A stretch of 56,290 bases of DNA, from the NCBI GenBank assembly GCA_004796385.1, contig QZLD01000267.1, forward strand, positions 1-56,290. The letters are read 5' to 3'. Numbering within the stretch: the first letter of the stretch is position 1; each line of letters opens with the position of its first letter. The translations under genes were made by a program, and so were the position numbers. Positions 1-56,290 of the stretch are shown one piece after another. The stretch comes from Gammaproteobacteria bacterium. GTDB lineage: Bacteria > Pseudomonadota > Gammaproteobacteria > QZLD01. The notes beneath the pieces were generated by a model that was not told the DNA's origin, searched no databases, and saw nothing but the letters and a program-made list of their open reading frames with translations.

Positions 1-974
1 ACGCCTAGTTCCAGTGTTTCGCCTCTGAATTGAGGAGACTCTCTGGTCGACATGATAATCCCTGTGTAGGGAACTGCGACTCTCAGAATGGCTATTAGTT
101 TTTTGAAATCCAGATCATTAACCGGTTGCGGAGGGGCATCTGCAATATCGGAGCCGCTGGCTGGTTCAATGCGAGGCACGCTAATAGTATGCGGACCGAC
201 CCCGAATTTGTCTTCGAGATGCTTTATGTGTTGCATCAGGGCGATTATCTCAAATTTCCAGTCCGCAAGTCCAAAGAGAATGCCGATACCACAATCGTCT
301 ATGCCTGCTTCCATGGCACGGTCGACCGCAGTTATTCTCCAGTCATAATCGGCCTTTTTACCGCTTATATGAACCTTGTGGTAAACCTCTCTGTTATAGG
401 TTTCCTGGAATATTTGATATGTTCCTATGCCTTTGCTTTTCAGAAGCTTAAAGTCTTCTGTGTTTAATGGCGCGATATTTACATTGATACGCCTTATTGA
501 GCCTCCTTTATCGTCTTTACAACCATAAACTGTGTCAATGGCATCCAGTATGTATTTGAATCCCTGTTTGGGATATGCCTCTCCTGCAACCAGAAGGACA
601 CGTTTGTGACCTTGCGAAATAAGGATTTCCGTCTCTTTTATGATCTCTTCCTGAGTTAGTGCCCTTCTTGTAAGTCCTTTATTGCCGGCACGAAAGGCAC
701 AATATGAGCACTCATTTGCGCAAAGATTGGATATATAGAGAGGAGCAAACAGAACCAGTCTTCTGCCGTAAATCTCCTCTTTTACATATTTTGCTGTATC
801 AAAAAGCTCCTGAATAAGTTCCGGGTTTTCTATATTCGAGAGAATAGCTACATCATGAATATCAAGCCCCTTAAGCTCTCTTGCCTTCTGTAGTATTTGC
901 CGGATTTTTGCAGTTTCTGAGGGGGCGTTTTCAAGCTCTTCAGCAATTTTTTTTTCATTTATGATTTCGGTCAT
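1..974 (-). CDS. hydG: HydG-like radical SAM [FeFe]-hydrogenase maturase (N-terminal ~324 aa; the C-terminus lies beyond the left edge)
   Basis: Missing from the ORF track because it runs off the window. Reverse-strand translation from the ATG at 974-972 reads MTEIINEKKIAEELE...EEIYGRRLVLFAPLYISNLCANECSYCAFRAGNKGLTRR, which contains a CX3CX2C radical SAM motif in a ThiH/HydG-like context. I call it HydG rather than ThiH only because it sits beside the [FeFe]-hydrogenase genes. The plus-strand track ORFs 88..348 and 126..467 are antisense to it. Confidence 0.7.
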   Translation of the reverse strand, partial: MTEIINEKKIAEELENAPSETAKIRQILQKARELKGLDIHDVAILSNIENPELIQELFDTAKYVKEEIYGRRLVLFAPLYISNLCANECSYCAFRAGNKGLTRRALTQEEIIKETEILISQGHKRVLLVAGEAYPKQGFKYILDAIDTVYGCKDDKGGSIRRINVNIAPLNTEDFKLLKSKGIGTYQIFQETYNREVYHKVHISGKKADYDWRITAVDRAMEAGIDDCGIGILFGLADWKFEIIALMQHIKHLEDKFGVGPHTISVPRIEPASGSDIADAPPQPVNDLDFKKLIAILRVAVPYTGIIMSTRESPQFRGETLELG

Positions 975-1128
975 GGCTCTTACCTTATTTTGCGTGGCTG
1001 TAAACTATAAAAAATATAGCAGGCAGATGGTTAAAGAGTCTGGCATCTGCATATAAATCTGTTTTTCAGTTATTAAAAATTCGTTTAGAAAAGTGGCTGA
1101 TTTGCAGAAGTAGTTGCGGTTTTAAACA

Positions 1129-1167
1129 CAAAAAAACCGCAGAACCAACATTATCAGGCTCTGCGGT
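1129..1167 (-). terminator. Rho-independent terminator downstream of the hydrogenase catalytic subunit gene
   Basis: On the minus strand, the stem ACCGCAGA (1160-1167 pairing with 1136-1143) is followed by TTTTTTTGTGT. It lies 47 nt after the stop codon at 1214. Confidence 0.6.
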
Positions 1168-1213
1168 CAGTTGCAATAGAAAAGCCGACCATTTTACTCG
1201 GATATTGTCGGCG

Positions 1214-3064
1214 TCAATCTATTATTACACCTCTTGCAGTATAGTGAGTGTGCAGCAAGTCGTGGGCCTTATGGCTGCACGGCCCCTCAGTAAAGAACTC
1301 CTGATATAGGTGAGCCACTTCAGGATTCTCATGGGATTTACGATATTCATAGTGCATATCTTCATCGTAAAGTATTTTGGCGCGCGCCTCTCTTACATCC
1401 ATATTTACAGGGCGTGGCATGCCGCCACCTGCAAGGCAGCCGCCCGGGCATCCCATAAACTCAATAAAGTGACATTCACTGAAAGGGCCACCAGCTTCGA
1501 TATCTGCCAGTACTTTATTGGCATTAGCTGTTCCGTGTGCCACTCCAACCTTAAGGGTGGCGCCTTTAAGCCACTCCCAGTCATTAAAATGAGCTTTCAG
1601 AATTTCAGGAACAGCACCAACTTTGTCAATGGTGACTTCAGCTATTCTGGAACCTTCAAATCCTCTTACCGGTGTGATGTTGGCATGTTCGAACAGGTCT
1701 TCTGCCTTGAGTCCGGTGATTAGCTCAATAGCAGTTCTTAAAGCTGCCTCCATTACACCGCCTGTTGCCCCAAAGATAACCCCTGAACCTGTAGAAGCTC
1801 CAAAGGGGGCATCGTATTCTGATTTAGGAACCTTTCGCAAATCCATGCCGGCCTCTTTAATCATCTGTGCAGCTTCTTCAGTTGTCAGCACAATATCAAC
1901 ATCTTTGTATCCGCTATCTGTCATTTCCGGGCGGCTGCATTCAAACTTCTTAGCCACACAAGGCATAAGGGCAACCGATACTATGTCATCCGGATTAATG
2001 TTGTTCTTCTGGGCATAGTAGGTTTTTATAACCGCGCCAAACATCTGTTGCGGACTTTTTGCTGATGATACATTCGGAATCATCTCCGGTTTAAAGTGTT
2101 CCAGGTATTTAATCCAACCCGGTGAACAGCTGGTAAATTGAGGCAGGGCAATTGATTCATCTTTATCTACCAGAGCCTTTTTAAGCCTGATTAATAGTTC
2201 AGTTGCTTCCTCAATTATTGTCAGGTCGGCAGTGAATGTTGTATCAAACACCTTGTCAAAACCACATCGGCGTAGTGCAGTCGCTAGTTGGAATGTCATG
2301 GCCTCCTCGCCTGGATCATTACCGAAGCATTCACCAATTGCTGACCTTGGCGCCGGTGCAGTTTGGATGACTACGTGTTTTTTAGGGTTCTCAATGGCAT
2401 CCCATACTTTTTCTGTTTCATCTTTAACAGATAGAGCTCCTGTGGGGCAGTGAGTTATGCATTGTCCGCAGTTAATGCACACAGTCTCTTCAAGCTCCTT
2501 GTCTGCAAAGGCGGCAATCTTGATTTTGTTGCTGCGATCCTTGATACCATAAGCACCAACAGCTTGCAGCTCTTTACAGGCTCTTTCGCAGTTACGGCAC
2601 TGGATGCACTTGTTCATATCACGAACAATAAAAAGTCCGGAGTCTTCGATTTCGTGGTCGGCCTTCTGCTTCTCGCCAAAGCGGAACTCGGTAACGCCAC
2701 ATTCATCTGCAAGCTCCCTTAATGTGCAGTTGCGGCTGCGGTTACAGGTGTAGCAGGTGCCGGTATGGTTCGAGAGTTCCAGGTCAACCAGATCTCTTCT
2801 GGCGCGCCTGACCTGGTGGCTGTTTGTGTTGATTACCATTCCTTCAGACAGTGGCAGTGTGCATGAGGTCTGCAGGTTGCGGTATCCTTCTATCTCTACC
2901 ACGCAGATACGACACAACCCCTTGGGTTTAAGGTCATCGTGGTGGCAGAGAGTTGGTATTTTAATGCCAACTGATTTTGCAGCATTAAGTATAGTTGTTC
3001 CCTCAGGTACATTTACTTCTATGTTATCTATTGTTGCAGTAACCATTTTTCCATCTTCGCTCAT
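1214..3064 (-). CDS. hydA: [FeFe] hydrogenase catalytic subunit, HndD/HydA-like multidomain type
   Basis: 616 aa. It has an N-terminal plant-type 2Fe-2S Cys pattern (LCHHDDLKPKGLCRICVVEIEG...TSC), a His-ligated cluster motif (HTGTCYTCNRSRNC) and two ferredoxin motifs (CIQCRNCERAC and CINCGQCITHCP). H-cluster motifs L2 (MPCVAKKFE) and L3 (EFMGCPGGCLAGGG) are present. L1 reads TSCSPGW instead of TSCCPxW. Confidence 0.9.
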   Translation of the reverse strand: MSEDGKMVTATIDNIEVNVPEGTTILNAAKSVGIKIPTLCHHDDLKPKGLCRICVVEIEGYRNLQTSCTLPLSEGMVINTNSHQVRRARRDLVDLELSNHTGTCYTCNRSRNCTLRELADECGVTEFRFGEKQKADHEIEDSGLFIVRDMNKCIQCRNCERACKELQAVGAYGIKDRSNKIKIAAFADKELEETVCINCGQCITHCPTGALSVKDETEKVWDAIENPKKHVVIQTAPAPRSAIGECFGNDPGEEAMTFQLATALRRCGFDKVFDTTFTADLTIIEEATELLIRLKKALVDKDESIALPQFTSCSPGWIKYLEHFKPEMIPNVSSAKSPQQMFGAVIKTYYAQKNNINPDDIVSVALMPCVAKKFECSRPEMTDSGYKDVDIVLTTEEAAQMIKEAGMDLRKVPKSEYDAPFGASTGSGVIFGATGGVMEAALRTAIELITGLKAEDLFEHANITPVRGFEGSRIAEVTIDKVGAVPEILKAHFNDWEWLKGATLKVGVAHGTANANKVLADIEAGGPFSECHFIEFMGCPGGCLAGGGMPRPVNMDVREARAKILYDEDMHYEYRKSHENPEVAHLYQEFFTEGPCSHKAHDLLHTHYTARGVIID

Positions 3065-3087
3065 TGTTATACTCTCCGTAGCTGCAA

Positions 3088-4749
3088 TTAAAGTTGATCC
3101 GCGAAATCATTCATCAGATTTTTGACAATATTGGGGCTTGTTTGACCAAGACCACACTTTGAGGTTAGTACCATCGTTTCACTGAGAGTCTCAATATCCT
3201 TAGTCTCTTTTCTGGTGGCTTTACCCTGGCGCATTTTTTCCACATGATTTAGCAGGGCTGTATTGCCCCAACGGCATGGTGTGCACTGACCGCAAGACTC
3301 TTCGATAAAGAATTCCAGATAGTTTTCGGCAATATCATATAGATTTCTGCTTTTATCAAAGATTATTACAGATCCACCAGTTGCCAGATCTTCATAACTT
3401 AACACTCTGTCGAAATCTTTTTTGGGAACCAGCTGCCCGGAATAACCGCCGATCTGAATCGCTTTAGGGTCCTTTGCATCAACCAGCTCGACGATGTCAT
3501 TGAGAGACATTCCCCACGCAAGCTCAAAAACCCCGGGTTTGTTACAGTCGCCGGAGATACTGAATAGCTTATACCCTTTGCTGTTTTCTGTGCCTGCAGA
3601 GTTATACCACTCTGATCCTTTAGCCAGGATACATGGTACCCAGGCAAACGTTTCTACATTGTTTACATTGGTTGGTTTGCCGAACAGGCCATCAGTTACC
3701 GGGAATGGTGGTTTATTGCGAGGTTCACCCCTATGGCCTTCGATGGATTCAATAAGTGCTGTCTCTTCGCCACAAACATATGCTCCAGCCCCGAAGTAGA
3801 GTCTGATATCAAAGTTAAAGTCATCTTTACCGCAGATTTTGTTACCAAGCATATTGGCAGCGCGCTTTTCTTCAAGTATCTCTTCCAGTTTCTCTTTCAT
3901 AAAGGCGTATTCCCATCTGAGATAAAGAATGCCTTCATCAGCGCCTACAGCATAGCCGGCAACCGTCATGCCCTCTATAACCTTATCTGCAAATCTGCTG
4001 AAGATAAGCATATCTTTAAAACAGCCCGGCTCGCCTTCATCTGCATTACAGACAACATATTTTTTATCACCTTCAGCATTAGCGCAGAAATCCCACTTCA
4101 TACCAGTTGGGAAACCTGCTCCTCCATGACCTCGCAACCCGGAATCTTTAACCAGATTGCGAACCTCTTCAGGAGAAAGTTCAAGAGCGTTTTTAAGTCC
4201 TGAGTTTTTTTCTACCTGATCAAAAGAGAGGTCGTTGGTGAAACTCTGAGGTATTTCGGTTTCTACAGGTTCTCCGTGGCGTAGCTTTTTGACAATTTCG
4301 CTGGCTTTCTCAGGGGTTATACTAGGGAATATCTTTTCATTAATAATCATTGCAGGTGACATATCGGAGATGCCAACACAGCCAGTCCACTCTAAAGAGA
4401 ACATAAGGTCATATGTTGTTTCGCCCATTTTAATGCCCAGATCTTTCTCCAGTCTTTTGGCAACATCGTCAACACCTGCCATTTTTGAGGGCATATCTAT
4501 GCTCAGTGCTATGTGATATTTGCCTTTTGGCTCTACTTCAATAAAGCTGTAAAAAGTTGCTACTCCGTAAACCTCTGCTGAGCTGATACCAAGCATTACT
4601 CCAATCTTTTGCATGGCATATTCAGGTACAAAGCCATATTTGCGCTGAGTTGCCTGCAACAGAGGGATTATGGATTTTCTCTCCATTGCGTGCTGTTGTT
4701 CGGCTTCTGAAAGGAATTTATTAATATCGTCATGATTTGGAATGTACAT
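3088..4749 (-). CDS. Fused NuoE-like/NuoF-like NAD(P)H-binding flavoprotein subunit of the hydrogenase
   Basis: 553 aa. Residues ~1-160 resemble the thioredoxin-like NuoE/HndA fold. The remainder carries NuoF signatures: GHGGAGFPTGMKW, VVCNADEGEPGCFKD, and ESCGQCTPCR plus SKCGLGQT. It lies 24 nt upstream of hydA on the same strand. Confidence 0.85.
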   Translation of the reverse strand: MYIPNHDDINKFLSEAEQQHAMERKSIIPLLQATQRKYGFVPEYAMQKIGVMLGISSAEVYGVATFYSFIEVEPKGKYHIALSIDMPSKMAGVDDVAKRLEKDLGIKMGETTYDLMFSLEWTGCVGISDMSPAMIINEKIFPSITPEKASEIVKKLRHGEPVETEIPQSFTNDLSFDQVEKNSGLKNALELSPEEVRNLVKDSGLRGHGGAGFPTGMKWDFCANAEGDKKYVVCNADEGEPGCFKDMLIFSRFADKVIEGMTVAGYAVGADEGILYLRWEYAFMKEKLEEILEEKRAANMLGNKICGKDDFNFDIRLYFGAGAYVCGEETALIESIEGHRGEPRNKPPFPVTDGLFGKPTNVNNVETFAWVPCILAKGSEWYNSAGTENSKGYKLFSISGDCNKPGVFELAWGMSLNDIVELVDAKDPKAIQIGGYSGQLVPKKDFDRVLSYEDLATGGSVIIFDKSRNLYDIAENYLEFFIEESCGQCTPCRWGNTALLNHVEKMRQGKATRKETKDIETLSETMVLTSKCGLGQTSPNIVKNLMNDFADQL

Positions 4750-4963
4750 GCTTCCCTCCCTGGGATTTATGTTTAGTTGAATTGTTATCGTAATAAAATA
4801 TAGAATAGATTAGCAGAGCTTGTAAGCTAAATACCAGTATTTATTTTTAATTCTTATAGCTTATTTTTCATGGGGATAGCAATAACTTGTGGAATATGAA
4901 TTTTGTAGCGAAGCTCATTGTAACTATGTTACAGATGCTTGATTGTGAAGTTTTGTTTTAGAT

Positions 4964-4996
4964 AACAAAAAGCCGGAGGAGATGACTCTTCCGGCT
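4964..4996 (-). terminator. Rho-independent terminator after fabB
   Basis: On the minus strand, AGCCGGAAG..CCTCCGGCT forms a ~9-bp stem including one G-U pair, followed by TTTTGTT. It sits 32 nt after the fabB stop. Confidence 0.65.
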
Positions 4997-5027
4997 ATAT
5001 TTTATTTATAAATGCAGAGATTGGTTG

Positions 5028-6245
5028 TTACTGGCTAAACTTTTTGAATGCAAGAGTTGCATTTGTTCCGCCAAAACCAAAGCTATTTGATAGAGCAAGG
5101 TTTATCTCTTTATCAATTGCTTTTTCTTTGACTATATTTACGCCTTCGGCGGCAGGGTCAAGTTCAGTAATATTTGCTGTTGCTGCAATAAAATTATTCT
5201 GCATCATCAGTATTGTATATATAGATTCATGAACTCCTGCGGCTCCAAGTGAGTGTCCGGAAAGCGATTTAGTTGAACTGATATAAGGTGTATCGTCGCC
5301 GAATATCTTTCTAACAGCTCCTATTTCAGCCATATCTCCTGCCGGAGTGCTGGTTCCGTGTGCATTTATATAGTCAACGGGGATATCCAGTCCGGCTGTT
5401 GCTTGTTCCATGCAGCGTTTGGCGCCTTCTCCGGAAGGGGATACCATGTCGTAACCATCTGACGTAGAGCCAAACCCGACTATCTCAGCGTAGATTTTTG
5501 CTCCACGATTAAGCGCGTGTTCAAGCTCTTCGACTACCACAATGCCACCGCCTCCGGCAATCACAAAACCATCCCGGTTTTTATCAAACGGTTTAGATGC
5601 AGTTTGCGGGGTGTCATTGCATTTTGTGGACAGCGCACCCATAGCGTCAAATATAACAGTGAGCATCCAGTTCTCTTCTTCACCACCACCGGCAAAGACG
5701 ATATCCTGTTTGCCCATTTGAATCTGCTCATAGGCAGAACCTATACAGTGGGCACTTGTTGAACAGGCAGAGCTTATTGAAAAGTTAACGCCTTTAATTT
5801 TGTAAGGGGTTGCAAGGCAGGCTGCAGTAGTACTTCCCATTACTCGTGGAACCATATAAGGCGAAACCTTTTTTGCGCCACGTTTTCTTTGTGTATCTAC
5901 ATAAGCAACGGTATTGCTGGTAGATGCGCCGCCAGAGCCGACAATAAGGCCTGTTCTGGGATTTGATACTTGTGATTCATCAAGGTTGGAGTCGTCAATC
6001 GCCTGTTGCATAGAAATATAGGCATATGCTGCTGCATCCCCCATAAATCGACGTACTTTTCTGTCAATATGGTCTTCGATATTAATATTAACAGAACCAC
6101 TTACGTTACTGCGTAAGCCTTCTTTTTCGTAATCTTCGTTAAAGCTTATCCCTGAGCGTCCCTCTTTTAAGGCCGCTGTTACTTCTTCCTTGCTATTTCC
6201 TAGACTTGAGACAATTCCCAGTCCTGTTATTACAACTCTTTTCAT
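5028..6245 (-). CDS. fabB: 3-oxoacyl-ACP synthase I
   Basis: 405 aa with a KAS I-like sequence throughout. The active-site region is [14 protein letters not shown], followed by HGTSTPAGD and GHSLGAAG. It lies directly downstream of fabA. Confidence 0.93.
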
Positions 6246-6794
6246 CTAAAAATTCTCTGTTGATGTAAATAGTCCGACTCTAAGGTCTTTGGTTGAATAG
6301 ATGTCTCTGCCGTCTACAGAAACCACTCCATCAGCAATGCCCATTACCAGTGAACGGGCAATTACTCTTTTTATATCAAGGCGATATGTTACTTTTTTAG
6401 CTGTGGGCAGCACTTGACCAGTGAACTTTACTTCTCCTGCTGCAAGTGCGCGCCCTTTTCCTTTGTTTCCAAGCCAGCCAAGATAAAAACCGACAAGTTG
6501 CCATAGAGCATCAAGGCCAAGACAACCAGGCATTACCGGGTCTCCCGGAAAGTGGCAGCTGAAGAACCACAGGTCGGGGTTAATGTCGAGCTCTGCAATT
6601 ATCTCTCCTTTACCAAAGGTGCCTCCATCTTCTGAAATATGAGCTATGCGATCTATCATAAGCATATTCGGTAAAGGTAGCTGAGCATTCCCTGGGCCAA
6701 AAAGTTCTCCGTTGCCACATTTTATGAGTTTTTCTTTGTTAAAACTAGATTGAGATTTGGGTATAAAACCTGTGGTTAAATTATCTTCTGTCAT
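6246..6794 (-). CDS. fabA: 3-hydroxydecanoyl-ACP dehydratase/isomerase
   Basis: 182 aa containing the FabA signature [33 protein letters not shown]. Its stop codon abuts the fabB start (6246/6245). Confidence 0.93.
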
Positions 6795-6945
6795 ACTAAT
6801 TCCATAAAACCAGTTTAAAAGGATGGATGAATCGGCTGCTTTCCGTTATGTTTGCAGCGCTAACAGTTTAATCCACCTTGAATTTGCTATTGTTTTTGGC
6901 GGGTATCTTGTCTTAAAAATAAAAAGAGATCAATTATAAAGACTT

Positions 6946-6995
6946 AATATTCGGCAAAAACCGTGTTGCGAATATTCGCAAAAAACTCTGTTGCA
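6946..6995. promoter_or_regulatory. Tandem 25-nt direct repeat creating a perfect 16-bp palindrome; candidate operator in the fabA-ubiT intergenic region
   Basis: Unit 1 (6946-6970) is AATATTCGGCAAAAACCGTGTTGCG and unit 2 (6971-6995) is AATATTCGCAAAAAACTCTGTTGCA, matching at 20/25 ungapped. The junction gives TTGCGAATATTCGCAA at 6966-6981. A possible sigma70 promoter follows: TTGCAG (6991-6996), an 18-nt spacer, then TATAGT (7015-7020), upstream of ubiT. Confidence 0.45.
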
Positions 6996-7057
6996 GACGC
7001 TTATCAGAATTCTGTATAGTAGCACAGCGAGCGAGTATACTTGAAGCGTGATTAAAA

Positions 7058-7531
7058 ATGAATAGATCAGAACATCCTTTTTCTCTTACAAATATTCCAG
7101 AGGCACTTAAAAATCTGGTAAAGCCATTTGTTTTATTGGCTGACCCTATTCATCAGTTTGGTTTGGCGTTAGCGCTTAACAGAGTTTTTTCTGAAGAGAT
7201 TTTATATGGAGAAATTGATTTTCTTTATGGTAAAACTGTAAGAATTTATGTTTCGGATTTTAATATTGAGTGGTTGGTAACTCTTGTAAATGGACAGTTT
7301 GCGGTAAAACAGCGGGGAGGTGAGTATGATGTCTCTATTATTGCCGACTCAGAACACTTTATTTCTTTGATTTTGCGTACAGTTGATCCGGATACCCTTT
7401 TTTTTAAGAGATTAATTTCGATTGAGGGTGATACCGCTCTTGGTATTGAGGTGAAAAATCTTCTTGACGGTTTTGATCCGGAAAATCTTCCGGAATTTTT
7501 GAAAGTGGTAATTTCTAATTCATCATTGTAG
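7058..7531 (+). CDS. ubiT: SCP2-domain ubiquinone biosynthesis accessory factor (UbiT/YhbT-like)
   Basis: 157 aa with an SCP2-like C-terminal pattern (FFKRLISIEGDTALGIEVKNLLD). It lies next to a pair of U32-family genes, as yhbT does with yhbU-yhbV in E. coli. Confidence 0.7.
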   Translation: MNRSEHPFSLTNIPEALKNLVKPFVLLADPIHQFGLALALNRVFSEEILYGEIDFLYGKTVRIYVSDFNIEWLVTLVNGQFAVKQRGGEYDVSIIADSEHFISLILRTVDPDTLFFKRLISIEGDTALGIEVKNLLDGFDPENLPEFLKVVISNSSL

Positions 7532-8317
7532 TTTATTAATTACAGTATTTATTATTTCCATCTGTTTTTCAGGTTCGGTTTCTGTCGGAATGATCCTCAG
7601 GATTTCCATATCTTTTATGTGGTTATTTTCTGTATTTTGATCGAAAGAGGTTAGATCGACAGGATTTGTTGGCATTACAATCGGCCCATTTGTTGTGAGA
7701 ATCTTGTTGCCATCAAGAGTTTTTAGCTCATTTTCTCCGTTTTTACATGCAAAAGAGCAGTTTTCTCTGTTTTTGTTTTTAGCATAGGCACTAAAGCATC
7801 TGGCAGAAAAGGCAAGAATTTTCTTGCCATAGATTGTAATTTCTGTTGCTACAGGGGTGTTGCCGGAAATCTTTATAACCGAGTTTAGATCCAGTTCGTT
7901 AGGTGGTTGCCATCTGAACATTCCCATTGATGTCATGAGTTTGAATGAGTGGTTGTTGTATATGTGTATGCCGTTACCGCAAATAAATTTTTTATTTCTG
8001 GTTATCATGCGGCTAACGGCAGTCATTTCGTTGGCTTCTATTGCGAAATCATCAATGTCTACTATTTTTTCCAGATAGTCGCTGTTTTGCTCAGAATTAA
8101 TGAGCAGAGGCGATGAGAGTACGACTTCTTTGCCGATATTTCTTAATTTTTCTGCAAGTGAAATAAGTTCTCTGAAATCTAAAGGAGCTCTTTTCCGGCA
8201 TATTGTTTCGCCCAGATAGATGATCTCTATTGGTGATGTAGTCGCTAAATCATAAAGCCTCAACAGTTTTTTTTTCTCCATGAAAAATGGCGGTGGCGCA
8301 AGGGATATTTGGGGCAT
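7523..8317 (-). CDS. ubiV: U32-family O2-independent ubiquinone hydroxylase subunit (UbiV/YhbV-like)
   Basis: This is the shorter U32-like paralogue immediately downstream of ubiU. It has Cys-rich segments ETICRKR and FSARCFSAYAKNKNRENCSFACKNG. I place the start at the ATG at 8317 (MPQISL), preceded by GGGTGG. The track ORF begins at a GTG at 8329. Confidence 0.72.
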   Translation of the reverse strand: MPQISLAPPPFFMEKKKLLRLYDLATTSPIEIIYLGETICRKRAPLDFRELISLAEKLRNIGKEVVLSSPLLINSEQNSDYLEKIVDIDDFAIEANEMTAVSRMITRNKKFICGNGIHIYNNHSFKLMTSMGMFRWQPPNELDLNSVIKISGNTPVATEITIYGKKILAFSARCFSAYAKNKNRENCSFACKNGENELKTLDGNKILTTNGPIVMPTNPVDLTSFDQNTENNHIKDMEILRIIPTETEPEKQMEIINTVINKLQ

Positions 8318-8319
8318 AA

Positions 8320-9336
8320 TTAATACCACCCTTTGTCATAGCAGCCGGATGTTATATTCATTCCTTCTGCAAATTCCATTAATTCGCTGTTCCACTCTTT
8401 ACAGCGGATATTAAATGTACTCGGTGAATCGGCAAAATGGTTAAGGGCTTTGCGCCATACGGATGTGACTTTGGCAACATATGCCGGACTACGCTGTCTG
8501 CCCTCTATCTTTATGGCGCTGACTCCAGAGGCTGTAAATCGCGGAATCAGGTGCAGGCTATTCAGTGTGGATGGTTTTTCAAATGGATATATTGGTTTGC
8601 CGTCCATTAAAAATCTGCCTTTGCATGGGGTTGGGTAGCCGGCACTGTCGTTTTCTGAAAAGATATCGAGAATATGACTGTTTAAGAGGCATTCAAGTCC
8701 TTTGTCGGAGGAGTTCCATTTGACCTTTTCTGCAGGAGAGCAGGCTCCGAATGTGTTGGGCGAATCTCCGCATAAGTGGCCTGATAGAAAGCAGCGACCT
8801 TCCGTCATAACGCATAATCCTCCAAAACCGAATATCTCCAGCGGTATATCTGTTTTGTTGTGGATTCTTTCTATCTCCTCGATGGTTATAACCCTTGGTA
8901 AAACCACTCTTTTAATATCGAACATTTGTTTATAAAAATTAATAGTATCGGCAGAGGTTGCAGATGCTTGTACAGAGATGTGGATGTTTGTTGCAGGGTA
9001 TTTTGTGTGGCAGTAATCCATTAGTGCTATGTCTGCCAGAATCAGGGCATCCGCTCCGGCGTTAACTGCTTTATCAATAGTCTGAGTCCATTGGTTGAAG
9101 TTGTCTGTTTGAGGATAGGTGTTTATGGCTATAAGAATTTTTTTCCGGTGTTTGTGTATGAAGTCAATTGCCTTTGTCATCTTTCTTTCATTCATATTAA
9201 GACCAGGAAAGTGGCGGGCATTTGTGGCGTCCTGAAAGCCCATATATATCGCATCGGCTCCGTTTTCTGTTGCGGCAATGGCAGCTTGATAGCTTCCTGC
9301 AGGGCAGATTAGTTCCGGAACAGATTTATGATTCAT
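8320..9336 (-). CDS. ubiU: U32-family O2-independent ubiquinone hydroxylase subunit (UbiU/YhbU-like)
   Basis: 338 aa. The peptidase-U32 N-terminus reads PELICPAGSYQAAIAATENGADAIYMG. A Cys cluster region (GGLCVMTEGRCFLSGHLCG...GACSP...PCKGRF) is present. Confidence 0.8.
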   Translation of the reverse strand: MNHKSVPELICPAGSYQAAIAATENGADAIYMGFQDATNARHFPGLNMNERKMTKAIDFIHKHRKKILIAINTYPQTDNFNQWTQTIDKAVNAGADALILADIALMDYCHTKYPATNIHISVQASATSADTINFYKQMFDIKRVVLPRVITIEEIERIHNKTDIPLEIFGFGGLCVMTEGRCFLSGHLCGDSPNTFGACSPAEKVKWNSSDKGLECLLNSHILDIFSENDSAGYPTPCKGRFLMDGKPIYPFEKPSTLNSLHLIPRFTASGVSAIKIEGRQRSPAYVAKVTSVWRKALNHFADSPSTFNIRCKEWNSELMEFAEGMNITSGCYDKGWY

Positions 9337-10269
9337 CTATTTGCCTCTGAAAGGGGAGTTTGTATTGTGTCCCTGAGCACCGAATTGATGCAGGTTTTCG
9401 GCGATGCGGTTGAGTACGATCCATTTTTTACTGCACCATTCAGGAGCCAAAAGTATATCTCTTTTGGCAGTGCCGGTAATTCGGTGGAATACTATTTCTG
9501 CGGGAGTATTTCTTATCATCTCGGCAGCGACATTTACATAATCCTTTATATCTAAAGGGGTATATTTATTATTTTGCCACTGTTTTGCCAAGGTGGTGTT
9601 TTTGACTACATGCAGTGGGTGCAGTTTTAGTCCATTTACTCCGGCATCCAAAACTTTATTAAGGGTAATCAGACTCTCTTCAGGGTTTTCCCCTGGTAGT
9701 CCCACAATCAGATGAGTGCAGATATCTATATTGTATTTCCGTACTTTTGCTATTGCCTGAAGGTAGTCGTTGAAGTCATGTCCTCTGTTAACGTTTTCCA
9801 AGGTTTTATTATTTGCGGATTGCAGGCCCAGCTCAAGGCAGACAAAGTGTCCTGCATCTCTGTATTTTTGTAGTAGTTCCATAACCTCTATTGGAAGGCA
9901 GTCCGGTCTGGTGCCTACGGAAATACCAATAACATTTTCTCTCTCAAGGACAGATTGATAAAGTTCATCAAGGGATGAGACATCTGCATAGGTGTTGGTA
10001 TATGCTTGAAAATAGGCTATATACTTTTTTGCACCAGTTCTCTTTACTACTACTTTGCTACCGCTTTTTAACTGTTTCTCTATATCGATTTTCTGGGTTG
10101 TATTAGGATTGAATGAGGCATTGTTGCAGAAAGAACAGCCGCCTCTTCCTTTTACCCCGTCACGGTTAGGGCAGGTAAAATTAGCGTTTATTGTCAGCTT
10201 ATGAACCTTATGACCAAATCGTTTCTGTATAGAGTGACCAAAGGTGTTTACCAGTTCGGGAAGTTGCAT
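9337..10269 (-). CDS. TIGR01212/YhcC-type radical SAM protein
   Basis: 310 aa with the motif CPNRDGVKGRGGCSFCN typical of the YhcC family, and an ELGLQS-type TIM-barrel core. Its stop codon (9337-9339) directly abuts the ubiU ATG at 9336. Confidence 0.8.
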   Translation of the reverse strand: MQLPELVNTFGHSIQKRFGHKVHKLTINANFTCPNRDGVKGRGGCSFCNNASFNPNTTQKIDIEKQLKSGSKVVVKRTGAKKYIAYFQAYTNTYADVSSLDELYQSVLERENVIGISVGTRPDCLPIEVMELLQKYRDAGHFVCLELGLQSANNKTLENVNRGHDFNDYLQAIAKVRKYNIDICTHLIVGLPGENPEESLITLNKVLDAGVNGLKLHPLHVVKNTTLAKQWQNNKYTPLDIKDYVNVAAEMIRNTPAEIVFHRITGTAKRDILLAPEWCSKKWIVLNRIAENLHQFGAQGHNTNSPFRGK

Positions 10270-10434
10270 CTGAGAGTCTATCCGGTTGTTAATCTGAAGT
10301 AAAAGAGCAGGACATTATACGACAAACCACCATAAAAATCCGTTATAAAATTGCCTGGCGGATTGCCGATTATTCAGTTGGTTAAAATCTGCGGAACTTT
10401 TGTTTTTATTAGCAAATTCTAATATTTAGGTTGG

Positions 10435-10462
10435 TTGACAAACACAAATCATAACATATAAT
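10435..10462 (+). promoter_or_regulatory. Near-consensus sigma70 promoter upstream of the DUF485/actP-like operon
   Basis: TTGACA (10435-10440), a 16-nt spacer, then TATAAT (10457-10462). This implies a leader of about 200 nt before the ATG at 10667. Confidence 0.6.
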
Positions 10463-10666
10463 GCACCGAGTTTTACCCATAGGTGTGTGAGCTCTTTGCC
10501 AAAAGCAAAGGGTAATATGGGCAGTTTGTGGTGGTTTCCTTCATCGGGTAAGTTCTTTATCCGAGATTACCTGCATGTGTTGTGCGTTGAAATTGCCGTC
10601 AAACTATTAAAGGGCTGCCATATTTGGTGGATATGTGTATTAACTTTTAGTAGTAAGGAGAAGGTC

Positions 10667-10948
10667 ATGGGAGGTCATGGTCCAGCCGTAAAACTAGGAA
10701 AGGATAATGCCACTGGGTACAAGAGTGCTTTGGGCGTAAAACTTTTCTTCGTTTACTTGGTAGTTTACATTGGTTTCGTAGCAATTAATGTGTTTAAACC
10801 GGAGCTGATGGAAGAGGTGATAGGTGGTCAGAGTGTTTCGATTATTTATGGTTTTGGCTTGATTATTCTGGCCTTGATAATGGCTTTGGTCTATAACGCG
10901 ATGTGTGGTAAAGCTGAAGCTCGCCTTAATAAAGATCTTGATAAATAG
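10667..10948 (+). CDS. DUF485 (YjcH-like) small inner-membrane protein
   Basis: 93 aa from the ATG at 10667, preceded by AAGGAG at 10655-10660. It has two hydrophobic helices (LFFVYLVVYIGFVAINVF and IIYGFGLIILALIMALVY) and lies directly upstream of an ActP-like symporter, as yjcH does with actP. The upstream 60 codons of track ORF 10487.. look non-coding. Confidence 0.75.
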   Translation: MGGHGPAVKLGKDNATGYKSALGVKLFFVYLVVYIGFVAINVFKPELMEEVIGGQSVSIIYGFGLIILALIMALVYNAMCGKAEARLNKDLDK

Positions 10949-10959
10949 GGGGGTGACAG

Positions 10960-13104
10960 ATGATTTATGACGTATCTTATTTAGCCGTAGGGCTATTTTT
11001 GGGTTTTGTACTTTTTGTTGTTGGTATTTCATTCTATTTAGGAAGTAAAGCCAAATCTGCAGATGGTTATTATGCGGCTGGTGGAAGTATTCACTGGGCT
11101 GTAAATGGGGTGGCATTTGCGGGTGATTATCTATCTGCAGCATCATTCCTGGGTATTTGCGGAATGATTGCAACTAAAGGTTATGATGGTTTCCTTTATT
11201 CAATCGGTTATCTTGCCGGTTGGATGGTTGCGCTGTTCTTGGTTGCAGAGCCAATGAAAAGATTGGGTAAATATACATTTACAGACGCACTTGACAGTAA
11301 GTTTAATGCAAAATCAATTCAGTTGACTGCTGCAATCAGTACCCTGATCGTATCAATTTTCTACCTGATTCCTCAAATGGTTGGTGCCGGTGTTCTGGTT
11401 GAGCCTCTTATGGGTTGGGATCACTGGGTTGGTGTTGTTCTTGTAGGTATTGTTGTGACAATTATTGTGGCGACAGCCGGTATGGCATCAACTACCTATG
11501 TGCAGTTTCTTAAAGGTGGGTTGTTGATTGTATTTTCAGCAGTTCTGACTATTGGTATTCTTTCTCGTGGTCTGTTTGATCCAGATACAAAGAAAGGCCC
11601 ATTTTCAACTGAAGGTAGTGAATCTGATAAGCCTTATCACCATCTGAAAGATTATGATGCAACGGTTAATGGCGGTGTACTTCAGGTTTATGGTGAAGGT
11701 GCCGGCGAGTATAAATTTGTGAAGTTTATGGTTGCTGTAAATGACAAAGATGCTTCTAAAAACAAATACTATGCACTTATGACCAATAAGCAGGATATTC
11801 AGATTAAAGATGGCGAAAAGGTTTCCGGGTATGAGCTTGAGACTATCTGGCAGATTAAGGATGATTCGCATAGCGCATTTAGTGTTCAGGGCGAAAAGGG
11901 TAATGAAAAGGTAGTTGCAGTAGATGGAGCTAAAGTTAAGCTGCATGAGACTCTGTTTAAGAAAACCCTTACACAGGATGTTACTGTTGGCGGAGTATCT
12001 ACAAAAGAACTTTACAATGGTGCCCCGAAAGAGGCAGGTCTTTTCTTCAAGGTTGGTTCTGTTGAGCTTATCTGTAGCAAAGAGTTAAATGAAAAAGGTG
12101 AATGTGAAGGAAATGAGGTTGTGAAAGAGACAGGTTCACTTAATCCTCTGTCTTTCCTTTCCAGCGTTAGAAAGAGTCGTATAATTCTTTGGGATAAATC
12201 AAGAATTATTGATGGCGATAATACTTACGATATTCATTATCAGAAGCCAACATCGGGTAAAAAGATTCTTCGTCCGGGTATGAAATTTAAGGTTGGTAAG
12301 ACCTTTATGCAGAACCTGAACTTTGTATCTCTGATGCTTGCTCTGTTCTGCGGTACTGCAGCACTGCCACATATTCTTATCAGATACTACACCGTACCTA
12401 GTCAGTCTGCTGCTCGTAAATCTACGATCGTAGCGATTGGTGCAATTGGGTTCTTCTATGTTCTGACTCTGTTTATGGGGCTTGGGGCAATGACCAATGG
12501 TGTTATCAATATCGATTCCGGAAATATGTCTGCTCCATTAATGGCTCTTTCATTTGGTGTAGTACTATTCTCTATTATCTCTTCAATAGCATTTTCTACT
12601 GTACTTGGTACTGTATCGGGACTTATTGTTGCCGCTTCCGGTGCTGTTGCACATGACTTGTTGACCAACTTTATGGGTATAGATTTTACTGACACAGGTA
12701 AGGTTAAAGCCGGTAAGATTGCAGCGATTTGTGTTGGTGCTATTGCTATTGTTCTTGGTATCGCCTTTAAAGGTATGAACGTATCATTTCTTGTTGGTTG
12801 GGCATTTGCTGTAGCGGCATCTGCAAACCTTCCTGCTATTATGATGATTCTGTTCTGGAAACGAACTACATACCAAGGTGTTGCGGCATCAATCGTAGTA
12901 GGTATCGTTTCTGCTCTTACCATTATTCTGCTCTCACCGACTATGTTCGATAAATATGGCTATCTGAAGTCGGATGCTCCATGGGCGCTGGATAATCCTG
13001 GTATCGTTTCTATTCCTCTAGCGTTTATAACACTGATTGTTGTATCGCTTATGACAAATGGTACAGGTAAGACAGATGAAGAGTTAGAAGCTGAAAATGC
13101 GTAA
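10960..13104 (+). CDS. Sodium:solute symporter family cation/acetate symporter (ActP-like) with a large internal hydrophilic insertion
   Basis: 714 aa. SSF/ActP-like segments include GGSIHWAVNGVAFAGDYLSAASFLG, IPQMVGAG and GTAALPHILIRYYTV. Residues ~203-450 are hydrophilic and have no counterpart that I recognise in ~550-aa ActP proteins. Confidence 0.85.
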   Translation: MIYDVSYLAVGLFLGFVLFVVGISFYLGSKAKSADGYYAAGGSIHWAVNGVAFAGDYLSAASFLGICGMIATKGYDGFLYSIGYLAGWMVALFLVAEPMKRLGKYTFTDALDSKFNAKSIQLTAAISTLIVSIFYLIPQMVGAGVLVEPLMGWDHWVGVVLVGIVVTIIVATAGMASTTYVQFLKGGLLIVFSAVLTIGILSRGLFDPDTKKGPFSTEGSESDKPYHHLKDYDATVNGGVLQVYGEGAGEYKFVKFMVAVNDKDASKNKYYALMTNKQDIQIKDGEKVSGYELETIWQIKDDSHSAFSVQGEKGNEKVVAVDGAKVKLHETLFKKTLTQDVTVGGVSTKELYNGAPKEAGLFFKVGSVELICSKELNEKGECEGNEVVKETGSLNPLSFLSSVRKSRIILWDKSRIIDGDNTYDIHYQKPTSGKKILRPGMKFKVGKTFMQNLNFVSLMLALFCGTAALPHILIRYYTVPSQSAARKSTIVAIGAIGFFYVLTLFMGLGAMTNGVINIDSGNMSAPLMALSFGVVLFSIISSIAFSTVLGTVSGLIVAASGAVAHDLLTNFMGIDFTDTGKVKAGKIAAICVGAIAIVLGIAFKGMNVSFLVGWAFAVAASANLPAIMMILFWKRTTYQGVAASIVVGIVSALTIILLSPTMFDKYGYLKSDAPWALDNPGIVSIPLAFITLIVVSLMTNGTGKTDEELEAENA

Positions 13105-13127
13105 TTGTTTTTAGCTTGTGTTTTGAG

Positions 13128-13153
13128 ACTGGGCCACCGTAAGGTGGCTCAGT
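13128..13153 (+). terminator. Hairpin after the actP-like gene (weak T-tract)
   Basis: ACTGGGCCACC GTAA GGTGGCTCAGT forms a stem with 10/11 bp paired. It is followed by TGTATTC, so the U-tract is poor. Confidence 0.45.
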
Positions 13154-13213
13154 TGTATTCAAAGTTAGCTAAGTTATTTAAAATGTTTTGGTTCTCATTT
13201 GAGGTGTTAAATA

Positions 13214-13903
13214 ATGAAAAGGTTTAGAGTTACAATAACTGCTGTCTGTTTATTGCTGTGCTATCTTGGTTATACAAAGATAAGTTTTTTCCTGAGAAAT
13301 CAGGAATTGCAACAAACTGCATTTAGTAGTGATGGCACAGATATCAAATGGGACAGAGAGTGGGTGCAGATAAAAGGGGGATATCTTTTACTTGAAGAGG
13401 CACTGCCGGATGATTTTGAAAACAGATTGAATCCGGATGCCATTATTATTCCTTTGGTAGCTAATGTTTCTGATGATGAATTTCAGGTGTTTGTAGAGAC
13501 TAAGGATAAAAAGCTTATTGAAAGATATAAAAACTACAGTGATTTTGGTTTTGTAGCTGAAAATGAGAGAGCTAAGTATATAGAAGCGAATCCGGATCTT
13601 TTTAAGATTAGAAAAGATATTAAAGGGATAATAAAGACCGGTTATGCGGGGGATAAAAATCTAAAAACTATAAAAGACGGAGCAAAAGAAGCTGGAATAA
13701 AATTAACAAAAGGCGCTTTTTTTATTGAGGAGACCGCTGAGCCACCATCTATTATAGGTGGCGTTTTTATGGTGGTAATTGCAATACTGGGCCTGATAAA
13801 AGTAATGTTTTTATGGAAGAAAGAGACTCCTGAAAAGGTTTCAGGAGAAGAGTCAGTGTCTGAAATTGATTCTTCTGGTAGTGATGAGGTTAAATCCGAG
13901 TAA
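13214..13903 (+). CDS. Hypothetical membrane-anchored protein
   Basis: 229 aa. It has an N-terminal hydrophobic segment (VTITAVCLLLCYLGY), a second one near the C-terminus (IIGGVFMVVIAILGLIKVMFLW) and an acidic Ser-rich tail. I recognise no family. Confidence 0.55.
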   Translation: MKRFRVTITAVCLLLCYLGYTKISFFLRNQELQQTAFSSDGTDIKWDREWVQIKGGYLLLEEALPDDFENRLNPDAIIIPLVANVSDDEFQVFVETKDKKLIERYKNYSDFGFVAENERAKYIEANPDLFKIRKDIKGIIKTGYAGDKNLKTIKDGAKEAGIKLTKGAFFIEETAEPPSIIGGVFMVVIAILGLIKVMFLWKKETPEKVSGEESVSEIDSSGSDEVKSE

Positions 13904-14783
13904 CCGAGACCAGTTTGTCTGTATATTCGGTTAATTTTGCAGTTTTGTCTCGGGCTTCCTGAAGAGAAATATTTGATGACTGGACGTCATCTCTCATTTT
14001 ATTAAAGGTTTCCAGCGAGTTTTGGCATGATGTCGTAATTTTAGAAGCGGCATCAGTGGCTTGATATGAATTTTGATTTATATTATTCATGGATTCTTCA
14101 AGGATATTAAAAATCTCATCGACATGTTTTTTGCATTGAGTGATGCTGTTTTTTTTGCTGTAACTTTCGATTTTTTCTGAAATGAGGACATCTGTGTCTT
14201 CTGTTAACCCTTTAAGGGTAGAGTCAATTTCGTATGTTGCTGAGCTGGTTTCCTGAGCCAGATTTTTGACCTCTTCCGCAACATTTGAAAAACCTGCTCC
14301 TTTTTCCCCAGCTCTTGCGGCTTCTATGGTGGCATTAAGCGCAAGAAGATTTGTCTGTTTTGCAATAATATGTATGCCGGATGATACTTTGCTTATGCGT
14401 TTTAATGTTTGTGCCAGATTGGTTAGATCATTTTCAATATCCGCAATGGCTTCAACCAGTTGTCGAACTGTATTTAATGATTCCTGTGCGGGGGCTTGTG
14501 ATTGGTGAATATCGTCAAGCGATTGATTAACGGCTGTTATTATTTCATCGTAGTGTTTTTTTACCTCTTCGTTATATCCATCCAGTTTGTGAGAGTTATC
14601 GCTTAGTTCATTAAAAAGAGAGGTTTCAAAAGAGACTTTTTGAGTATTTGCATCCAGGTGGTTATTGATCTGCTCAATATGTTTTCCGATGCCGTTTGAC
14701 CCGTTTTTGACCTGATTGATAGTTATCAGGTATTTATCTTCCAGCTCTTTTGCGGATATTTTATTTTTATTCTCTATTTTCAT
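13890..14783 (-). CDS. Soluble methyl-accepting chemotaxis protein consisting of little more than the signalling domain
   Basis: 297 aa with no hydrophobic segment. The MCP hairpin-tip signature is [38 protein letters not shown]. Confidence 0.85.
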   Translation of the reverse strand: MKIENKNKISAKELEDKYLITINQVKNGSNGIGKHIEQINNHLDANTQKVSFETSLFNELSDNSHKLDGYNEEVKKHYDEIITAVNQSLDDIHQSQAPAQESLNTVRQLVEAIADIENDLTNLAQTLKRISKVSSGIHIIAKQTNLLALNATIEAARAGEKGAGFSNVAEEVKNLAQETSSATYEIDSTLKGLTEDTDVLISEKIESYSKKNSITQCKKHVDEIFNILEESMNNINQNSYQATDAASKITTSCQNSLETFNKMRDDVQSSNISLQEARDKTAKLTEYTDKLVSVTRI

Positions 14784-14791
14784 TTTTTTCT

Positions 14792-16231
14792 CTAACTGGT
14801 GTAGTTGATTCTTGCCGCACCCCAGTGTTTACCGTTAATAAATATTGGAGCGGATACTTCTTTAACAAGAGCAAAGTTACCGCCACCAAGATCACGACGA
14901 TAAGTTTGTAGTAAGAACGGTTTTGTATTTTTGGCGGATTTTAGTCCTACTCTGTCATCGAATATTCTTCGATTGCGACAATTTGACATATTCCATTGCA
15001 CATCATTTGTCTGTGGTTGAGACACTGATTTCATATGTGTGCCAATGTAACCATTGATATCACAGCAGACACTGGCAACAATATTGGGTAGTTTTCTTGA
15101 TGCTTCTTCCTGAAAAGGTGGAAACAGTCTGTCTGTAAGGTCAACAAAAGAGGTAGAAAACTGTTCCGGATTTGTTTCAGGAATAGAATCGTAGGTAAAG
15201 TCGAACAGTTTTTCCTCAGAAATTTCACCTCGCGATATTGCTTCTGCAAGAGTCGATGATGCGTTTGAGGCCATTTCTTTGGCTAATTCAATATAAGGAG
15301 TGTCAACTGTTTCAACCCCTTCAACCGCCGTCATGGTAATTAATTCCTGCGAAAATTCCAGAAGGTTATTAAGTTTATCGCTGGTGGAATTAATGTTTTC
15401 ATCTGATTCACGTATGCTGTCGGAAAGGGTATTTAGTTGTGAAACGGTTTTGTTTATTGCTCTGTCGATAGATTTAACTGAGTTGTTTGAGTATTCGGCT
15501 AGAACTTTTAGTTTTTCCAGAGTATTTACTGCTTTTTCTGAGCTGGAGGGGATTATGTCTATGTTTTCGTTTACTTTTTCTGAGAGTCTGGAGCATTCTT
15601 CTCCTTTTTTTTGCAAACCAATTGTGACTTGTTTTAGTTCACTTAGGATTTTATCAATTTCCTGTGTAGAATCGCTTGCCTGTTTTGCCAGTGTCTTAAC
15701 TTCATTTGCAACTACAGCAAAACCTCTTCCAGACTCTCCTGCTCTTACAGCTTCAATAGTTGCATTTAAGGCCAGGAGATTTGTCTGTTTGGCGATAGTG
15801 CCGATTCTTTTAGCTACCTTTCTGACATTTGCCAGAGATATTGAGAAGTTGTCGAAATGGTTATTTATGGTTGTTGCAGTTTCTCCGAGAGTGAGCAGGC
15901 TGCGTACGGATTTGTCTATTTTTATACGGTTGGAGTGGGCAATAGTTTCGGCATTTTCTATTGCTTTATTAATATTTCCGGTGCACTGATCTATAGTGTG
16001 ATTATTTTGGTCAAGGGTTGATGCAGCAATTTGCAACTCTTTTGTAAGGTCTGATTCTCTGGATACTTTCTCTGCAACTTCATCAACGCAGCCGGCGATG
16101 TCGACCACCTGAATGCCCAAGTGTCCGGCTGTGACTGCCGCCTGATTTATGACTCTGCGAAGTTCTTCAACTCTGACGCTGTTGTATTGCGAATCTTTTT
16201 TATTTTCTTTTTTCATTAATGGTGGTGGCAT
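14792..16231 (-). CDS. Soluble methyl-accepting chemotaxis protein with a C-terminal ~170-aa sensor-like domain
   Basis: 479 aa with no TM segment. The MCP tip is [38 protein letters not shown]. The C-terminal domain contains [34 protein letters not shown] and [12 protein letters not shown]. Confidence 0.85.
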
Positions 16232-16252
16232 TAATAATTATCTCCATGTTAC

Positions 16253-17722
16253 TTAGTCATGAGTAACTTTTAAATCGTATGTTAATCTTAGTGCTCCCCA
16301 GTGTTTGCCATTAACATACAGTGGTACTGAACAGTCTTTAACCAGCGCATATTCTCCGTTACCAAGAGGTGCTCTGTATGTCTGTAGTAAAAATGGTTTT
16401 GTGTTTTTGGCAGCGGCTAAGCCCACAGGGTCATTGAACATCATGCGATAGCGACTGTTTGTCTTATTCCACTCAGGATCATTTGGCCTTTGGGGGTGTG
16501 ATCTGAAGTTCATGTGTCTTGGCATGTAACCGTTGATATCTACAGCTACGCAGGCTGTAACTCTGTCGTTTTCCAGTGCAGGTTCCTGAATTGGTGGAAG
16601 ATGTTTGTCGCAGAATTCAGCGTATCTGGTCATTAGCTGTTGTGGATCGGTATTAGGAATAGGTTCGTAGTTTTGATCAAACAGATCTTGTTCGGTAAGT
16701 GAGCCTTTCTGAATTGCTTCTTCAAATAGCGTTTCAATTTGCTTTGCTTTACTTTTTACCATATCTATCATTGGAGTATCTACTGTAACAACTCCGGGAA
16801 CAACCGTGTATCTGATTAGTTCTTCTGTCCATGTTCGTAGTGTTGCTGCACGATCTCTTGCTTTTGAAACGGTATTTCGGGCTTCCTCAACATCTGATGT
16901 CAGGTCATTGAGGCCCTCAACAGTTTTTTCACATTGTATATCGATCTCTTTAACCGCATGTACTATATCTGTTGATTCACTGTCAATATCGTGAACAGTG
17001 TTGCCGATAGATTCAATTACATCCTGAATTTGTTGAGTTCCTTTTCTTACTTCGTTGGCTGTTTCTTTGTTGGCATCGCCCTGAGAGATAAGTGCTTCGA
17101 TCTGGGTGCTGAGGGTTGATAGGGTAGAGCTGATCTGAATAGTTGAATCGCCGGTTTTCTTTGCCAGATTTTTGACTTCTTCAGCAACAACAGCAAAGCC
17201 TTTGCCGGATTCGCCAGCTCTGGCGGCTTCTATTGTTGCATTGAGAGCCAGAAGGTTAGTCTGTTTTGCAATAGAGCTAATGGTTATTGCAATTTTGCGG
17301 ACTTCTTTAAGGGCATTACTTAGCTCTGCCAGTTGGTCGGAGCTTTTTGTAACCGATTCAGTAAGAATCATAATGTCGCTTAAAGACGATTCGATTGTTA
17401 CTTTGGAATCTTCGATGCTGGTGTTGGCGGTGTTTGCCAGTTCTTTGGCGTTATTTACTGCAGAATCAACCTTTTTATTGTTCTGCATCAGGATATTTGA
17501 GATTTCCTGCAGTTGTTTGAACATCTCTGTTTCATGTTCAATTTTTGCGTTAAGAATATCTACCCGACCTGCAATATCTACAACTTCTGTTCCTAAGCTG
17601 CCAACGCTACCTGCAGTTTTTTGCAAGGCGGCCATAACAACATCAGGATCAAAATCTCTGCTGTTTTCTTCATTCTTTTCTTTGTTATTGGAAAAGAAAT
17701 TTTTAAAAAAAGATAATCCCAT
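16253..17722 (-). CDS. Soluble methyl-accepting chemotaxis protein, paralogue of 14792..16231 with the same C-terminal domain
   Basis: 489 aa with no TM segment. The MCP tip is [38 protein letters not shown]. The C-terminal domain shares [25 protein letters not shown] and [12 protein letters not shown] with its neighbour. Confidence 0.85.
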
Positions 17723-18049
17723 GTTTAAAGATCTTCTTCCTTATGTATGTTAAACAAAGTGTTTCTTATATCTTTGTATAGTTGATTATTGCAGAAATGT
17801 GTATTGCAACCGATTTTTTGAGAAGAAACCGTAATAAACTCTGCCAACCAACTCTCAGGTTTAAGTATAGAAGAAAAAAACAGAAATGAAATTTAAGATA
17901 AAAAATCTTTTTTTGCTATTGTTTGCTATTCTTAAATAGGTATAAAGATTCTGGTTGTTATTATGCTTAAATGGTGTTTTAGTTGGCTGACAGATTCGGA
18001 ATTTTTAAAGTAGAATTTACATAACATTTTTTAAAGGCAGATTTTTATT

Positions 18050-19702
18050 ATGGCCTCACCAGAGGGTGATAAAGATAAACTGAATAAGTTACGAAGTCGG
18101 TTTAAGGAAGAGTTGCCGGCAAAAATCGCAGATATTGAGTTTTGCTGGATCAATGTATTAAAAAACAATTCTAAAGAATCTCTGCATGCTATGTATCGCC
18201 TCGTTCATGATCTTTCTGCTTCCGGCGTTGCGCTGAAATATCCTCAGGTTAGTGAGCTTGCCAGAACAATTGATGTGGCTTTGCTTCCGGTTGTTGAGGG
18301 CGAAGAGCGTATTGGTGATGAGCTTAAAGACGTACTTGATGATTATCTTAAAGCGCTTTCCGACCTTGACCTTGATGATGATCCTGAAGTAGAGGTCGAA
18401 AGTTCTGATCAGTTGTTAGGTAGTGGTTATAAACTTCGAACTGAAGATTTTCTGGTTTACCTTTTAGAGGCTGATCGTGAGATATCTGAAGATATAGCAG
18501 ATCAGGTAAGCCATTTTGGTTACAGAGTTGAAATATTTCATTCATTCATTGATCTTTTTACCAGCCTTAGTGATGATCGTGCACCAGATGTTCTGGTTAT
18601 GTCGGTAAATATTCCCGGTGTGGAAATAACACCTGCTGAGGCTGCTGACCAGATAAGAAAAATAAGTTATAACGATCTTCCTGTAGTATTTCTTTCCGAT
18701 AATGATGATATTGAGCATCGTTTGATGGCGGCCAGATCAGGTGCGGATGCCTATTTTGTAAAGCCTATTGATGTACATGAAATGATAGATCAGCTTGATA
18801 AGCTTACCGGTGAAGAAAAGGTTGATCCGTTGCACATAGTTATCGTAGAAGATAGCGCTACCCAGTCACTATATTACTCTTCAATTCTGGAAAGGGCAGG
18901 AATGGAGACCAGTGTTATCAATGATCCTCTGGAGATTCTCACAGTTATGGAAGAGGTCTCGGCAGATATGATCCTGATGGATATGTATATGCCGAAATGC
19001 AGCGGTATGGAGTTGGCAAAGGTAATCAGGCAGTTTCCGGCCTATGCCAGTATTCCGATAGTTTTTCTTTCAGCAGAGACTCAAATAGAGCGGCAACTGG
19101 ATGCAATGAGTCTTGGTGGTGATGATTTTTTGACCAAGCCAATCAATCCTCCTCATCTTATTCGTTCGGTTGCCATAAGGGCTGAAAGAGCCAGAATACT
19201 TAGAACATTTATGATAACTGATAATCTTACAGGGCTTTTAAATCATACGAGAATAAAAGAACAGTTGATGCACGAAGTATCCAGAGCTGGACGTAAAAAA
19301 GGTGTTATGACCTTTGCAATGATAGATATAGATCACTTCAAAAATGTTAATGATACCCATGGGCATCATGTCGGTGACAGGGTAATAAAAAGTCTTGCTC
19401 GGGTTCTTCAGCAAAGATTGCGTCGCTCCGATTATATTGGTCGATATGGTGGTGAGGAATTTGCGGTTGTATTGCCGGATGCCGATGCAGAACTTGCGAC
19501 AAGAGTTCTTGATGAGATCAGAAAGAACTTCGGAGGTATCAGGCAACACTCTCCCAAAGGAGATTTTGCAGTTACATTCAGTGGAGGAATTGCAACTTTT
19601 CCTGAGTGTAAAGATGCTACTGAGCTTGCTCTTGAGGCCGATAAAGCTCTTTATGTGGCAAAAGAAAGAGGCAGAAACTGCATAGTTAAATTCAGTAAAT
19701 AA
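18050..19702 (+). CDS. Hpt - degenerate receiver - receiver - GGDEF diguanylate cyclase
   Basis: 550 aa. It has an N-terminal Hpt-like helix with His (LVHDLSASG). The first REC-like domain has Ser where the phospho-Asp belongs (PDVLVMSVNIPG). The second REC is canonical (IVEDS, ILMDMYMP, FLSAE, TKP). The GGDEF domain carries RYGGEEF and an RxxD I-site (RRSD) five residues upstream. Confidence 0.85.
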   Translation: MASPEGDKDKLNKLRSRFKEELPAKIADIEFCWINVLKNNSKESLHAMYRLVHDLSASGVALKYPQVSELARTIDVALLPVVEGEERIGDELKDVLDDYLKALSDLDLDDDPEVEVESSDQLLGSGYKLRTEDFLVYLLEADREISEDIADQVSHFGYRVEIFHSFIDLFTSLSDDRAPDVLVMSVNIPGVEITPAEAADQIRKISYNDLPVVFLSDNDDIEHRLMAARSGADAYFVKPIDVHEMIDQLDKLTGEEKVDPLHIVIVEDSATQSLYYSSILERAGMETSVINDPLEILTVMEEVSADMILMDMYMPKCSGMELAKVIRQFPAYASIPIVFLSAETQIERQLDAMSLGGDDFLTKPINPPHLIRSVAIRAERARILRTFMITDNLTGLLNHTRIKEQLMHEVSRAGRKKGVMTFAMIDIDHFKNVNDTHGHHVGDRVIKSLARVLQQRLRRSDYIGRYGGEEFAVVLPDADAELATRVLDEIRKNFGGIRQHSPKGDFAVTFSGGIATFPECKDATELALEADKALYVAKERGRNCIVKFSK

Positions 19703-19722
19703 TCGTTGTATATGGTAAAAAG

Positions 19723-20262
19723 ATGGCTGAATATGTTTTTAAAGGATATATGTGTCAGGGTATTCACCTTGTAGATGGTGGTTATATAGGAGTAATGTCC
19801 TGGGATGTGGATAAAACCAAGTCGCATATATTTGAATTATGGTATTTTGATGGCAAAGGTACCAGGAATTGTCTCTATTCTTCTGAACCGGCTAAAGAGA
19901 TAATATTGCCTCATTATAATTTTGATGATTATCATGAAGCTGAATTTTCAGAAAAATGGATAACCGATAATTTGCTTGAAATAACGGTTATCGGTAAAAA
20001 AGATAAAATTTCAATAAAAATAGAGGCGGAAGAGTGGCATTTATGGGGAAAGGCCACAATAGAAGGGGTAACTGAAAATAAATATCGCTATACGCATGAA
20101 CCGGAGCAGATGGCATTTTGTCGGTCTGTAGAGATAGTCATTAATGGCAAAGCAGTAGAAGTGCAGAATGATCAAAGTGAGATATTATTTGTAGGTACTG
20201 CTCCAATGCCGAATAAACCTCTTCTGACAAAATGTATCAGAAGAGTTTATCCTCCCGAGTAG
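19723..20262 (+). CDS. Hypothetical protein, probably co-transcribed with the GGDEF gene
   Basis: 179 aa starting 20 nt after the GGDEF stop on the same strand. No TM segment and no motif that I recognise. Confidence 0.5.
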   Translation: MAEYVFKGYMCQGIHLVDGGYIGVMSWDVDKTKSHIFELWYFDGKGTRNCLYSSEPAKEIILPHYNFDDYHEAEFSEKWITDNLLEITVIGKKDKISIKIEAEEWHLWGKATIEGVTENKYRYTHEPEQMAFCRSVEIVINGKAVEVQNDQSEILFVGTAPMPNKPLLTKCIRRVYPPE

Positions 20263-20276
20263 TTTTATTCTTACCG

Positions 20277-21938
20277 CTATCCTAAATTGATTTTAACTTT
20301 GTGATGAACTTTCTTTAACGCATCAGAAAGATTATTGCAGAAGTTTGATTTTCCAACCGATTCGATTATTCCTGCACGTTCCATTTTGTGCCTGACTTTG
20401 CTGTTTGCTCCGGAAATAATTACATTTGTGCCATAGCTTTTTAATTTATGAATAACCTCTTCCAGAGTAATAAGTCCGGTAACATCAATAAATGGCACCT
20501 CTTCCAGCCTTATAATAAGGTTTTTGATTTCAGTATTCGACATAGACAGAGCTTCTTCAAATTTTTCTGCAACCCCAAAAAAGAAGGGGCCATCAATAGT
20601 AAATATCATTATGTTATCAGGATTTAAAGGTATGTCAGTTTCATGATTATTGAAAATAATATCAGTTCTTGACTCCTGTTTTATCTCTACACTGGAAGCC
20701 ATTCTTCTCATAAAGTGCAGGGTAGCAAGTATTACTCCTATATTTACAGCAATAACCAGATCGGCAAATACAGTGAGAGAGAAAGTAACCAATAGAATAA
20801 CAATATCGGCTTTTGGAGCACCTTTTAGTATTTTAAAGAAATGTTTAGCTTCGCTCATATTCCACGAAACTATAAAGAGTATTGCCGCAAGTGTAGCCAG
20901 AGGAATGTCTTTTGCCAGTGGTGCAAGAAACATAAGAATCATAACAAGAGTTATTGAATGAACAATTCCTGCCAGAGGGCTGTTGCCGCCGTTTTTTATA
21001 TTGGTGGCAGTTCTGGCAATGGCTCCTGTTGCAGCAATCCCTCCGAATAAAGGAGAGACAATATTGGCTATTCCTTGTCCGACAAGTTCCTGATTAGAGT
21101 TATGTTTGGTTCCGGTCATGCCATCTGCAACAACTGCAGAAAGTAGCGATTCAATAGAACCAAGCATGGCAATAGTAAATGCCGGGCCGATTAACTCAGT
21201 AATTTTAACTACAGTTATTTCAGGGATATTCAAATCAGGCAGGCCGCCGGGAATTCCTCCATCAAATGCAGAGCCTATGGTTTCTATACCTTTAAATCTG
21301 AATATCATATGCAGAGATGTGGTAGTCAGAAGGGCAATTAAAGGGGCTGGAATCTTTTTTATCCATTTTACTTTCGGGGTGATTACAAGGATCATCAGTG
21401 CCATTAGCCCAATTAGGGTGGTAGATAAATTAAGATGTGGTAATTTTTGTAAGATGCAGCTTAATTTGTCTATAAAATGTTCTCCGCTAACCTCTTTAAG
21501 GCCAAAAAAATTGGGCCATTGACCAATAAAAATTATTACAGCAATTCCAGATGTAAAACCAATGATTACCGGATCAGGGATATATTTAATAACCCCACCC
21601 ATCTTGGTTAGGCCAAGAAGAATCAGAATTAATCCAGCCATAATTGTTGCTATTTGAAGGCCTGCAAAGCCGTATTTAGCTGTTATTCCGGAAAGAACAA
21701 CAATAAATGCGCCTGTTGGCCCTGCAATCTGAACGTTTGTTCCTCCGAAGATAGAAACAATAGCGCCAGCAATAAAAGCAGTATACAGGCCTTGTGCAGG
21801 GGCAACGCCGCTGGCTATGGCAAAGGCCATTGCCAGAGGTAAAGCAACAATGCCGACAACAATTCCTGAAAAAATATTATTGATAATATTGTTTTTAGAA
21901 AAAGCCTTGTTTTTATACGCATCAATTATGGCGAGCAT
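20277..21938 (-). CDS. SulP-family anion transporter with C-terminal STAS domain
   Basis: 553 aa and polytopic, with SulP-like segments (GIVVGIVALPLAMAFAIASG, NQELVGQGIANIVSPLFGGIAATGAIARTA). The C-terminal ~120 aa are soluble and STAS-like (FTIDGPFFFGVAEKF...FIDVTGLITLEEV). Confidence 0.85.
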   Translation of the reverse strand: MLAIIDAYKNKAFSKNNIINNIFSGIVVGIVALPLAMAFAIASGVAPAQGLYTAFIAGAIVSIFGGTNVQIAGPTGAFIVVLSGITAKYGFAGLQIATIMAGLILILLGLTKMGGVIKYIPDPVIIGFTSGIAVIIFIGQWPNFFGLKEVSGEHFIDKLSCILQKLPHLNLSTTLIGLMALMILVITPKVKWIKKIPAPLIALLTTTSLHMIFRFKGIETIGSAFDGGIPGGLPDLNIPEITVVKITELIGPAFTIAMLGSIESLLSAVVADGMTGTKHNSNQELVGQGIANIVSPLFGGIAATGAIARTATNIKNGGNSPLAGIVHSITLVMILMFLAPLAKDIPLATLAAILFIVSWNMSEAKHFFKILKGAPKADIVILLVTFSLTVFADLVIAVNIGVILATLHFMRRMASSVEIKQESRTDIIFNNHETDIPLNPDNIMIFTIDGPFFFGVAEKFEEALSMSNTEIKNLIIRLEEVPFIDVTGLITLEEVIHKLKSYGTNVIISGANSKVRHKMERAGIIESVGKSNFCNNLSDALKKVHHKVKINLG

Positions 21939-22426
21939 ATGGCATATTCCTTAATACGATAACTATGGTTAAAAATCAGAGTACTTAGTGCTTATACCCT
22001 CCTGATAGTCAGTCAATATAGCGTTGGCGGACTACTGGAGCAGGAACCAAATATCATTGGATTACCAGCTAAAATCAATTTAATTCAGTACACTATTTAT
22101 GTCGGGTATATTTTAAAAGTCAGGATTGGAAAAATCGTAAAGATAATCCTCAAGTGACACTCAATAAAAATAGCGGCCAACGTGTCCTTGTGTTTATAAA
22201 GTAGTGCTTGTGACAGGCGGTGCCTGAAAATATGAGATGCTTTATTGCCGCTGCGGATCGCTTATCCAAAAACAGTGAATTTTTGTATTGCTCCAATCCG
22301 TGAGGCGAATATGTTACAAAATTACTAATGATCTTACAATTAAACAAAATGACTTTTCTATAAGCGCTTGTTTTTTATTATGGTTATTACTATGTTTAAG
22401 AGTAGGATTTGAAAAGGAGTTTTGAT

Positions 22427-22921
22427 ATGCCAATGGATGATGACGAGCAGGAAGAGAATAGTCAAAAACGACTTCCGGAAGATCACCTGCACAAATCGGT
22501 AACGAAAGCCGGATTGATAATTTTGGCAATAGCTTTTTATATGTTGCTTTATCCTATGTGGGATGTACTTAAAGGTTATTCTGATGCAGAAGGGGTTTAT
22601 GAGCCTCTTAAAGAGCAGTTTACCAGCCTGAAAAAAGAGCAGACTGAGTTGGCTAAAGCTGATCCGGAATCTCCGGTTATTGAAGAGTTGATAGAAAAGC
22701 AGAAGGTGATGCAGATTAAGCTGGTGGAAAAGCTCGGAGAATATCGATTTTTTCAGAGAAAATTCATCATATTTCTGGTGGTTATGTTGCTGTTTTTTCT
22801 TACAGGGATGATAACTGCTATTGTCGGTTTAGCTATGTGTTCGGAATATCGTTCTAATTTTAAGGAAGATAAGAAAAAAGATGAAGAAGAGGATGACGAA
22901 GAAGGCGGGGATAGAGAGTAA
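22427..22921 (+). CDS. Hypothetical two-TM membrane protein with acidic termini
   Basis: 164 aa from the ATG at 22427, preceded by AAGGAG at 22414-22419. It has two hydrophobic helices separated by a charged helical segment, and a KKKDEEEDDEEGGDRE tail. It lies upstream of the RND operon on the same strand. Confidence 0.5.
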   Translation: MPMDDDEQEENSQKRLPEDHLHKSVTKAGLIILAIAFYMLLYPMWDVLKGYSDAEGVYEPLKEQFTSLKKEQTELAKADPESPVIEELIEKQKVMQIKLVEKLGEYRFFQRKFIIFLVVMLLFFLTGMITAIVGLAMCSEYRSNFKEDKKKDEEEDDEEGGDRE

Positions 22922-23034
22922 CTTCGTTTCGGATGCTTATCAGTCAGTATAATCCCATTCTTTATGAGTCTGATTCGGCCTATTTATGCTATTATCGCGC
23001 AGGGTTATTCTCGTATTTATCAGTCAGGAATTAT

Positions 23035-25395
23035 ATGAAACCGATAAGAGCACTACTGCTGTTTTTGTTTTTACCTCTTTGTGTTTTTGCAGGAGAGAAA
23101 AAGGTAAATATAACAGCTGTATTTGATAGTTATGGAGATTCTGTTGCCGCTGATTTATGGGCACAGGTTATTTCCGAAACCAGAGGGTTGCTTAACGAAG
23201 AGTATAATATTGAATTTTCGGAAACATATATAGCAGTCGAAACAAAAGGAAAAAAGCGCAGATATGTAGATAAGATAAATGAAGAGCTGCAAAAAGCCGA
23301 TGTCGATATAATTATAACAATGGGGGCTTTGGTTTCAGATGCAGCGTCAAAGGTGGAAAAACCATCAAAAAACATTATTGCTCCCATAGTAATTGACGCT
23401 AAGTTGCAGGGGTTTCCTGAGAATAAAAGTAAAAGCGGGACTATATTCAGTGGCCGGAATAACTTTACATACTTAACTTCTTACCAAACAGTTCAGAGGG
23501 ATTTAGGAGCTTTTTATGAAATGCTTGGTTTTAAAAGTTTGCTTGTAATAGTAAATAAAAATATTACCAGCGCCTCTTTTTTTCAAAGATTAAGAAAATA
23601 CAGTGAAAAAAACTCGATATTCTCAATAAATATTGCAGCTATTGAAGATGAAAGCGATATTGAAAAACTTGATTTGTCTGTTGCTGATGCTGTTTATTTT
23701 ACCCCGTTGGGTGTTGCTGAAGAAACAAAGCAAATATTGATAGATAAAATTAATAAGGCCGGGATTCCGTCATTTTCTATGTATGGAAAAAGCGATGTGG
23801 AATCGGGGGTTTTAATGGCTGCTACAGATAACGATAACAATGCTCGTTTAGCCAGAAGGATAGCCCTTTCGGTTCAAAGCATATTGTCAGGGGAAGAGGC
23901 TGCTTATCTGTCTACTGATTTCAGAAAAGAGTTTGAGCTTGTAATAAATATGAAGACAGCAGCAGAAATCGGATTTTATCCGAATTGGGAGCTGCTTGCG
24001 GAAGCTGAACTTATAAATGCAGACAGAGGGCGGAATTTTCCGGATATGAGTATGCGGAATCTGGTAGATCTGGCTATTAAGAATAACCTTTCACTGGAGT
24101 CGGCAGGTATAGGTCTTAAGATGGGAGAAGAGAATGTAAGTTCTGCAGCGGCAAAGTTAAGACCGAAAGTGGGTTTGGGCTTGACTGAGGTTAGACTTGA
24201 TGAAGAACATGTTTCCCCTTTTCAGTATCAAAACGAAACCAGGGCAGGGATTTCAATAGAGCAAGTGGTATTTTCGGAGATGGCTTGGGCTGGATATTCA
24301 ACCGAGAAGTTATTACAAAAGGCTCGTAGTGAGGAGTATAAATCCTATAAAAAAGATATCGTTTATCAGGCTGGAAAGTTATATTTGACTCTATTGCAGA
24401 TTGATTCACTTAAGAAAATAGCCCTTGGTAACCTGAAGATAACCAAAAACAATCTCAGATTAGCGCGGTTGCGGGAGTCGGTAGGTTATTCCGGTCGCGC
24501 AGATATTTATCGTTGGCAGAGTGAGGTTAATAACGATAGAAAGGAACTGGCTCAGATAATATCTGCATATAAACAGATGTTGATTAAGTTAAATGCAGTT
24601 ATTGGGGCTGATCAGGAGAAGGAGTATAACCTGCAGGAGCCGGATAAAGATGGTTCATTTCCGCTTTTGTGTAATGGGAAAATTCTTAAATATATTGAAA
24701 ATCCACGTTCATTTGCTGTTTTCAGGGATTTTGCTGTAGAGCAAGGATTAGAATCATCCAATAAGGTCAGGCAGATCGAAAATACTGTAGCAGCTTTAAA
24801 AAAGGGGTTGTTAGCGGTAAAAGCGGATCGTTATATTCCTAATATTGGAATTAAAGGTGAGGTTTCAGAGTTATTGGATTATTCCGGTGCAGGTGGACAG
24901 ATGCTTTTAGGAAAGGATGAGACTAGCTGGAATCTCGGTTTATCCGTATCGTGGGATCTTTACTCCGGCGGTAGTAAATCTGCCGATATTCGCAGAGGAG
25001 AGTTTCGTTTGCATAAGACAATGGTGGACCTCAAGGCTTTTAAAGAGGAAAAATCGGCTCAGATCAGGGCTGCTTTGCAAAAGATTTCCGGCTCTTATCC
25101 AGCAATAAAGTTTAGTAAAGATTCTGCTCTGGCGGCAGCAAAAAATCTGGAGTTGGTGCAGGATGCCTATGCAAAAGGAGCGGTATCGGTTACAGAACTT
25201 ATCGATTCACAGAATGCAGCATTTGTTGCCGAACAAGCAGTAGTTAAGTCAAAGTATGACTTTTTGCTGGACTACCTTGATTATCAGCGTGCAGTCGGGG
25301 TATTTTCCATGCACTTTTCAAAGGCAGATGAAAATAGTTGGTTTGTAAGGTTAAACAGCTTTTTTAAAAAGCGGGGAATAGATATTAGAAGATGA
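23035..25395 (+). CDS. TolC-family outer-membrane efflux factor with an N-terminal periplasmic solute-binding-protein-like domain
   Basis: 786 aa from the ATG at 23035, with signal peptide MKPIRALLLFLFLPLCVFAG. The first ~310 mature residues resemble the ABC_sub_bind (PF04392-type) periplasmic binding fold: KKVNITAVFDS, DIIITMGALVSDAA, IIAPIVID, GIPSFSMYG..GVLMA and ELVINMKTAAEIGFYP. The C-terminal ~450 aa carry two OEP/TolC repeats. An ATGA overlap joins it to the next gene. Confidence 0.8.
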   Translation: MKPIRALLLFLFLPLCVFAGEKKVNITAVFDSYGDSVAADLWAQVISETRGLLNEEYNIEFSETYIAVETKGKKRRYVDKINEELQKADVDIIITMGALVSDAASKVEKPSKNIIAPIVIDAKLQGFPENKSKSGTIFSGRNNFTYLTSYQTVQRDLGAFYEMLGFKSLLVIVNKNITSASFFQRLRKYSEKNSIFSINIAAIEDESDIEKLDLSVADAVYFTPLGVAEETKQILIDKINKAGIPSFSMYGKSDVESGVLMAATDNDNNARLARRIALSVQSILSGEEAAYLSTDFRKEFELVINMKTAAEIGFYPNWELLAEAELINADRGRNFPDMSMRNLVDLAIKNNLSLESAGIGLKMGEENVSSAAAKLRPKVGLGLTEVRLDEEHVSPFQYQNETRAGISIEQVVFSEMAWAGYSTEKLLQKARSEEYKSYKKDIVYQAGKLYLTLLQIDSLKKIALGNLKITKNNLRLARLRESVGYSGRADIYRWQSEVNNDRKELAQIISAYKQMLIKLNAVIGADQEKEYNLQEPDKDGSFPLLCNGKILKYIENPRSFAVFRDFAVEQGLESSNKVRQIENTVAALKKGLLAVKADRYIPNIGIKGEVSELLDYSGAGGQMLLGKDETSWNLGLSVSWDLYSGGSKSADIRRGEFRLHKTMVDLKAFKEEKSAQIRAALQKISGSYPAIKFSKDSALAAAKNLELVQDAYAKGAVSVTELIDSQNAAFVAEQAVVKSKYDFLLDYLDYQRAVGVFSMHFSKADENSWFVRLNSFFKKRGIDIRR

Positions 25396-26510
25396 AACGT
25401 CAAATAGCAAATGGCTGTGCCGTTTTAAGTATTTTGTTCTTATTGGTGGCAGGCTGCAAAGATAAGAATAAAGCTCCTTTGAAAGAGATAATAAGGCCAG
25501 TTAGATATCAGTTGGTTACTCAATCAGATACAGGTGTGAGTAAGGGTTTTTCAGGCATGGCTCAATCTGCACTTCAGGCAACTATGAGCTTTAAGGTTTC
25601 AGGAACAGTAAAAAGAATAGCTATAAAGGTTGGTGATCAGCTAAAAAAGGGAGATGAAATTGCTGTTCTTGATGCGCGTGATTACGAATTAAAGGTTGCT
25701 GAAATAAGTGCAGGAGTTAATAGAATAGAATCTCAGTTGCGTAATGCCAGAGCAGTTTATAAAAGATCGCGCAAGCTATATGAGCATCGCAATATTTCCC
25801 GTAATGATTATGATGCAGCCAAGGCAGCATATGAATCGACACAGTCATTGCTGGAATCCACTAAAAAACAGTTACAGCTGGTCAGAAGGCAGTTGCAGTA
25901 TACTAAGTTAAAGGCTGATGAAAAGTGCAGCGTAGCAGCTAAGTTGGTTAAAAGAAATGAGAATGTTGCTCCGGGGCAGCCTGTAGCAATATTGAATTGC
26001 GGTGACAGAATCGAGGTGGAGACAGCGGTACCGGAAATATATATATCCAATGTAAAAGAGAGCGAAAAGGTAAAAGTTAGATTCGATGCCTTTCCTGAAA
26101 AAATATTTACAGCGAAAGTATCCGAGGTTGGAGTGGCTTCGGTAAGCAGCCTGACGGCATTTCCTGTAACGGTGATTCTTGATAAGGGCAGTAATGGTAT
26201 CAGGAGTGGTATGACTGCCGAAGTTATGATTCCGGTAGATGATAGTGAAGAAACGCTATATATAATCAATCCAAAGGCTGTTCAGCATGATGGGGAAAGC
26301 ACATTCGTATATAAGCTGACCTCTTTAGGAGTTGGAGATAATTCAGTATATACCGTATCTAAAGACAAAGTATTAATTGGAAAGCTGCGTGCAGATGGAA
26401 TAGTTGTAAAGGAAGGTCTATCAGATGGAGATATGATAGTTACAGCAGGACACAGAACACTTTATCCGGGAATAAAGGTTAGGCTGCTGGAGACAGAAGG
26501 TAGCAAATGA
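25392..26510 (+). CDS. RND efflux periplasmic adaptor (membrane fusion protein)
   Basis: 372 aa with a lipoprotein-like N-terminus (LLVAGCKD), a biotinyl/lipoyl-like hairpin (GTVKRIAIKVGDQLKKGDEIAVLD) and a coiled-coil segment. ATGA overlaps occur at both ends. Confidence 0.88.
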   Translation: MKRQIANGCAVLSILFLLVAGCKDKNKAPLKEIIRPVRYQLVTQSDTGVSKGFSGMAQSALQATMSFKVSGTVKRIAIKVGDQLKKGDEIAVLDARDYELKVAEISAGVNRIESQLRNARAVYKRSRKLYEHRNISRNDYDAAKAAYESTQSLLESTKKQLQLVRRQLQYTKLKADEKCSVAAKLVKRNENVAPGQPVAILNCGDRIEVETAVPEIYISNVKESEKVKVRFDAFPEKIFTAKVSEVGVASVSSLTAFPVTVILDKGSNGIRSGMTAEVMIPVDDSEETLYIINPKAVQHDGESTFVYKLTSLGVGDNSVYTVSKDKVLIGKLRADGIVVKEGLSDGDMIVTAGHRTLYPGIKVRLLETEGSK

Positions 26511-29500
26511 ACGTAACTCGTTATGCAATAACAAATAATCGAGCTACTTGGATTACGCTGCTGGTATTGATAATTGGCGGCATTATTTCCTATGTCAAAA
26601 TGCCGCGTGCGGAAGATCCTGCATTTATTATCAGAGTGGCTGTTGTTAAAACATTTTTTCCCGGAGCAAGTCCTGCTCGTGTGGAAAGGTTAATAACAGA
26701 GAATCTGGAAAAATCTATACGAGAGATGCCGGAGTTGGATTTTGTTCACAGTGAATCCCGTACAGGAGTTTCCGTTATCTATGTTAATGTAAAAGAAAAC
26801 TTCACTAATATGCAGCCTATATGGGACAGGTTAAGGCGTAAAGTTGAAAGGACAAAGCCTGATCTTCCTGAAGGGATAATCGGCCCTATTGTAGATGATG
26901 AGTTTGGCGATGTGTTTGGCATTAATATCGCAATAACCGGAGATGGCTTTGAATATGCCGAGATGGAAGATATTGCCGATGAGGTCAGGAATGAGTTGCT
27001 TCTTATTGATGAAACAGCAAAGGTAGAAATACATGGTCGACAGGAAGAGCGTATTTTTATTGAATATCGTAACTCGAAACTATCGGAGATAGGAGTTTCA
27101 GCGGCTCAGTTGTCGCAGATTCTGCAAGGGCGCAATATTCTTATTTCCGGCGGTAGTATTTTATATGAAGGGGAGAGAATTTCTCTGGAACCTTCCGGTA
27201 ATTTTGAATCTATTGATGACCTTAAAAAAACCATTGTAAGTATTCCCGGCAGGCCGGAACTTGTTTATTTGGAAGATTTGGTAAAAATCACCCGTGGTTA
27301 TATTGATCCTCCGGATATAAAAGTAAGAGCAACAGGTGAGCCTGCATTGGTTTTGGCTGTATCTTTAAGAAAAGGAGGGAATATATTAACGCTTGGTGAA
27401 AAAGTAAGAGATGTATTAGATAGATTGCAGGCAATTTATCCACATGGAATAGAGTTTGAAACAGCTACTTTTCAGCCGGATGTGGTTAAAAAAAAGATCG
27501 ATGATTTTGTTATGAATTTGGGGCAGTCTGTACTGGTTGTAGCATTGGTAATGTTGCTTACTCTCGGATTCAGAACAGGGCTTGTTGTATCAAGTTTGGT
27601 TCCTGTAACCATTGTAATCAGTATTTTAATAATGGCTGTATGTAAAATATGGCTGGATCAGGTTTCTCTTGCGGCACTTATAATATCGTTAGGGATGTTG
27701 GTGGATAATGCCATAGTGATTGCCGAATCTATAATGGTAAGAATGCGTGAAGGGCAGCAAAGAATAGAGGCAGCCATAGATTCCGTCAGTGAGTTAAAAA
27801 TATCGCTGTTGACGTCATCCTTAACAACATCGGCAGCTTTTTTTCCTATTTATCTGGCGGAGTCAATGACGGGAGAATACACGGTCTCAATCTTTAAAGT
27901 AGTTACTATAACCTTGTTATGTTCGTGGGTTCTGTCTCTCACATTTGTGCCTCTTGTATGTGTTCTAACGATAAAGATTAAAAATCAGAAAAACCACGAT
28001 ATTTTTGATACTGTTTTTTACAGAATTTACAGAGTTTTTTTGGGATTGCTTATCAGAAATCGCATAAAGGTTCTTTTGTTAACAGTTGTTATTTTTGTAT
28101 TGGTTATTGGGGCATCGAAAGAGGTGCCGCAGATATTTTTTCCTCCATCAGATAGAGCATTCTTTCTTGCTGAGTATGAGCTTCCGCCAGGAACGGCAAT
28201 AGAAAAAACCGAAGAAGTAGTAAATGATTTTGAAAGGTTTTATAAAGAAGAACTTATGCAGAATAAAGATAGTCATAGAGGAATTACACAGTGGACAAGT
28301 TATATTGGTCGAGGAGGGCCGCGTTATGTAGTTAACTATAATCCAAAGGTTCTTAGTCCGGATTATGCAGTACAGTTTATTAATGTAACCTCGCAAAAAG
28401 ATATACCTTATATAATGGAAAAAATAAATAAATACGCTTTTGATAACTATCCCGAATTGCATCTTCGTCTTAAAAAGAAAGATATGGGGCCGCCGGTAAA
28501 CTCACCTGTTGAGATACGCATAAGCGGAAAAAATCCTGCAAAATTATTTGATATAGCGGCAGCAGTTAAGAATAAAATGAAGGCAGTAGGTTCAAGTCGT
28601 AATATTAAGGATGACTGGGGAAGCAGAACCAAAAAGATCCTCGTTAATGTTGATCAGGAGCGAGCCAGAAGAGCAGGCCTTGCCAGTCAGGATATTGCCT
28701 TATCTTTAATGTCCGGCCTTAGTGGTTGGGAAATGACTAAGTATCGAGAAGATGACAAGATAATTCCCGTTGTACTCAGAACTCTGGAGTCTGATAGAAA
28801 AGATCTTGGTAAACTTGAGCAGTTAAATGTGGCATCTCAGGCAACTGGTGTGAGTGTGCCGTTAAGTCAGGTGGCGGATCTAAAAATGGTATGGGAATAT
28901 TCCAAGATAAAAAGGCGAGATGGAGTAAAAACCATAACCGTTTCGGCAGATCCTGTAGAAGGATATACTGCTCTGGATGTAATAACCGGAATGCAGGCAT
29001 GGCTTAATGAACAGAATGATCAGTGGGGATATGGTTATCGTTATGAAATAGGAGGAGAGGTAGAGACAACAGTAAAATCTAGTCAATCTATTGTAGATAA
29101 ATTACCAATTGCCGGTTTGATAATAATAATTTTGCTGATATTCCAGTTTAACTCCGTCAGAAAGTCGCTTATCGTGTTGGCTACAATTCCTTTGGGGATG
29201 ATAGGTGTTGTAATCGGATTAATTCTTTTGGACTCCTATTTTGGTTTTATTACTTTGCTTGGAGTGGTTTCGCTTTCCGGAATTGTTGTAAATAATGCCA
29301 TTGTTCTCATTGAAAGAATTCAGATGGAGATTGAAGAGAATAAAAGGCCGGTTAAGGAAGCCATTATCGAAGCTTCGCAAAGACGGTTGCGTCCTATACT
29401 GTTGACTACAGCAACAACTATAGGAGGATTATTACCTCTTTATTTTGGTGGAGGAGTAATGTGGGAGCCAATGGCAATAGCAATTATTTTCGGGTTGCTT

Positions 29501-29575
29501 TTTTCAACCGTTATGACTTTAGGCGTTGTGCCGACAGCTTATTCGCTGTTGTTCAGAAAAACTAATGAACATTGA
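26507..29575 (+). CDS. RND efflux permease (AcrB/AcrD/AcrF superfamily)
   Basis: 1022 aa with the typical 12-TM layout and two large periplasmic loops. Family motifs include ALIISLGMLVDNAIVIAESI and LSGIVVNNAIVLIERI. Confidence 0.9.
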   Translation: MNVTRYAITNNRATWITLLVLIIGGIISYVKMPRAEDPAFIIRVAVVKTFFPGASPARVERLITENLEKSIREMPELDFVHSESRTGVSVIYVNVKENFTNMQPIWDRLRRKVERTKPDLPEGIIGPIVDDEFGDVFGINIAITGDGFEYAEMEDIADEVRNELLLIDETAKVEIHGRQEERIFIEYRNSKLSEIGVSAAQLSQILQGRNILISGGSILYEGERISLEPSGNFESIDDLKKTIVSIPGRPELVYLEDLVKITRGYIDPPDIKVRATGEPALVLAVSLRKGGNILTLGEKVRDVLDRLQAIYPHGIEFETATFQPDVVKKKIDDFVMNLGQSVLVVALVMLLTLGFRTGLVVSSLVPVTIVISILIMAVCKIWLDQVSLAALIISLGMLVDNAIVIAESIMVRMREGQQRIEAAIDSVSELKISLLTSSLTTSAAFFPIYLAESMTGEYTVSIFKVVTITLLCSWVLSLTFVPLVCVLTIKIKNQKNHDIFDTVFYRIYRVFLGLLIRNRIKVLLLTVVIFVLVIGASKEVPQIFFPPSDRAFFLAEYELPPGTAIEKTEEVVNDFERFYKEELMQNKDSHRGITQWTSYIGRGGPRYVVNYNPKVLSPDYAVQFINVTSQKDIPYIMEKINKYAFDNYPELHLRLKKKDMGPPVNSPVEIRISGKNPAKLFDIAAAVKNKMKAVGSSRNIKDDWGSRTKKILVNVDQERARRAGLASQDIALSLMSGLSGWEMTKYREDDKIIPVVLRTLESDRKDLGKLEQLNVASQATGVSVPLSQVADLKMVWEYSKIKRRDGVKTITVSADPVEGYTALDVITGMQAWLNEQNDQWGYGYRYEIGGEVETTVKSSQSIVDKLPIAGLIIIILLIFQFNSVRKSLIVLATIPLGMIGVVIGLILLDSYFGFITLLGVVSLSGIVVNNAIVLIERIQMEIEENKRPVKEAIIEASQRRLRPILLTTATTIGGLLPLYFGGGVMWEPMAIAIIFGLLFSTVMTLGVVPTAYSLLFRKTNEH

Positions 29576-29592
29576 TGTTTTTATCGCCGATT

Positions 29593-29838
29593 TTATTTGA
29601 AAGATAAAAGATCTGAATTACCCCCCTTGTTTACAGGTGGATAGTCTTGATCTTTGGCAATACTTGCGGCAGGGAGATCAAATTGATCATATTCGGATAT
29701 AGAATACTTAATGATGTGAGTTTCAGGATAACGCGATATTAATGGATTATCATTCGATCCGCTGACATCACTATTGGCATTTGCAGAAAATGTTAGCAGT
29801 AAAAGTATGGAAAATAAGGTGGCGTTCAGGTGTTTCAT
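29593..29838 (-). CDS. Small secreted protein; possibly the N-terminal remnant of a larger periplasmic/OmpA-associated protein
   Basis: 81 aa with signal peptide MKHLNATLFSILLLLTFSANA. The segment NPLISRYPETHIIKYSISEYDQFDLP resembles, from memory, the N-terminus of DUF4892-type proteins that are several-fold longer. Confidence 0.4.
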   Translation of the reverse strand: MKHLNATLFSILLLLTFSANANSDVSGSNDNPLISRYPETHIIKYSISEYDQFDLPAASIAKDQDYPPVNKGGNSDLLSFK

Positions 29839-29865
29839 CTGGAGATTCCTTAAAAAAATTTATTA

Positions 29866-30531
29866 TTACACGACTTTTCTAAAGCATGCGCTGAATCTTC
29901 TAACCGATGGTTCTTCATTATCAATATAATCACTGAAAAAAAGCTTTTGAAAGCCATTTTCGGCAAATTGGTTAACTTCACTTCTTGTCAGAGGCCAGGG
30001 CATTTGTCCTTGATGTTCATCTTCTCCTCTTGCTCTAGTGATAAATAGTATATAACCACCTGTAGCAACCAGTCGGCAAATAGATGAAATTGCCTGCGAG
30101 CGAAGTTCAGGTGGCAGTACCTGAAGTGTGTATGACTCCTGTACCAGGTCAAATGTTTCCAGCCATTCAGATGGCAGGTTGAAAAGATCCGCCTCTGTAT
30201 ATTTGACTTTGGATTGGGGGAATCTTTTTCGGCACTCACTTATTGCAGTAGGGGAGATATCGAAGGCGGAGGTATTAAACCCCTTGCTTGCAAGCCACTC
30301 TGCATCATCACCAAGTCCACAGCCCACTTTAATTGCTTTTTTACCAAAATGGATGTGGTTAACGGAATCGTATAGTTTTATCAGATTGGGGTTGATGCAG
30401 CGGTCTGCCCAAGGAATGATTGCTCCATCGGATACCGATAAAGAGTAGAGTTGTTCAAACCATTCCAAGGGTTTGTTTGCATCTACAGCAGCGGTTGCCA
30501 GTTTTCTGGCTTGATTGCGTCTGCTATCCAT
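29866..30531 (-). CDS. Class I SAM-dependent methyltransferase
   Basis: 221 aa with motif I (KAIKVGCGLGDDAEWLA) followed by an acidic loop (AFDIS). The substrate is unknown. Confidence 0.75.
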   Translation of the reverse strand: MDSRRNQARKLATAAVDANKPLEWFEQLYSLSVSDGAIIPWADRCINPNLIKLYDSVNHIHFGKKAIKVGCGLGDDAEWLASKGFNTSAFDISPTAISECRKRFPQSKVKYTEADLFNLPSEWLETFDLVQESYTLQVLPPELRSQAISSICRLVATGGYILFITRARGEDEHQGQMPWPLTRSEVNQFAENGFQKLFFSDYIDNEEPSVRRFSACFRKVV

Positions 30532-30537
30532 TAATGG

Positions 30538-30852
30538 TTAGTCGATATAAGAGCAGCAATAATCGACAGCTGTTTTTATATTCACGGAAAACTGTGAGTT
30601 GGCTGGTATTTCAAACGATTCGCCGCCATTGATTGTTTGCCAGTTATCACTGCCGGGAAGCTTTATATCAAGATTACCGTCCATTATTTCCATTATCTCT
30701 TTGGCTGCGGTATCGAAGGTGTATTCACCGGGCATCATAAATCCCAAGGTTTTTTTGCTGCCGTCATCAAATAATACTGTGCGGCTGATTACTTTGCCTT
30801 CGAAGTAGACATTGGCTTTTTTGATAACGGTTACGTTTTTAAATTCCGACAT
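30538..30852 (-). CDS. ppnP: Pyrimidine/purine nucleoside phosphorylase (PpnP/YaiE, DUF1255 cupin)
   Basis: 104 aa reading [53 protein letters not shown], which matches the YaiE family pattern. Confidence 0.8.
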
Positions 30853-30863
30853 TGTTTTTTCCT

Positions 30864-31745
30864 TTATTTTGAAAAATAGAATAATTTTCTGGCGCTATTT
30901 ATACCGCATTTCTGGTATTTGTTATAGGCTTGGGCGGCAGATTCATGTATTTGTTTGGCAGTTGCCTGTTTGGCAAAGCTATTCAGAATTGCATCTACGG
31001 TATATGCCTCAGGAGCCATATTGCTGTTTGTTAGGATTAGCGGGTTAACATTCCAGTAAAGCAGTTTTTCTTTAAAGTATCTGTTGCTTTGGCAGGCTAG
31101 TACAATTGTGCTTTTGGCTGGATTATCCTTCTGGGGGTGGATGCTGTTTAGTTTTGGCATTTCGGTAAGGGTATTGTTGTCGGAGAGATTATAATCCATA
31201 AGTATATCGTGACCTATATAGCCAATCAGATGAGCGTTGCTTCCGGCATGGACTTTTGTGTTATTGATAGTTATTGTTTCAGGTGTATTTCCTGACGCAT
31301 GAGCCGCAAATTTTTCAACAGCCTTGTTTATTGTTTTTCCATCCCAAGCATCTGCAACCACATAAAAATCTGTTTTTTTTCCATTTATAGTAAACGTTTT
31401 GAGTAAAACAATTCTTTCCAATATTGCCTTATCTTTTGTGGATGTTGCCGGAGTTAACTTCCATCTTTTTTTCTTTGTTAGAAAAGTTTTAAGACCGTAT
31501 AAGGCTCCCCAGTAAAGATTGTTTTGTGGCTGTTGTCCGTTCCCAATTTTATCAGGAACTCGAGCTATCCACTGATATTTGTTATCAGCCAGAGCTACCG
31601 AGATATGAGCAACAATAGGTTTTCCCTTATCAATATCTTTCAGGATTCTTTTGCGAACATCTTTATAAGGTGTTGCAGAAACAGTAGAACAGCACAATAT
31701 CAGCAATAGTACGAAGGTTCTTTTTAAGGTGATTGTTTTAAACAT
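30864..31745 (-). CDS. Hypothetical secreted protein
   Basis: 293 aa from the ATG at 31745, preceded by GAGGAA, with signal peptide [25 protein letters not shown] recognise no family. Confidence 0.55.
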
Positions 31746-31849
31746 TCTTTCCTCTTGGATTGTTTCATTGTCCGGCATTTAATATTGCATCATTATTGTG
31801 ATAATTGGCTGTTTATTAAGTGTAACTGCTATCAAGGGTAGTCATAAAC

Positions 31850-31903
31850 AAGAGCAAATGTTGCGCTCGCATTTTCTTTGTTCGAAAACGCTAAATACAT
31901 CTC
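31850..31903 (+). repeat. 54-nt interspersed element, copy A (partner at 50225..50278)
   Basis: An ungapped alignment to 50225-50278 gives 45/54 identities. This includes a 26-nt core, CTTTGTTCGAA[A/C]ACGCTAAATACATC, with a single mismatch. Both copies are in the same orientation. Confidence 0.8.
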
Positions 31904-32212
31904 CATCGTTTTAAGTATGTAAGTATAATGGGTAAGTAGTTGCTATTAAAGTATCGCCCAATGCCGGATATTTGACTGCTGTGATTTTATAAATGTTACG
32001 GATGTCACAGTTTTGACGATTTCATGTTTGGGTATAGCTGATTTTACTTTATTCAATGTTCTTATTTATGTATGTTATGAAATAACAGGCTTGGTACTGA
32101 TACCTGTTGCTTATTCTTTGAGCCACACTTATTTGCATGGAGGCAATAGTGGTTAAAACCTCTCTCTTTATAGCTGTGATCCCTCTTTTTGATTTGTTAT
32201 TCAGTGATTTTA

Positions 32213-32228
32213 TGGCATATATATTGCT
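32213..32228 (+). promoter_or_regulatory. Sigma54 (-24/-12) promoter for the fliL operon
   Basis: TGGCAT-ATATA-TTGCT fits the consensus TGGCAC-N5-TTGCW with correct GG/GC spacing. It lies 67 nt upstream of the fliL ATG. Confidence 0.7.
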
Positions 32229-32294
32229 TGGTGAGTATTGCTGTAACTCATCAATGCAGGTTGTTGCATTAATAAAATTTGGTGGTGTCGAAAA

Positions 32295-32828
32295 ATGAAG
32301 TCGATAAAAAAGCAAAACGGTCTTAGTAAGCTGATTCTTATAATAATAATTCTGGTTGTCGTTTTGCTGGGTGCGGGAGGGGCTGTGACAGCTATTTTAT
32401 TTGCAGGCGGAGATGACGATGCCGTTATAGAAGATATAGGAGTTGAGGAGAATGCGGAAAACCCTGAGGATGAGAAATCTGAAAATGTTGATGCACAGGG
32501 TAATCTGAAGCAGGCATTGTTCTGGTCGATTGAGCCTCCTTTAGTGGTAAATTACGATAATTTCGGTAAAAAGGGTTACCTGCAGGTGGCAATATCGGTA
32601 ATGACCTATGATGGCAGTGTGCTGGACAGGGTAAATAAGAATTCTCCGGTTATAAGGCATAGCCTTATAGTGCTGTTTAATGGTAGGAAATATGGTGATC
32701 TTATCGGCCCTGAAAACCAGTTGCGAATGCAGCAGGAGTGCCTTGATGAGATTAACCGTGTGCTGGTTGAGTTTACGGGACACGGCGGTGTTAATAATGT
32801 CTATTTTACCAACTATGTGATGCAGTAG
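32295..32828 (+). CDS. fliL: Flagellar basal-body-associated protein FliL
   Basis: 177 aa with a single N-terminal TM. The FliL-like C-terminus includes YLQVAISV and the position is upstream of fliM. Confidence 0.85.
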   Translation: MKSIKKQNGLSKLILIIIILVVVLLGAGGAVTAILFAGGDDDAVIEDIGVEENAENPEDEKSENVDAQGNLKQALFWSIEPPLVVNYDNFGKKGYLQVAISVMTYDGSVLDRVNKNSPVIRHSLIVLFNGRKYGDLIGPENQLRMQQECLDEINRVLVEFTGHGGVNNVYFTNYVMQ

Positions 32829-32837
32829 GAGTTGTAG

Positions 32838-33851
32838 ATGGCAACGCATGACATATTAAGTCAGGATGAGATTGATGCGTTACTGCATGGTGTCGATGGC
32901 GGCGATGTAGATACTGAAGGTGGTGGCGGCGATGATGAAGGCGTACATCCTTTTGACTTTGCCAATCAGGAACGGATTGTTCGTGGCAGAATGCCGACTC
33001 TTGAGATGATTAATGAACGTTTTGCCAGGCTCTTCAGAATCGGACTTTTTAATATGATCAGAAGAACGCCGGAAGTTTCAGTTGGCGGTGTTGATATGAT
33101 GAAGTTCGGAGAGTATGTACACACCCTGTTTGTTCCTACCAGCCTTAATCTGGTAAAACTTAATCCTTTAAAAGGAACGGGCTTGATAATAATCGACCCT
33201 AAGCTGGTATTTATTATTGTTGAGAACTTTTTTGGGGGGGATGGTCGTTATTTCACAAAGATTGAGGGGCGCGAATTTACCCCGACAGAGCAGCGGGTAA
33301 TCCAGTTGGTTTTAAATCAGGCATTTGAAAACCTTTGTGATGCCTGGGCTCCTGTGATGAAGATAGATTTTGAGTTTATGAATTCCGAGGTTAATCCGCA
33401 ATTTGCCAATATTGTAAGTCCGTCGGAGGTTATTGTTGTAAGCACCTTTCATATTGAATTGGATGGTGGTGGAGGTGATTTTCATGTAACTCTGCCATAT
33501 AACATGGTAGAGCCTATAAGAGAGCTGCTTGATGCCGGTGTGCAGAGTGATAGAAATGAAGTTGATGATCGCTGGACAGTCTCTCTTAAGGATGAGATGA
33601 AATCAGCAGAGATCAACCTGCAAAGTACTCTGGTGGATGTAACTCTGCCTTTAACAGATGTTATGAAAATGCAGGCTGGAGACATAATTCCTGTGGAGTT
33701 GCCTGAGAAAGTAACGATAATGGCAGAGGATGTGCCGGTGTTCAGGGGGCGCTACGGTACACATAATGGCAATGCAGCGATAAAGATTACAGATACGATT
33801 GCTCTGGATGATTCCAGAAGCAGGGCACTGGTTGCAGGAGAAAAACAATGA
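32838..33851 (+). CDS. fliM: Flagellar motor switch protein FliM
   Basis: 337 aa with the N-terminal CheY-P binding motif LSQDEIDALL and a FliM middle domain. Confidence 0.93.
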   Translation: MATHDILSQDEIDALLHGVDGGDVDTEGGGGDDEGVHPFDFANQERIVRGRMPTLEMINERFARLFRIGLFNMIRRTPEVSVGGVDMMKFGEYVHTLFVPTSLNLVKLNPLKGTGLIIIDPKLVFIIVENFFGGDGRYFTKIEGREFTPTEQRVIQLVLNQAFENLCDAWAPVMKIDFEFMNSEVNPQFANIVSPSEVIVVSTFHIELDGGGGDFHVTLPYNMVEPIRELLDAGVQSDRNEVDDRWTVSLKDEMKSAEINLQSTLVDVTLPLTDVMKMQAGDIIPVELPEKVTIMAEDVPVFRGRYGTHNGNAAIKITDTIALDDSRSRALVAGEKQ

Positions 33852-34276
33852 AAGATGAAAACGGCCTTGAAGTAGGTGATGAGTGGGCTGCAGCTATGGA
33901 AGAGCAGACCGGAACGGCAGAAGGTGACGAAATAGATCCTGATGAGATTATGGCAAATGTCTCTCCGGCGCCCATGGAAAATCTGGTCTCGGAAACGGTT
34001 GCAGCAGGTGACGAGGATGTAAATCTTAATGTAATTCTTGATATTCCGGTTGACCTTTCTATGGAAATAGGCAGAACCAGAATCAGTATTAGGAACCTGT
34101 TGCAGCTTAATCAGGGATCAATTGTGGAGCTGGACAGGCTTGCTGGTGAGCCATTAGATGTAATGGTAAACGGTACCCTTATTGCTCATGGTGAGGTTGT
34201 AGTAGTAAATGAGCGTTTTGGTATCAGGTTAACGGATGTTATAAGTCCGGCAGAGAGAGTGAAGAAGCTCAAATAA
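33848..34276 (+). CDS. fliN: Flagellar motor switch protein FliN
   Basis: 142 aa with a SpoA-type C-terminus (LLQLNQGSIVELDRLAGEPLDVMVNGTLIAHGEVVVVNERFGIRLTDV). An ATGA overlap joins it to fliM. Confidence 0.93.
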   Translation: MKDENGLEVGDEWAAAMEEQTGTAEGDEIDPDEIMANVSPAPMENLVSETVAAGDEDVNLNVILDIPVDLSMEIGRTRISIRNLLQLNQGSIVELDRLAGEPLDVMVNGTLIAHGEVVVVNERFGIRLTDVISPAERVKKLK

Positions 34277-34280
34277 CACT

Positions 34281-34796
34281 ATGATGAACCGCAAGATAAA
34301 AAGGCTTGAAAAAATACTTTGTATAATCCGGGTGACCATGGTTTTGGGGTTGTCCGGTTTTGTTGCTGTTGCCGAAGCTGCTGTAGAGAAGACAGGTATT
34401 AAAGATGTAACTTCAGTAACAGGAAAGGCTGCCAAAAAGATTGGCAGCAATGTGCCTTCATCCTTAGGGGCGCAGTCGCTATTGCAGATGATACTCGGTT
34501 TGGCATTTGTGGTGGGTCTGGTTCTGTTGCTGGCATGGTTTAGTCGCAGATTTGGCAAAAAACAGCTAACAGGCGGACTCCAAATGAATATACTGGGGAG
34601 TCTTAATCTTGGCAGCAGAGAAAAGATCGCCCTTGTTGAAGTAGGTGATAAGCAGATATTAATTGGTATTACTCCGGCAGGCATTAGTAATCTGCACACA
34701 TTTGATGAGCCTGTTATTGATACCTCCAAGGCGGAAAATATTGCTCCCAATCAGTTTTCGCAGATTTTGGGTCAGGTTCTGCAAAGGGGTAAATAA
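34281..34796 (+). CDS. fliO: Flagellar biosynthesis protein FliO
   Basis: 171 aa. It has a single TM ([16 protein letters not shown]) followed by the [19 protein letters not shown] motif. It sits between fliN and fliP. Confidence 0.8.
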
Positions 34797-34812
34797 TGAT
34801 AGGGAGAAAGCA

Positions 34813-35613
34813 ATGAATAGATGCTTAGGAATAATTAAAAAGCTTCTAAGGCTGACTTTGATAATTTCACCATTGTTACTTCCTGCTCTTGCCCTTGCCG
34901 ATACAGCGGTTTCCACTGATCCTGTCGCAGGTGGAGGGCTTGAGACCATAACCGTAAAACCAAATGCAGATGGTTCGCAAACCTACAGTGTAAATATCCA
35001 GATAATAATACTGATGACAGTATTGACGCTGCTGCCGGCAATACTGTTAATGATGACCTCTTTTACCAGAATAATAATAGTTCTTGGGTTTATCAGACAG
35101 GCAATGGGTACTCATCAGACTCCTTCCAATCAGGTACTGTTGGGGTTGTCACTTTTTTTAACCATGTTTGTTATGGCTCCGGTGATTGATCGTATAAACA
35201 GTGAAGCATTGCAGCCTTATATGAAAGATGAGATCCAGATTCAGGACGCCATACTCAAGGCAAGACCAGCGGTTACCGACTTTATGCTGGCTCAAACACG
35301 CGAGTCGGATCTGGAGCTGTTTGTCTCGCTGGCAGGTATTGAGGAGGTTAAATCGCTTGATGATGTACCATTTACTGTGCTTATTCCTGCATTTGTCACC
35401 AGTGAGCTGAAAACGGCATTTCAGATAGGATTTATTATATTTCTTCCGTTTCTGGTGATTGATTTGGTGGTTGCCTGCACACTTATGTCCATGGGCATGA
35501 TGATGCTATCGCCGATGATAATATCTTTGCCATTCAAGATTATGCTCTTTGTTTTGGTAGATGGCTGGTCACTGGTAATCGGAACACTGGCTGCAAGTTT
35601 TAATTTTGGCTGA
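34813..35613 (+). CDS. fliP: Flagellar export apparatus protein FliP
   Basis: 266 aa from the ATG at 34813 ([10 protein letters not shown]). FliP motifs include [18 protein letters not shown] and [20 protein letters not shown]. The 50-codon upstream extension in the track overlaps fliO. Confidence 0.9.
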
Positions 35614-35639
35614 CAGGAAGCTTTTATGAGGAGATGGGT

Positions 35640-35909
35640 ATGACACCTGAAACTGTTATAGAACTGGCTCAGCAAACTCTTATGATTGGAATAATGCTGG
35701 TTGCACCGCTTTTGCTTTCTGCTCTGGTAATAGGGGTTTTGATAGGGATGTTTCAGGCGGCCACCCAGATAAACGAGCAGACACTCAGCTTCGTGCCGAA
35801 GATAGCCGCAATGGCGGCAGCCCTGTTTATTGCGGCCCCGTGGATGCTATCTGTAATAATAGATTTTACCCGCGAGCTGATAAGTAATATCCCCAATGTT
35901 ATAGGTTAA
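35640..35909 (+). CDS. fliQ: Flagellar export apparatus protein FliQ
   Basis: 89 aa reading MTPETVIELAQQTL.... GAGGAG at 35628-35633 gives 6-nt spacing to this ATG. Confidence 0.9.
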   Translation: MTPETVIELAQQTLMIGIMLVAPLLLSALVIGVLIGMFQAATQINEQTLSFVPKIAAMAAALFIAAPWMLSVIIDFTRELISNIPNVIG

Positions 35910-35923
35910 CCCGGATTTAACTT

Positions 35924-36703
35924 ATGGACTTTACCACTGCAGAAATAACCGGATGGGTTGGTCGATATGGTTGGTTATTTATGCGTTTAAGCGGTTTGAT
36001 GATATCCGCTCCATTCTTTTCACACAGGCTAATTCCGGTAAGAATAAAAATAGCCCTGACTCTTGCCTTGACGATAATGATGGCGCCAATGGTGGATACA
36101 GTTCCACAGGTAGAGCCACTTTCAGTTATGGGGCTTATAATCAGTGTTAACCAAGTGATTATAGGTATAGCTATGGGATTTTTGATAGGGCTTGGTTTTA
36201 GCGTAATCGTCATGGCAGGCGAGAACATATCTTTTAAAATGGGCCTTGGTTTTGCAACCATGGCAGACCCTCAGAACGGCACATCGGTACCTATACTCAG
36301 TCAGTTTTTATTAATATTGTGTACTCTTATGTTTCTCTCCATTGGCGGTCATGTGATTCTGCTGGAGATACTTGTAACCAGTTTTAAGTCACTACCTATA
36401 GGTGTCACCGGGTTTTCCACCGAAGGAATGTGGAAAATTATCACATGGGGTAGCGCCATGTTTGCAGCATCAATAATACTATCTTTGCCGGTAGTTGTTA
36501 TTTTGACACTGGTAAATCTGGCGCTTGGAGTAATGACCCGTGCTGCGCCAACTCTTAATATATTTTCTGTCGGTTTTCCAATATCGCTTCTGCTGGGCTT
36601 GGTAATGGTTCTTTATGTACTATTGCCGGCATTGTCTAATCAGATGACAGCTATCTGGCTTGAGTTATTCAGCTATCTGCGTCATATCCTTGGGATTGCT
36701 TAG
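35924..36703 (+). CDS. fliR: Flagellar export apparatus protein FliR
   Basis: 259 aa, polytopic and FliR-like (AAPTLNIFSVGFPISLLLG). It sits between fliQ and flhB. Confidence 0.9.
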   Translation: MDFTTAEITGWVGRYGWLFMRLSGLMISAPFFSHRLIPVRIKIALTLALTIMMAPMVDTVPQVEPLSVMGLIISVNQVIIGIAMGFLIGLGFSVIVMAGENISFKMGLGFATMADPQNGTSVPILSQFLLILCTLMFLSIGGHVILLEILVTSFKSLPIGVTGFSTEGMWKIITWGSAMFAASIILSLPVVVILTLVNLALGVMTRAAPTLNIFSVGFPISLLLGLVMVLYVLLPALSNQMTAIWLELFSYLRHILGIA

Positions 36704-36729
36704 GTTGGTCTTTAAATAAGGTATAAGAT

Positions 36730-37887
36730 ATGGCAGAGAATGAAGACGGTCAGGAACAGAGTGAACAGCCCACGGAGAAACGCAAACGTGACTCCAAAGA
36801 GAAAGGGCAGGTTCCGCGGTCGAAGGATCTGACCACAGCGCTGCTGCTTATGGCGAGCGTATTAGCACTGTACCTGTTTGGCAACTATATGGCGCAAGGG
36901 TTAATAGAGCTGTTTCACTACGCATTCAAAATAAATCGCGAAGTGATATTTGACGATAAAAGTCCGGTTATATATATGCAAACCTCATTAATAAAAGGAC
37001 TGTTATTGGTTGCACCAATGGCTATTATGCTGTTTATAGTAGCCATAGTCGCTCCGGCACTTTTGGGGGGGTGGACATTCAGTGCCGAGGCGTTAACTCC
37101 AAAGCTGGAAAAACTCAGTCCTCTTTCCGGTTTAAAAAGAATGTTTGGTTTAAATGCTGTGATTGAGCTTATAAAAAGCATAATCAAGGTAGTTGTTGTT
37201 GGGTTGGTATCGTTGTGGGTTTTCTTCTTTTTTAAGGATGATTTTTTACAGCTAACCAACGAGCCTTTAAAAATGGCTATAGGTCATTCTATCAGTATTT
37301 TCTTTTGGGCGTTTTTTATGTTTTCTGCCTCGCTATTGCTGATTGTCGCAGTAGATGTGCCGTATCAGCTCTATCAGCATAATAAAAAACTGAAGATGAC
37401 CAAGCAGGAGGTTAAAGAGGAGTATAAACAGACTGAAGGAAAACCGGAGGTTAAAGGCAGGATCAGACAGCTGCAAAGGCAGATGGCAAATGCCCGTATG
37501 ATGCAGGATGTGCCTGATGCCGATGTAGTAGTAACAAACCCGACACATTACTCTATTGCACTGAAGTACGATCAACTGAATATGAAAGCGCCACTGGTAG
37601 TAGCCAGAGGAACAGATCTGGTTGCGGCAAAAATAAGGGAGATAGCCATAGAGAATGAGGTGCCATTGTACGAAGCGCCGCCGTTGGCACGGGCTTTGTA
37701 TTATACAACAGATATAGGGGATGAAGTCCCCTCCGGACTGTATGTCGCAGTAGCCAAAGTATTGGCATACATCTTCCAGCTAAAGAATATGAAACAGAGC
37801 GAAAAAGAGCAGTTTACAAAGCCGGAAGTGGATATTCCAGAAGAATATCAGAGATATACGGAGATGGGTAAGAGGTCTGATGAATAG
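36730..37887 (+). CDS. flhB: Flagellar export switch protein FlhB
   Basis: 385 aa with N-terminal EKTEKPT-like PTEKRKRDSKEKGQVPRS and the NPTH autocleavage site (VVVTNPTHYSIAL). Confidence 0.93.
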   Translation: MAENEDGQEQSEQPTEKRKRDSKEKGQVPRSKDLTTALLLMASVLALYLFGNYMAQGLIELFHYAFKINREVIFDDKSPVIYMQTSLIKGLLLVAPMAIMLFIVAIVAPALLGGWTFSAEALTPKLEKLSPLSGLKRMFGLNAVIELIKSIIKVVVVGLVSLWVFFFFKDDFLQLTNEPLKMAIGHSISIFFWAFFMFSASLLLIVAVDVPYQLYQHNKKLKMTKQEVKEEYKQTEGKPEVKGRIRQLQRQMANARMMQDVPDADVVVTNPTHYSIALKYDQLNMKAPLVVARGTDLVAAKIREIAIENEVPLYEAPPLARALYYTTDIGDEVPSGLYVAVAKVLAYIFQLKNMKQSEKEQFTKPEVDIPEEYQRYTEMGKRSDE

Positions 37888-37910
37888 CAGATAACAGTTG
37901 AAGAGAGATT

Positions 37911-40037
37911 ATGGCAGCAGATGCATTGGCACTAAGCAGGAAAGATACAATAGTCAAAGGAATGGCGGCTCCGGTTCTGGTTGTCGCATTATTGGCGATG
38001 GTAATAATACCTTTGCCGCCGCTGATGCTTGATGTCCTGTTTACATTTAATATCGCCCTTTCACTGGTAATACTTCTGGTTACAGTTTATGTGTTAAGAC
38101 CACTTGAATTCAGTGTTTTTCCAACTGTTCTTCTGATCGCGACCCTTTTCAGGTTGGCAATGAATGTTGCTTCAACACGGGTGGTATTGCTTAACGGACA
38201 TACCGGAGCAGGTGCAGCAGGTAACGTTATTGAGGCGTTTGGGCAATTTGTGATCGGTGGCAACTATGCGGTCGGTTTTGTAGTGTTCGCAATTCTTGTG
38301 ATTATCAACTTTGTAGTAGTTACCAAAGGTGCGGGAAGAATCTCCGAAGTTAGCGCAAGGTTCACACTGGATGCCCTTCCGGGTAAACAGATGGCAATCG
38401 ATGCTGACCTTAATGCCGGATTAATTGATCAGGATGAGGCAAAGGCAAGGCGGGTTGATGTAGCGCAAGAGGCGGATTTCTACGGAGCAATGGATGGCGC
38501 CAGCAAGTTTGTGCGAGGCGATGCTGTTGCCGGGATTCTTATTCTGTTTATAAATATATTTGGTGGTATAGCTGTTGGCACTATAGAGCATGGACTCTCG
38601 TTTGTGGATGCCATGAAGTTCTACTCCCTTCTGACTATAGGTGATGGTCTGGTAGCCCAGATTCCGTCTCTGGTAATCTCAACTGCTGCAGCAATGCTGG
38701 TGACTCGTGTCTCCAAGTCTGAAGAGATGGGGAAGCAGGTTATCTCGCAAATGTTTGCAGACCCGAAAGCGCTCTGGATTACCGGAGGTATACTGGGAGG
38801 GATGGGCATTATTCCGGGGATGCCAAACCTTGCTTTTCTGTTTTTGGCTGCAGCCTGTTTTGGCGGTGCTCATTTTCTGGGGATTAAGAAGAAAGAGACA
38901 GATGCTGCAAAAGTAGTCGAGGAAAAACAGAAGCAGGTGCAGGAGCAAAAGCAGGTGCAAGAGGTTTCCAGACCAGAGAATAAAGAGCTCTCATGGGATG
39001 ATGTGCCAGCTGTAGACTTGTTGAGTCTTGAGGTGGGTTATGGCTTGATTCCTTTGGTAGATAAGGCCCAGGGAGGAGAGTTGCTGGAAAGAATAAAAGG
39101 TGTAAGGAAAAAACTATCTCAGGAGCTTGGTTTTTTAATTCAGTCGGTTCATATTCGCGATAACCTTGATCTGAAGCCAAACTTTTACAGAATAAGTGTT
39201 TTGGGTGTGCCTTCAGGAGAGGCGGAGATAGTTCCGGGTAAGGAGTTGGCAATAAATCCGGGAAATGTTCGCGGTCAGATAAACGGTACGCCAACTAAAG
39301 ATCCTGCTTTCGGTCTTGATGCAGTCTGGATTCCGTCCAATCAGCGTGATTATGCTCAGACCATGGGTTATACAGTTGTTGATGCCAGTACAGTAATGGC
39401 GACTCATCTCAGTCAGATAATTCAGGATAATGCTTATCAAATGCTCGGGCATGACGAGGTGCAAAAACTTCTTGAGATGCTGGGTGAAAATTCACCGAAG
39501 CTGGTAGAAGAGCTGGTGCCAAATACATTGCCGCTGAGTGTAATCGTAAAGGTTATGCAGAATCTTCTGGAAGAGAAGATACCTGTCAAAGATATTCGCA
39601 CAATAGTCGAAACTCTGGCGGAGAATGGCAAGCGCAGTCAGGATCCTGTCGCCCTGACAGGAGTAGTCAGAGAGTCTCTAGGCAGATTGATCGTGCAGAA
39701 TATCAACGGCATAAAAGATGAACTACCAGTGATAACCCTTGATCCGCAACTGGAGCAGATCCTGCTTAACTCAGTGAGTGCATCCGGTGGAGCAGGGTTT
39801 GAGCCGGGATTGGCGCAGCGTTTGCATGGATCATTGGAAGATATAGCGCAAAGGCAGGAGATGATGGGCGAAGCAGCAGTGCTCTTGATATCGCCACAGC
39901 TGCGTTCGTGGATGTCACGCATGACAAGGCACAGTATTCCGAATATGCATGTTCTTGCCTATAACGAAATACCAGACAGCAAAAAGGTAAAAGTAATAGC
40001 CACTGTGGGTCAGGATCAGGTAGCACTGGATAGCTAA
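37911..40037 (+). CDS. flhA: Flagellar export gate protein FlhA
   Basis: 708 aa with the FHIPEP region (RISEVSARFTLDALPGKQMAIDADLNAG) and the FlhA cytoplasmic domain. Confidence 0.95.
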   Translation: MAADALALSRKDTIVKGMAAPVLVVALLAMVIIPLPPLMLDVLFTFNIALSLVILLVTVYVLRPLEFSVFPTVLLIATLFRLAMNVASTRVVLLNGHTGAGAAGNVIEAFGQFVIGGNYAVGFVVFAILVIINFVVVTKGAGRISEVSARFTLDALPGKQMAIDADLNAGLIDQDEAKARRVDVAQEADFYGAMDGASKFVRGDAVAGILILFINIFGGIAVGTIEHGLSFVDAMKFYSLLTIGDGLVAQIPSLVISTAAAMLVTRVSKSEEMGKQVISQMFADPKALWITGGILGGMGIIPGMPNLAFLFLAAACFGGAHFLGIKKKETDAAKVVEEKQKQVQEQKQVQEVSRPENKELSWDDVPAVDLLSLEVGYGLIPLVDKAQGGELLERIKGVRKKLSQELGFLIQSVHIRDNLDLKPNFYRISVLGVPSGEAEIVPGKELAINPGNVRGQINGTPTKDPAFGLDAVWIPSNQRDYAQTMGYTVVDASTVMATHLSQIIQDNAYQMLGHDEVQKLLEMLGENSPKLVEELVPNTLPLSVIVKVMQNLLEEKIPVKDIRTIVETLAENGKRSQDPVALTGVVRESLGRLIVQNINGIKDELPVITLDPQLEQILLNSVSASGGAGFEPGLAQRLHGSLEDIAQRQEMMGEAAVLLISPQLRSWMSRMTRHSIPNMHVLAYNEIPDSKKVKVIATVGQDQVALDS

Positions 40038-40079
40038 ACAATATAAACAGAGAACAAGAACAGAGTTAGAGGAATCATC

Positions 40080-41516
40080 ATGAAAATCAAAAGAACATTT
40101 GCAAAAAACATGAAAGAGGCCTTAAGAAAAGTAAGGGAAGAACATGGTGACGATGCGGTAATACTCTCAAATAAAAAGACAGAAAACGGATACGAGGTGA
40201 TTTCTGCAATAGAATATGACGAAGATCTCATAAATACAGCAGCAGACTCTAAGGAACAGACTAATATTGATAGTAAGTCAAAATTTTGGAGAGCGGAAAA
40301 AGCGTCAATGTCCAGGCAGCAGAACTCAAAAATCAGAAAACAGATTTCATCGTTTGAGGATGAAATCTCAGAGGATACTGTCTCTCTTTCCAGTTTAGGC
40401 AGAACTGCAGGTGCTCGCGCTGAAGGTGGTTCTGGAAAAACAGCAGTAACCGACGCAATTACAAAACCACAGGCAGAAGCTGAAGCTCAGTCGCTATTTG
40501 CCGAATCACAGCAAAACAATCGTAAGCAGAATCGCGGTTTTACAAAAATAGAGTGGAGTCAGGACCCGGTGCTGGAAGAGATGCGCTCGGAGATCAGATC
40601 GCTTAGGAGTCTTTTTGAAGATCAGCTCTCAGTGTTGGAGTGGGGTGGTATGTCAAGGCGTAATCCCAACAGAGCCAGTATTCTCAAAAGATTTCATGCA
40701 ATGGGATTAGGTCGGGATATAAGCCGTAAATTGGTAGATGTTATTGCCAATGAGGAATCTCTTGAAGCAGCATGGCGCAGATCAGTAGCCTATCTGTCAA
40801 ACGGAGTAGAGGTAACCAATGACGATATTCTGGAGCAGGGTGGAGTTGTTGCTGTGGTTGGTGCAACTGGGGTAGGTAAAACCACAACTGTTGCCAAGTT
40901 GGCTGCCAGATATTCACTTCGTCACGGTAAAGGGCAGGTGGCACTCGTAACAACAGACTGTTACAGAATCGGGGCGCATGAGCAGCTCCGAAACTTTGGC
41001 AAGATTCTTGGAGTGCCGGTTTATGTTGCATCAGATAAGGATGAGTTGAGAAGCATAATAGAATCGCTTGCTGACAAGCCGCTGGTTCTTATTGATACTG
41101 CCGGAATGAGTCAGCGTGATGTGCGCCTTGCAGAACAGCTAAGTACCCTGAGCATCGGTCGTGAGTATATAAAGACCTATTTGGCAGTATCAGCAAACAC
41201 ACAGTTGCCTACACTTAACGAAACGGTTAAGCAGTTCTCAGCAATAGATCTGAGCGGTTGTATAGTCACAAAGACAGACGAAAGTGCCTCGCTCGGAGCG
41301 ATACTTACAATATTAATTCGCTACGGCTTGCCGCTGGCATATCTTGGAGTAGGTCAGAGGGTTCCTGAAGATCTGCAACTGGCAAGGGGGGATCAGCTTG
41401 TTGAAAAAGCAGTTGAGTTAGCGCAGGAGATAGAAGAAGAGTGTGATGAGGAGGCATTTGCAGTGGCATTTGCAGGTATTGGCAAAAAAAGTGCAAGAGC
41501 TGAAATTAACTACTAA
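40080..41516 (+). CDS. flhF: Flagellar SRP-type GTPase FlhF
   Basis: 478 aa with the N-terminal MKIKRF-type B domain and an NG domain (VVGATGVGKTTTVAKLA, DTAGMSQRD, TKTDE). Confidence 0.92.
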   Translation: MKIKRTFAKNMKEALRKVREEHGDDAVILSNKKTENGYEVISAIEYDEDLINTAADSKEQTNIDSKSKFWRAEKASMSRQQNSKIRKQISSFEDEISEDTVSLSSLGRTAGARAEGGSGKTAVTDAITKPQAEAEAQSLFAESQQNNRKQNRGFTKIEWSQDPVLEEMRSEIRSLRSLFEDQLSVLEWGGMSRRNPNRASILKRFHAMGLGRDISRKLVDVIANEESLEAAWRRSVAYLSNGVEVTNDDILEQGGVVAVVGATGVGKTTTVAKLAARYSLRHGKGQVALVTTDCYRIGAHEQLRNFGKILGVPVYVASDKDELRSIIESLADKPLVLIDTAGMSQRDVRLAEQLSTLSIGREYIKTYLAVSANTQLPTLNETVKQFSAIDLSGCIVTKTDESASLGAILTILIRYGLPLAYLGVGQRVPEDLQLARGDQLVEKAVELAQEIEEECDEEAFAVAFAGIGKKSARAEINY

Positions 41517-41564
41517 ACTTATTGAATAACGGAAAGGCATGAAAATGCCGGATGATGAAGGAAT

Positions 41565-42425
41565 ATGGATCAAGCTGCAGGACTTAGGCGTATGGTTAGC
41601 CCGAAACCGGTAAAAGTAATAGCTGTAACCAGCGGAAAAGGCGGAGTAGGAAAGACAAATCTCTCTGTTAACCTCTCAATATCCCTGTCGAAGATGGGGC
41701 GCGAAGTGATGTTAATGGATGCCGACCTGGGGTTGGCAAATGTAGATGTGTTATTAGGGTTATCGCCAAAACATAATCTCTCTCATGTATTGAGTGGCGA
41801 AAGGACACTGGAGGAGATTGTTGTCGATGCTCCGGGAGGGGTAAAAGTAATTCCGGCATCCTCCGGCACACAACGGATGGCAGAACTTGCGCCTTCTGAG
41901 CATGGAGGTGTTATTCAGGCATTTAGCGAACTTTCCATTCCTCTGGACTACTTGATCATAGATACTGCTGCCGGAATATCAGACAGTGTTGTCAGTTTTT
42001 CCAGAGCCGCAAGAGAGGTGATAGTCGTCGTATGCGATGAGCCCTCATCTATAACCGATGCTTACGCCCTGATAAAAGTCTTAAATAAAGACTATGGTGT
42101 AGAAAAGTTTCAGGTTATCTCCAATATGGTCAGAACCGCAAAAGAGGGGCCGGAGCTTTTTGCAAAGCTATCCAGAGTAACGGAAAAGTTTCTCGATGTG
42201 CCTTTGTCTTATATCGGAGCTGTGAGTTTTGATGAAAATGTCAGAAAAGCAGTGCAGAAGCAAAAACCTATAGTGGAAACATTTCCGGGAACACCTGCCT
42301 CGATATCCATAAAGAGAATCGCAGAGAAGATTGATAAATGGCCACTTCCAAGAGCAGCCGAAGGGCGGCTGGAGTTCTTTGTTGAAAGACTTATTGAATA
42401 TAGTGTTCAGGCCGGAGCATTCTAA
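41565..42425 (+). CDS. flhG: MinD/ParA-type flagellar number regulator FlhG (FleN)
   Basis: 286 aa with the deviant Walker A motif SGKGGVGKTN. It sits between flhF and fliA. Confidence 0.9.
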   Translation: MDQAAGLRRMVSPKPVKVIAVTSGKGGVGKTNLSVNLSISLSKMGREVMLMDADLGLANVDVLLGLSPKHNLSHVLSGERTLEEIVVDAPGGVKVIPASSGTQRMAELAPSEHGGVIQAFSELSIPLDYLIIDTAAGISDSVVSFSRAAREVIVVVCDEPSSITDAYALIKVLNKDYGVEKFQVISNMVRTAKEGPELFAKLSRVTEKFLDVPLSYIGAVSFDENVRKAVQKQKPIVETFPGTPASISIKRIAEKIDKWPLPRAAEGRLEFFVERLIEYSVQAGAF

Positions 42426-43159
42426 TGATAGGCCCTTCTTTTTATACAGAAGTAGAGCATATCAGCAAAGACGATATGATCGTCAATTATGCTCCTTTGG
42501 TAAAAAGAATAGCCTATCATCTGCTTGGCAAGCTTCCTCCTACCGTTGAAATAGATGACCTGATTCAGGCCGGAATGATAGGTCTGCTGGAGGCATCCTC
42601 TCAGTATGATGCCTCGCATGGTGCAAGTTTCAGAACCTATGCCGGAATCAGAATCAGAGGCGCAATTCTTGATGAGGTGAGAAGGTTGGACTGGACACCA
42701 AGGTCAGTTCACAAAAAAGCGCGTGAAGTAGCAGAAAAAATTCATGAACTGGAGAACAGGCAGGGTAGAGATCCTTCAGACGCTGACGTAGTCAAAGAGA
42801 TGGGGATTACCATGGACGAGTATCACCAGATTCTTCAGGACTCTTCTAACGCCAAGGTATTCAGTTTTGACCAGTTTGAAACCCCTTCAGATGAAAACAG
42901 TGACTTTTCAGATGAGCATCTCGAGCCTCTTAAGGTTCTGCATAAAGAGGGTTTTAAAAAGTGTCTGGTGGAGGCAATAAAAAAACTGTGCGAAAGAGAG
43001 CAGTTATTAATGTCGCTTTATTATGATGACGAGCTAAACTTAAAAGAGATAGGCGAGATTCTTGGTGTAAGTGAATCAAGAGCAAGCCAGCTGCATGGCA
43101 AAATAATGCTTAAATTGAGAAAGGTTATGCAGGAATGGTCAAAATTTGAGAATGAATAG
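42425..43159 (+). CDS. fliA: Flagellar sigma factor sigma28 (FliA)
   Basis: 244 aa with sigma70-family regions 2 to 4 (DDLIQAGMIGLLEA, LNLKEIGEILGVSESRASQLH). Its start overlaps the flhG stop. Confidence 0.92.
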   Translation: MIGPSFYTEVEHISKDDMIVNYAPLVKRIAYHLLGKLPPTVEIDDLIQAGMIGLLEASSQYDASHGASFRTYAGIRIRGAILDEVRRLDWTPRSVHKKAREVAEKIHELENRQGRDPSDADVVKEMGITMDEYHQILQDSSNAKVFSFDQFETPSDENSDFSDEHLEPLKVLHKEGFKKCLVEAIKKLCEREQLLMSLYYDDELNLKEIGEILGVSESRASQLHGKIMLKLRKVMQEWSKFENE

Positions 43160-43276
43160 AGCTATTTCACCTATTAAGATTGAAAAACCGGAATTGTCGG
43201 ATAGACTTAAAATGAGATGCGAGATTAGGAATATTCGTAATGTTTGAAGATTACCAAGTCAAGATCGGAGGTTGCC

Positions 43277-43663
43277 TTGGATAAGAATATGCAAATCCTG
43301 ATAGTGGATGATTTTTCCACCATGAGAAGAATAATCAAGAACCTGCTAAGGGATCTTGGGTTTACTAATACCCATGAGGCGGATGATGGTACCTCTGCGC
43401 TGCCGATGTTGCAGAAGGGAGGTTTCGATTTTCTGGTAACAGACTGGAATATGCCGGGAATGACCGGTATAGATTTGCTTAAGGCGGTGAGGTCTGACCC
43501 GGGGCTCTCTTCTCTTCCTGTTCTTATGGTGACAGCCGAGGCAAAGAGAGATCAAATCGTAGAGGCGGCGCAGGCTGGGGTTAATGGTTATATTGTGAAA
43601 CCATTTACTGCAGTAACACTGCAGGAGAAGATAGAAAAGATCTTCGAAAGAATAGATGCCTGA
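43277..43663 (+). CDS. cheY: Chemotaxis response regulator CheY
   Basis: The sequence reads (L/M)[30 protein letters not shown]...DWNMPGMTG...VTAEA...KPF. The TTG at 43277, with GGAG 6 nt upstream, matches the usual MDKNM N-terminus. The ATG at 43289 is an alternative start. Confidence 0.92.
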
Positions 43664-43735
43664 GTATATTTCGAAAGAAAAGAATAGAAGCCTGAGTATA
43701 TTAAAACAAAACTAAGAAATTAATTAGGAAGAGTA

Positions 43736-44506
43736 ATGCTGGAAAAGAATCGGAAACATTATCTTAGTGAGGCGCAGAGGCTTATTCAGTGTATTGAGGA
43801 CGGAGATATAAGCAGTGCAGATCAGATTATTGACAGCATGACCAAATTGAGGGAAAGCGAACTGTTTAAGGAGTTGGGGACTCTCACCAGAGATTTGCAT
43901 GACACCATTAAAAATTTTGGTGTAAGTGATATGGATATCGATCTGAAAGAGCTTACAGAGGTTCAGATACCGGATGCTACAGAGAGAATAAACTACGTTA
44001 TTGAGACAACCGAAAAGGCAGCAAACCGCACACTGGAAGCAGTGGAGCAGGGGCTTCCTTTAGCAATTGATATTTCTGACCGGGCAAATTACTTGCAGGA
44101 TCGTTGGGAAAAGTTCAAAAGCAGAGATTTGACTGTTGATCAGTTCAGAGAGCTGAGTCAGGAGCTTGAATCGTATCTTTTAGATACGGTATCGAATGGA
44201 GAGGCTTTAAGAGAAAAAATGAACGAAGCGCTTATGGCGCAGGAGTTTCAGGATATAACCGGGCAGATACTCAGAAAAGTAATCGAGATGGTGCAGCATG
44301 TAGAAGAGAGTCTGGTATATCTGGTAAAAATGTCTGCAGGAGCAACCGATCTTGAAAGACCGAAAAGGCCGGTATCACTTTCTGCAAAAACTTCTAAAAG
44401 TGATGACGAGCTTGATGGGCCAGTGGTTCCTGGAACCAGTACCGCAAATAATGTAGTAAATGGTCAGGACGAAGTAGATGATTTACTTTCCAGTTTAGGA
44501 TTCTAA
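43736..44506 (+). CDS. cheZ: CheY-P phosphatase CheZ
   Basis: 256 aa with the catalytic region AQEFQDITGQILRKVI and a C-terminal CheY-binding tail (DEVDDLLSSLGF). Confidence 0.9.
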   Translation: MLEKNRKHYLSEAQRLIQCIEDGDISSADQIIDSMTKLRESELFKELGTLTRDLHDTIKNFGVSDMDIDLKELTEVQIPDATERINYVIETTEKAANRTLEAVEQGLPLAIDISDRANYLQDRWEKFKSRDLTVDQFRELSQELESYLLDTVSNGEALREKMNEALMAQEFQDITGQILRKVIEMVQHVEESLVYLVKMSAGATDLERPKRPVSLSAKTSKSDDELDGPVVPGTSTANNVVNGQDEVDDLLSSLGF

Positions 44507-44516
44507 GGATAGTTCT

Positions 44517-46844
44517 ATGGCGATAGATACAGAAGACGAGATTGTTCAGGATTTTCTGGTTGAATCGAGAGAGATTTTAGAAAGTCTTAGTGAGCAGTTG
44601 GTTGGATTAGAGCAGTGTCCGGATGATACTGAGCTTCTTAACGCAGTATTTCGCGGATTTCATACAATTAAAGGCGGAGCCGGATTTCTTAACCTTGAGA
44701 GCCTGGTTGAGGTTTGCCATATAACTGAAGACCTTTTTAACCTGCTAAGGCAGGGTGACCTTAAAGTGACCCCCGTTCTCATGGATGTGGTTTTGCAGGC
44801 ACTTGATGTGGTAAACGATATGTTTGGCACTATTGAAACCGGAGTTATGCCGGATTCAGCCCCAAGGGATCTGATATCCAAGCTGGAGCAGCTAAGGGAT
44901 GGCAAGCAAGAGCTGAGTGATGAGTCTACTTCTGGGGCAGCCTCATCAGGAGATATTACAGACAATGAATTTGAAGAGATGCTGGGTAATCTTGATGCGG
45001 ATACTAATGAATCAGCAGAGGTTGAAAGTACAGGTTCAGATATAAGCGATGATGAATTTGAAAATATTTTATCGCAGGTGAGTTCAGGAGGAGGTGAAAG
45101 TGATTCTCAAGGTTCAGCTGATAATGAACCTGAATTGTTTACCAATGAACCAGAGGTTAAACCGGAACCTGAAAAAGTATCTCAGAGTAGTTCTGGCGGT
45201 GGAGATAAGATAACAGATGATGAATTTGAAAATCTTCTTGATCAGCTGCATGGTAAAGGAAATGGACCTTCAGTAGGTGAGGTTTCTCCCGCACCTCCTT
45301 CAGCTCCAGCTGCCACATCTGTTTCAAAAGAGCCTGAACCTCCTAAGATTGGAGGTGGTGATAAAATTACAGATGATGAATTTGAAAATCTGCTTGATGA
45401 AATGCACGGTAAAGGCGCAGGGCCAACAAGCAAAAAGCAAAAGCCTGTGCCCAAATCACCTATAGAAGAACCTATTATGCAAAAGCCAGCAGAGCCCGCT
45501 GCGTCTGATGTACCGAAAGCAGCATCTTCAAAGCCGAATGCTGCACCTGTTAAAGCAGGGGCAGAGAAGGCAGGTGGAGTAAAGGCTGAGACAACAGTCA
45601 GAGTAGATACAGCAAGGCTTGATGATATTATGAATCTGGTTGGGGAGTTGGTGCTGGTAAGAAACAGGCTGACGACTATCAGAGGCTCATTTGAGGATGA
45701 AAACCTGAATTCTGCTGTATCCGATCTGGAGCTGGTTACCTCTGACCTGCAGGCAGCGGTAATGAAAACCAGAATGCAGCCTATTAAGAAAGTATTTGGC
45801 AGATTTCCCAGAGTGGTTAGAGATTTGGCCAGAAGTCTCAATAAAGAGATTGAGCTTGAACTTAGAGGTGAAGAGACTGATCTGGATAAGAATCTGGTAG
45901 AAGCTCTTGCAGATCCATTAGTGCACCTTGTTAGAAATTCAGTGGATCATGGAATAGAAGCACCCGAAGACAGGCTTATGGCTGGAAAGTCGAGAAACGG
46001 AAAGATCATACTTGGTGCGGAGCAGGAGGGCGATCATATATTGCTAACTATCGCAGATGATGGCGGCGGTATGGATCCTAATATGTTGCGTAAAAAAGTT
46101 ATAGAAAAAGGGCTTATGGACTCAGAGTCTGCAGCCAGGCTGGATGATAAAGACTGCTTTAACCTTATATTTTTACCTGGCTTCTCAACCAAAGCGGAAA
46201 TATCAGATATCTCAGGTCGTGGTGTAGGGATGGATGTGGTAAAAACCAGAATATCCCAGCTGAACGGATCTATTGATATTGACTCAGAACTTGGTGAAGG
46301 AACAACTATTAGCATAAAAGTTCCATTAACACTGGCAATTTTGCCGACTCTAATGGTTACACTTTGCGATAGAAAATTTGCAATTCCCATGTCTGTAGTA
46401 CGGGAGATATTTGAGCTGGATCCGGACAAAACAAATGTTGTAGATGGTCAGCTTGTAGTAATGGTAAGAGACAAAGCAATGCCTATCTTCTTCCTGGAAA
46501 AATGGCTCCTGAATATGCCAGGCGCAGATATTCTTAACAGAAATACTGTTAAGGAAAAAGATGCTTCAGTTCAGAAAGAGCAGGAAGAATCAATGGGACT
46601 ACTTGATGATTTTGAAATGGAAGGTGAAGATGAACGTCAGGTTGTAACAGTTGTTATTGGCAATATGATGGTCGGTTTTGTTGTGGATGAAGTTATTGGT
46701 CTTGAAGAAGTTGTGATTAAGCCTCTGGGCGCGATGCTGCAGGGACTAGCAGGGCTAGCTGGTTCTACTATTACAGGTGATGGACGTATTGCACTGATAG
46801 TTGATATCCCAAGTCTTATAAAAGAATATGGTAATAGTATGTAG
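44517..46844 (+). CDS. cheA: Chemotaxis histidine kinase CheA
   Basis: 775 aa. P1 carries FRGFHTIKGGAGFL, followed by a long low-complexity linker. P3/P4 motifs are HLVRNSVDHGIE, DDGGGMD and GRGVGMDVV. P5 is CheW-like. Confidence 0.93.
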   Translation: MAIDTEDEIVQDFLVESREILESLSEQLVGLEQCPDDTELLNAVFRGFHTIKGGAGFLNLESLVEVCHITEDLFNLLRQGDLKVTPVLMDVVLQALDVVNDMFGTIETGVMPDSAPRDLISKLEQLRDGKQELSDESTSGAASSGDITDNEFEEMLGNLDADTNESAEVESTGSDISDDEFENILSQVSSGGGESDSQGSADNEPELFTNEPEVKPEPEKVSQSSSGGGDKITDDEFENLLDQLHGKGNGPSVGEVSPAPPSAPAATSVSKEPEPPKIGGGDKITDDEFENLLDEMHGKGAGPTSKKQKPVPKSPIEEPIMQKPAEPAASDVPKAASSKPNAAPVKAGAEKAGGVKAETTVRVDTARLDDIMNLVGELVLVRNRLTTIRGSFEDENLNSAVSDLELVTSDLQAAVMKTRMQPIKKVFGRFPRVVRDLARSLNKEIELELRGEETDLDKNLVEALADPLVHLVRNSVDHGIEAPEDRLMAGKSRNGKIILGAEQEGDHILLTIADDGGGMDPNMLRKKVIEKGLMDSESAARLDDKDCFNLIFLPGFSTKAEISDISGRGVGMDVVKTRISQLNGSIDIDSELGEGTTISIKVPLTLAILPTLMVTLCDRKFAIPMSVVREIFELDPDKTNVVDGQLVVMVRDKAMPIFFLEKWLLNMPGADILNRNTVKEKDASVQKEQEESMGLLDDFEMEGEDERQVVTVVIGNMMVGFVVDEVIGLEEVVIKPLGAMLQGLAGLAGSTITGDGRIALIVDIPSLIKEYGNSM

Positions 46845-46920
46845 TTTCTGACTTAAGTGACTATTCAGAATACCCAAATCCACACTCCCATAGTGGTTTA
46901 ATGTGATTAAAGGGGGAAAC

Positions 46921-47988
46921 GTGACAATAAAAGTATTAGTGGTTGATGACTCAGGCTTTTTCAGAAGAAGAATAAAAACTGTATTAGAGCAGGATTCTGA
47001 GATCAAGGTGATTGGAGAGGCTGCCAATGGTGAAGAGGCTGTGGCAAAGGTAAAAGAGTTGCGTCCGGATGTGGTCTCTATGGATGTGCAGATGCCTGTA
47101 ATGGATGGCATTACAGCTGTAAGAGAGATAATGAAAAGCCAACCAACACCATGTTTAATGTTTTCAACTTTGACGTACGAAGGGGCTCAGGCAACACTGG
47201 ATGCTCTTGAGGCAGGAGCAGTCGATTTTCTGCCGAAGAAGTTTGAAGATATCAATAAAGACACGGAAGAGGGTGGTAAGGTACTTCAGGAAAGGGTTAA
47301 GATTATAGGAAAAAGAGGGTTGCGCCTTGCTCATAACCGTACTAAAGATCACGTTGTTGCAGATAGCAAAAAAGTAGCGGCAACAACACATTCGACCAAA
47401 GAGTCTGCAACAGTAAAATTAAACAGATACAATCTTGTAATAATAGGCACATCTACAGGCGGCCCGGTGGCTCTGCAAAAGGTGCTTACATCTCTGCCAT
47501 CCTCCATACCCTGCCCCATAGTTCTGGTGCAACATATGCCGCCTAAATTTACCACTGCCTTTGCTGAGAGAATGAACACTTTGTGTCGAATTGAGGTTAA
47601 AGAAGCAGCAGATGGAGATGTTTTAAAACCGGGAGTTGCGTTTCTTGCTCCGGGCGGAAGACAGCTAGGCTTAAAAAAAGCCGGAGCAGATATGGTTGTA
47701 GAGATATTTGATGCCGGGCCGGAACAAATATACAAGCCATGTGTGGATACCTCTTTTGAAGCAGCGGCAGATGTTTGTCCAGGAAAAACATTGGGTATTA
47801 TACTTACCGGAATGGGACGTGATGGCGCCAAAGGTGCAAAAAAACTTAAAAGTACGGGTGCAACCATCTGGGCACAGGATGAAGAGAGTAGTCTTATTTA
47901 CGGAATGCCTGCTGCTGTAGCTAAGTTGGGACTTGCAGATAAAATTCTTGGGCTTGATGCAATAGCAAATGATCTGGCCAGAGGCTAA
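46921..47988 (+). CDS. cheB: Chemotaxis methylesterase/deamidase CheB
   Basis: The N-terminus is VTIKVLVVDDSGFFRR.. from the GTG at 46921, preceded by AGGGGG. It has a receiver domain plus an esterase domain (IGTSTGGP, HMPP.FT, TGMG.DGA). Confidence 0.9.
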   Translation: MTIKVLVVDDSGFFRRRIKTVLEQDSEIKVIGEAANGEEAVAKVKELRPDVVSMDVQMPVMDGITAVREIMKSQPTPCLMFSTLTYEGAQATLDALEAGAVDFLPKKFEDINKDTEEGGKVLQERVKIIGKRGLRLAHNRTKDHVVADSKKVAATTHSTKESATVKLNRYNLVIIGTSTGGPVALQKVLTSLPSSIPCPIVLVQHMPPKFTTAFAERMNTLCRIEVKEAADGDVLKPGVAFLAPGGRQLGLKKAGADMVVEIFDAGPEQIYKPCVDTSFEAAADVCPGKTLGIILTGMGRDGAKGAKKLKSTGATIWAQDEESSLIYGMPAAVAKLGLADKILGLDAIANDLARG

Positions 47989-48105
47989 TGAATAATTAAC
48001 ACAGAATTGCAAATAAGATTAAATTGCATAAATTAACTTATAGAATTGTTTCATGATTTATGTTTAAGTTCTGTCTGATTTAAAATCAGGAAAGAGCTTG
48101 GCGTT

Positions 48106-50124
48106 ATGCAAAAAACATTTAATCTCAAAAGCGACTATAAGCCCGGAGGAGACCAACCTGCAGCTATTAAAAAATTAGTGGATGGCATAAACAGTGGTTT
48201 GGCACATCAAACCATACTGGGTGTAACCGGTTCCGGGAAAACCTATACCATCGCTAATGTAATAGATAGTTTGCAGCGTCCTGCCCTTATACTTACCCCA
48301 AACAAAACCTTAACAGCACAGTTTTACGGAGAGATGAAAGAGTTCTTTCCGGATAACTCTGTGGAATACTTTGTTTCGTATTACGATTACTATCAGCCGG
48401 AGGCATATGTTCCGGCATCTGATACCTTTATCGAAAAAGACTCATCAATAAACTCGCACATAGAACAGATGCGCTTGTCCGCAACAAAAGCGATACTGGA
48501 AAGAAAAGATACAATAATAGTTGCATCAGTATCATCCATATATGGTTTGGGTGATCCACGTCTCTATATGAGTATGATATTGCATCTTGTCAGGGGAGAG
48601 AAAATAGATCAAAGGCAGATATTAAGACGTTTGGCGGAACTGCAATATACAAGAAATGACATAGAATTCTTCAGGGCGACATTCAGGGTAAGGGGCGATG
48701 TGATCGATATATTTCCTGCAGAGTCGGAGCGTTATGCAGTTCGGGTAGAGCTGTTTGACGACGAGATTGAATCACTTTCATACTTCGACCCCTTAACAGG
48801 AGAAGTTACCAGAAAAGTGCCGCGCCTTACTATTTATCCAAAGACACACTATGTGACGCCAAGGCAGACAATTCTTGATGCCATAGAGCAGATCAAGATA
48901 GAGCTTAAAGAGCGGCTCGAATTTTTCAGGAAAGAGAATCGTTTGGTAGAGGCTCAAAGGCTGGAACAACGAGTGATGTACGATATAGAAATGATGAACG
49001 AGCTTGGCTACTGTTCAGGTATTGAAAATTATTCCCGTTATCTTTCAGGAAGAGGAAACGGCGAAGCTCCTCCTACACTATTTGATTATTTGCCTGATGA
49101 TGCGCTTCTGTTTATTGACGAATCTCATGTTACTGTGCCGCAACTTGGAGCAATGTATAAAGGTGACAGATCGCGTAAAACCACGCTGGTGGATTATGGT
49201 TTCAGATTGCCTTCTGCGCTGGATAACAGGCCCATGCGTTTTGATGAGTTTGAGGATATGAGTCCGCAAACCTGTTATGTTTCTGCTACACCTGGTGAAT
49301 TTGAACTGGAGCAATCAGGATCTGTTGCTGAACTTGTGGTTAGGCCAACAGGACTGGTAGATCCGGAAATAGAGATCAGACCGGCAACAACTCAGGTGGA
49401 TGATCTCTTTTCAGAAATAAATAAAATTGCCGAAGTGGGCGAAAGGGTTCTCGTTACAACCCTTACCAAAAGAATGTCTGAAGACCTGACTGATTTTCTG
49501 CATGAGAATGGAGTAAGAGTAAGATATCTTCACTCGGATATTGACACAGTAGAGCGTATGGAGATCATAAGAGATCTGCGTCTTGGGGAGTTTGACGTTC
49601 TGGTGGGTATTAACCTGTTGCGCGAGGGATTGGATCTGCCGGAAGTATCTCTTGTGGCTATTCTGGATGCTGATAAAGAGGGGTTTTTAAGATCGGAAAG
49701 ATCTTTGATCCAGACCATCGGCAGAGCCGCCAGAAACGCAAACGGCAGAGCTATTCTCTATGCGGACAAAATCACAGGGTCAATGCAACGAGCGATAGAT
49801 GAAACCGAACGACGGCGCGTGAAACAGATAGAATATAACAAGGAACACAATATAACTCCGCAGACCATAATAAAAAATATTGCCGATGTTATGGAGGGGG
49901 CAAGAGGAGATGCAGCATCCAAGAACAGCTCGAAAAAATCTGTAAAAGAGCTTCTCAAGGTTGCAGAAGAGCAAGGGCAATACGCAGCTATGACGCCGGA
50001 AAAAAGAGCCAAAGAGATAGATAAAATGGAAAAGAGAATGCAGCAGCACGCCAGAGATCTGGAATTTGAAGAGGCAGCTGCACTTCGGGATAAAATTTCG
50101 GAGCTAAAAAAAGGATTCTTATAA
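48106..50124 (+). CDS. uvrB: Excinuclease ABC subunit B
   Basis: 672 aa. Motifs are [18 protein letters not shown] and DESH, with helicase motifs and the C-terminal UVR motif ([13 protein letters not shown]). Confidence 0.96.
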
Positions 50125-50224
50125 TATACTGTTTTTGATAATAGAGCGAATCACATAGCTTTAGTCGTTTTGAATTTTCTTTTATGTCAGCTCTTTCAGA
50201 TAATCATACCCGAATTCAAGTAAT

Positions 50225-50278
50225 AAGAGCTAATACCGCACTCACATTTGCTTTGTTCGAACACGCTAAATACATCCC
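50225..50278 (+). repeat. 54-nt interspersed element, copy B (partner at 31850..31903)
   Basis: 45/54 ungapped identity to copy A, in the same orientation. It lies inside the unsupported 66-aa track ORF 50184..50384. Confidence 0.8.
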
Positions 50279-50285
50279 TGTTGCT

Positions 50286-50319
50286 CGTCTGCGACCATCA
50301 TTGGTTGCAGACGGTTTTC
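50286..50319 (+). terminator. Strong hairpin with a short T-run, 160 nt downstream of uvrB and 8 nt after repeat copy B
   Basis: CGTCTGCGACCA (50286-50297) pairs with TGGTTGCAGACG (50302-50313). This is 12 bp including one G-U pair, with a 4-nt loop, followed by GTTTTC. Confidence 0.5.
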
Positions 50320-50630
50320 AAAAGCAAATTCAATTGCGTCTTAAACATGGTTTTCTTATAGAGGGGGAACAAGCAGAAATTTAAAAAATGAAACGGCAAA
50401 TCAAGTACCAAAGTACCATTGTTCATATTAGCGATGTTCGATATTCTGAAATTTAGCGACTTCCTACAATAAAAATGGATAGTCGCTGTATTTGAATCGG
50501 TAGATATGTTTGAACTGTTTTTTATTTGCTGGATTATAGGAAATAGTTTGTTACAAGCAGAATAGTTTACACGTATCAATATTTATAAGTTATTTGAATT
50601 TATAAAGTTAAAAATTATGGGAGCTTGATA

Positions 50631-53600
50631 GTGAACTTTAAAAAAACATTATTCTGCACATTGGTTGGCTTTTTAATAGCTCCATTGGTTAACGGGGCCT
50701 CCTATATAGGGGATGAAGAGTATCCTTGGTATATGCACGAGGAGATAGGTGATGGAAGTGCTTCCATGCTTATTCTTGATAATTCTCCTTATATGGCAAG
50801 CGAAGTTCTTTATAATAACGAAACTGGTTATGAATATACGAAACTGCATGATGTAGAAAAAATAGATTACTCATCTCCTAATCCTCATAACCTTACATGC
50901 GCCGGATATAACCTTCTTGCCTATAATCCCGAGCTTATTTATGTGCCTTGGGCTGGAGTTGATGTGTCTGGTGCTTCGTTTAAGGATTATCGCACTGGTA
51001 GTTATCCTTATACAAGTGTTAGAAAAGATCCGTATCTGCCAGATAATGTTGATCCAGACAATACGAAATGGTTTTCCAGTCTTCATAAGTGGAGTATTTC
51101 TGGAGGAATTCATGGGATTAACCAGGAAGATCTAACGACTCATGTTTTTTATAAGTGGACAGGATCTATGAATTACCAATTTATAAAATATGATGAGGAT
51201 GAGTGTAGTGGTGTGGCTACCTCTTTTAATGATTTGACAGAGGAAGAGAAGGGTAACTACGCCAATTGGTTTGTCTATTACAGAACAAGAAGGCATGTAT
51301 CCAGAGCTATTGCATCTAATGTTATTGCCAAAGTTGACGGGCCTCTTGGGATGAACACAGTAGGTATTGCTTATAATGAGCAGATTTGGGGGCCATTGGT
51401 TGACTTAAGGGGTGTCTCTGAGAATGATGGAAGAAGAATAAATATGATACACAACGCAATGGCTCTTACTGCAGAGGATGTAGGTCATCCGGAAACGAAC
51501 GGGCATCATGTGTCTGCTTTAGCGGCAACATTTCAATATATGCAGCACGGTTCTCAGGCGATTAATATTGTCCAGGCTTCAGCATTTAATCCAATGTCAA
51601 TGGAGTTGACATATTCTGTTCGTAAAGATGAAAGGCCAATGGAGACTATTTTTGACGGAAATGTTTGTAATATTGGTCGTATGATAATGATTTCACCAAG
51701 TGGTTTTGTTGGTGATGGTGGTAATAATAGATTGCAGGCATGGGGTATTCCATGCGAACCAATGCTGGGTATCGGAAACACCCCAATTCCCAGGGCTGAT
51801 CACTGTGTAGGTGGATTGGCGGGTATTGGTGACGCTGATTCTGGATATGGTAGAAGGGATTCGGATTATGACCAAGGGTTTTATTCCGGCCCTCCATTTA
51901 GTTCAGATTTAAGCGCTCATACTTTGGCAGATATAACAATGCACTATTATGAAATGGATATGAGTAAGCATACTTTGGGTGAAGGGAATCCAAAGGTAAG
52001 AGAAAAAGAGAGTGATCCTCATTTTATTACCGATATGGCCGGATTTGGTGTTTCAACTCCAAAGATTGAGGCGGGTTATAGCGCAATAACAACAAATTAC
52101 TGGAATGATCCATATTCTGGAGGAGTAGTTGATAGATTGGATGATGTTTTTCATGCTGCATATAATGGCAGAGGTATATTTATTAGTCCGAGGTTTCCTG
52201 CTGAGCTTGTTGGTTTGATAGCAGGGCAAGCATCACAAGTAAACGCAGTTGGTGAATGGGGGCAGCGTTATGCTTCAACAGCAGGCAGGGTTGCTAAAGT
52301 AGAGGCGGCTGTTATTTCCGATACTATAGTCCCTTCATCACTAATTCCGACTCTTTCCGATCACTGGTTTTTTGCCGGAGAGTATATGACAGGAACATGG
52401 TCTGGTGATCTAAAGGCATATCACTATTCGCAAACGCAGAATAAATATGGCAAGTTTTCGACTTCTTCTACTAATTTCTCAAAAGGGAATGTGGCAGATG
52501 GGCATGTCTGGAGTGCAGAGGAAAAATTGAAAGCGGATTTAACCAATGATGACGTTATAGAGTGGGGAAATAGAAAAGTATTTACCTTGGGTAATGCTGG
52601 TTCAGGAGTTTTATTTTCAACCGACCTTAATTCATCAGATAAATCAAAAATGATAAATGAAAAAATGGTCGATACAAATGATAGTGGTTCAGCTGATGGT
52701 GGTGATGTTGATGATCTGATTAATTATATAAAAGGAGATTCTTCCAATGAGTCATATGAAATGCTGCGTCCGAGAAGTTCGCTTATAGGGGATATTATTA
52801 ACTCAAATCCAACCTATGTAGATGGTAGTACTCCAATGGTTTATGTTGGATCAAACGATGGTATGCTTCATGGATTTGATGCAAAAACAGGAAGCGAAAT
52901 TTTTGCATATGTTCCGGCAACACTATTTCCGGAGCTTTATAAATTAGGTCTTACTGAAGATTTTAAACACAAAATGATGGTTGACGGGCCTGTTTCTGTA
53001 TATGACGTTGGCAGCAAGAAGATGCTTTTTAGTGGTTTAGGTCATGGAGGTAAAGGGTATTTTGCTCTTAATGTTACCAATCCCAAAGCTTCAGCTTCTT
53101 CAATTGTTGAATGGGAAATTAATAGTGACAACTCTGAATACTCTGACATGGGATATACCTTTGCAACACTAAAAGTTATAGAGGTGGGCGGACAGAAATA
53201 CGGGCTTATTGCCAATGGGTATGATAGTGACAATGGCAATGCTGTTTTGTATCTGGTTGATCTGGCAGATGGCAGCAAGGTTGGGGCTGTGTCAATAAGC
53301 GGAGGAGGGGGGTTATCCACTCCTGCTGTTGTTGTTAAGAGCAGTAGTGAAGTATATGCCTATGCAGGAGCTATGGATGGAAATGTTTATAAATTCAAGG
53401 TTTCACTTACAGCATCCGGGGCAATTTTAAACGGTTCTTCCAGCCCATTTTATGATGGAAGCTCAGATCAGCCGATAACGGTTGAACCGGCCATTGTCAG
53501 GAACCATCCGGCAACAGGTGAACAGGGTGTTTTAATAGCTTTTGGAACAGGTAGATATCTTACGAAAGAAGATCATAACGATGGTAGCGAGAATGCAAAA

Positions 53601-54434
53601 AACCAGATTGGAGAAAATATTCCTGCGCCGAAAACTCAGGCAATTTATGTTATTGGTGATCACGATGTTTCAGATATGACCGGTGGTAATTTTGGCAGTA
53701 GCTCTTTATTGCAAAGAACATATAGTGAAGTTAGTTCAGGTGATAATGAATACCGAATAAGTGATTATCCGTTAGAAGAAGGCAAGGCAAACTTTGCTTT
53801 ATGGGGTAAAGATAACTGGTTTGATGGTAATGACGGTACGATGCGTGGTTGGTATATTGAGCTGAGTCATGCTGAAAGAGTTATCAGCAAACCATATATA
53901 TTTGCACATAAAACGACTGAATTTAAAATCGAAGATAGTGATGATAATGATAACCAGACAAACTATCAGGCCGGCATAGTTGTTTTCAGTACTCTTATTC
54001 CTGGTTGTAATGAATGTGATAATGCTACAAGCGGATGGTTAATGGCATTAAGAGCTTATGACGGTAAGGCAAACTATATGAGCTTTGATACCACTGATGA
54101 TCACGTTCTTAATGATAGTAATTCCGATGCTGAAAAAAAGGGTGGTTCTGCAACAACGGGTTATTGCGGAATAAAGCAGGATGATGGACAATTTGCAGTT
54201 TCCGGTTTTACTATGGTGAAGAGACTTAATGATACTTACGAGGCCAAATTCAGAGAAGATGATAATAAACCGAATGGAGATAATTTTGGTACTGTTGACC
54301 TTGTTGGTGTGGCGGCAGGAAAAACAAAAATATATAACGTGACCATAAGAAATAATGATATTGGTGATAAGCCTGATGAAAATCCACCTGCACCAAGAAG
54401 AATAAGCTGGAAAGAGTTAAGAAGGAATCATTAG
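50631..54434 (+). CDS. PilY1/PilC-family type IV pilus tip-associated protein homologue
   Basis: About 1267 aa from the GTG at 50631, with GGGAG 7 nt upstream and signal peptide VNFKKTLFCTLVGFLIAPLVNGA. The PilY1-type propeller signatures are LIGDIINSNPTYV, VYVGSNDGMLHGFDAKTGSEIFAYVP and GGKGYFALNVTNP. The N-terminal vWA-like start reads MLILDNSPYM. Confidence 0.8.
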   Translation: MNFKKTLFCTLVGFLIAPLVNGASYIGDEEYPWYMHEEIGDGSASMLILDNSPYMASEVLYNNETGYEYTKLHDVEKIDYSSPNPHNLTCAGYNLLAYNPELIYVPWAGVDVSGASFKDYRTGSYPYTSVRKDPYLPDNVDPDNTKWFSSLHKWSISGGIHGINQEDLTTHVFYKWTGSMNYQFIKYDEDECSGVATSFNDLTEEEKGNYANWFVYYRTRRHVSRAIASNVIAKVDGPLGMNTVGIAYNEQIWGPLVDLRGVSENDGRRINMIHNAMALTAEDVGHPETNGHHVSALAATFQYMQHGSQAINIVQASAFNPMSMELTYSVRKDERPMETIFDGNVCNIGRMIMISPSGFVGDGGNNRLQAWGIPCEPMLGIGNTPIPRADHCVGGLAGIGDADSGYGRRDSDYDQGFYSGPPFSSDLSAHTLADITMHYYEMDMSKHTLGEGNPKVREKESDPHFITDMAGFGVSTPKIEAGYSAITTNYWNDPYSGGVVDRLDDVFHAAYNGRGIFISPRFPAELVGLIAGQASQVNAVGEWGQRYASTAGRVAKVEAAVISDTIVPSSLIPTLSDHWFFAGEYMTGTWSGDLKAYHYSQTQNKYGKFSTSSTNFSKGNVADGHVWSAEEKLKADLTNDDVIEWGNRKVFTLGNAGSGVLFSTDLNSSDKSKMINEKMVDTNDSGSADGGDVDDLINYIKGDSSNESYEMLRPRSSLIGDIINSNPTYVDGSTPMVYVGSNDGMLHGFDAKTGSEIFAYVPATLFPELYKLGLTEDFKHKMMVDGPVSVYDVGSKKMLFSGLGHGGKGYFALNVTNPKASASSIVEWEINSDNSEYSDMGYTFATLKVIEVGGQKYGLIANGYDSDNGNAVLYLVDLADGSKVGAVSISGGGGLSTPAVVVKSSSEVYAYAGAMDGNVYKFKVSLTASGAILNGSSSPFYDGSSDQPITVEPAIVRNHPATGEQGVLIAFGTGRYLTKEDHNDGSENAKNQIGENIPAPKTQAIYVIGDHDVSDMTGGNFGSSSLLQRTYSEVSSGDNEYRISDYPLEEGKANFALWGKDNWFDGNDGTMRGWYIELSHAERVISKPYIFAHKTTEFKIEDSDDNDNQTNYQAGIVVFSTLIPGCNECDNATSGWLMALRAYDGKANYMSFDTTDDHVLNDSNSDAEKKGGSATTGYCGIKQDDGQFAVSGFTMVKRLNDTYEAKFREDDNKPNGDNFGTVDLVGVAAGKTKIYNVTIRNNDIGDKPDENPPAPRRISWKELRRNH

Positions 54435-54527
54435 TTTTGTACATTAATAGTAATTAATTGCCATCCCCTTTACTTTCTTCTGGAAAGGGGGAAAATTTAT
54501 CTTGTACAATCACGATATTTTTAAAGT

Positions 54528-54570
54528 ATTCGGTATCGGTTTTAAAAACCAATACCGAATTTTATTTTTT
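54528..54570 (+). terminator. Rho-independent terminator after the pilY1-like gene
   Basis: ATTCGGTATCGGTTTT and AAAACCAATACCGAAT form a stem with 15/16 bp paired and a minimal loop, followed by TTTATTTTTT. A weaker hairpin (CCCCTTT..AAAGGGG) lies at 54465-54490. Confidence 0.75.
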
Positions 54571-54583
54571 GGAGAACGGGTAA

Positions 54584-55921
54584 ATGGGCAAGGCGAGAAA
54601 AAGAAGGCAGAAAAAACTCTCAGCGGAACCAGTAGAGACAGTAATAGAAAATCTGAGTCACGAAGGTAGGGGTGTTGCCAGAATAGAAGGTAAAACGGTT
54701 TTTGTTGCCTGTGCTTTGGCGGGAGAGAAGCTTCGGTTTAAATATACCAAAGTAAACAGAAGATTCGATGAGGGTATGGCAGAGAGCATACTTGAGCCAT
54801 CCCCAATAAGAGTAGAACCTGAATGTGAGTTTTTTTCAGTGTGCGGAGGTTGCAACTTGCAACATATGCAAGCGGAAGAGCAGATCAAATTTAAGCAAAG
54901 TGTTTTGCTGGAAAATTTTGAACATATAGGTAAGGTTGTCCCGGAAGAGATATTGGAGCCTTTGACGGGGCCTGTTTGGAACTACAGGCATAAGGCGCGA
55001 TTGGGGGTTAAATATGTGCCTAAAAAAGGGCGGGTGCTGGTAGGTTTCAGAGAGAAGTTTTCTCCCTATGTTGCAGATATGATCTCATGCAAGGTTCTGC
55101 ACGAGAGTGTTGGTGAAAAACTTCATCTGTTATCTGGGCTGATAGAAACTCTGTCAATTAAAGATAAGATACCGCAGATCGAAGTTGCCATTGGTGATAA
55201 TGAGTGCAGCATGATTTTTAGAGTATTGGAATCCCTATCCGAAGAAGATATTTCTAAATTGATAGCCTTTGGTGACGAGCAAAATATCCGTATTCTCCAG
55301 CAACCGCAGGGGCCGGACTCTGTGCAGCCTATTACTGATAATGCAGACGACCTGCTCTGCTACATAATCGAAAAACACAATGTCGATTTCTACTTTAAGG
55401 CAAATGATTTTACCCAGATAAATCCGCAGATTAACCGAAAGATGATTGATCGCGCCATTGAATTTCTTGATCTGCAAAAAGAGGATATTGTGCTCGATCT
55501 GTTTTGCGGTTTGGGGAATTTTACCTTGCCGATTTCAAGATATGTCGACAGAATAATCGGTGTAGAGGGTGATGATGACCTAGTTGAAAGGGCCAAAGAG
55601 AATGCTTGTAAAAACGGCATTGATAATGCCTCTTTTTACAAAGCTGATTTGACTCAGGATCTGGCAGGGCATAGCTGGTTGCAGGAGAAGCCGAATAAGA
55701 TACTGATTGATCCCCCACGTTCAGGAGCAATAGAGGTGATACCGCAGATAATATCCATGAAGCCACAGAAGATACTATATATCTCCTGTCATCCTGCCAC
55801 CCTTGCCCGTGATGCCGGAGTGCTGGTAAATGACCATGGTTATAAATTGGTAAAGGCCGGGGTTATGGATATGTTTCCTCATACTGCTCATGTTGAATCA
55901 ATAGCTCTGTTTGAAAAGTGA
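54584..55921 (+). CDS. rlmD: 23S rRNA (uracil1939-C5)-methyltransferase RlmD (RumA)
   Basis: 445 aa. It has a TRAM domain (HEGRGVARIEGKTVFV), an Fe-S Cys motif (CEFFSVCGGCNLQH ... C) and a SAM fold (LDLFCGLGNFTLP, DPPRSGA, YISCHPATLARD). Confidence 0.9.
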   Translation: MGKARKRRQKKLSAEPVETVIENLSHEGRGVARIEGKTVFVACALAGEKLRFKYTKVNRRFDEGMAESILEPSPIRVEPECEFFSVCGGCNLQHMQAEEQIKFKQSVLLENFEHIGKVVPEEILEPLTGPVWNYRHKARLGVKYVPKKGRVLVGFREKFSPYVADMISCKVLHESVGEKLHLLSGLIETLSIKDKIPQIEVAIGDNECSMIFRVLESLSEEDISKLIAFGDEQNIRILQQPQGPDSVQPITDNADDLLCYIIEKHNVDFYFKANDFTQINPQINRKMIDRAIEFLDLQKEDIVLDLFCGLGNFTLPISRYVDRIIGVEGDDDLVERAKENACKNGIDNASFYKADLTQDLAGHSWLQEKPNKILIDPPRSGAIEVIPQIISMKPQKILYISCHPATLARDAGVLVNDHGYKLVKAGVMDMFPHTAHVESIALFEK

Positions 55922-55981
55922 TTAGCTGCGTTTTTGTATGGTAGAATCCCCCGGATTTTTTAGTTAGAGGAATTATGCCCA

Positions 55982-56290
55982 ATGGCATCAGATAAAAAGA
56001 GAAAATACAAAGTCACCTTTTTAAATCATGGTGAAATCTACGAAATTTATGCGGCATCGGTTTGTCAGCCGGAGATGTACGGATTTATAGAGGTAGAAGA
56101 ACTGCTTTTTGGCGAACATACAAATATAGTTGTAGACCCATCCGAAGAGCGCCTAAAGTCAGAATTTTCGGGTGTTAAGCGCTCCTTTATTCCGTTACAC
56201 TCGGTTATAAGAATTGATGAGGTAGAGAAAGAGGGCGTAGGCAAAATTATCGAAACCAAAGATGGTTCCGGTAAGGTTGCTCAGTTTCCG
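55982..56290 (+). CDS. DUF1820-family protein (partial; continues beyond the right edge)
   Basis: Open frame from the ATG at 55982 to the window end: MASDKKRKYKVTFLNHGEIYEIYAASVCQPEMYGFIEVEELLFGEHTNIVVDPSEERLKSEFSGVKRSFIPLHSVIRIDEVEKEG. This matches the family pattern as I remember it. It is missing from the track because no stop codon is reached. Confidence 0.65.
   Translation, partial: MASDKKRKYKVTFLNHGEIYEIYAASVCQPEMYGFIEVEELLFGEHTNIVVDPSEERLKSEFSGVKRSFIPLHSVIRIDEVEKEGVGKIIETKDGSGKVAQFP

Follow-up and report, generated by a model that had tools for sequence, protein, structure and literature searches.

Three consecutive minus-strand genes in a 56,290-nt stretch of a gammaproteobacterial MAG that is 85% complete (hereafter the window) probably constitute an operon of paralogous soluble chemoreceptors (MCPs) of class 40H, two of which appear to carry a Cache sensor in the cytoplasm at their C-terminus, with the F6 chemosensory system as the likely partner. 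The C-terminal module belongs to a Cache-fold family that is missed by the Pfam and NCBIfam models searched.

Gene organization of the receptor locus

The features considered here are as follows.

13827..13847, minus strand: terminator-like hairpin, ~40 nt downstream of gene 3 (pattern scan)
13890..14783, minus strand: gene 3, 297 aa, bare signalling hairpin assigned to class 40H, tip residue E160 (PF00015, E = 7e-29)
14792..16231, minus strand: gene 2, 479 aa, soluble MCP assigned to class 40H, paralogue of gene 1 with the same C-terminal module
14795–15301, minus strand: C-terminal module of gene 2, ~residues 311–479
16253..17722, minus strand: gene 1, 489 aa, soluble MCP assigned to class 40H, with a predicted C-terminal Cache-like module (PF00015, E = 6e-28)
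16256..16777, minus strand: single-Cache-like module of gene 1, residues 316–489 (AF2 and Foldseek)
16778..16804, minus strand: linker of gene 1, residues 307–315 (VPGVVTVDT)
16805..17647, minus strand: signalling hairpin of gene 1, residues 26–306, tip residue E171
17723..18049: divergent intergenic region of 327 bp between gene 1 and the GGDEF gene (sequence read)
18050..19702, plus strand: (Hpt)-REC-REC-GGDEF protein, divergent neighbour of gene 1 (Pfam)
43244..47988, plus strand: cheY-cheZ-cheA-cheB following flhF-flhG-fliA, F6-type flagellar chemosensory core (Pfam)

The three receptor genes begin and end exactly where a previous sequence-only reading had placed them. Given that genes 1 and 2 are separated by 21 nt, genes 2 and 3 by 8 nt, and that a terminator-like hairpin lies 3' of gene 3, the three are likely to be one operon which ends at this hairpin. 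All three products match the MCPsignal family (PF00015) far above the cutoff (E-values of 1e-26 to 7e-29; 94–101 bits versus 34.6), and the tip signature that had been recognized from sequence in each of them aligns, in MAFFT, with that of Tsr and of 13 other MCPs of the same genome. Aligned over their full length, the 479-aa and 489-aa proteins share 42% identity. No HAMP domain was matched by Pfam in any of the three receptors and no TM segment was detected, the highest 19-residue Kyte-Doolittle window being 1.43, compared to 2.64 for the TM helix of a neighbouring 229-aa protein, so that the earlier description of these proteins as soluble chemoreceptors lacking both hydrophobic segments and HAMP is fully borne out. 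In the region upstream of gene 1, no sigma-28 consensus was seen by eye, and the sigma-70 scan, which marked a site on the plus strand (17987–18016), did not rise above the shuffled expectation.

Heptad class and geometry of the signalling hairpin

In the MAFFT alignment of Tsr (36H) with all MCPs of the genome, the soluble receptors show two extra heptads per arm relative to Tsr. They contain neither the symmetric 14-residue deletions of Tsr and of the C61 and C141 receptors (36H) nor the ~21-residue deletions of the C115 receptors (34H), and match in length five TM receptors with C-arms of 138–141 residues. In the AF2 model of the full-length gene 1 product (pLDDT 86), the hairpin is a continuous helix with arms of ~145 and ~135 residues, that is, ~20 heptads per arm. 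The heptad count, which had been proposed as the means of assigning an MCP class, accordingly places the three proteins, by alignment and predicted arm lengths, in class 40H.

Because the hairpin folds back on itself, the C-terminal module is predicted to lie at the end remote from the tip, the position normally taken by an N-terminal sensor. The inverted architecture attributed to the two longer proteins is therefore real in the order of domains along the chain but not in space, where the AF2 hairpin brings the module to the usual sensor end. The linker between hairpin and module is conserved (family consensus G-[VI]-E-T-x-D-T-P; mean pairwise identity of 0.44) and non-helical in the model of gene 1.

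The soluble set shares the tip variants IAKQT.., NAT and EVK, which differ from the TM 40H receptors and make a separate cytoplasmic array or partner possible. Methylation may be lacking in this set; the EE/QE pairs of the TM 40H receptors are absent at the aligned positions, but a strict regular expression for methylation sites also missed sites in several of the TM receptors. The C-arm of the 297-aa protein comprises 137 residues and stops where 40H receptors end, and the alignment shows no Cache module beyond it, in agreement with its initial description as essentially a bare signalling domain. Since this protein nests inside the Cache-MCP clade of the family tree, it is probably a family member that has lost the Cache sensor, and might serve as a non-sensing partner in the array.

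A divergent Cache module at the C-terminus

The C-terminal domain which the two longer proteins had been suggested to share was recovered by profile matches at nt 14798–15340 and 16271–16816, and is ~175 aa long. It had been left without a family name, with a remark that its HWG...R block resembles PAS/Cache-type sensor cores, and HMM and structure searches had been proposed. With Pfam at E ≤ 10, the C-terminal region yielded only a sub-threshold match to dCache_1 (E = 0.026; 14.5 bits versus the gathering score of 45), no Cache-clan model above its gathering score and no CZB domain; no NCBIfam model covers the region, and searches against PDB sequences with either the single protein or a profile returned nothing significant (none below E = 1). 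The AF2 model of the gene 1 module (pLDDT 91.9; pTM 0.87) consists of a helix (17–40) followed by strands at 89–96, 146–155, 158–171 and 174–183, in keeping with the central antiparallel sheet of the PDC fold. Foldseek gave seven matches with E ≤ 1e-3, each to a sensor domain of the Cache type (WalK/YycG, TlpC and others), and next in rank came Tlp3, CitA, KinD and DctB. The Cache sensors returned are extracytoplasmic; the probabilities for WalK, TlpC, Tlp3, CitA and KinD are 0.98–1.00, at modest TM-scores of 0.27–0.56. The fold prediction, the Foldseek matches and homology to the periplasmic sensor copy found in TM MCPs (see below) all concur with the suspected PAS/Cache likeness, and we assign the module, from its predicted fold and its homologues, to divergent single-Cache (PDC) domains.

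A highly conserved insert of ~50 residues separates strands 2 and 3 of the module, and conservation is densest in the loop and helix of this segment. It is this segment that makes up the ligand pocket of known Cache domains. In family alignments, H403, H474, D395, D415, D431 and D463 of the 489-aa protein are invariant or nearly so, and four Arg residues are invariant; W475 and R479 likewise count among the invariant positions. The gene 2 module keeps every family-invariant Cache residue.

The Cache module probably binds, within the cytoplasm, a single small ligand of wide availability, and the invariance of its His, Arg and Asp residues suggests an anion or a metal ion. Given that the module ends the protein, it would not be able to use the C-terminal helix through which canonical Cache domains signal. 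Instead, ligand binding would be relayed through the linker to the bundle's C-terminal helix and in this way modulate CheA ~20 nm away, as is the case for the C-terminal CZB domain of Helicobacter pylori TlpD. The proposal that the three proteins form a cytoplasmic set sensing an intracellular cue holds as far as solubility and the Cache-like module are concerned, and these make cytoplasmic sensing a reasonable function.

Comparison with known sensors and receptors

MCPs with a sensor following the signalling domain have been described previously, namely, TlpD with CZB (PMC6715182) and Tlp1 with PilZ (PMC3604760), so that the type of architecture is known. TlpD is the closest precedent: like the window receptors, it is soluble, with the hairpin first and the sensor at the extreme C-terminus, and in both cases the tip-distal sensor must signal via the C-terminal helix (PMC6715182, PMC12871147). 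However, the TlpD sensor is a four-helix CZB domain with a Zn site, unrelated to the predicted alpha/beta Cache fold of the window module. With WalK/YycG, CitA/DcuS (sCache_3_2) and KinD, the module shares the fold, in which a PAS-like alpha/beta core comes after a long N-terminal helix, but these Cache domains are extracytoplasmic, whereas the window module is cytoplasmic and terminal, without flanking TM helices. It further differs from known sCache sensors by the ~50-residue insert and by scoring below all Cache thresholds of Pfam. Azospirillum brasilense Tlp1 also has a second input domain after the signalling domain (PMC3604760) but is a transmembrane protein in which the C-terminal PilZ domain binds c-di-GMP. 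The cytosolic formaldehyde-taxis receptor MtpA of the alphaproteobacterium Methylobacterium aquaticum, for which Pfam gives only MCPsignal and which offered 'no hint for ligand' (PMC10613068), is in a comparable state of annotation.

A large family found on chemoreceptors

The module has more than 1,400 homologues, and ~2,570 clusters at 50% identity, numbers that make chance an implausible explanation. Members occur in Azospirillum, Rhizobium, Burkholderia/Ralstonia, Magnetospirillum, Geobacteraceae and the family of this MAG, and all longer architectures checked are MCPs. Among the soluble members, 145 of 163 have a spacing of 303–306 residues between the tip and the HWG motif. Mean pairwise identity is 0.57 in the Cache core and 0.60 in the tip, compared to 0.21–0.23 in the arms. 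The occurrence on MCPs in these architectures, the fixed spacing and the tip-like conservation of the core support a tight functional coupling between module and receptor. A 38H class, which had been expected for the alphaproteobacterial members, was dropped on account of the constant tip-to-HWG distance.

More than 1,000 TM MCPs carry the module in the canonical periplasmic ligand-binding position. In MCPs of ~744 aa of the Geobacteraceae type (P0009-type), a second copy of the module resides between TM1 and TM2, in the periplasmic sensor position, and is 75% identical to the C-terminal copy of the same P0009-type protein; among the relatives, only this N-terminal copy occupies the extracytoplasmic site between two TM helices that is typical of Cache domains. 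The periplasmic copies score 26.8–29.1 bits with sCache_3_2 (PF17203; cutoff of 28.4), over the last strands only, and those of the Geobacteraceae type also give a marginal PocR match. Clustering of the neighbours within 4.5 kb in 80 loci gave no clue to the ligand, the neighbourhoods showing no more than histidine kinases of a generic kind, further MCPs and synteny confined to single lineages, for instance a CDF transporter in Azospirillum.

What the module does in these receptors can be read in several ways. Its conservation is unusually high for a ligand sensor, and a conserved protein partner could be meant instead. The Cache-like module would then serve protein interaction, assembly or localization, holding the tip-distal ends together, for example in sandwich-type arrays, or docking a partner. 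This is compatible with a core conserved as strongly as the kinase tip and with the presence of the module on MCPs only in all architectures examined, considering that generic sensor domains normally also occur on kinases and cyclases; moreover, cytoplasmic arrays need tip-distal contacts that replace the membrane (PMC3964821), and the polar localization of TlpD requires its C-terminus (PMC13001251). Nevertheless, a role in array assembly makes little sense for the periplasmic copies of the TM MCPs, both the fold and the closest structures are without exception those of small-molecule sensors, and conservation peaks in the very segment that forms the ligand pocket of Cache domains; we consider this explanation unlikely. 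It is very unlikely, in our judgement, that the module, by means of a cofactor or metal bound to it, senses redox state, a gas or metal availability, in the manner of energy taxis, rather than a free metabolite. The conserved His and Asp residues could build a metal site, a metal ion, or a signal that crosses membranes, would be in keeping with the presence of copies inside and outside the membrane in MCPs of the Geobacteraceae type, and TlpD, the nearest precedent in architecture, uses a Zn site. However, neither a Cys nor a CxxCH motif is conserved (the NCRNRR motif has Ser in place of Cys in the 489-aa protein), no heme-, flavin- or CZB-type domain was matched by sequence or fold, and an anionic ligand, organic or inorganic, would better account for the four invariant Arg residues.

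A wider form of the Cache-sensor reading, which we regard as rather doubtful, is that the MCP-only module represents a very large undescribed sensor family for one universal ligand or ion and the main cytoplasmic taxis input of proteobacterial soluble 40H receptors, with dimers of the Geobacteraceae type comparing this ligand outside and inside the cell. If so, the outside and the inside signal would reach the hairpin of the ~744-aa receptors through opposite arms, and the module would serve metabolism-linked taxis.

According to Collins et al. (2014, as cited in PMC10613068), a sensor domain cannot be identified in about one quarter of cytoplasmic chemoreceptors. The present family shows that an appreciable number of these 'MCPsignal-only' proteins carry a well-folded, highly conserved Cache-type sensor missed by the models searched, and once the family is defined, annotation of the ~2,570 clusters would improve. 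The identity of the ligand would test whether one conserved intracellular cue underlies metabolism-dependent taxis. Besides TlpD, the family could provide a second model for a C-terminal sensor driving the chemoreceptor hairpin.

Chemosensory partner and the divergent GGDEF gene

No che genes are adjacent to the receptor operon, and the cheYZAB genes, thought to lie ~15 kb away, are in fact at a distance of 25.5 kb, with cheY starting at position 43244. In the literature, 40H receptors are paired with F6, although not exclusively, as WspA and PilJ are also 40H (PMC11253619). The other three CheA systems of the genome have receptors of their own within their clusters: 36H receptors on C61, 34H receptors on C115 and, for Pil-Chp, a PilJ-like MCP. 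Based on the 40H class and this Che inventory, the soluble set is most likely part of the flagellar F6 CheA/CheW arrays. Of the two outputs envisaged initially, the flagellar CheA is hence favoured, whereas the link to the neighbouring c-di-GMP enzyme amounts to synteny within one bacterial family. That enzyme was correctly recognized as a divergent REC-REC-GGDEF protein, but its Hpt domain is matched only below threshold (E = 0.008).

The receptor operon and the GGDEF gene could also be one unit in which the receptors control c-di-GMP through a CheA-type kinase, instead of or besides flagella. Chemosensory systems with REC-GGDEF outputs, such as Wsp, do exist. The joint conservation that had been proposed as a check is observed close by, the MCP block and the divergent GGDEF gene being kept in all four sister-genus genomes examined with GGDEF proteins that are 76–77% identical. 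As the genome has 25 GGDEF genes in its 2.77 Mb, direct adjacency is expected by chance at only ~2%. In addition, some family members (P0174) have a c-di-GMP-binding PilZ domain inserted between MCP and Cache. The association disappears, however, beyond one bacterial family: of 80 distant loci, no more than 2 have a GGDEF gene within 8 kb, and one is missing from the locus of a 64%-identity relative. Synteny between two close genera may be mere inheritance, Pfam detects no PilZ in the window proteins, and the genome shows no Wsp-like kinase, which together render this c-di-GMP route distinctly unlikely. That the C223 hybrid CheA is a kinase of the Wsp type with the GGDEF protein as its target was entertained and rejected, since it belongs to the Pil-Chp cluster with its own receptor, as indicated by a multi-Hpt CheA, a CheB, a small CheW-like gene and, in G001, a ~1,982-aa orthologue accompanied by its own MCP.

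A cluster of three soluble chemoreceptor genes

The three receptor genes lie at exactly the positions, and have the sizes (297, 479 and 489 aa), claimed in the sequence-only reading:

18050–19702, divergent neighbour: REC-REC-GGDEF gene (Pfam; Hpt match sub-threshold)
16253–17722, minus strand: 489-aa MCP ORF, MCP signalling domain and C-terminal module
14792–16231, minus strand: 479-aa MCP ORF, MCP signalling domain and C-terminal module
13890–14783, minus strand: 297-aa MCP ORF, PF00015-type MCP signalling domain
13847–13827: terminator-like hairpin, ~40 nt beyond the last stop of the three-gene cluster

The MCP signalling domain scores 94–101 bits in all three proteins, against a Pfam cutoff of 34.6. 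The absence of HAMP domains and hydrophobic segments, noted from the sequence, was borne out: Pfam returns no HAMP match in any of the three, and a Kyte-Doolittle scan for transmembrane (TM) segments stays at or below 1.43 in every 19-residue window (the TM helix in the 229-aa protein encoded convergently reaches 2.64), indicating that the three MCPs are soluble. The C-terminal domain that the two longer proteins were said to share is likewise found in both, and the 479- and 489-aa proteins are 42% identical over their entire length. The intergenic gaps are 21 and 8 nt; the simplest reading of the three genes is a single operon. The gene converging on it (13214–13903, plus strand) encodes a 229-aa protein with hydrophobic segments at its N- and C-termini and no Pfam match. 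It shares 14 nt at its 3′ end with the 297-aa gene, and its coding sequence contains the terminator-like hairpin.

The C-terminal module is predicted to be a divergent Cache domain

The HMM searches that had been proposed for the C-terminal domain stayed below threshold: the last ~175 residues of the longer MCPs received no Pfam or NCBIfam assignment, and scanning the module alone against Pfam at E ≤ 10 gave a single 14.5-bit match, to dCache_1. No sequence relatives of the module were found in the PDB. The AlphaFold2 model (29-sequence alignment; pLDDT 91.9, pTM 0.87) opens with a long N-terminal helix and continues into an alpha/beta core, and the top of the Foldseek list against the PDB was occupied entirely by extracytoplasmic Cache/PDC sensors, namely, WalK/YycG, TlpC, Tlp3, CitA, KinD and DctB. 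The TM-scores are modest (0.27–0.56), which fits a divergent member. The initial impression of a PAS/Cache-like domain is thus upheld by the predicted fold and the structural matches, and the domain is, as modelled, a divergent single-Cache module.

Receptor class and probable loss of the Cache module

For heptad classing, the 14 MCPs of the MAG were all aligned to E. coli Tsr, which served as 36H reference. Symmetric 14-residue deletions are common to Tsr and the receptors on contigs C61 and C141, which are 36H, and ~21-residue deletions mark both C115 receptors as 34H. The three window MCPs are full length, as are five TM receptors and the window paralogues on C131 and C213; the heptad count proposed earlier assigns the window MCPs, with two heptads per arm beyond Tsr, to class 40H. 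The full-length AlphaFold2 model of the 489-aa protein (pLDDT 86) contains a single hairpin (residues 26–306, tip at E171), a non-helical linker (307–315) and then the Cache N-helix; the start of the module in the 479- and 489-aa proteins coincides exactly with the point at which an ordinary 40H receptor ends. Tip variants common to the soluble set (IAKQT, NAT, EVK) differ from those of the TM 40H receptors. In the alignment, its members carry no EE/QE pairs at the positions of methylation sites; a separate motif test for such sites was overly strict.

The description of the shortest protein as a bare signalling domain proved apt, its C-arm of 137 residues ending as in an ordinary 40H receptor. 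Over its full length, the 297-aa protein aligns to the first ~300 residues of the Cache-bearing MCPs (Cache-MCPs) with ~30% identity. A maximum-likelihood tree of signalling modules gives 100/100 support to the division between the TM 40H receptors and the soluble family, and places the 297-aa protein, together with its sister-genome orthologue (100/98), inside the Cache-bearing clade. Loss of the Cache module is the most parsimonious account. A further soluble 40H MCP (C213:38015–38791) is 52% identical to the C131 paralogue; the contig ends after 259 aa, and the gene probably represents another Cache-MCP paralogue. Counting this probable member, the MAG, which is 85% complete and fragmented, would hold at least five genes of the soluble 40H family.

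An unusually conserved Cache core

Mean pairwise identity, taken over 32 diverse members of the family, is 0.60 for the kinase-control tip, 0.57 for the Cache core, 0.44 for the linker and 0.21–0.23 for the helical arms, and 303–306 residues separate the hairpin tip from the HWG motif in 145 of 163 soluble members. The soluble 40H hairpins carry a Cache-fold module fixed tip-distally via a conserved linker. Since sensor domains are usually the most variable region of chemoreceptors, conservation of the Cache core close to that of the tip is unusual, and the pattern points to one conserved ligand or partner. The invariant or near-invariant polar residues (489-aa numbering) include D395, Y399, H403, S408, Q411, D415, W418, N419, R424, R426, D431, Q447, Y449, R450, D463, S465, H474, W475 and R479. 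Their density peaks in a stretch of ~50 residues lying between strands 2 and 3; in known Cache domains this part makes up the ligand pocket. The abundance of Arg and His would suggest an anion or a metal ion as the putative ligand.

A large family of chemoreceptors

A homology search with the module recovered 1,432 proteins, mostly of 450–500 aa and with MCP-then-domain order; Alpha-, Beta- and Gammaproteobacteria are the sources of these homologues. An exhaustive profile search over 1.84 billion representative proteins matched 2,570 clusters at E ≤ 1e-3, of which 1,231 reach E ≤ 1e-30; among the matches listed, the module is nearly always at the extreme C-terminus. The longer architectures examined are all chemoreceptors:

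dCache_1-HAMP-MCP-module
Diacid_rec-MCP-module (P0139, 580 aa): cytoplasmic sensors at both ends
MCP-PilZ-module (P0174, 710 aa): c-di-GMP input plus Cache module
Two matched MCPsignal stretches, then the module (P0235, 763 aa)
1,089-aa protein: module copies at N- and C-termini

In a subset of ~744-aa transmembrane MCPs, one copy lies in the periplasm and the other at the cytoplasmic C-terminus. In P0009 (748 aa, metagenome), the copies span residues 36–210 and 574–748, and the TM1–TM2 segment, the canonical periplasmic sensor position, is 75% identical to the protein's own C-terminal module; marginal Pfam scores fall on sCache_3_2 for the periplasmic copy and on PocR for the C-terminal one. 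P0015 (L087:8001–10235) is a further example. The same module serves as a periplasmic sensor in relatives. More than 1,185 proteins are of the double-copy type, those with a named source belonging to Geobacteraceae, Desulfuromonadales and one Verrucomicrobiae MAG; such receptors may allow one ligand to be compared inside and outside the cell.

Cache domains are the commonest extracellular sensor superfamily. MCPs with a sensor after the signalling domain are already known (TlpD with CZB, Tlp1 with PilZ). In the full-text literature searched, the coverage of which is incomplete, no paper describes chemoreceptors that end in a cytoplasmic Cache module. The interest of the family rests mainly on its size, its exclusivity to MCPs in the architectures examined, the unusual conservation and the periplasmic-plus-cytoplasmic double copies. 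MtpA of M. aquaticum, a cytosolic formaldehyde-taxis receptor described as having 'only MCPsignal' (PMC10613068), might be a member.

Gene neighbourhood

Among 41 related genomes surveyed, the module occurs, with 4–6 copies each, in all four genomes of the family to which the MAG belongs (sister genus g2), and in only 1 of 36 other families of the same class, as a single copy. The same gene block is present in 4/4 sister genomes, with identities to the window proteins of 76–77% for the divergent GGDEF protein, 77–81% for the 489-like, 46–49% for the 479-like and 36–39% for the 297-like proteins; a fourth Cache-MCP (68–74%) is the orthologue of the gene that sits on C131 in this MAG. All five block genes are intact ORFs in the five genomes, and the 479- and 297-aa orthologues (window 13890–16231 versus L088–L091) diverge far faster than the 489-like, C131-like and GGDEF proteins.

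Co-conservation of the triad with the GGDEF gene thus holds among the sister genomes but not beyond the family. Across 80 diverse genomes (Azospirillum, Rhizobium, Devosia, Burkholderia, Ralstonia, Magnetospirillum and others), the Cache-MCP architecture is constant, and a GGDEF gene lies within 8 kb in only 2/80 loci; the GGDEF link is therefore synteny at the level of the bacterial family and does not characterise the receptors as a group. Another MCP is close by in ~15 of these loci and any che gene in three, and no informative recurring neighbour family was found around the 80. A relative with 64% identity has a solitary gene amid flavodoxin-like genes. The neighbour itself, read from the sequence as Hpt-REC-REC-GGDEF, is indeed divergent and retains REC-REC-GGDEF, its Hpt match falling below threshold. 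Immediately downstream of it, a 179-aa gene (19723–20262, plus strand) lacks a Pfam match, and none of the four sister genomes has a counterpart of it beside the GGDEF gene. In several genomes of Azospirillum spp. (L010:8732–9793, L019:8751–9794, L020:8744–9793), a ~350-aa MCP directly downstream of the Cache-MCP looks N-terminally truncated, with its tip only ~50 residues from the N-terminus; it is not an orthologue of the 297-aa protein.

Candidate signalling partners and proposed mechanism

In the mechanism we propose, the Cache module would bind a conserved small ligand inside the cytoplasm, and the signal would travel via the linker to the C-terminal helix of the four-helix bundle, ending at the kinase-control tip. 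Such a route would parallel that of TlpD, whose CZB domain likewise lies at the C-terminus (PMC6715182; structure preprint PMC12871147). Canonical Cache signalling exits via the C-terminal helix into TM2 (PMC4822843), whereas the window module has a free C-terminus.

The MAG encodes four CheA genes. System 1, in the window, has the F6 gene order (flhF-flhG-fliA-cheY-cheZ-cheA-cheB); cheY begins at 43244, 25.5 kb from the MCP cluster and not ~15 kb as previously estimated. System 2 (C61) comprises CheY-CheA-CheW-CheW and a 36H MCP, and the F8-like system 3 (C115) CheW-CheA-CheR and two 34H MCPs. System 4 (C223) combines a multi-Hpt CheA-REC hybrid, CheB and a small CheW-like gene; its counterpart in sister genome G001, with a ~1,982-aa CheA and its own MCP, identifies it as Pil-Chp.

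In the literature, 40H receptors are paired with F6 and 34H receptors with F8, although WspA and PilJ are 40H as well (PMC11253619); F6 is therefore the most likely partner of the soluble receptors. Of the two outputs originally proposed, the flagellar CheA is thus favoured by the 40H/F6 match, whereas the GGDEF enzyme has synteny within the family only. As the soluble tip variants differ from those of the TM 40H receptors, a separate cytoplasmic array is possible. On C223 (1–9478), the Pil-Chp-type cluster has genes for a glycosyltransferase and a Wzx-like flippase directly behind it, an arrangement that hints at a pilus chemosensory system linked to polysaccharide export genes.

Follow-up and report, generated by a model that had tools for sequence, protein, structure and literature searches.

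The gene at positions 23035 to 25395 of the forward strand of the window (the whole stretch of 56,290 nucleotides analysed here) codes for the outer-membrane component, or exit duct, of a tripartite RND efflux pump resembling MexJK and TriABC. Its product belongs to a large and phylogenetically broad subfamily of outer-membrane factors (OMFs) in which every protomer carries an N-terminal domain with the fold of a substrate-binding protein (SBP), and of which we found no description. The explanation we prefer for the whole, to which we give slightly less than an even chance, is a MexJK/TriABC-like exit duct that bears these SBP-fold domains as a fixed accessory collar.

A single stop-free reading frame spans positions 22933 to 25395 (+). 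The NCBI record begins the gene at ATG 22933, giving a product of 820 aa, whereas the sensible start is the ATG at 23035, giving 786 aa plus stop. This shorter version is supported by a Shine-Dalgarno-like AGGA, read directly from the sequence at 23026 to 23029 (+), 5 nt ahead of ATG 23035. Residues 1–20 (MKPIRALLLFLFLPLCVFAG; 23035 to 23094, +) form a Sec signal peptide, as judged by eye from an N-terminal hydrophobic stretch (h-region) and the VFA-G that comes after it. A canonical lipobox is absent, only 5 of the 119 family members show a lipobox-like motif, and the fusion protein scores 48 bits against the cutoff of 210 for TIGR01845, which represents the NodT/OprM-type lipidated OMFs. The signal peptide is followed by a periplasmic class-I SBP-fold domain (residues ~23–330; 23101 to 24024, +), a short linker of near-fixed length leading to the first TolC helix (residues 331–340; 24025 to 24054, +) and a complete TolC/OEP module (residues 341–786; 24055 to 25392, +). 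The initial annotation had described an uninterrupted ORF with a signal peptide, and all the peptide segments it quoted are found in the translation. It had also held the fusion to be topologically possible; since the N-terminus of TolC is periplasmic, we judge an N-terminal SBP-fold extension to be topologically sensible. Scanning of positions 21900–29900 for promoters and terminators yielded a number of sites that did not exceed the one obtained from shuffled sequence.

With regard to the C-terminal half, Pfam PF02321 (OEP) matches two stretches of the fusion protein (E 2.2e-33) and was found in all 60 family members scanned. The AlphaFold model of this module superimposes in Foldseek on 1ek9, 7ng8 and 5bun with TM scores of 0.80–0.83, showing four beta-strands, long helical hairpins and equatorial segments in the expected order, and it ends in a C-terminal helix conserved throughout the family (ER..WF.RL..FF). 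The match to TIGR01844 (E 3.8e-32) lies below the cutoff of that model, the module scoring 111.8 bits against the NCBIfam TolC cutoff of 225. The OMF stop codon overlaps the start of a 372-aa RND periplasmic adaptor (MFP) gene at 25392 (25392 to 26510, +; TIGR01730 E 1.1e-60, above cutoff), and the adaptor stop in turn overlaps at 26507 the start of a gene for a MexK/TriC-like RND permease of 1022 aa (26507 to 29575, +), both through the 4-nt sequence ATGA. PF00873 (E 1.7e-157) spans residues 5–1015 of the permease, which is thus a full-length 12-TM RND protein. Among solved structures it comes closest to MexK (E 3.7e-184) and 6vej (E 5.8e-167), the latter of which we take to be TriC; the two presumably represent the triclosan-efflux pumps MexJK and TriABC. 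The NCBIfam equivalog scores of the RND pump all fall far under their cutoffs. The order of adaptor and permease genes is also that of MexJK and TriABC in P. aeruginosa. The Pseudomonas operons are not known to contain an OMF gene of their own, their pumps relying on OprM or OpmH, whereas the operon studied here opens with its own, domain-extended OMF. In the usual manner of RND systems, the likely cargo of the pump would be small compounds of amphiphilic or hydrophobic character. No ABC ATPase homologue was found anywhere in the 56-kb window, and no ABC genes were called within ±10 kb. The two-repeat TolC module, the three-gene operon and the lack of a nearby ABC permease or ATPase, all proposed in the initial annotation, were thereby confirmed.

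The same annotation suggested that an acidic protein encoded upstream may belong to the unit. This 170-aa product has no match in Pfam or NCBIfam and is confined to contigs of this organism; a homologue occurs in none of the other 84 loci, which comprise 80 genome loci together with contigs that carry three homologues of the fusion. We therefore rejected it as a component of the pump.

The N-terminal domain is recognised by Pfam as PF04392 (ABC_sub_bind) over residues 74–324 with 25.9 bits, which equals the gathering score exactly (E 6.9e-6) and is marginal when taken alone. A profile built from nine N-domains of the family matches two crystal structures of PF04392 proteins, 3lkv with E 3.3e-13 and 3lft with E 1.3e-5. 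The characterised proteins of this group are TrpX (SP1069) of S. pneumoniae (3lft, binding L-Trp), VC_1101 of V. cholerae (3lkv, L-Phe) and CD0873 of C. difficile (6hni, L-Tyr). The AlphaFold model alternates beta and alpha elements in two lobes joined by a hinge, like the class-I/cluster-B fold of these SBPs, and Foldseek aligned it to 3lkv, 3lft and 6hni with TM scores of 0.77, 0.76 and 0.71, respectively, at probability 1.0. The proposal that residues ~20–330 are of the SBP type thus holds for both HMM match and two-lobed fold (TM 0.71–0.77), and the suggested Pfam search returned the expected order, PF04392 at its cutoff score followed by two stretches of PF02321. Motifs common to the N-domain and these SBPs include the D of TDP, the N of NVTG, P.F, VE.G..A and IN...A. 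When 60 of the 119 family members were scanned, PF04392 was recognised at E≤1e-3 in 23 of them (~40%), which makes the N-domain a marginal, deep branch of PF04392. Moreover, N-domains of the family score no lower than 180 bits and stand-alone SBPs no higher than 64 bits, and by this measure of sequence the N-domain is a separate deep subfamily of PF04392.

The N-domain is conserved to nearly the same degree as the channel to which it is attached. Mean pairwise identity is 38.7% for the N-domain and 40.0% for the TolC part, and dozens of positions in the N-domain are near-invariant. A helix bearing the sequence RLARR is likewise conserved. Prediction with AlphaFold from the 119-sequence alignment gave a pLDDT of 93.0 and a pTM of 0.85, as compared to 78.8 and 0.60 with nine sequences. 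The spacer between the equivalents of the conserved A324 and N351 measures 26 aa in 99 of the 119 members, with 14 others having 25 aa, and the linker block has a pLDDT of 83–89. The N-domain is a covalent part of the OMF, held by a near-invariant spacer in an interdomain geometry that is confidently predicted (pTM 0.85).

An exhaustive profile search retrieved 1147 clusters (50% identity) at E≤1e-30, compared with only nine matches in a word-indexed homology search with the full protein; among the best 150 clusters, 115 have lengths of 740–980 aa. Database labels of the members are mostly 'TolC family protein' or 'hypothetical protein'. We inspected 80 genome loci, which come from metagenome-assembled genomes throughout and represent more than 10 phyla, with carriers in Nitrospirota, Acidobacteriota, Gemmatimonadota, Thermodesulfobacteriota, Gammaproteobacteria, KSB1, Calditrichia and others. 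Both halves lie in one ORF in 73 of the 80; in the remaining seven the gene is cut by the contig end, frameshifted, interrupted by an in-frame stop, or damaged by IS elements or rearrangement. The cluster count, the predominance of single-ORF loci and the near-equal identity of the two halves mean that the fusion is selected for. The architecture had been called atypical; this is correct with respect to the OMFs that have been studied, but not with respect to nature, given the number of clusters and phyla. The literature that we searched contained no description of an SBP-TolC fusion, in line with the earlier remark that no characterised example was known.

Some loci gave the appearance of split or lone versions. 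An in-frame stop lies within a TolC helix in L012, frameshifts occur in L074 and L091, transposase-like sequence follows the gene in L028, the gene is joined onto the C-terminus of an RND gene in L032, contig ends cut L039, L040 and L073, and P0180 is a lone N-domain amid IS elements. None of these apparent split or lone loci made a convincing case for a natural two-gene SBP/TolC version; they are explained by stops, frameshifts, contig ends and IS or rearrangement events.

Adaptor and RND genes adjoin the fusion gene in 62 of the 80 loci, and adaptor and ABC-2 exporter genes in three Nitrospira loci and also in L005. Since the partners may be either MFP plus RND or MFP plus ABC-2, the domain goes with the duct and not with one type of transporter. 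A consistent ABC importer was found nowhere across the 80 loci, and the gene neighbourhood outside the pump genes varies. We infer that the N-domain is no longer a shuttle receptor for an ABC importer.

Where the domain would sit can be deduced from related ducts. The N-terminus of OMFs leaves at the equatorial domain (PMC8277102), and by analogy the N-domain would join TolC at the equatorial belt, about 10 residues before the first helix. The structures of TolC and OprM (PMC8277102) place such a junction at roughly 50 Å above the periplasmic entrance, presumably outside the closed wall of the alpha-barrel. With a short linker of near-fixed length leading to the first TolC helix at the belt, the trimer would carry three N-domains as a collar outside the alpha-barrel, away from the periplasmic entrance; the predicted docking site on the barrel could be above or below the belt. 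In E. coli, the accessory lipoprotein YbjP binds TolC between the equatorial belt and the outer membrane in a 3:3 ratio (PMC13082787, PMC13095208), and the collar appears analogous in position to YbjP and also to the N-terminal arm of OprM, which is lipidated. The N-domain would then be a fixed accessory module, which is most likely its role, rather than that of a nutrient receptor. Such a module may support the duct or set its place within the envelope by contacting the outer membrane or the peptidoglycan; alternatively, it may help to dock partners.

The state of the ligand pocket bears on whether the domain could still act as a receptor. Characterised PF04392 proteins contact their ligands through T71, A90, T92, D115 and N196 in 3lft numbering (PMC9382623, PMC6816091). 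Mapping of these positions by an HMM-based alignment, which agreed with an independent one, showed that none of the five is kept in 103 of 119 members and one is kept in the other 16; the family has V/P/L, F, I/V/L, variable residues and R/Q/H, respectively, in their place. The equivalent of G112 is Tyr in 112 of the 119. Mean side-chain volumes at the equivalents of A90, T92 and G112 are 170, 155 and 192 Å3 in the family, against 76, 92 and 107 Å3 in 26 stand-alone PF04392 SBPs. It should be underlined, however, that these 26 stand-alone SBPs are likewise mostly without the T/A/T/D/N set, so that its absence excludes TrpX-like amino-acid binding and not ligand binding in general. After this control, we withdrew the loss of these contacts as evidence of a dead pocket. 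The substitutions indicate that the N-domain is probably not an amino-acid binder. The modelled domain is nearer to closed forms (TM 0.71–0.77) than to the open form of CD0873 (0.63), and a two-lobed fold kept complete over such evolutionary depth would also fit a functional Venus-flytrap. Near-invariant polar residues located near the cleft loops (D31-G32, K112, S139-G140, N143 and R274-R275) could constitute a different binding site.

A possible but unlikely alternative to the fixed collar is a ligand-gated or ligand-tuned duct, in which the SBP-fold domain closes on a small periplasmic molecule other than an alpha-amino acid and allosterically biases duct opening or pump assembly, the closure being relayed by way of the linker, which is rigid, and the equatorial belt. 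Such a coupler would need precisely a rigid linker, the two lobes are retained in full and conserved as strongly as the TolC half, the near-invariant polar residues just listed lie at the loops, pocket residues are diverse across PF04392 as a whole, and SBP-fold domains serve as sensors in other membrane proteins (PMC10443332). However, the known ligand contacts are lost and the pocket positions are filled by F, Y and I/L, the attachment at the belt would be far from the iris-like entrance helices (as deduced from PMC8277102), and the neighbourhood, being variable beyond the pump genes, offers no ligand candidate. The initial annotation had suggested that the domain senses or delivers a ligand at the exit duct; with the contacts replaced, the pocket bulky and the junction equatorial, we found no positive evidence for this. 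That TolC ducts spanning many phyla should carry a Venus-flytrap receptor, through which a periplasmic molecule closes the domain and controls duct opening or pump assembly, appears rather improbable to us.

Capture of the substrate is a still weaker candidate, which we regard as quite improbable. Here the domain would bind the substrate of the pump in the periplasm and so enrich it locally for the transporter, be it RND or ABC, or retain a secreted product. The pocket lining, hydrophobic and rich in aromatic residues (F, Y, L), could suit amphiphilic efflux substrates, and the nearest solved RND relatives, MexK and 6vej, presumably belong to triclosan-efflux pumps. Nevertheless, known structures suggest that the tether holds the domain close to the outer membrane, tens of ångströms from the entrances in the RND porter domain and outside the sealed duct; the tether is short, of near-fixed length and without reach; and RND and ABC-2 pumps, which share the domain, would hardly share one substrate.

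The view that the domain is an inert relic, left by an SBP gene that decayed after fusing to the 5' side of tolC and is carried along without function, is strongly disfavoured and in our estimate very improbable: the canonical ligand residues are gone and Pfam recognises PF04392 at E≤1e-3 in just 23 of 60 members, but conservation equals that of the TolC half, with near-invariant positions by the dozen, a high-confidence fold prediction and retention of the fusion by 73 of the 80 loci, with more than 10 phyla represented. An artefactual joining of separate SBP and TolC genes by sequencing or assembly error has nothing in its favour except prior suspicion and is practically negligible in view of the uninterrupted frame, the identical protein predicted from contigs of several runs that were assembled independently, and the same junction and spacer length across 119 full-length homologues. 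The call for confirmation of the junction made in the initial annotation is answered by the same independent contigs together with the 73 single-ORF genomes.

Compared with known systems, the protein shares with E. coli TolC (TC 1.B.17) the two OEP repeats, the protomer fold (TM 0.80–0.83) and a signal peptide without lipobox, and like other TolC-type OMFs it is encoded alongside an adaptor and an inner-membrane transporter. It differs from them in the added N-terminal domain of ~310 residues, which brings the total to 786 aa where the OMF family averages 472 ± 30 aa (PMC4827864), and in the C-terminal helix ER..WF.RL..FF that is the fusion family's own. With YbjP-TolC and the OprM/NodT arm, which exemplify accessory elements at the TolC/OprM belt (PMC13082787, PMC13095208, PMC8277102), the proposed likeness is one of position alone: one element per protomer, at the equatorial belt and outside the alpha-barrel. 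In contrast to those elements, the present one is covalently fused, non-lipidated, of ~310 aa and of SBP fold. Unlike the characterised PF04392 SBPs, which are mobile periplasmic proteins, free or lipid-tethered, and serve an ABC importer that tends to be encoded next to them, the N-domain lacks an ABC importer partner, has its ligand contacts substituted and is fused to an outer-membrane channel. The SLH-domain porins (CBP family) also bear an N-terminal periplasmic domain on an outer-membrane pore (PMC4827864); both the barrel family and the fused fold are different, and their domain serves envelope attachment.

TolC-family ducts are usually viewed as bare channels of ~470 residues, and reviews and surveys of OMFs list no domain fusions (PMC8277102, PMC4827864). 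The report in 2026 of a hidden lipoprotein partner of E. coli TolC at the equatorial belt (PMC13082787) demonstrates the importance of accessory elements in this position. Should the domain have kept the ability to bind a ligand, this would be the first regulated outer-membrane duct, and if the Venus-flytrap reading were true, a ligand-gated outer-membrane channel for efflux or secretion. As a fixed collar, the fusion family would be a natural, covalent counterpart of the equatorial accessory of TolC, and would offer a tractable system for studying the role of the duct's equatorial region in the envelope.

A single stop-free frame on the + strand (22933..25395 in the ORF list of the window) covers the entire fusion. 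Translation from the ATG at 23035 gives a 786-aa product (23035-25395) with the signal peptide (MKPIRALLLFLFLPLCVFAG) right at its N-terminus, and a candidate ribosome-binding site, AGGA, is read in the sequence ahead of this ATG (23026-23029, +). We therefore prefer ATG 23035, also the start chosen by other gene callers, to the upstream ATG 22933 used in the NCBI record, THB64379.1 (820 aa, 'hypothetical protein', MAG Gammaproteobacteria bacterium); judged from the sequence, we favour the view that this record starts 34 codons too early. In the 786-aa protein, Pfam recognises PF04392 (ABC_sub_bind, residues 74-324) followed by two PF02321 (OEP) repeats (E 2.2e-33), as the initial annotation had expected, PF04392 at 25.9 bits, which is exactly the gathering score and hence marginal. 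Three independent lines back this match. A nine-sequence N-domain profile matches the PF04392 crystal structures 3lkv (V. cholerae VC_1101, E 3.3e-13) and 3lft (S. pneumoniae SP1069/TrpX, E 1.3e-5); an AlphaFold model from 119 homologues has pLDDT 93.0 and pTM 0.85; and in Foldseek residues ~23-330 superpose on 3lkv (TM 0.77), 3lft (0.76) and C. difficile CD0873 (6hni, 0.71), and the remainder on the TolC structures 1ek9, 7ng8 and 5bun (TM 0.80-0.83). By the OMF-family membership tests the C-terminal half is a non-lipidated OMF of the TolC type. The N-terminal half has PF04392 homology and fold, and lacks the functional features expected of a solute-binding protein (SBP), namely the ligand contacts known for such proteins, an importer to work with, and mobility.

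The OMF stop overlaps the start of the RND adaptor gene (TIGR01730, E 1.1e-60) and the adaptor stop overlaps the RND permease gene (PF00873, E 1.7e-157), whose product has MexK (E 3.7e-184) and 6vej (TriC, 5.8e-167) as closest solved relatives. No ABC ATPase homologue was found in the entire 56-kb window, and no ABC genes were called within 10 kb of the fusion gene. The frame, domain and structure results, the gene overlaps and the absence of ABC genes thus confirm the original observation in every particular: an SBP-type domain and a two-repeat TolC in one ORF, in an overlapping OMF-adaptor-permease series with no ABC permease or ATPase nearby. The suggestion that an upstream acidic protein belongs to the same unit did not hold. 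This 170-aa ORF (22409-22921, +), whose product combines two hydrophobic stretches with a strongly acidic tail (KKKDEEEDDEEGGDRE), matches neither Pfam nor NCBIfam families and has no homologue in 84 other loci searched; we place it outside the unit because no contigs but this organism's own carry it.

Ahead of the OMF gene, the short intergenic stretch contains an exact 11-nt direct repeat, TTATCAGTCAG, at 22937-22947 and 23017-23027 (80 nt apart). Its second copy abuts the ribosome-binding site; the repeat may serve as an operator or have arisen by chance. By the gene calls of locus L001, the flanks at ~13000-22000 and 31800-35000 hold genes for two MCP chemoreceptors, a response-regulator GGDEF protein and a SulP/STAS transporter, together with the fliLMNOP flagellar cluster; in other genomes these are not conserved beside the pump. 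Over 8000-56290 the GC skew stays above zero, at about +0.1 to +0.27 for most of the 2-kb windows, and its cumulative curve climbs steadily, which suggests a single replichore with mostly co-oriented genes.

The N-domain ends ~10 residues ahead of the first TolC helix. In TolC/OprM this helix begins at the equatorial belt, roughly midway along the alpha-barrel, where the OprM lipid arm also starts (PMC8277102); in E. coli TolC the same belt is bound by YbjP, a lipoprotein discovered recently (PMC13082787). We infer that in the trimer the SBP-fold domains, three in all, would form a collar on the outer side of the barrel wall, ~50 Å from the periplasmic entrance. Tentatively, and with a little less than even confidence, we read the N-domain as a fixed accessory collar, likened to YbjP and to the OprM arm in position only, which would buttress, position or anchor the duct, or aid partner docking. 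At such a distance and outside the wall, the direct delivery of a ligand at the exit duct that had been proposed is implausible. A C-terminal helix past the second OEP repeat (residues 756-786, nt ~25300-25392, consensus ER..WF.RL..FF) is conserved family-wide; as the two ends of the chain are both located at the equatorial belt, this helix may contact the N-domain.

The PF04392 proteins characterised so far recognise L-Trp, L-Tyr or L-Phe via a common contact set (PMC10443332, PMC6816091), and the TrpX contacts are T108, A127, T129, D152 and N233 (PMC9382623). These were mapped to 3lft chain residues T71, A90, T92, D115 and N196, and 119 full-length family members and PDB fragments were aligned to one HMM, in a register matching the independent nine-sequence profile alignment. 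The family equivalents are V/P/L/I (T71), F in 59/119 (A90), I/V/L (T92), variable (D115) and R/Q/H (N196); no contact is kept in 103/119 members and one in 16/119. Since 26 stand-alone PF04392 controls likewise keep few of the five, this loss proves only that the domain is not a TrpX-type amino-acid binder. Mean side-chain volumes are larger in the fusion family than in stand-alone SBPs at the equivalents of A90 (170 vs 76 Å3), T92 (155 vs 92 Å3), G112 (Tyr in 112/119; 192 vs 107 Å3) and D115 (126 vs 90 Å3), and the modelled N-domain is nearer to closed structures (TM 0.71-0.77) than to the open CD0873 form (0.63). These bulky positions and the likeness to closed structures suggest, short of proof, that the cleft is filled and permanently closed. 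The family has near-invariant polar residues of its own at loop positions (D31-G32, K112, S139-G140, N143 and R274-R275), which may make up another binding site or else an interface; they count in favour of a ligand-tuned duct, a reading we consider rather unlikely. Substrate capture by the domain is improbable.

Mean pairwise identity among the 119 members is 38.7% for the N-domain and 40.0% for the TolC half, and the anchor-to-anchor spacer across the junction is 26 aa in 99/119 and 25 aa in 14/119. With a deeper alignment pTM rose from 0.60 to 0.85, so that the interdomain arrangement of this two-domain chain is confidently predicted. The matched identity, near-constant spacer and pTM rise argue that the N-domain is a selected, geometrically fixed module, and that it is an inert relic seems very improbable. 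An artefactual fusion is practically out of the question, as the identical protein was called on independently assembled contigs of several sequencing runs and the junction is therefore no missed frameshift or stop.

No more than nine homologues came from a word-indexed search, each 786-813 aa long and collinear end to end. The initial annotation had called the architecture atypical; an exhaustive search of 1.84 billion cluster representatives with a profile of just the N-domain yields 10821 proteins at E<=1e-3, of which 2358 reach E<=1e-10 and 1147 reach E<=1e-30, so it is not rare. Among the best 150 matches 115 are 740-980 aa long, and the shorter proteins inspected were truncated genes. 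A second search gave a clean score gap between family members with their fragments (at least 180 bits) and stand-alone PF04392 SBPs (~325 aa, at most 64 bits), indicating that the fused domain is its own deep subfamily. Variants include an extra N-terminal segment of ~100 aa ahead of the SBP-fold domain (P0104, 881 aa), a long low-complexity N-terminal region (P0137, 977 aa) and a C-terminal extension of ~200 aa (P0051, 974 aa).

A genome scan in which each species was represented by one genome confirmed 138 relatives, and the best 80 loci, all from MAGs, were analysed by translating all stop-to-stop ORFs and searching them with the window's proteins. They span Nitrospirota, Acidobacteriota, Gemmatimonadota, Thermodesulfobacteriota, several gammaproteobacterial orders, KSB1, Calditrichia, Latescibacterota, Zixibacteria, Entotheonella, Myxococcota, Aminicenantes and others. 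N-domain and TolC share a single ORF in 73/80 loci. The seven exceptions are three contig-end cuts (L039, L040, L073), a frameshift (L074), a copy with transposase-like sequence behind it (L028), a rearranged copy (L032) and L012 (CP070692.1, MAG Deltaproteobacteria bin617), where one in-frame stop at ~8081-8083 (LDLAA*DRNVAAG, within the first of the long TolC helices) leaves two ORFs of 369 and 435 aa; a pseudogene, a sequencing error and recoding are all conceivable. A single candidate for a stand-alone member came up, P0180, a lone 321-aa N-domain copy without the TolC part (6001-6966 of L089/L090, two independent Mb-scale assemblies); it is adjacent to aldolase and phosphofructokinase genes and surrounded by several transposase genes.

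The gene order is OMF-adaptor-RND in 55/80 loci (two others break off behind the adaptor) and adaptor-RND-OMF in 5/80. In three Nitrospira loci and L005 the OMF is paired with an adaptor and an ABC-2-type exporter. Since both RND and ABC-2 partners occur, the domain accompanies the duct irrespective of which transporter supplies the energy. In these operons (L005, L009, L010 and L013; Nitrospira and relatives) the fusion OMF comes first and the ABC-2 system replaces the RND pump, with the adaptor, a 909-945-aa protein that joins two ABC ATPase domains and an ABC-2 permease in one chain, and a further ABC-2 permease.

OMFs measure 472 ± 30 aa and their fusions to other domains are rare according to a 2016 outer-membrane pore survey (PMC4827864); neither this survey nor a 2021 tripartite-pump review (PMC8277102) mentions an OMF with an added domain. 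A full-text literature search found no description of an SBP-fold-TolC fusion, in agreement with the earlier statement that no characterised example was known. Pfam PF04392 recognises 23/60 members at E<=1e-3 and databases call members 'TolC family protein', 'hypothetical protein' or 'outer membrane protein', and owing to this weak recognition and these uninformative names the architecture has gone unremarked. The fusion architecture is real and widespread, and so far without a name.
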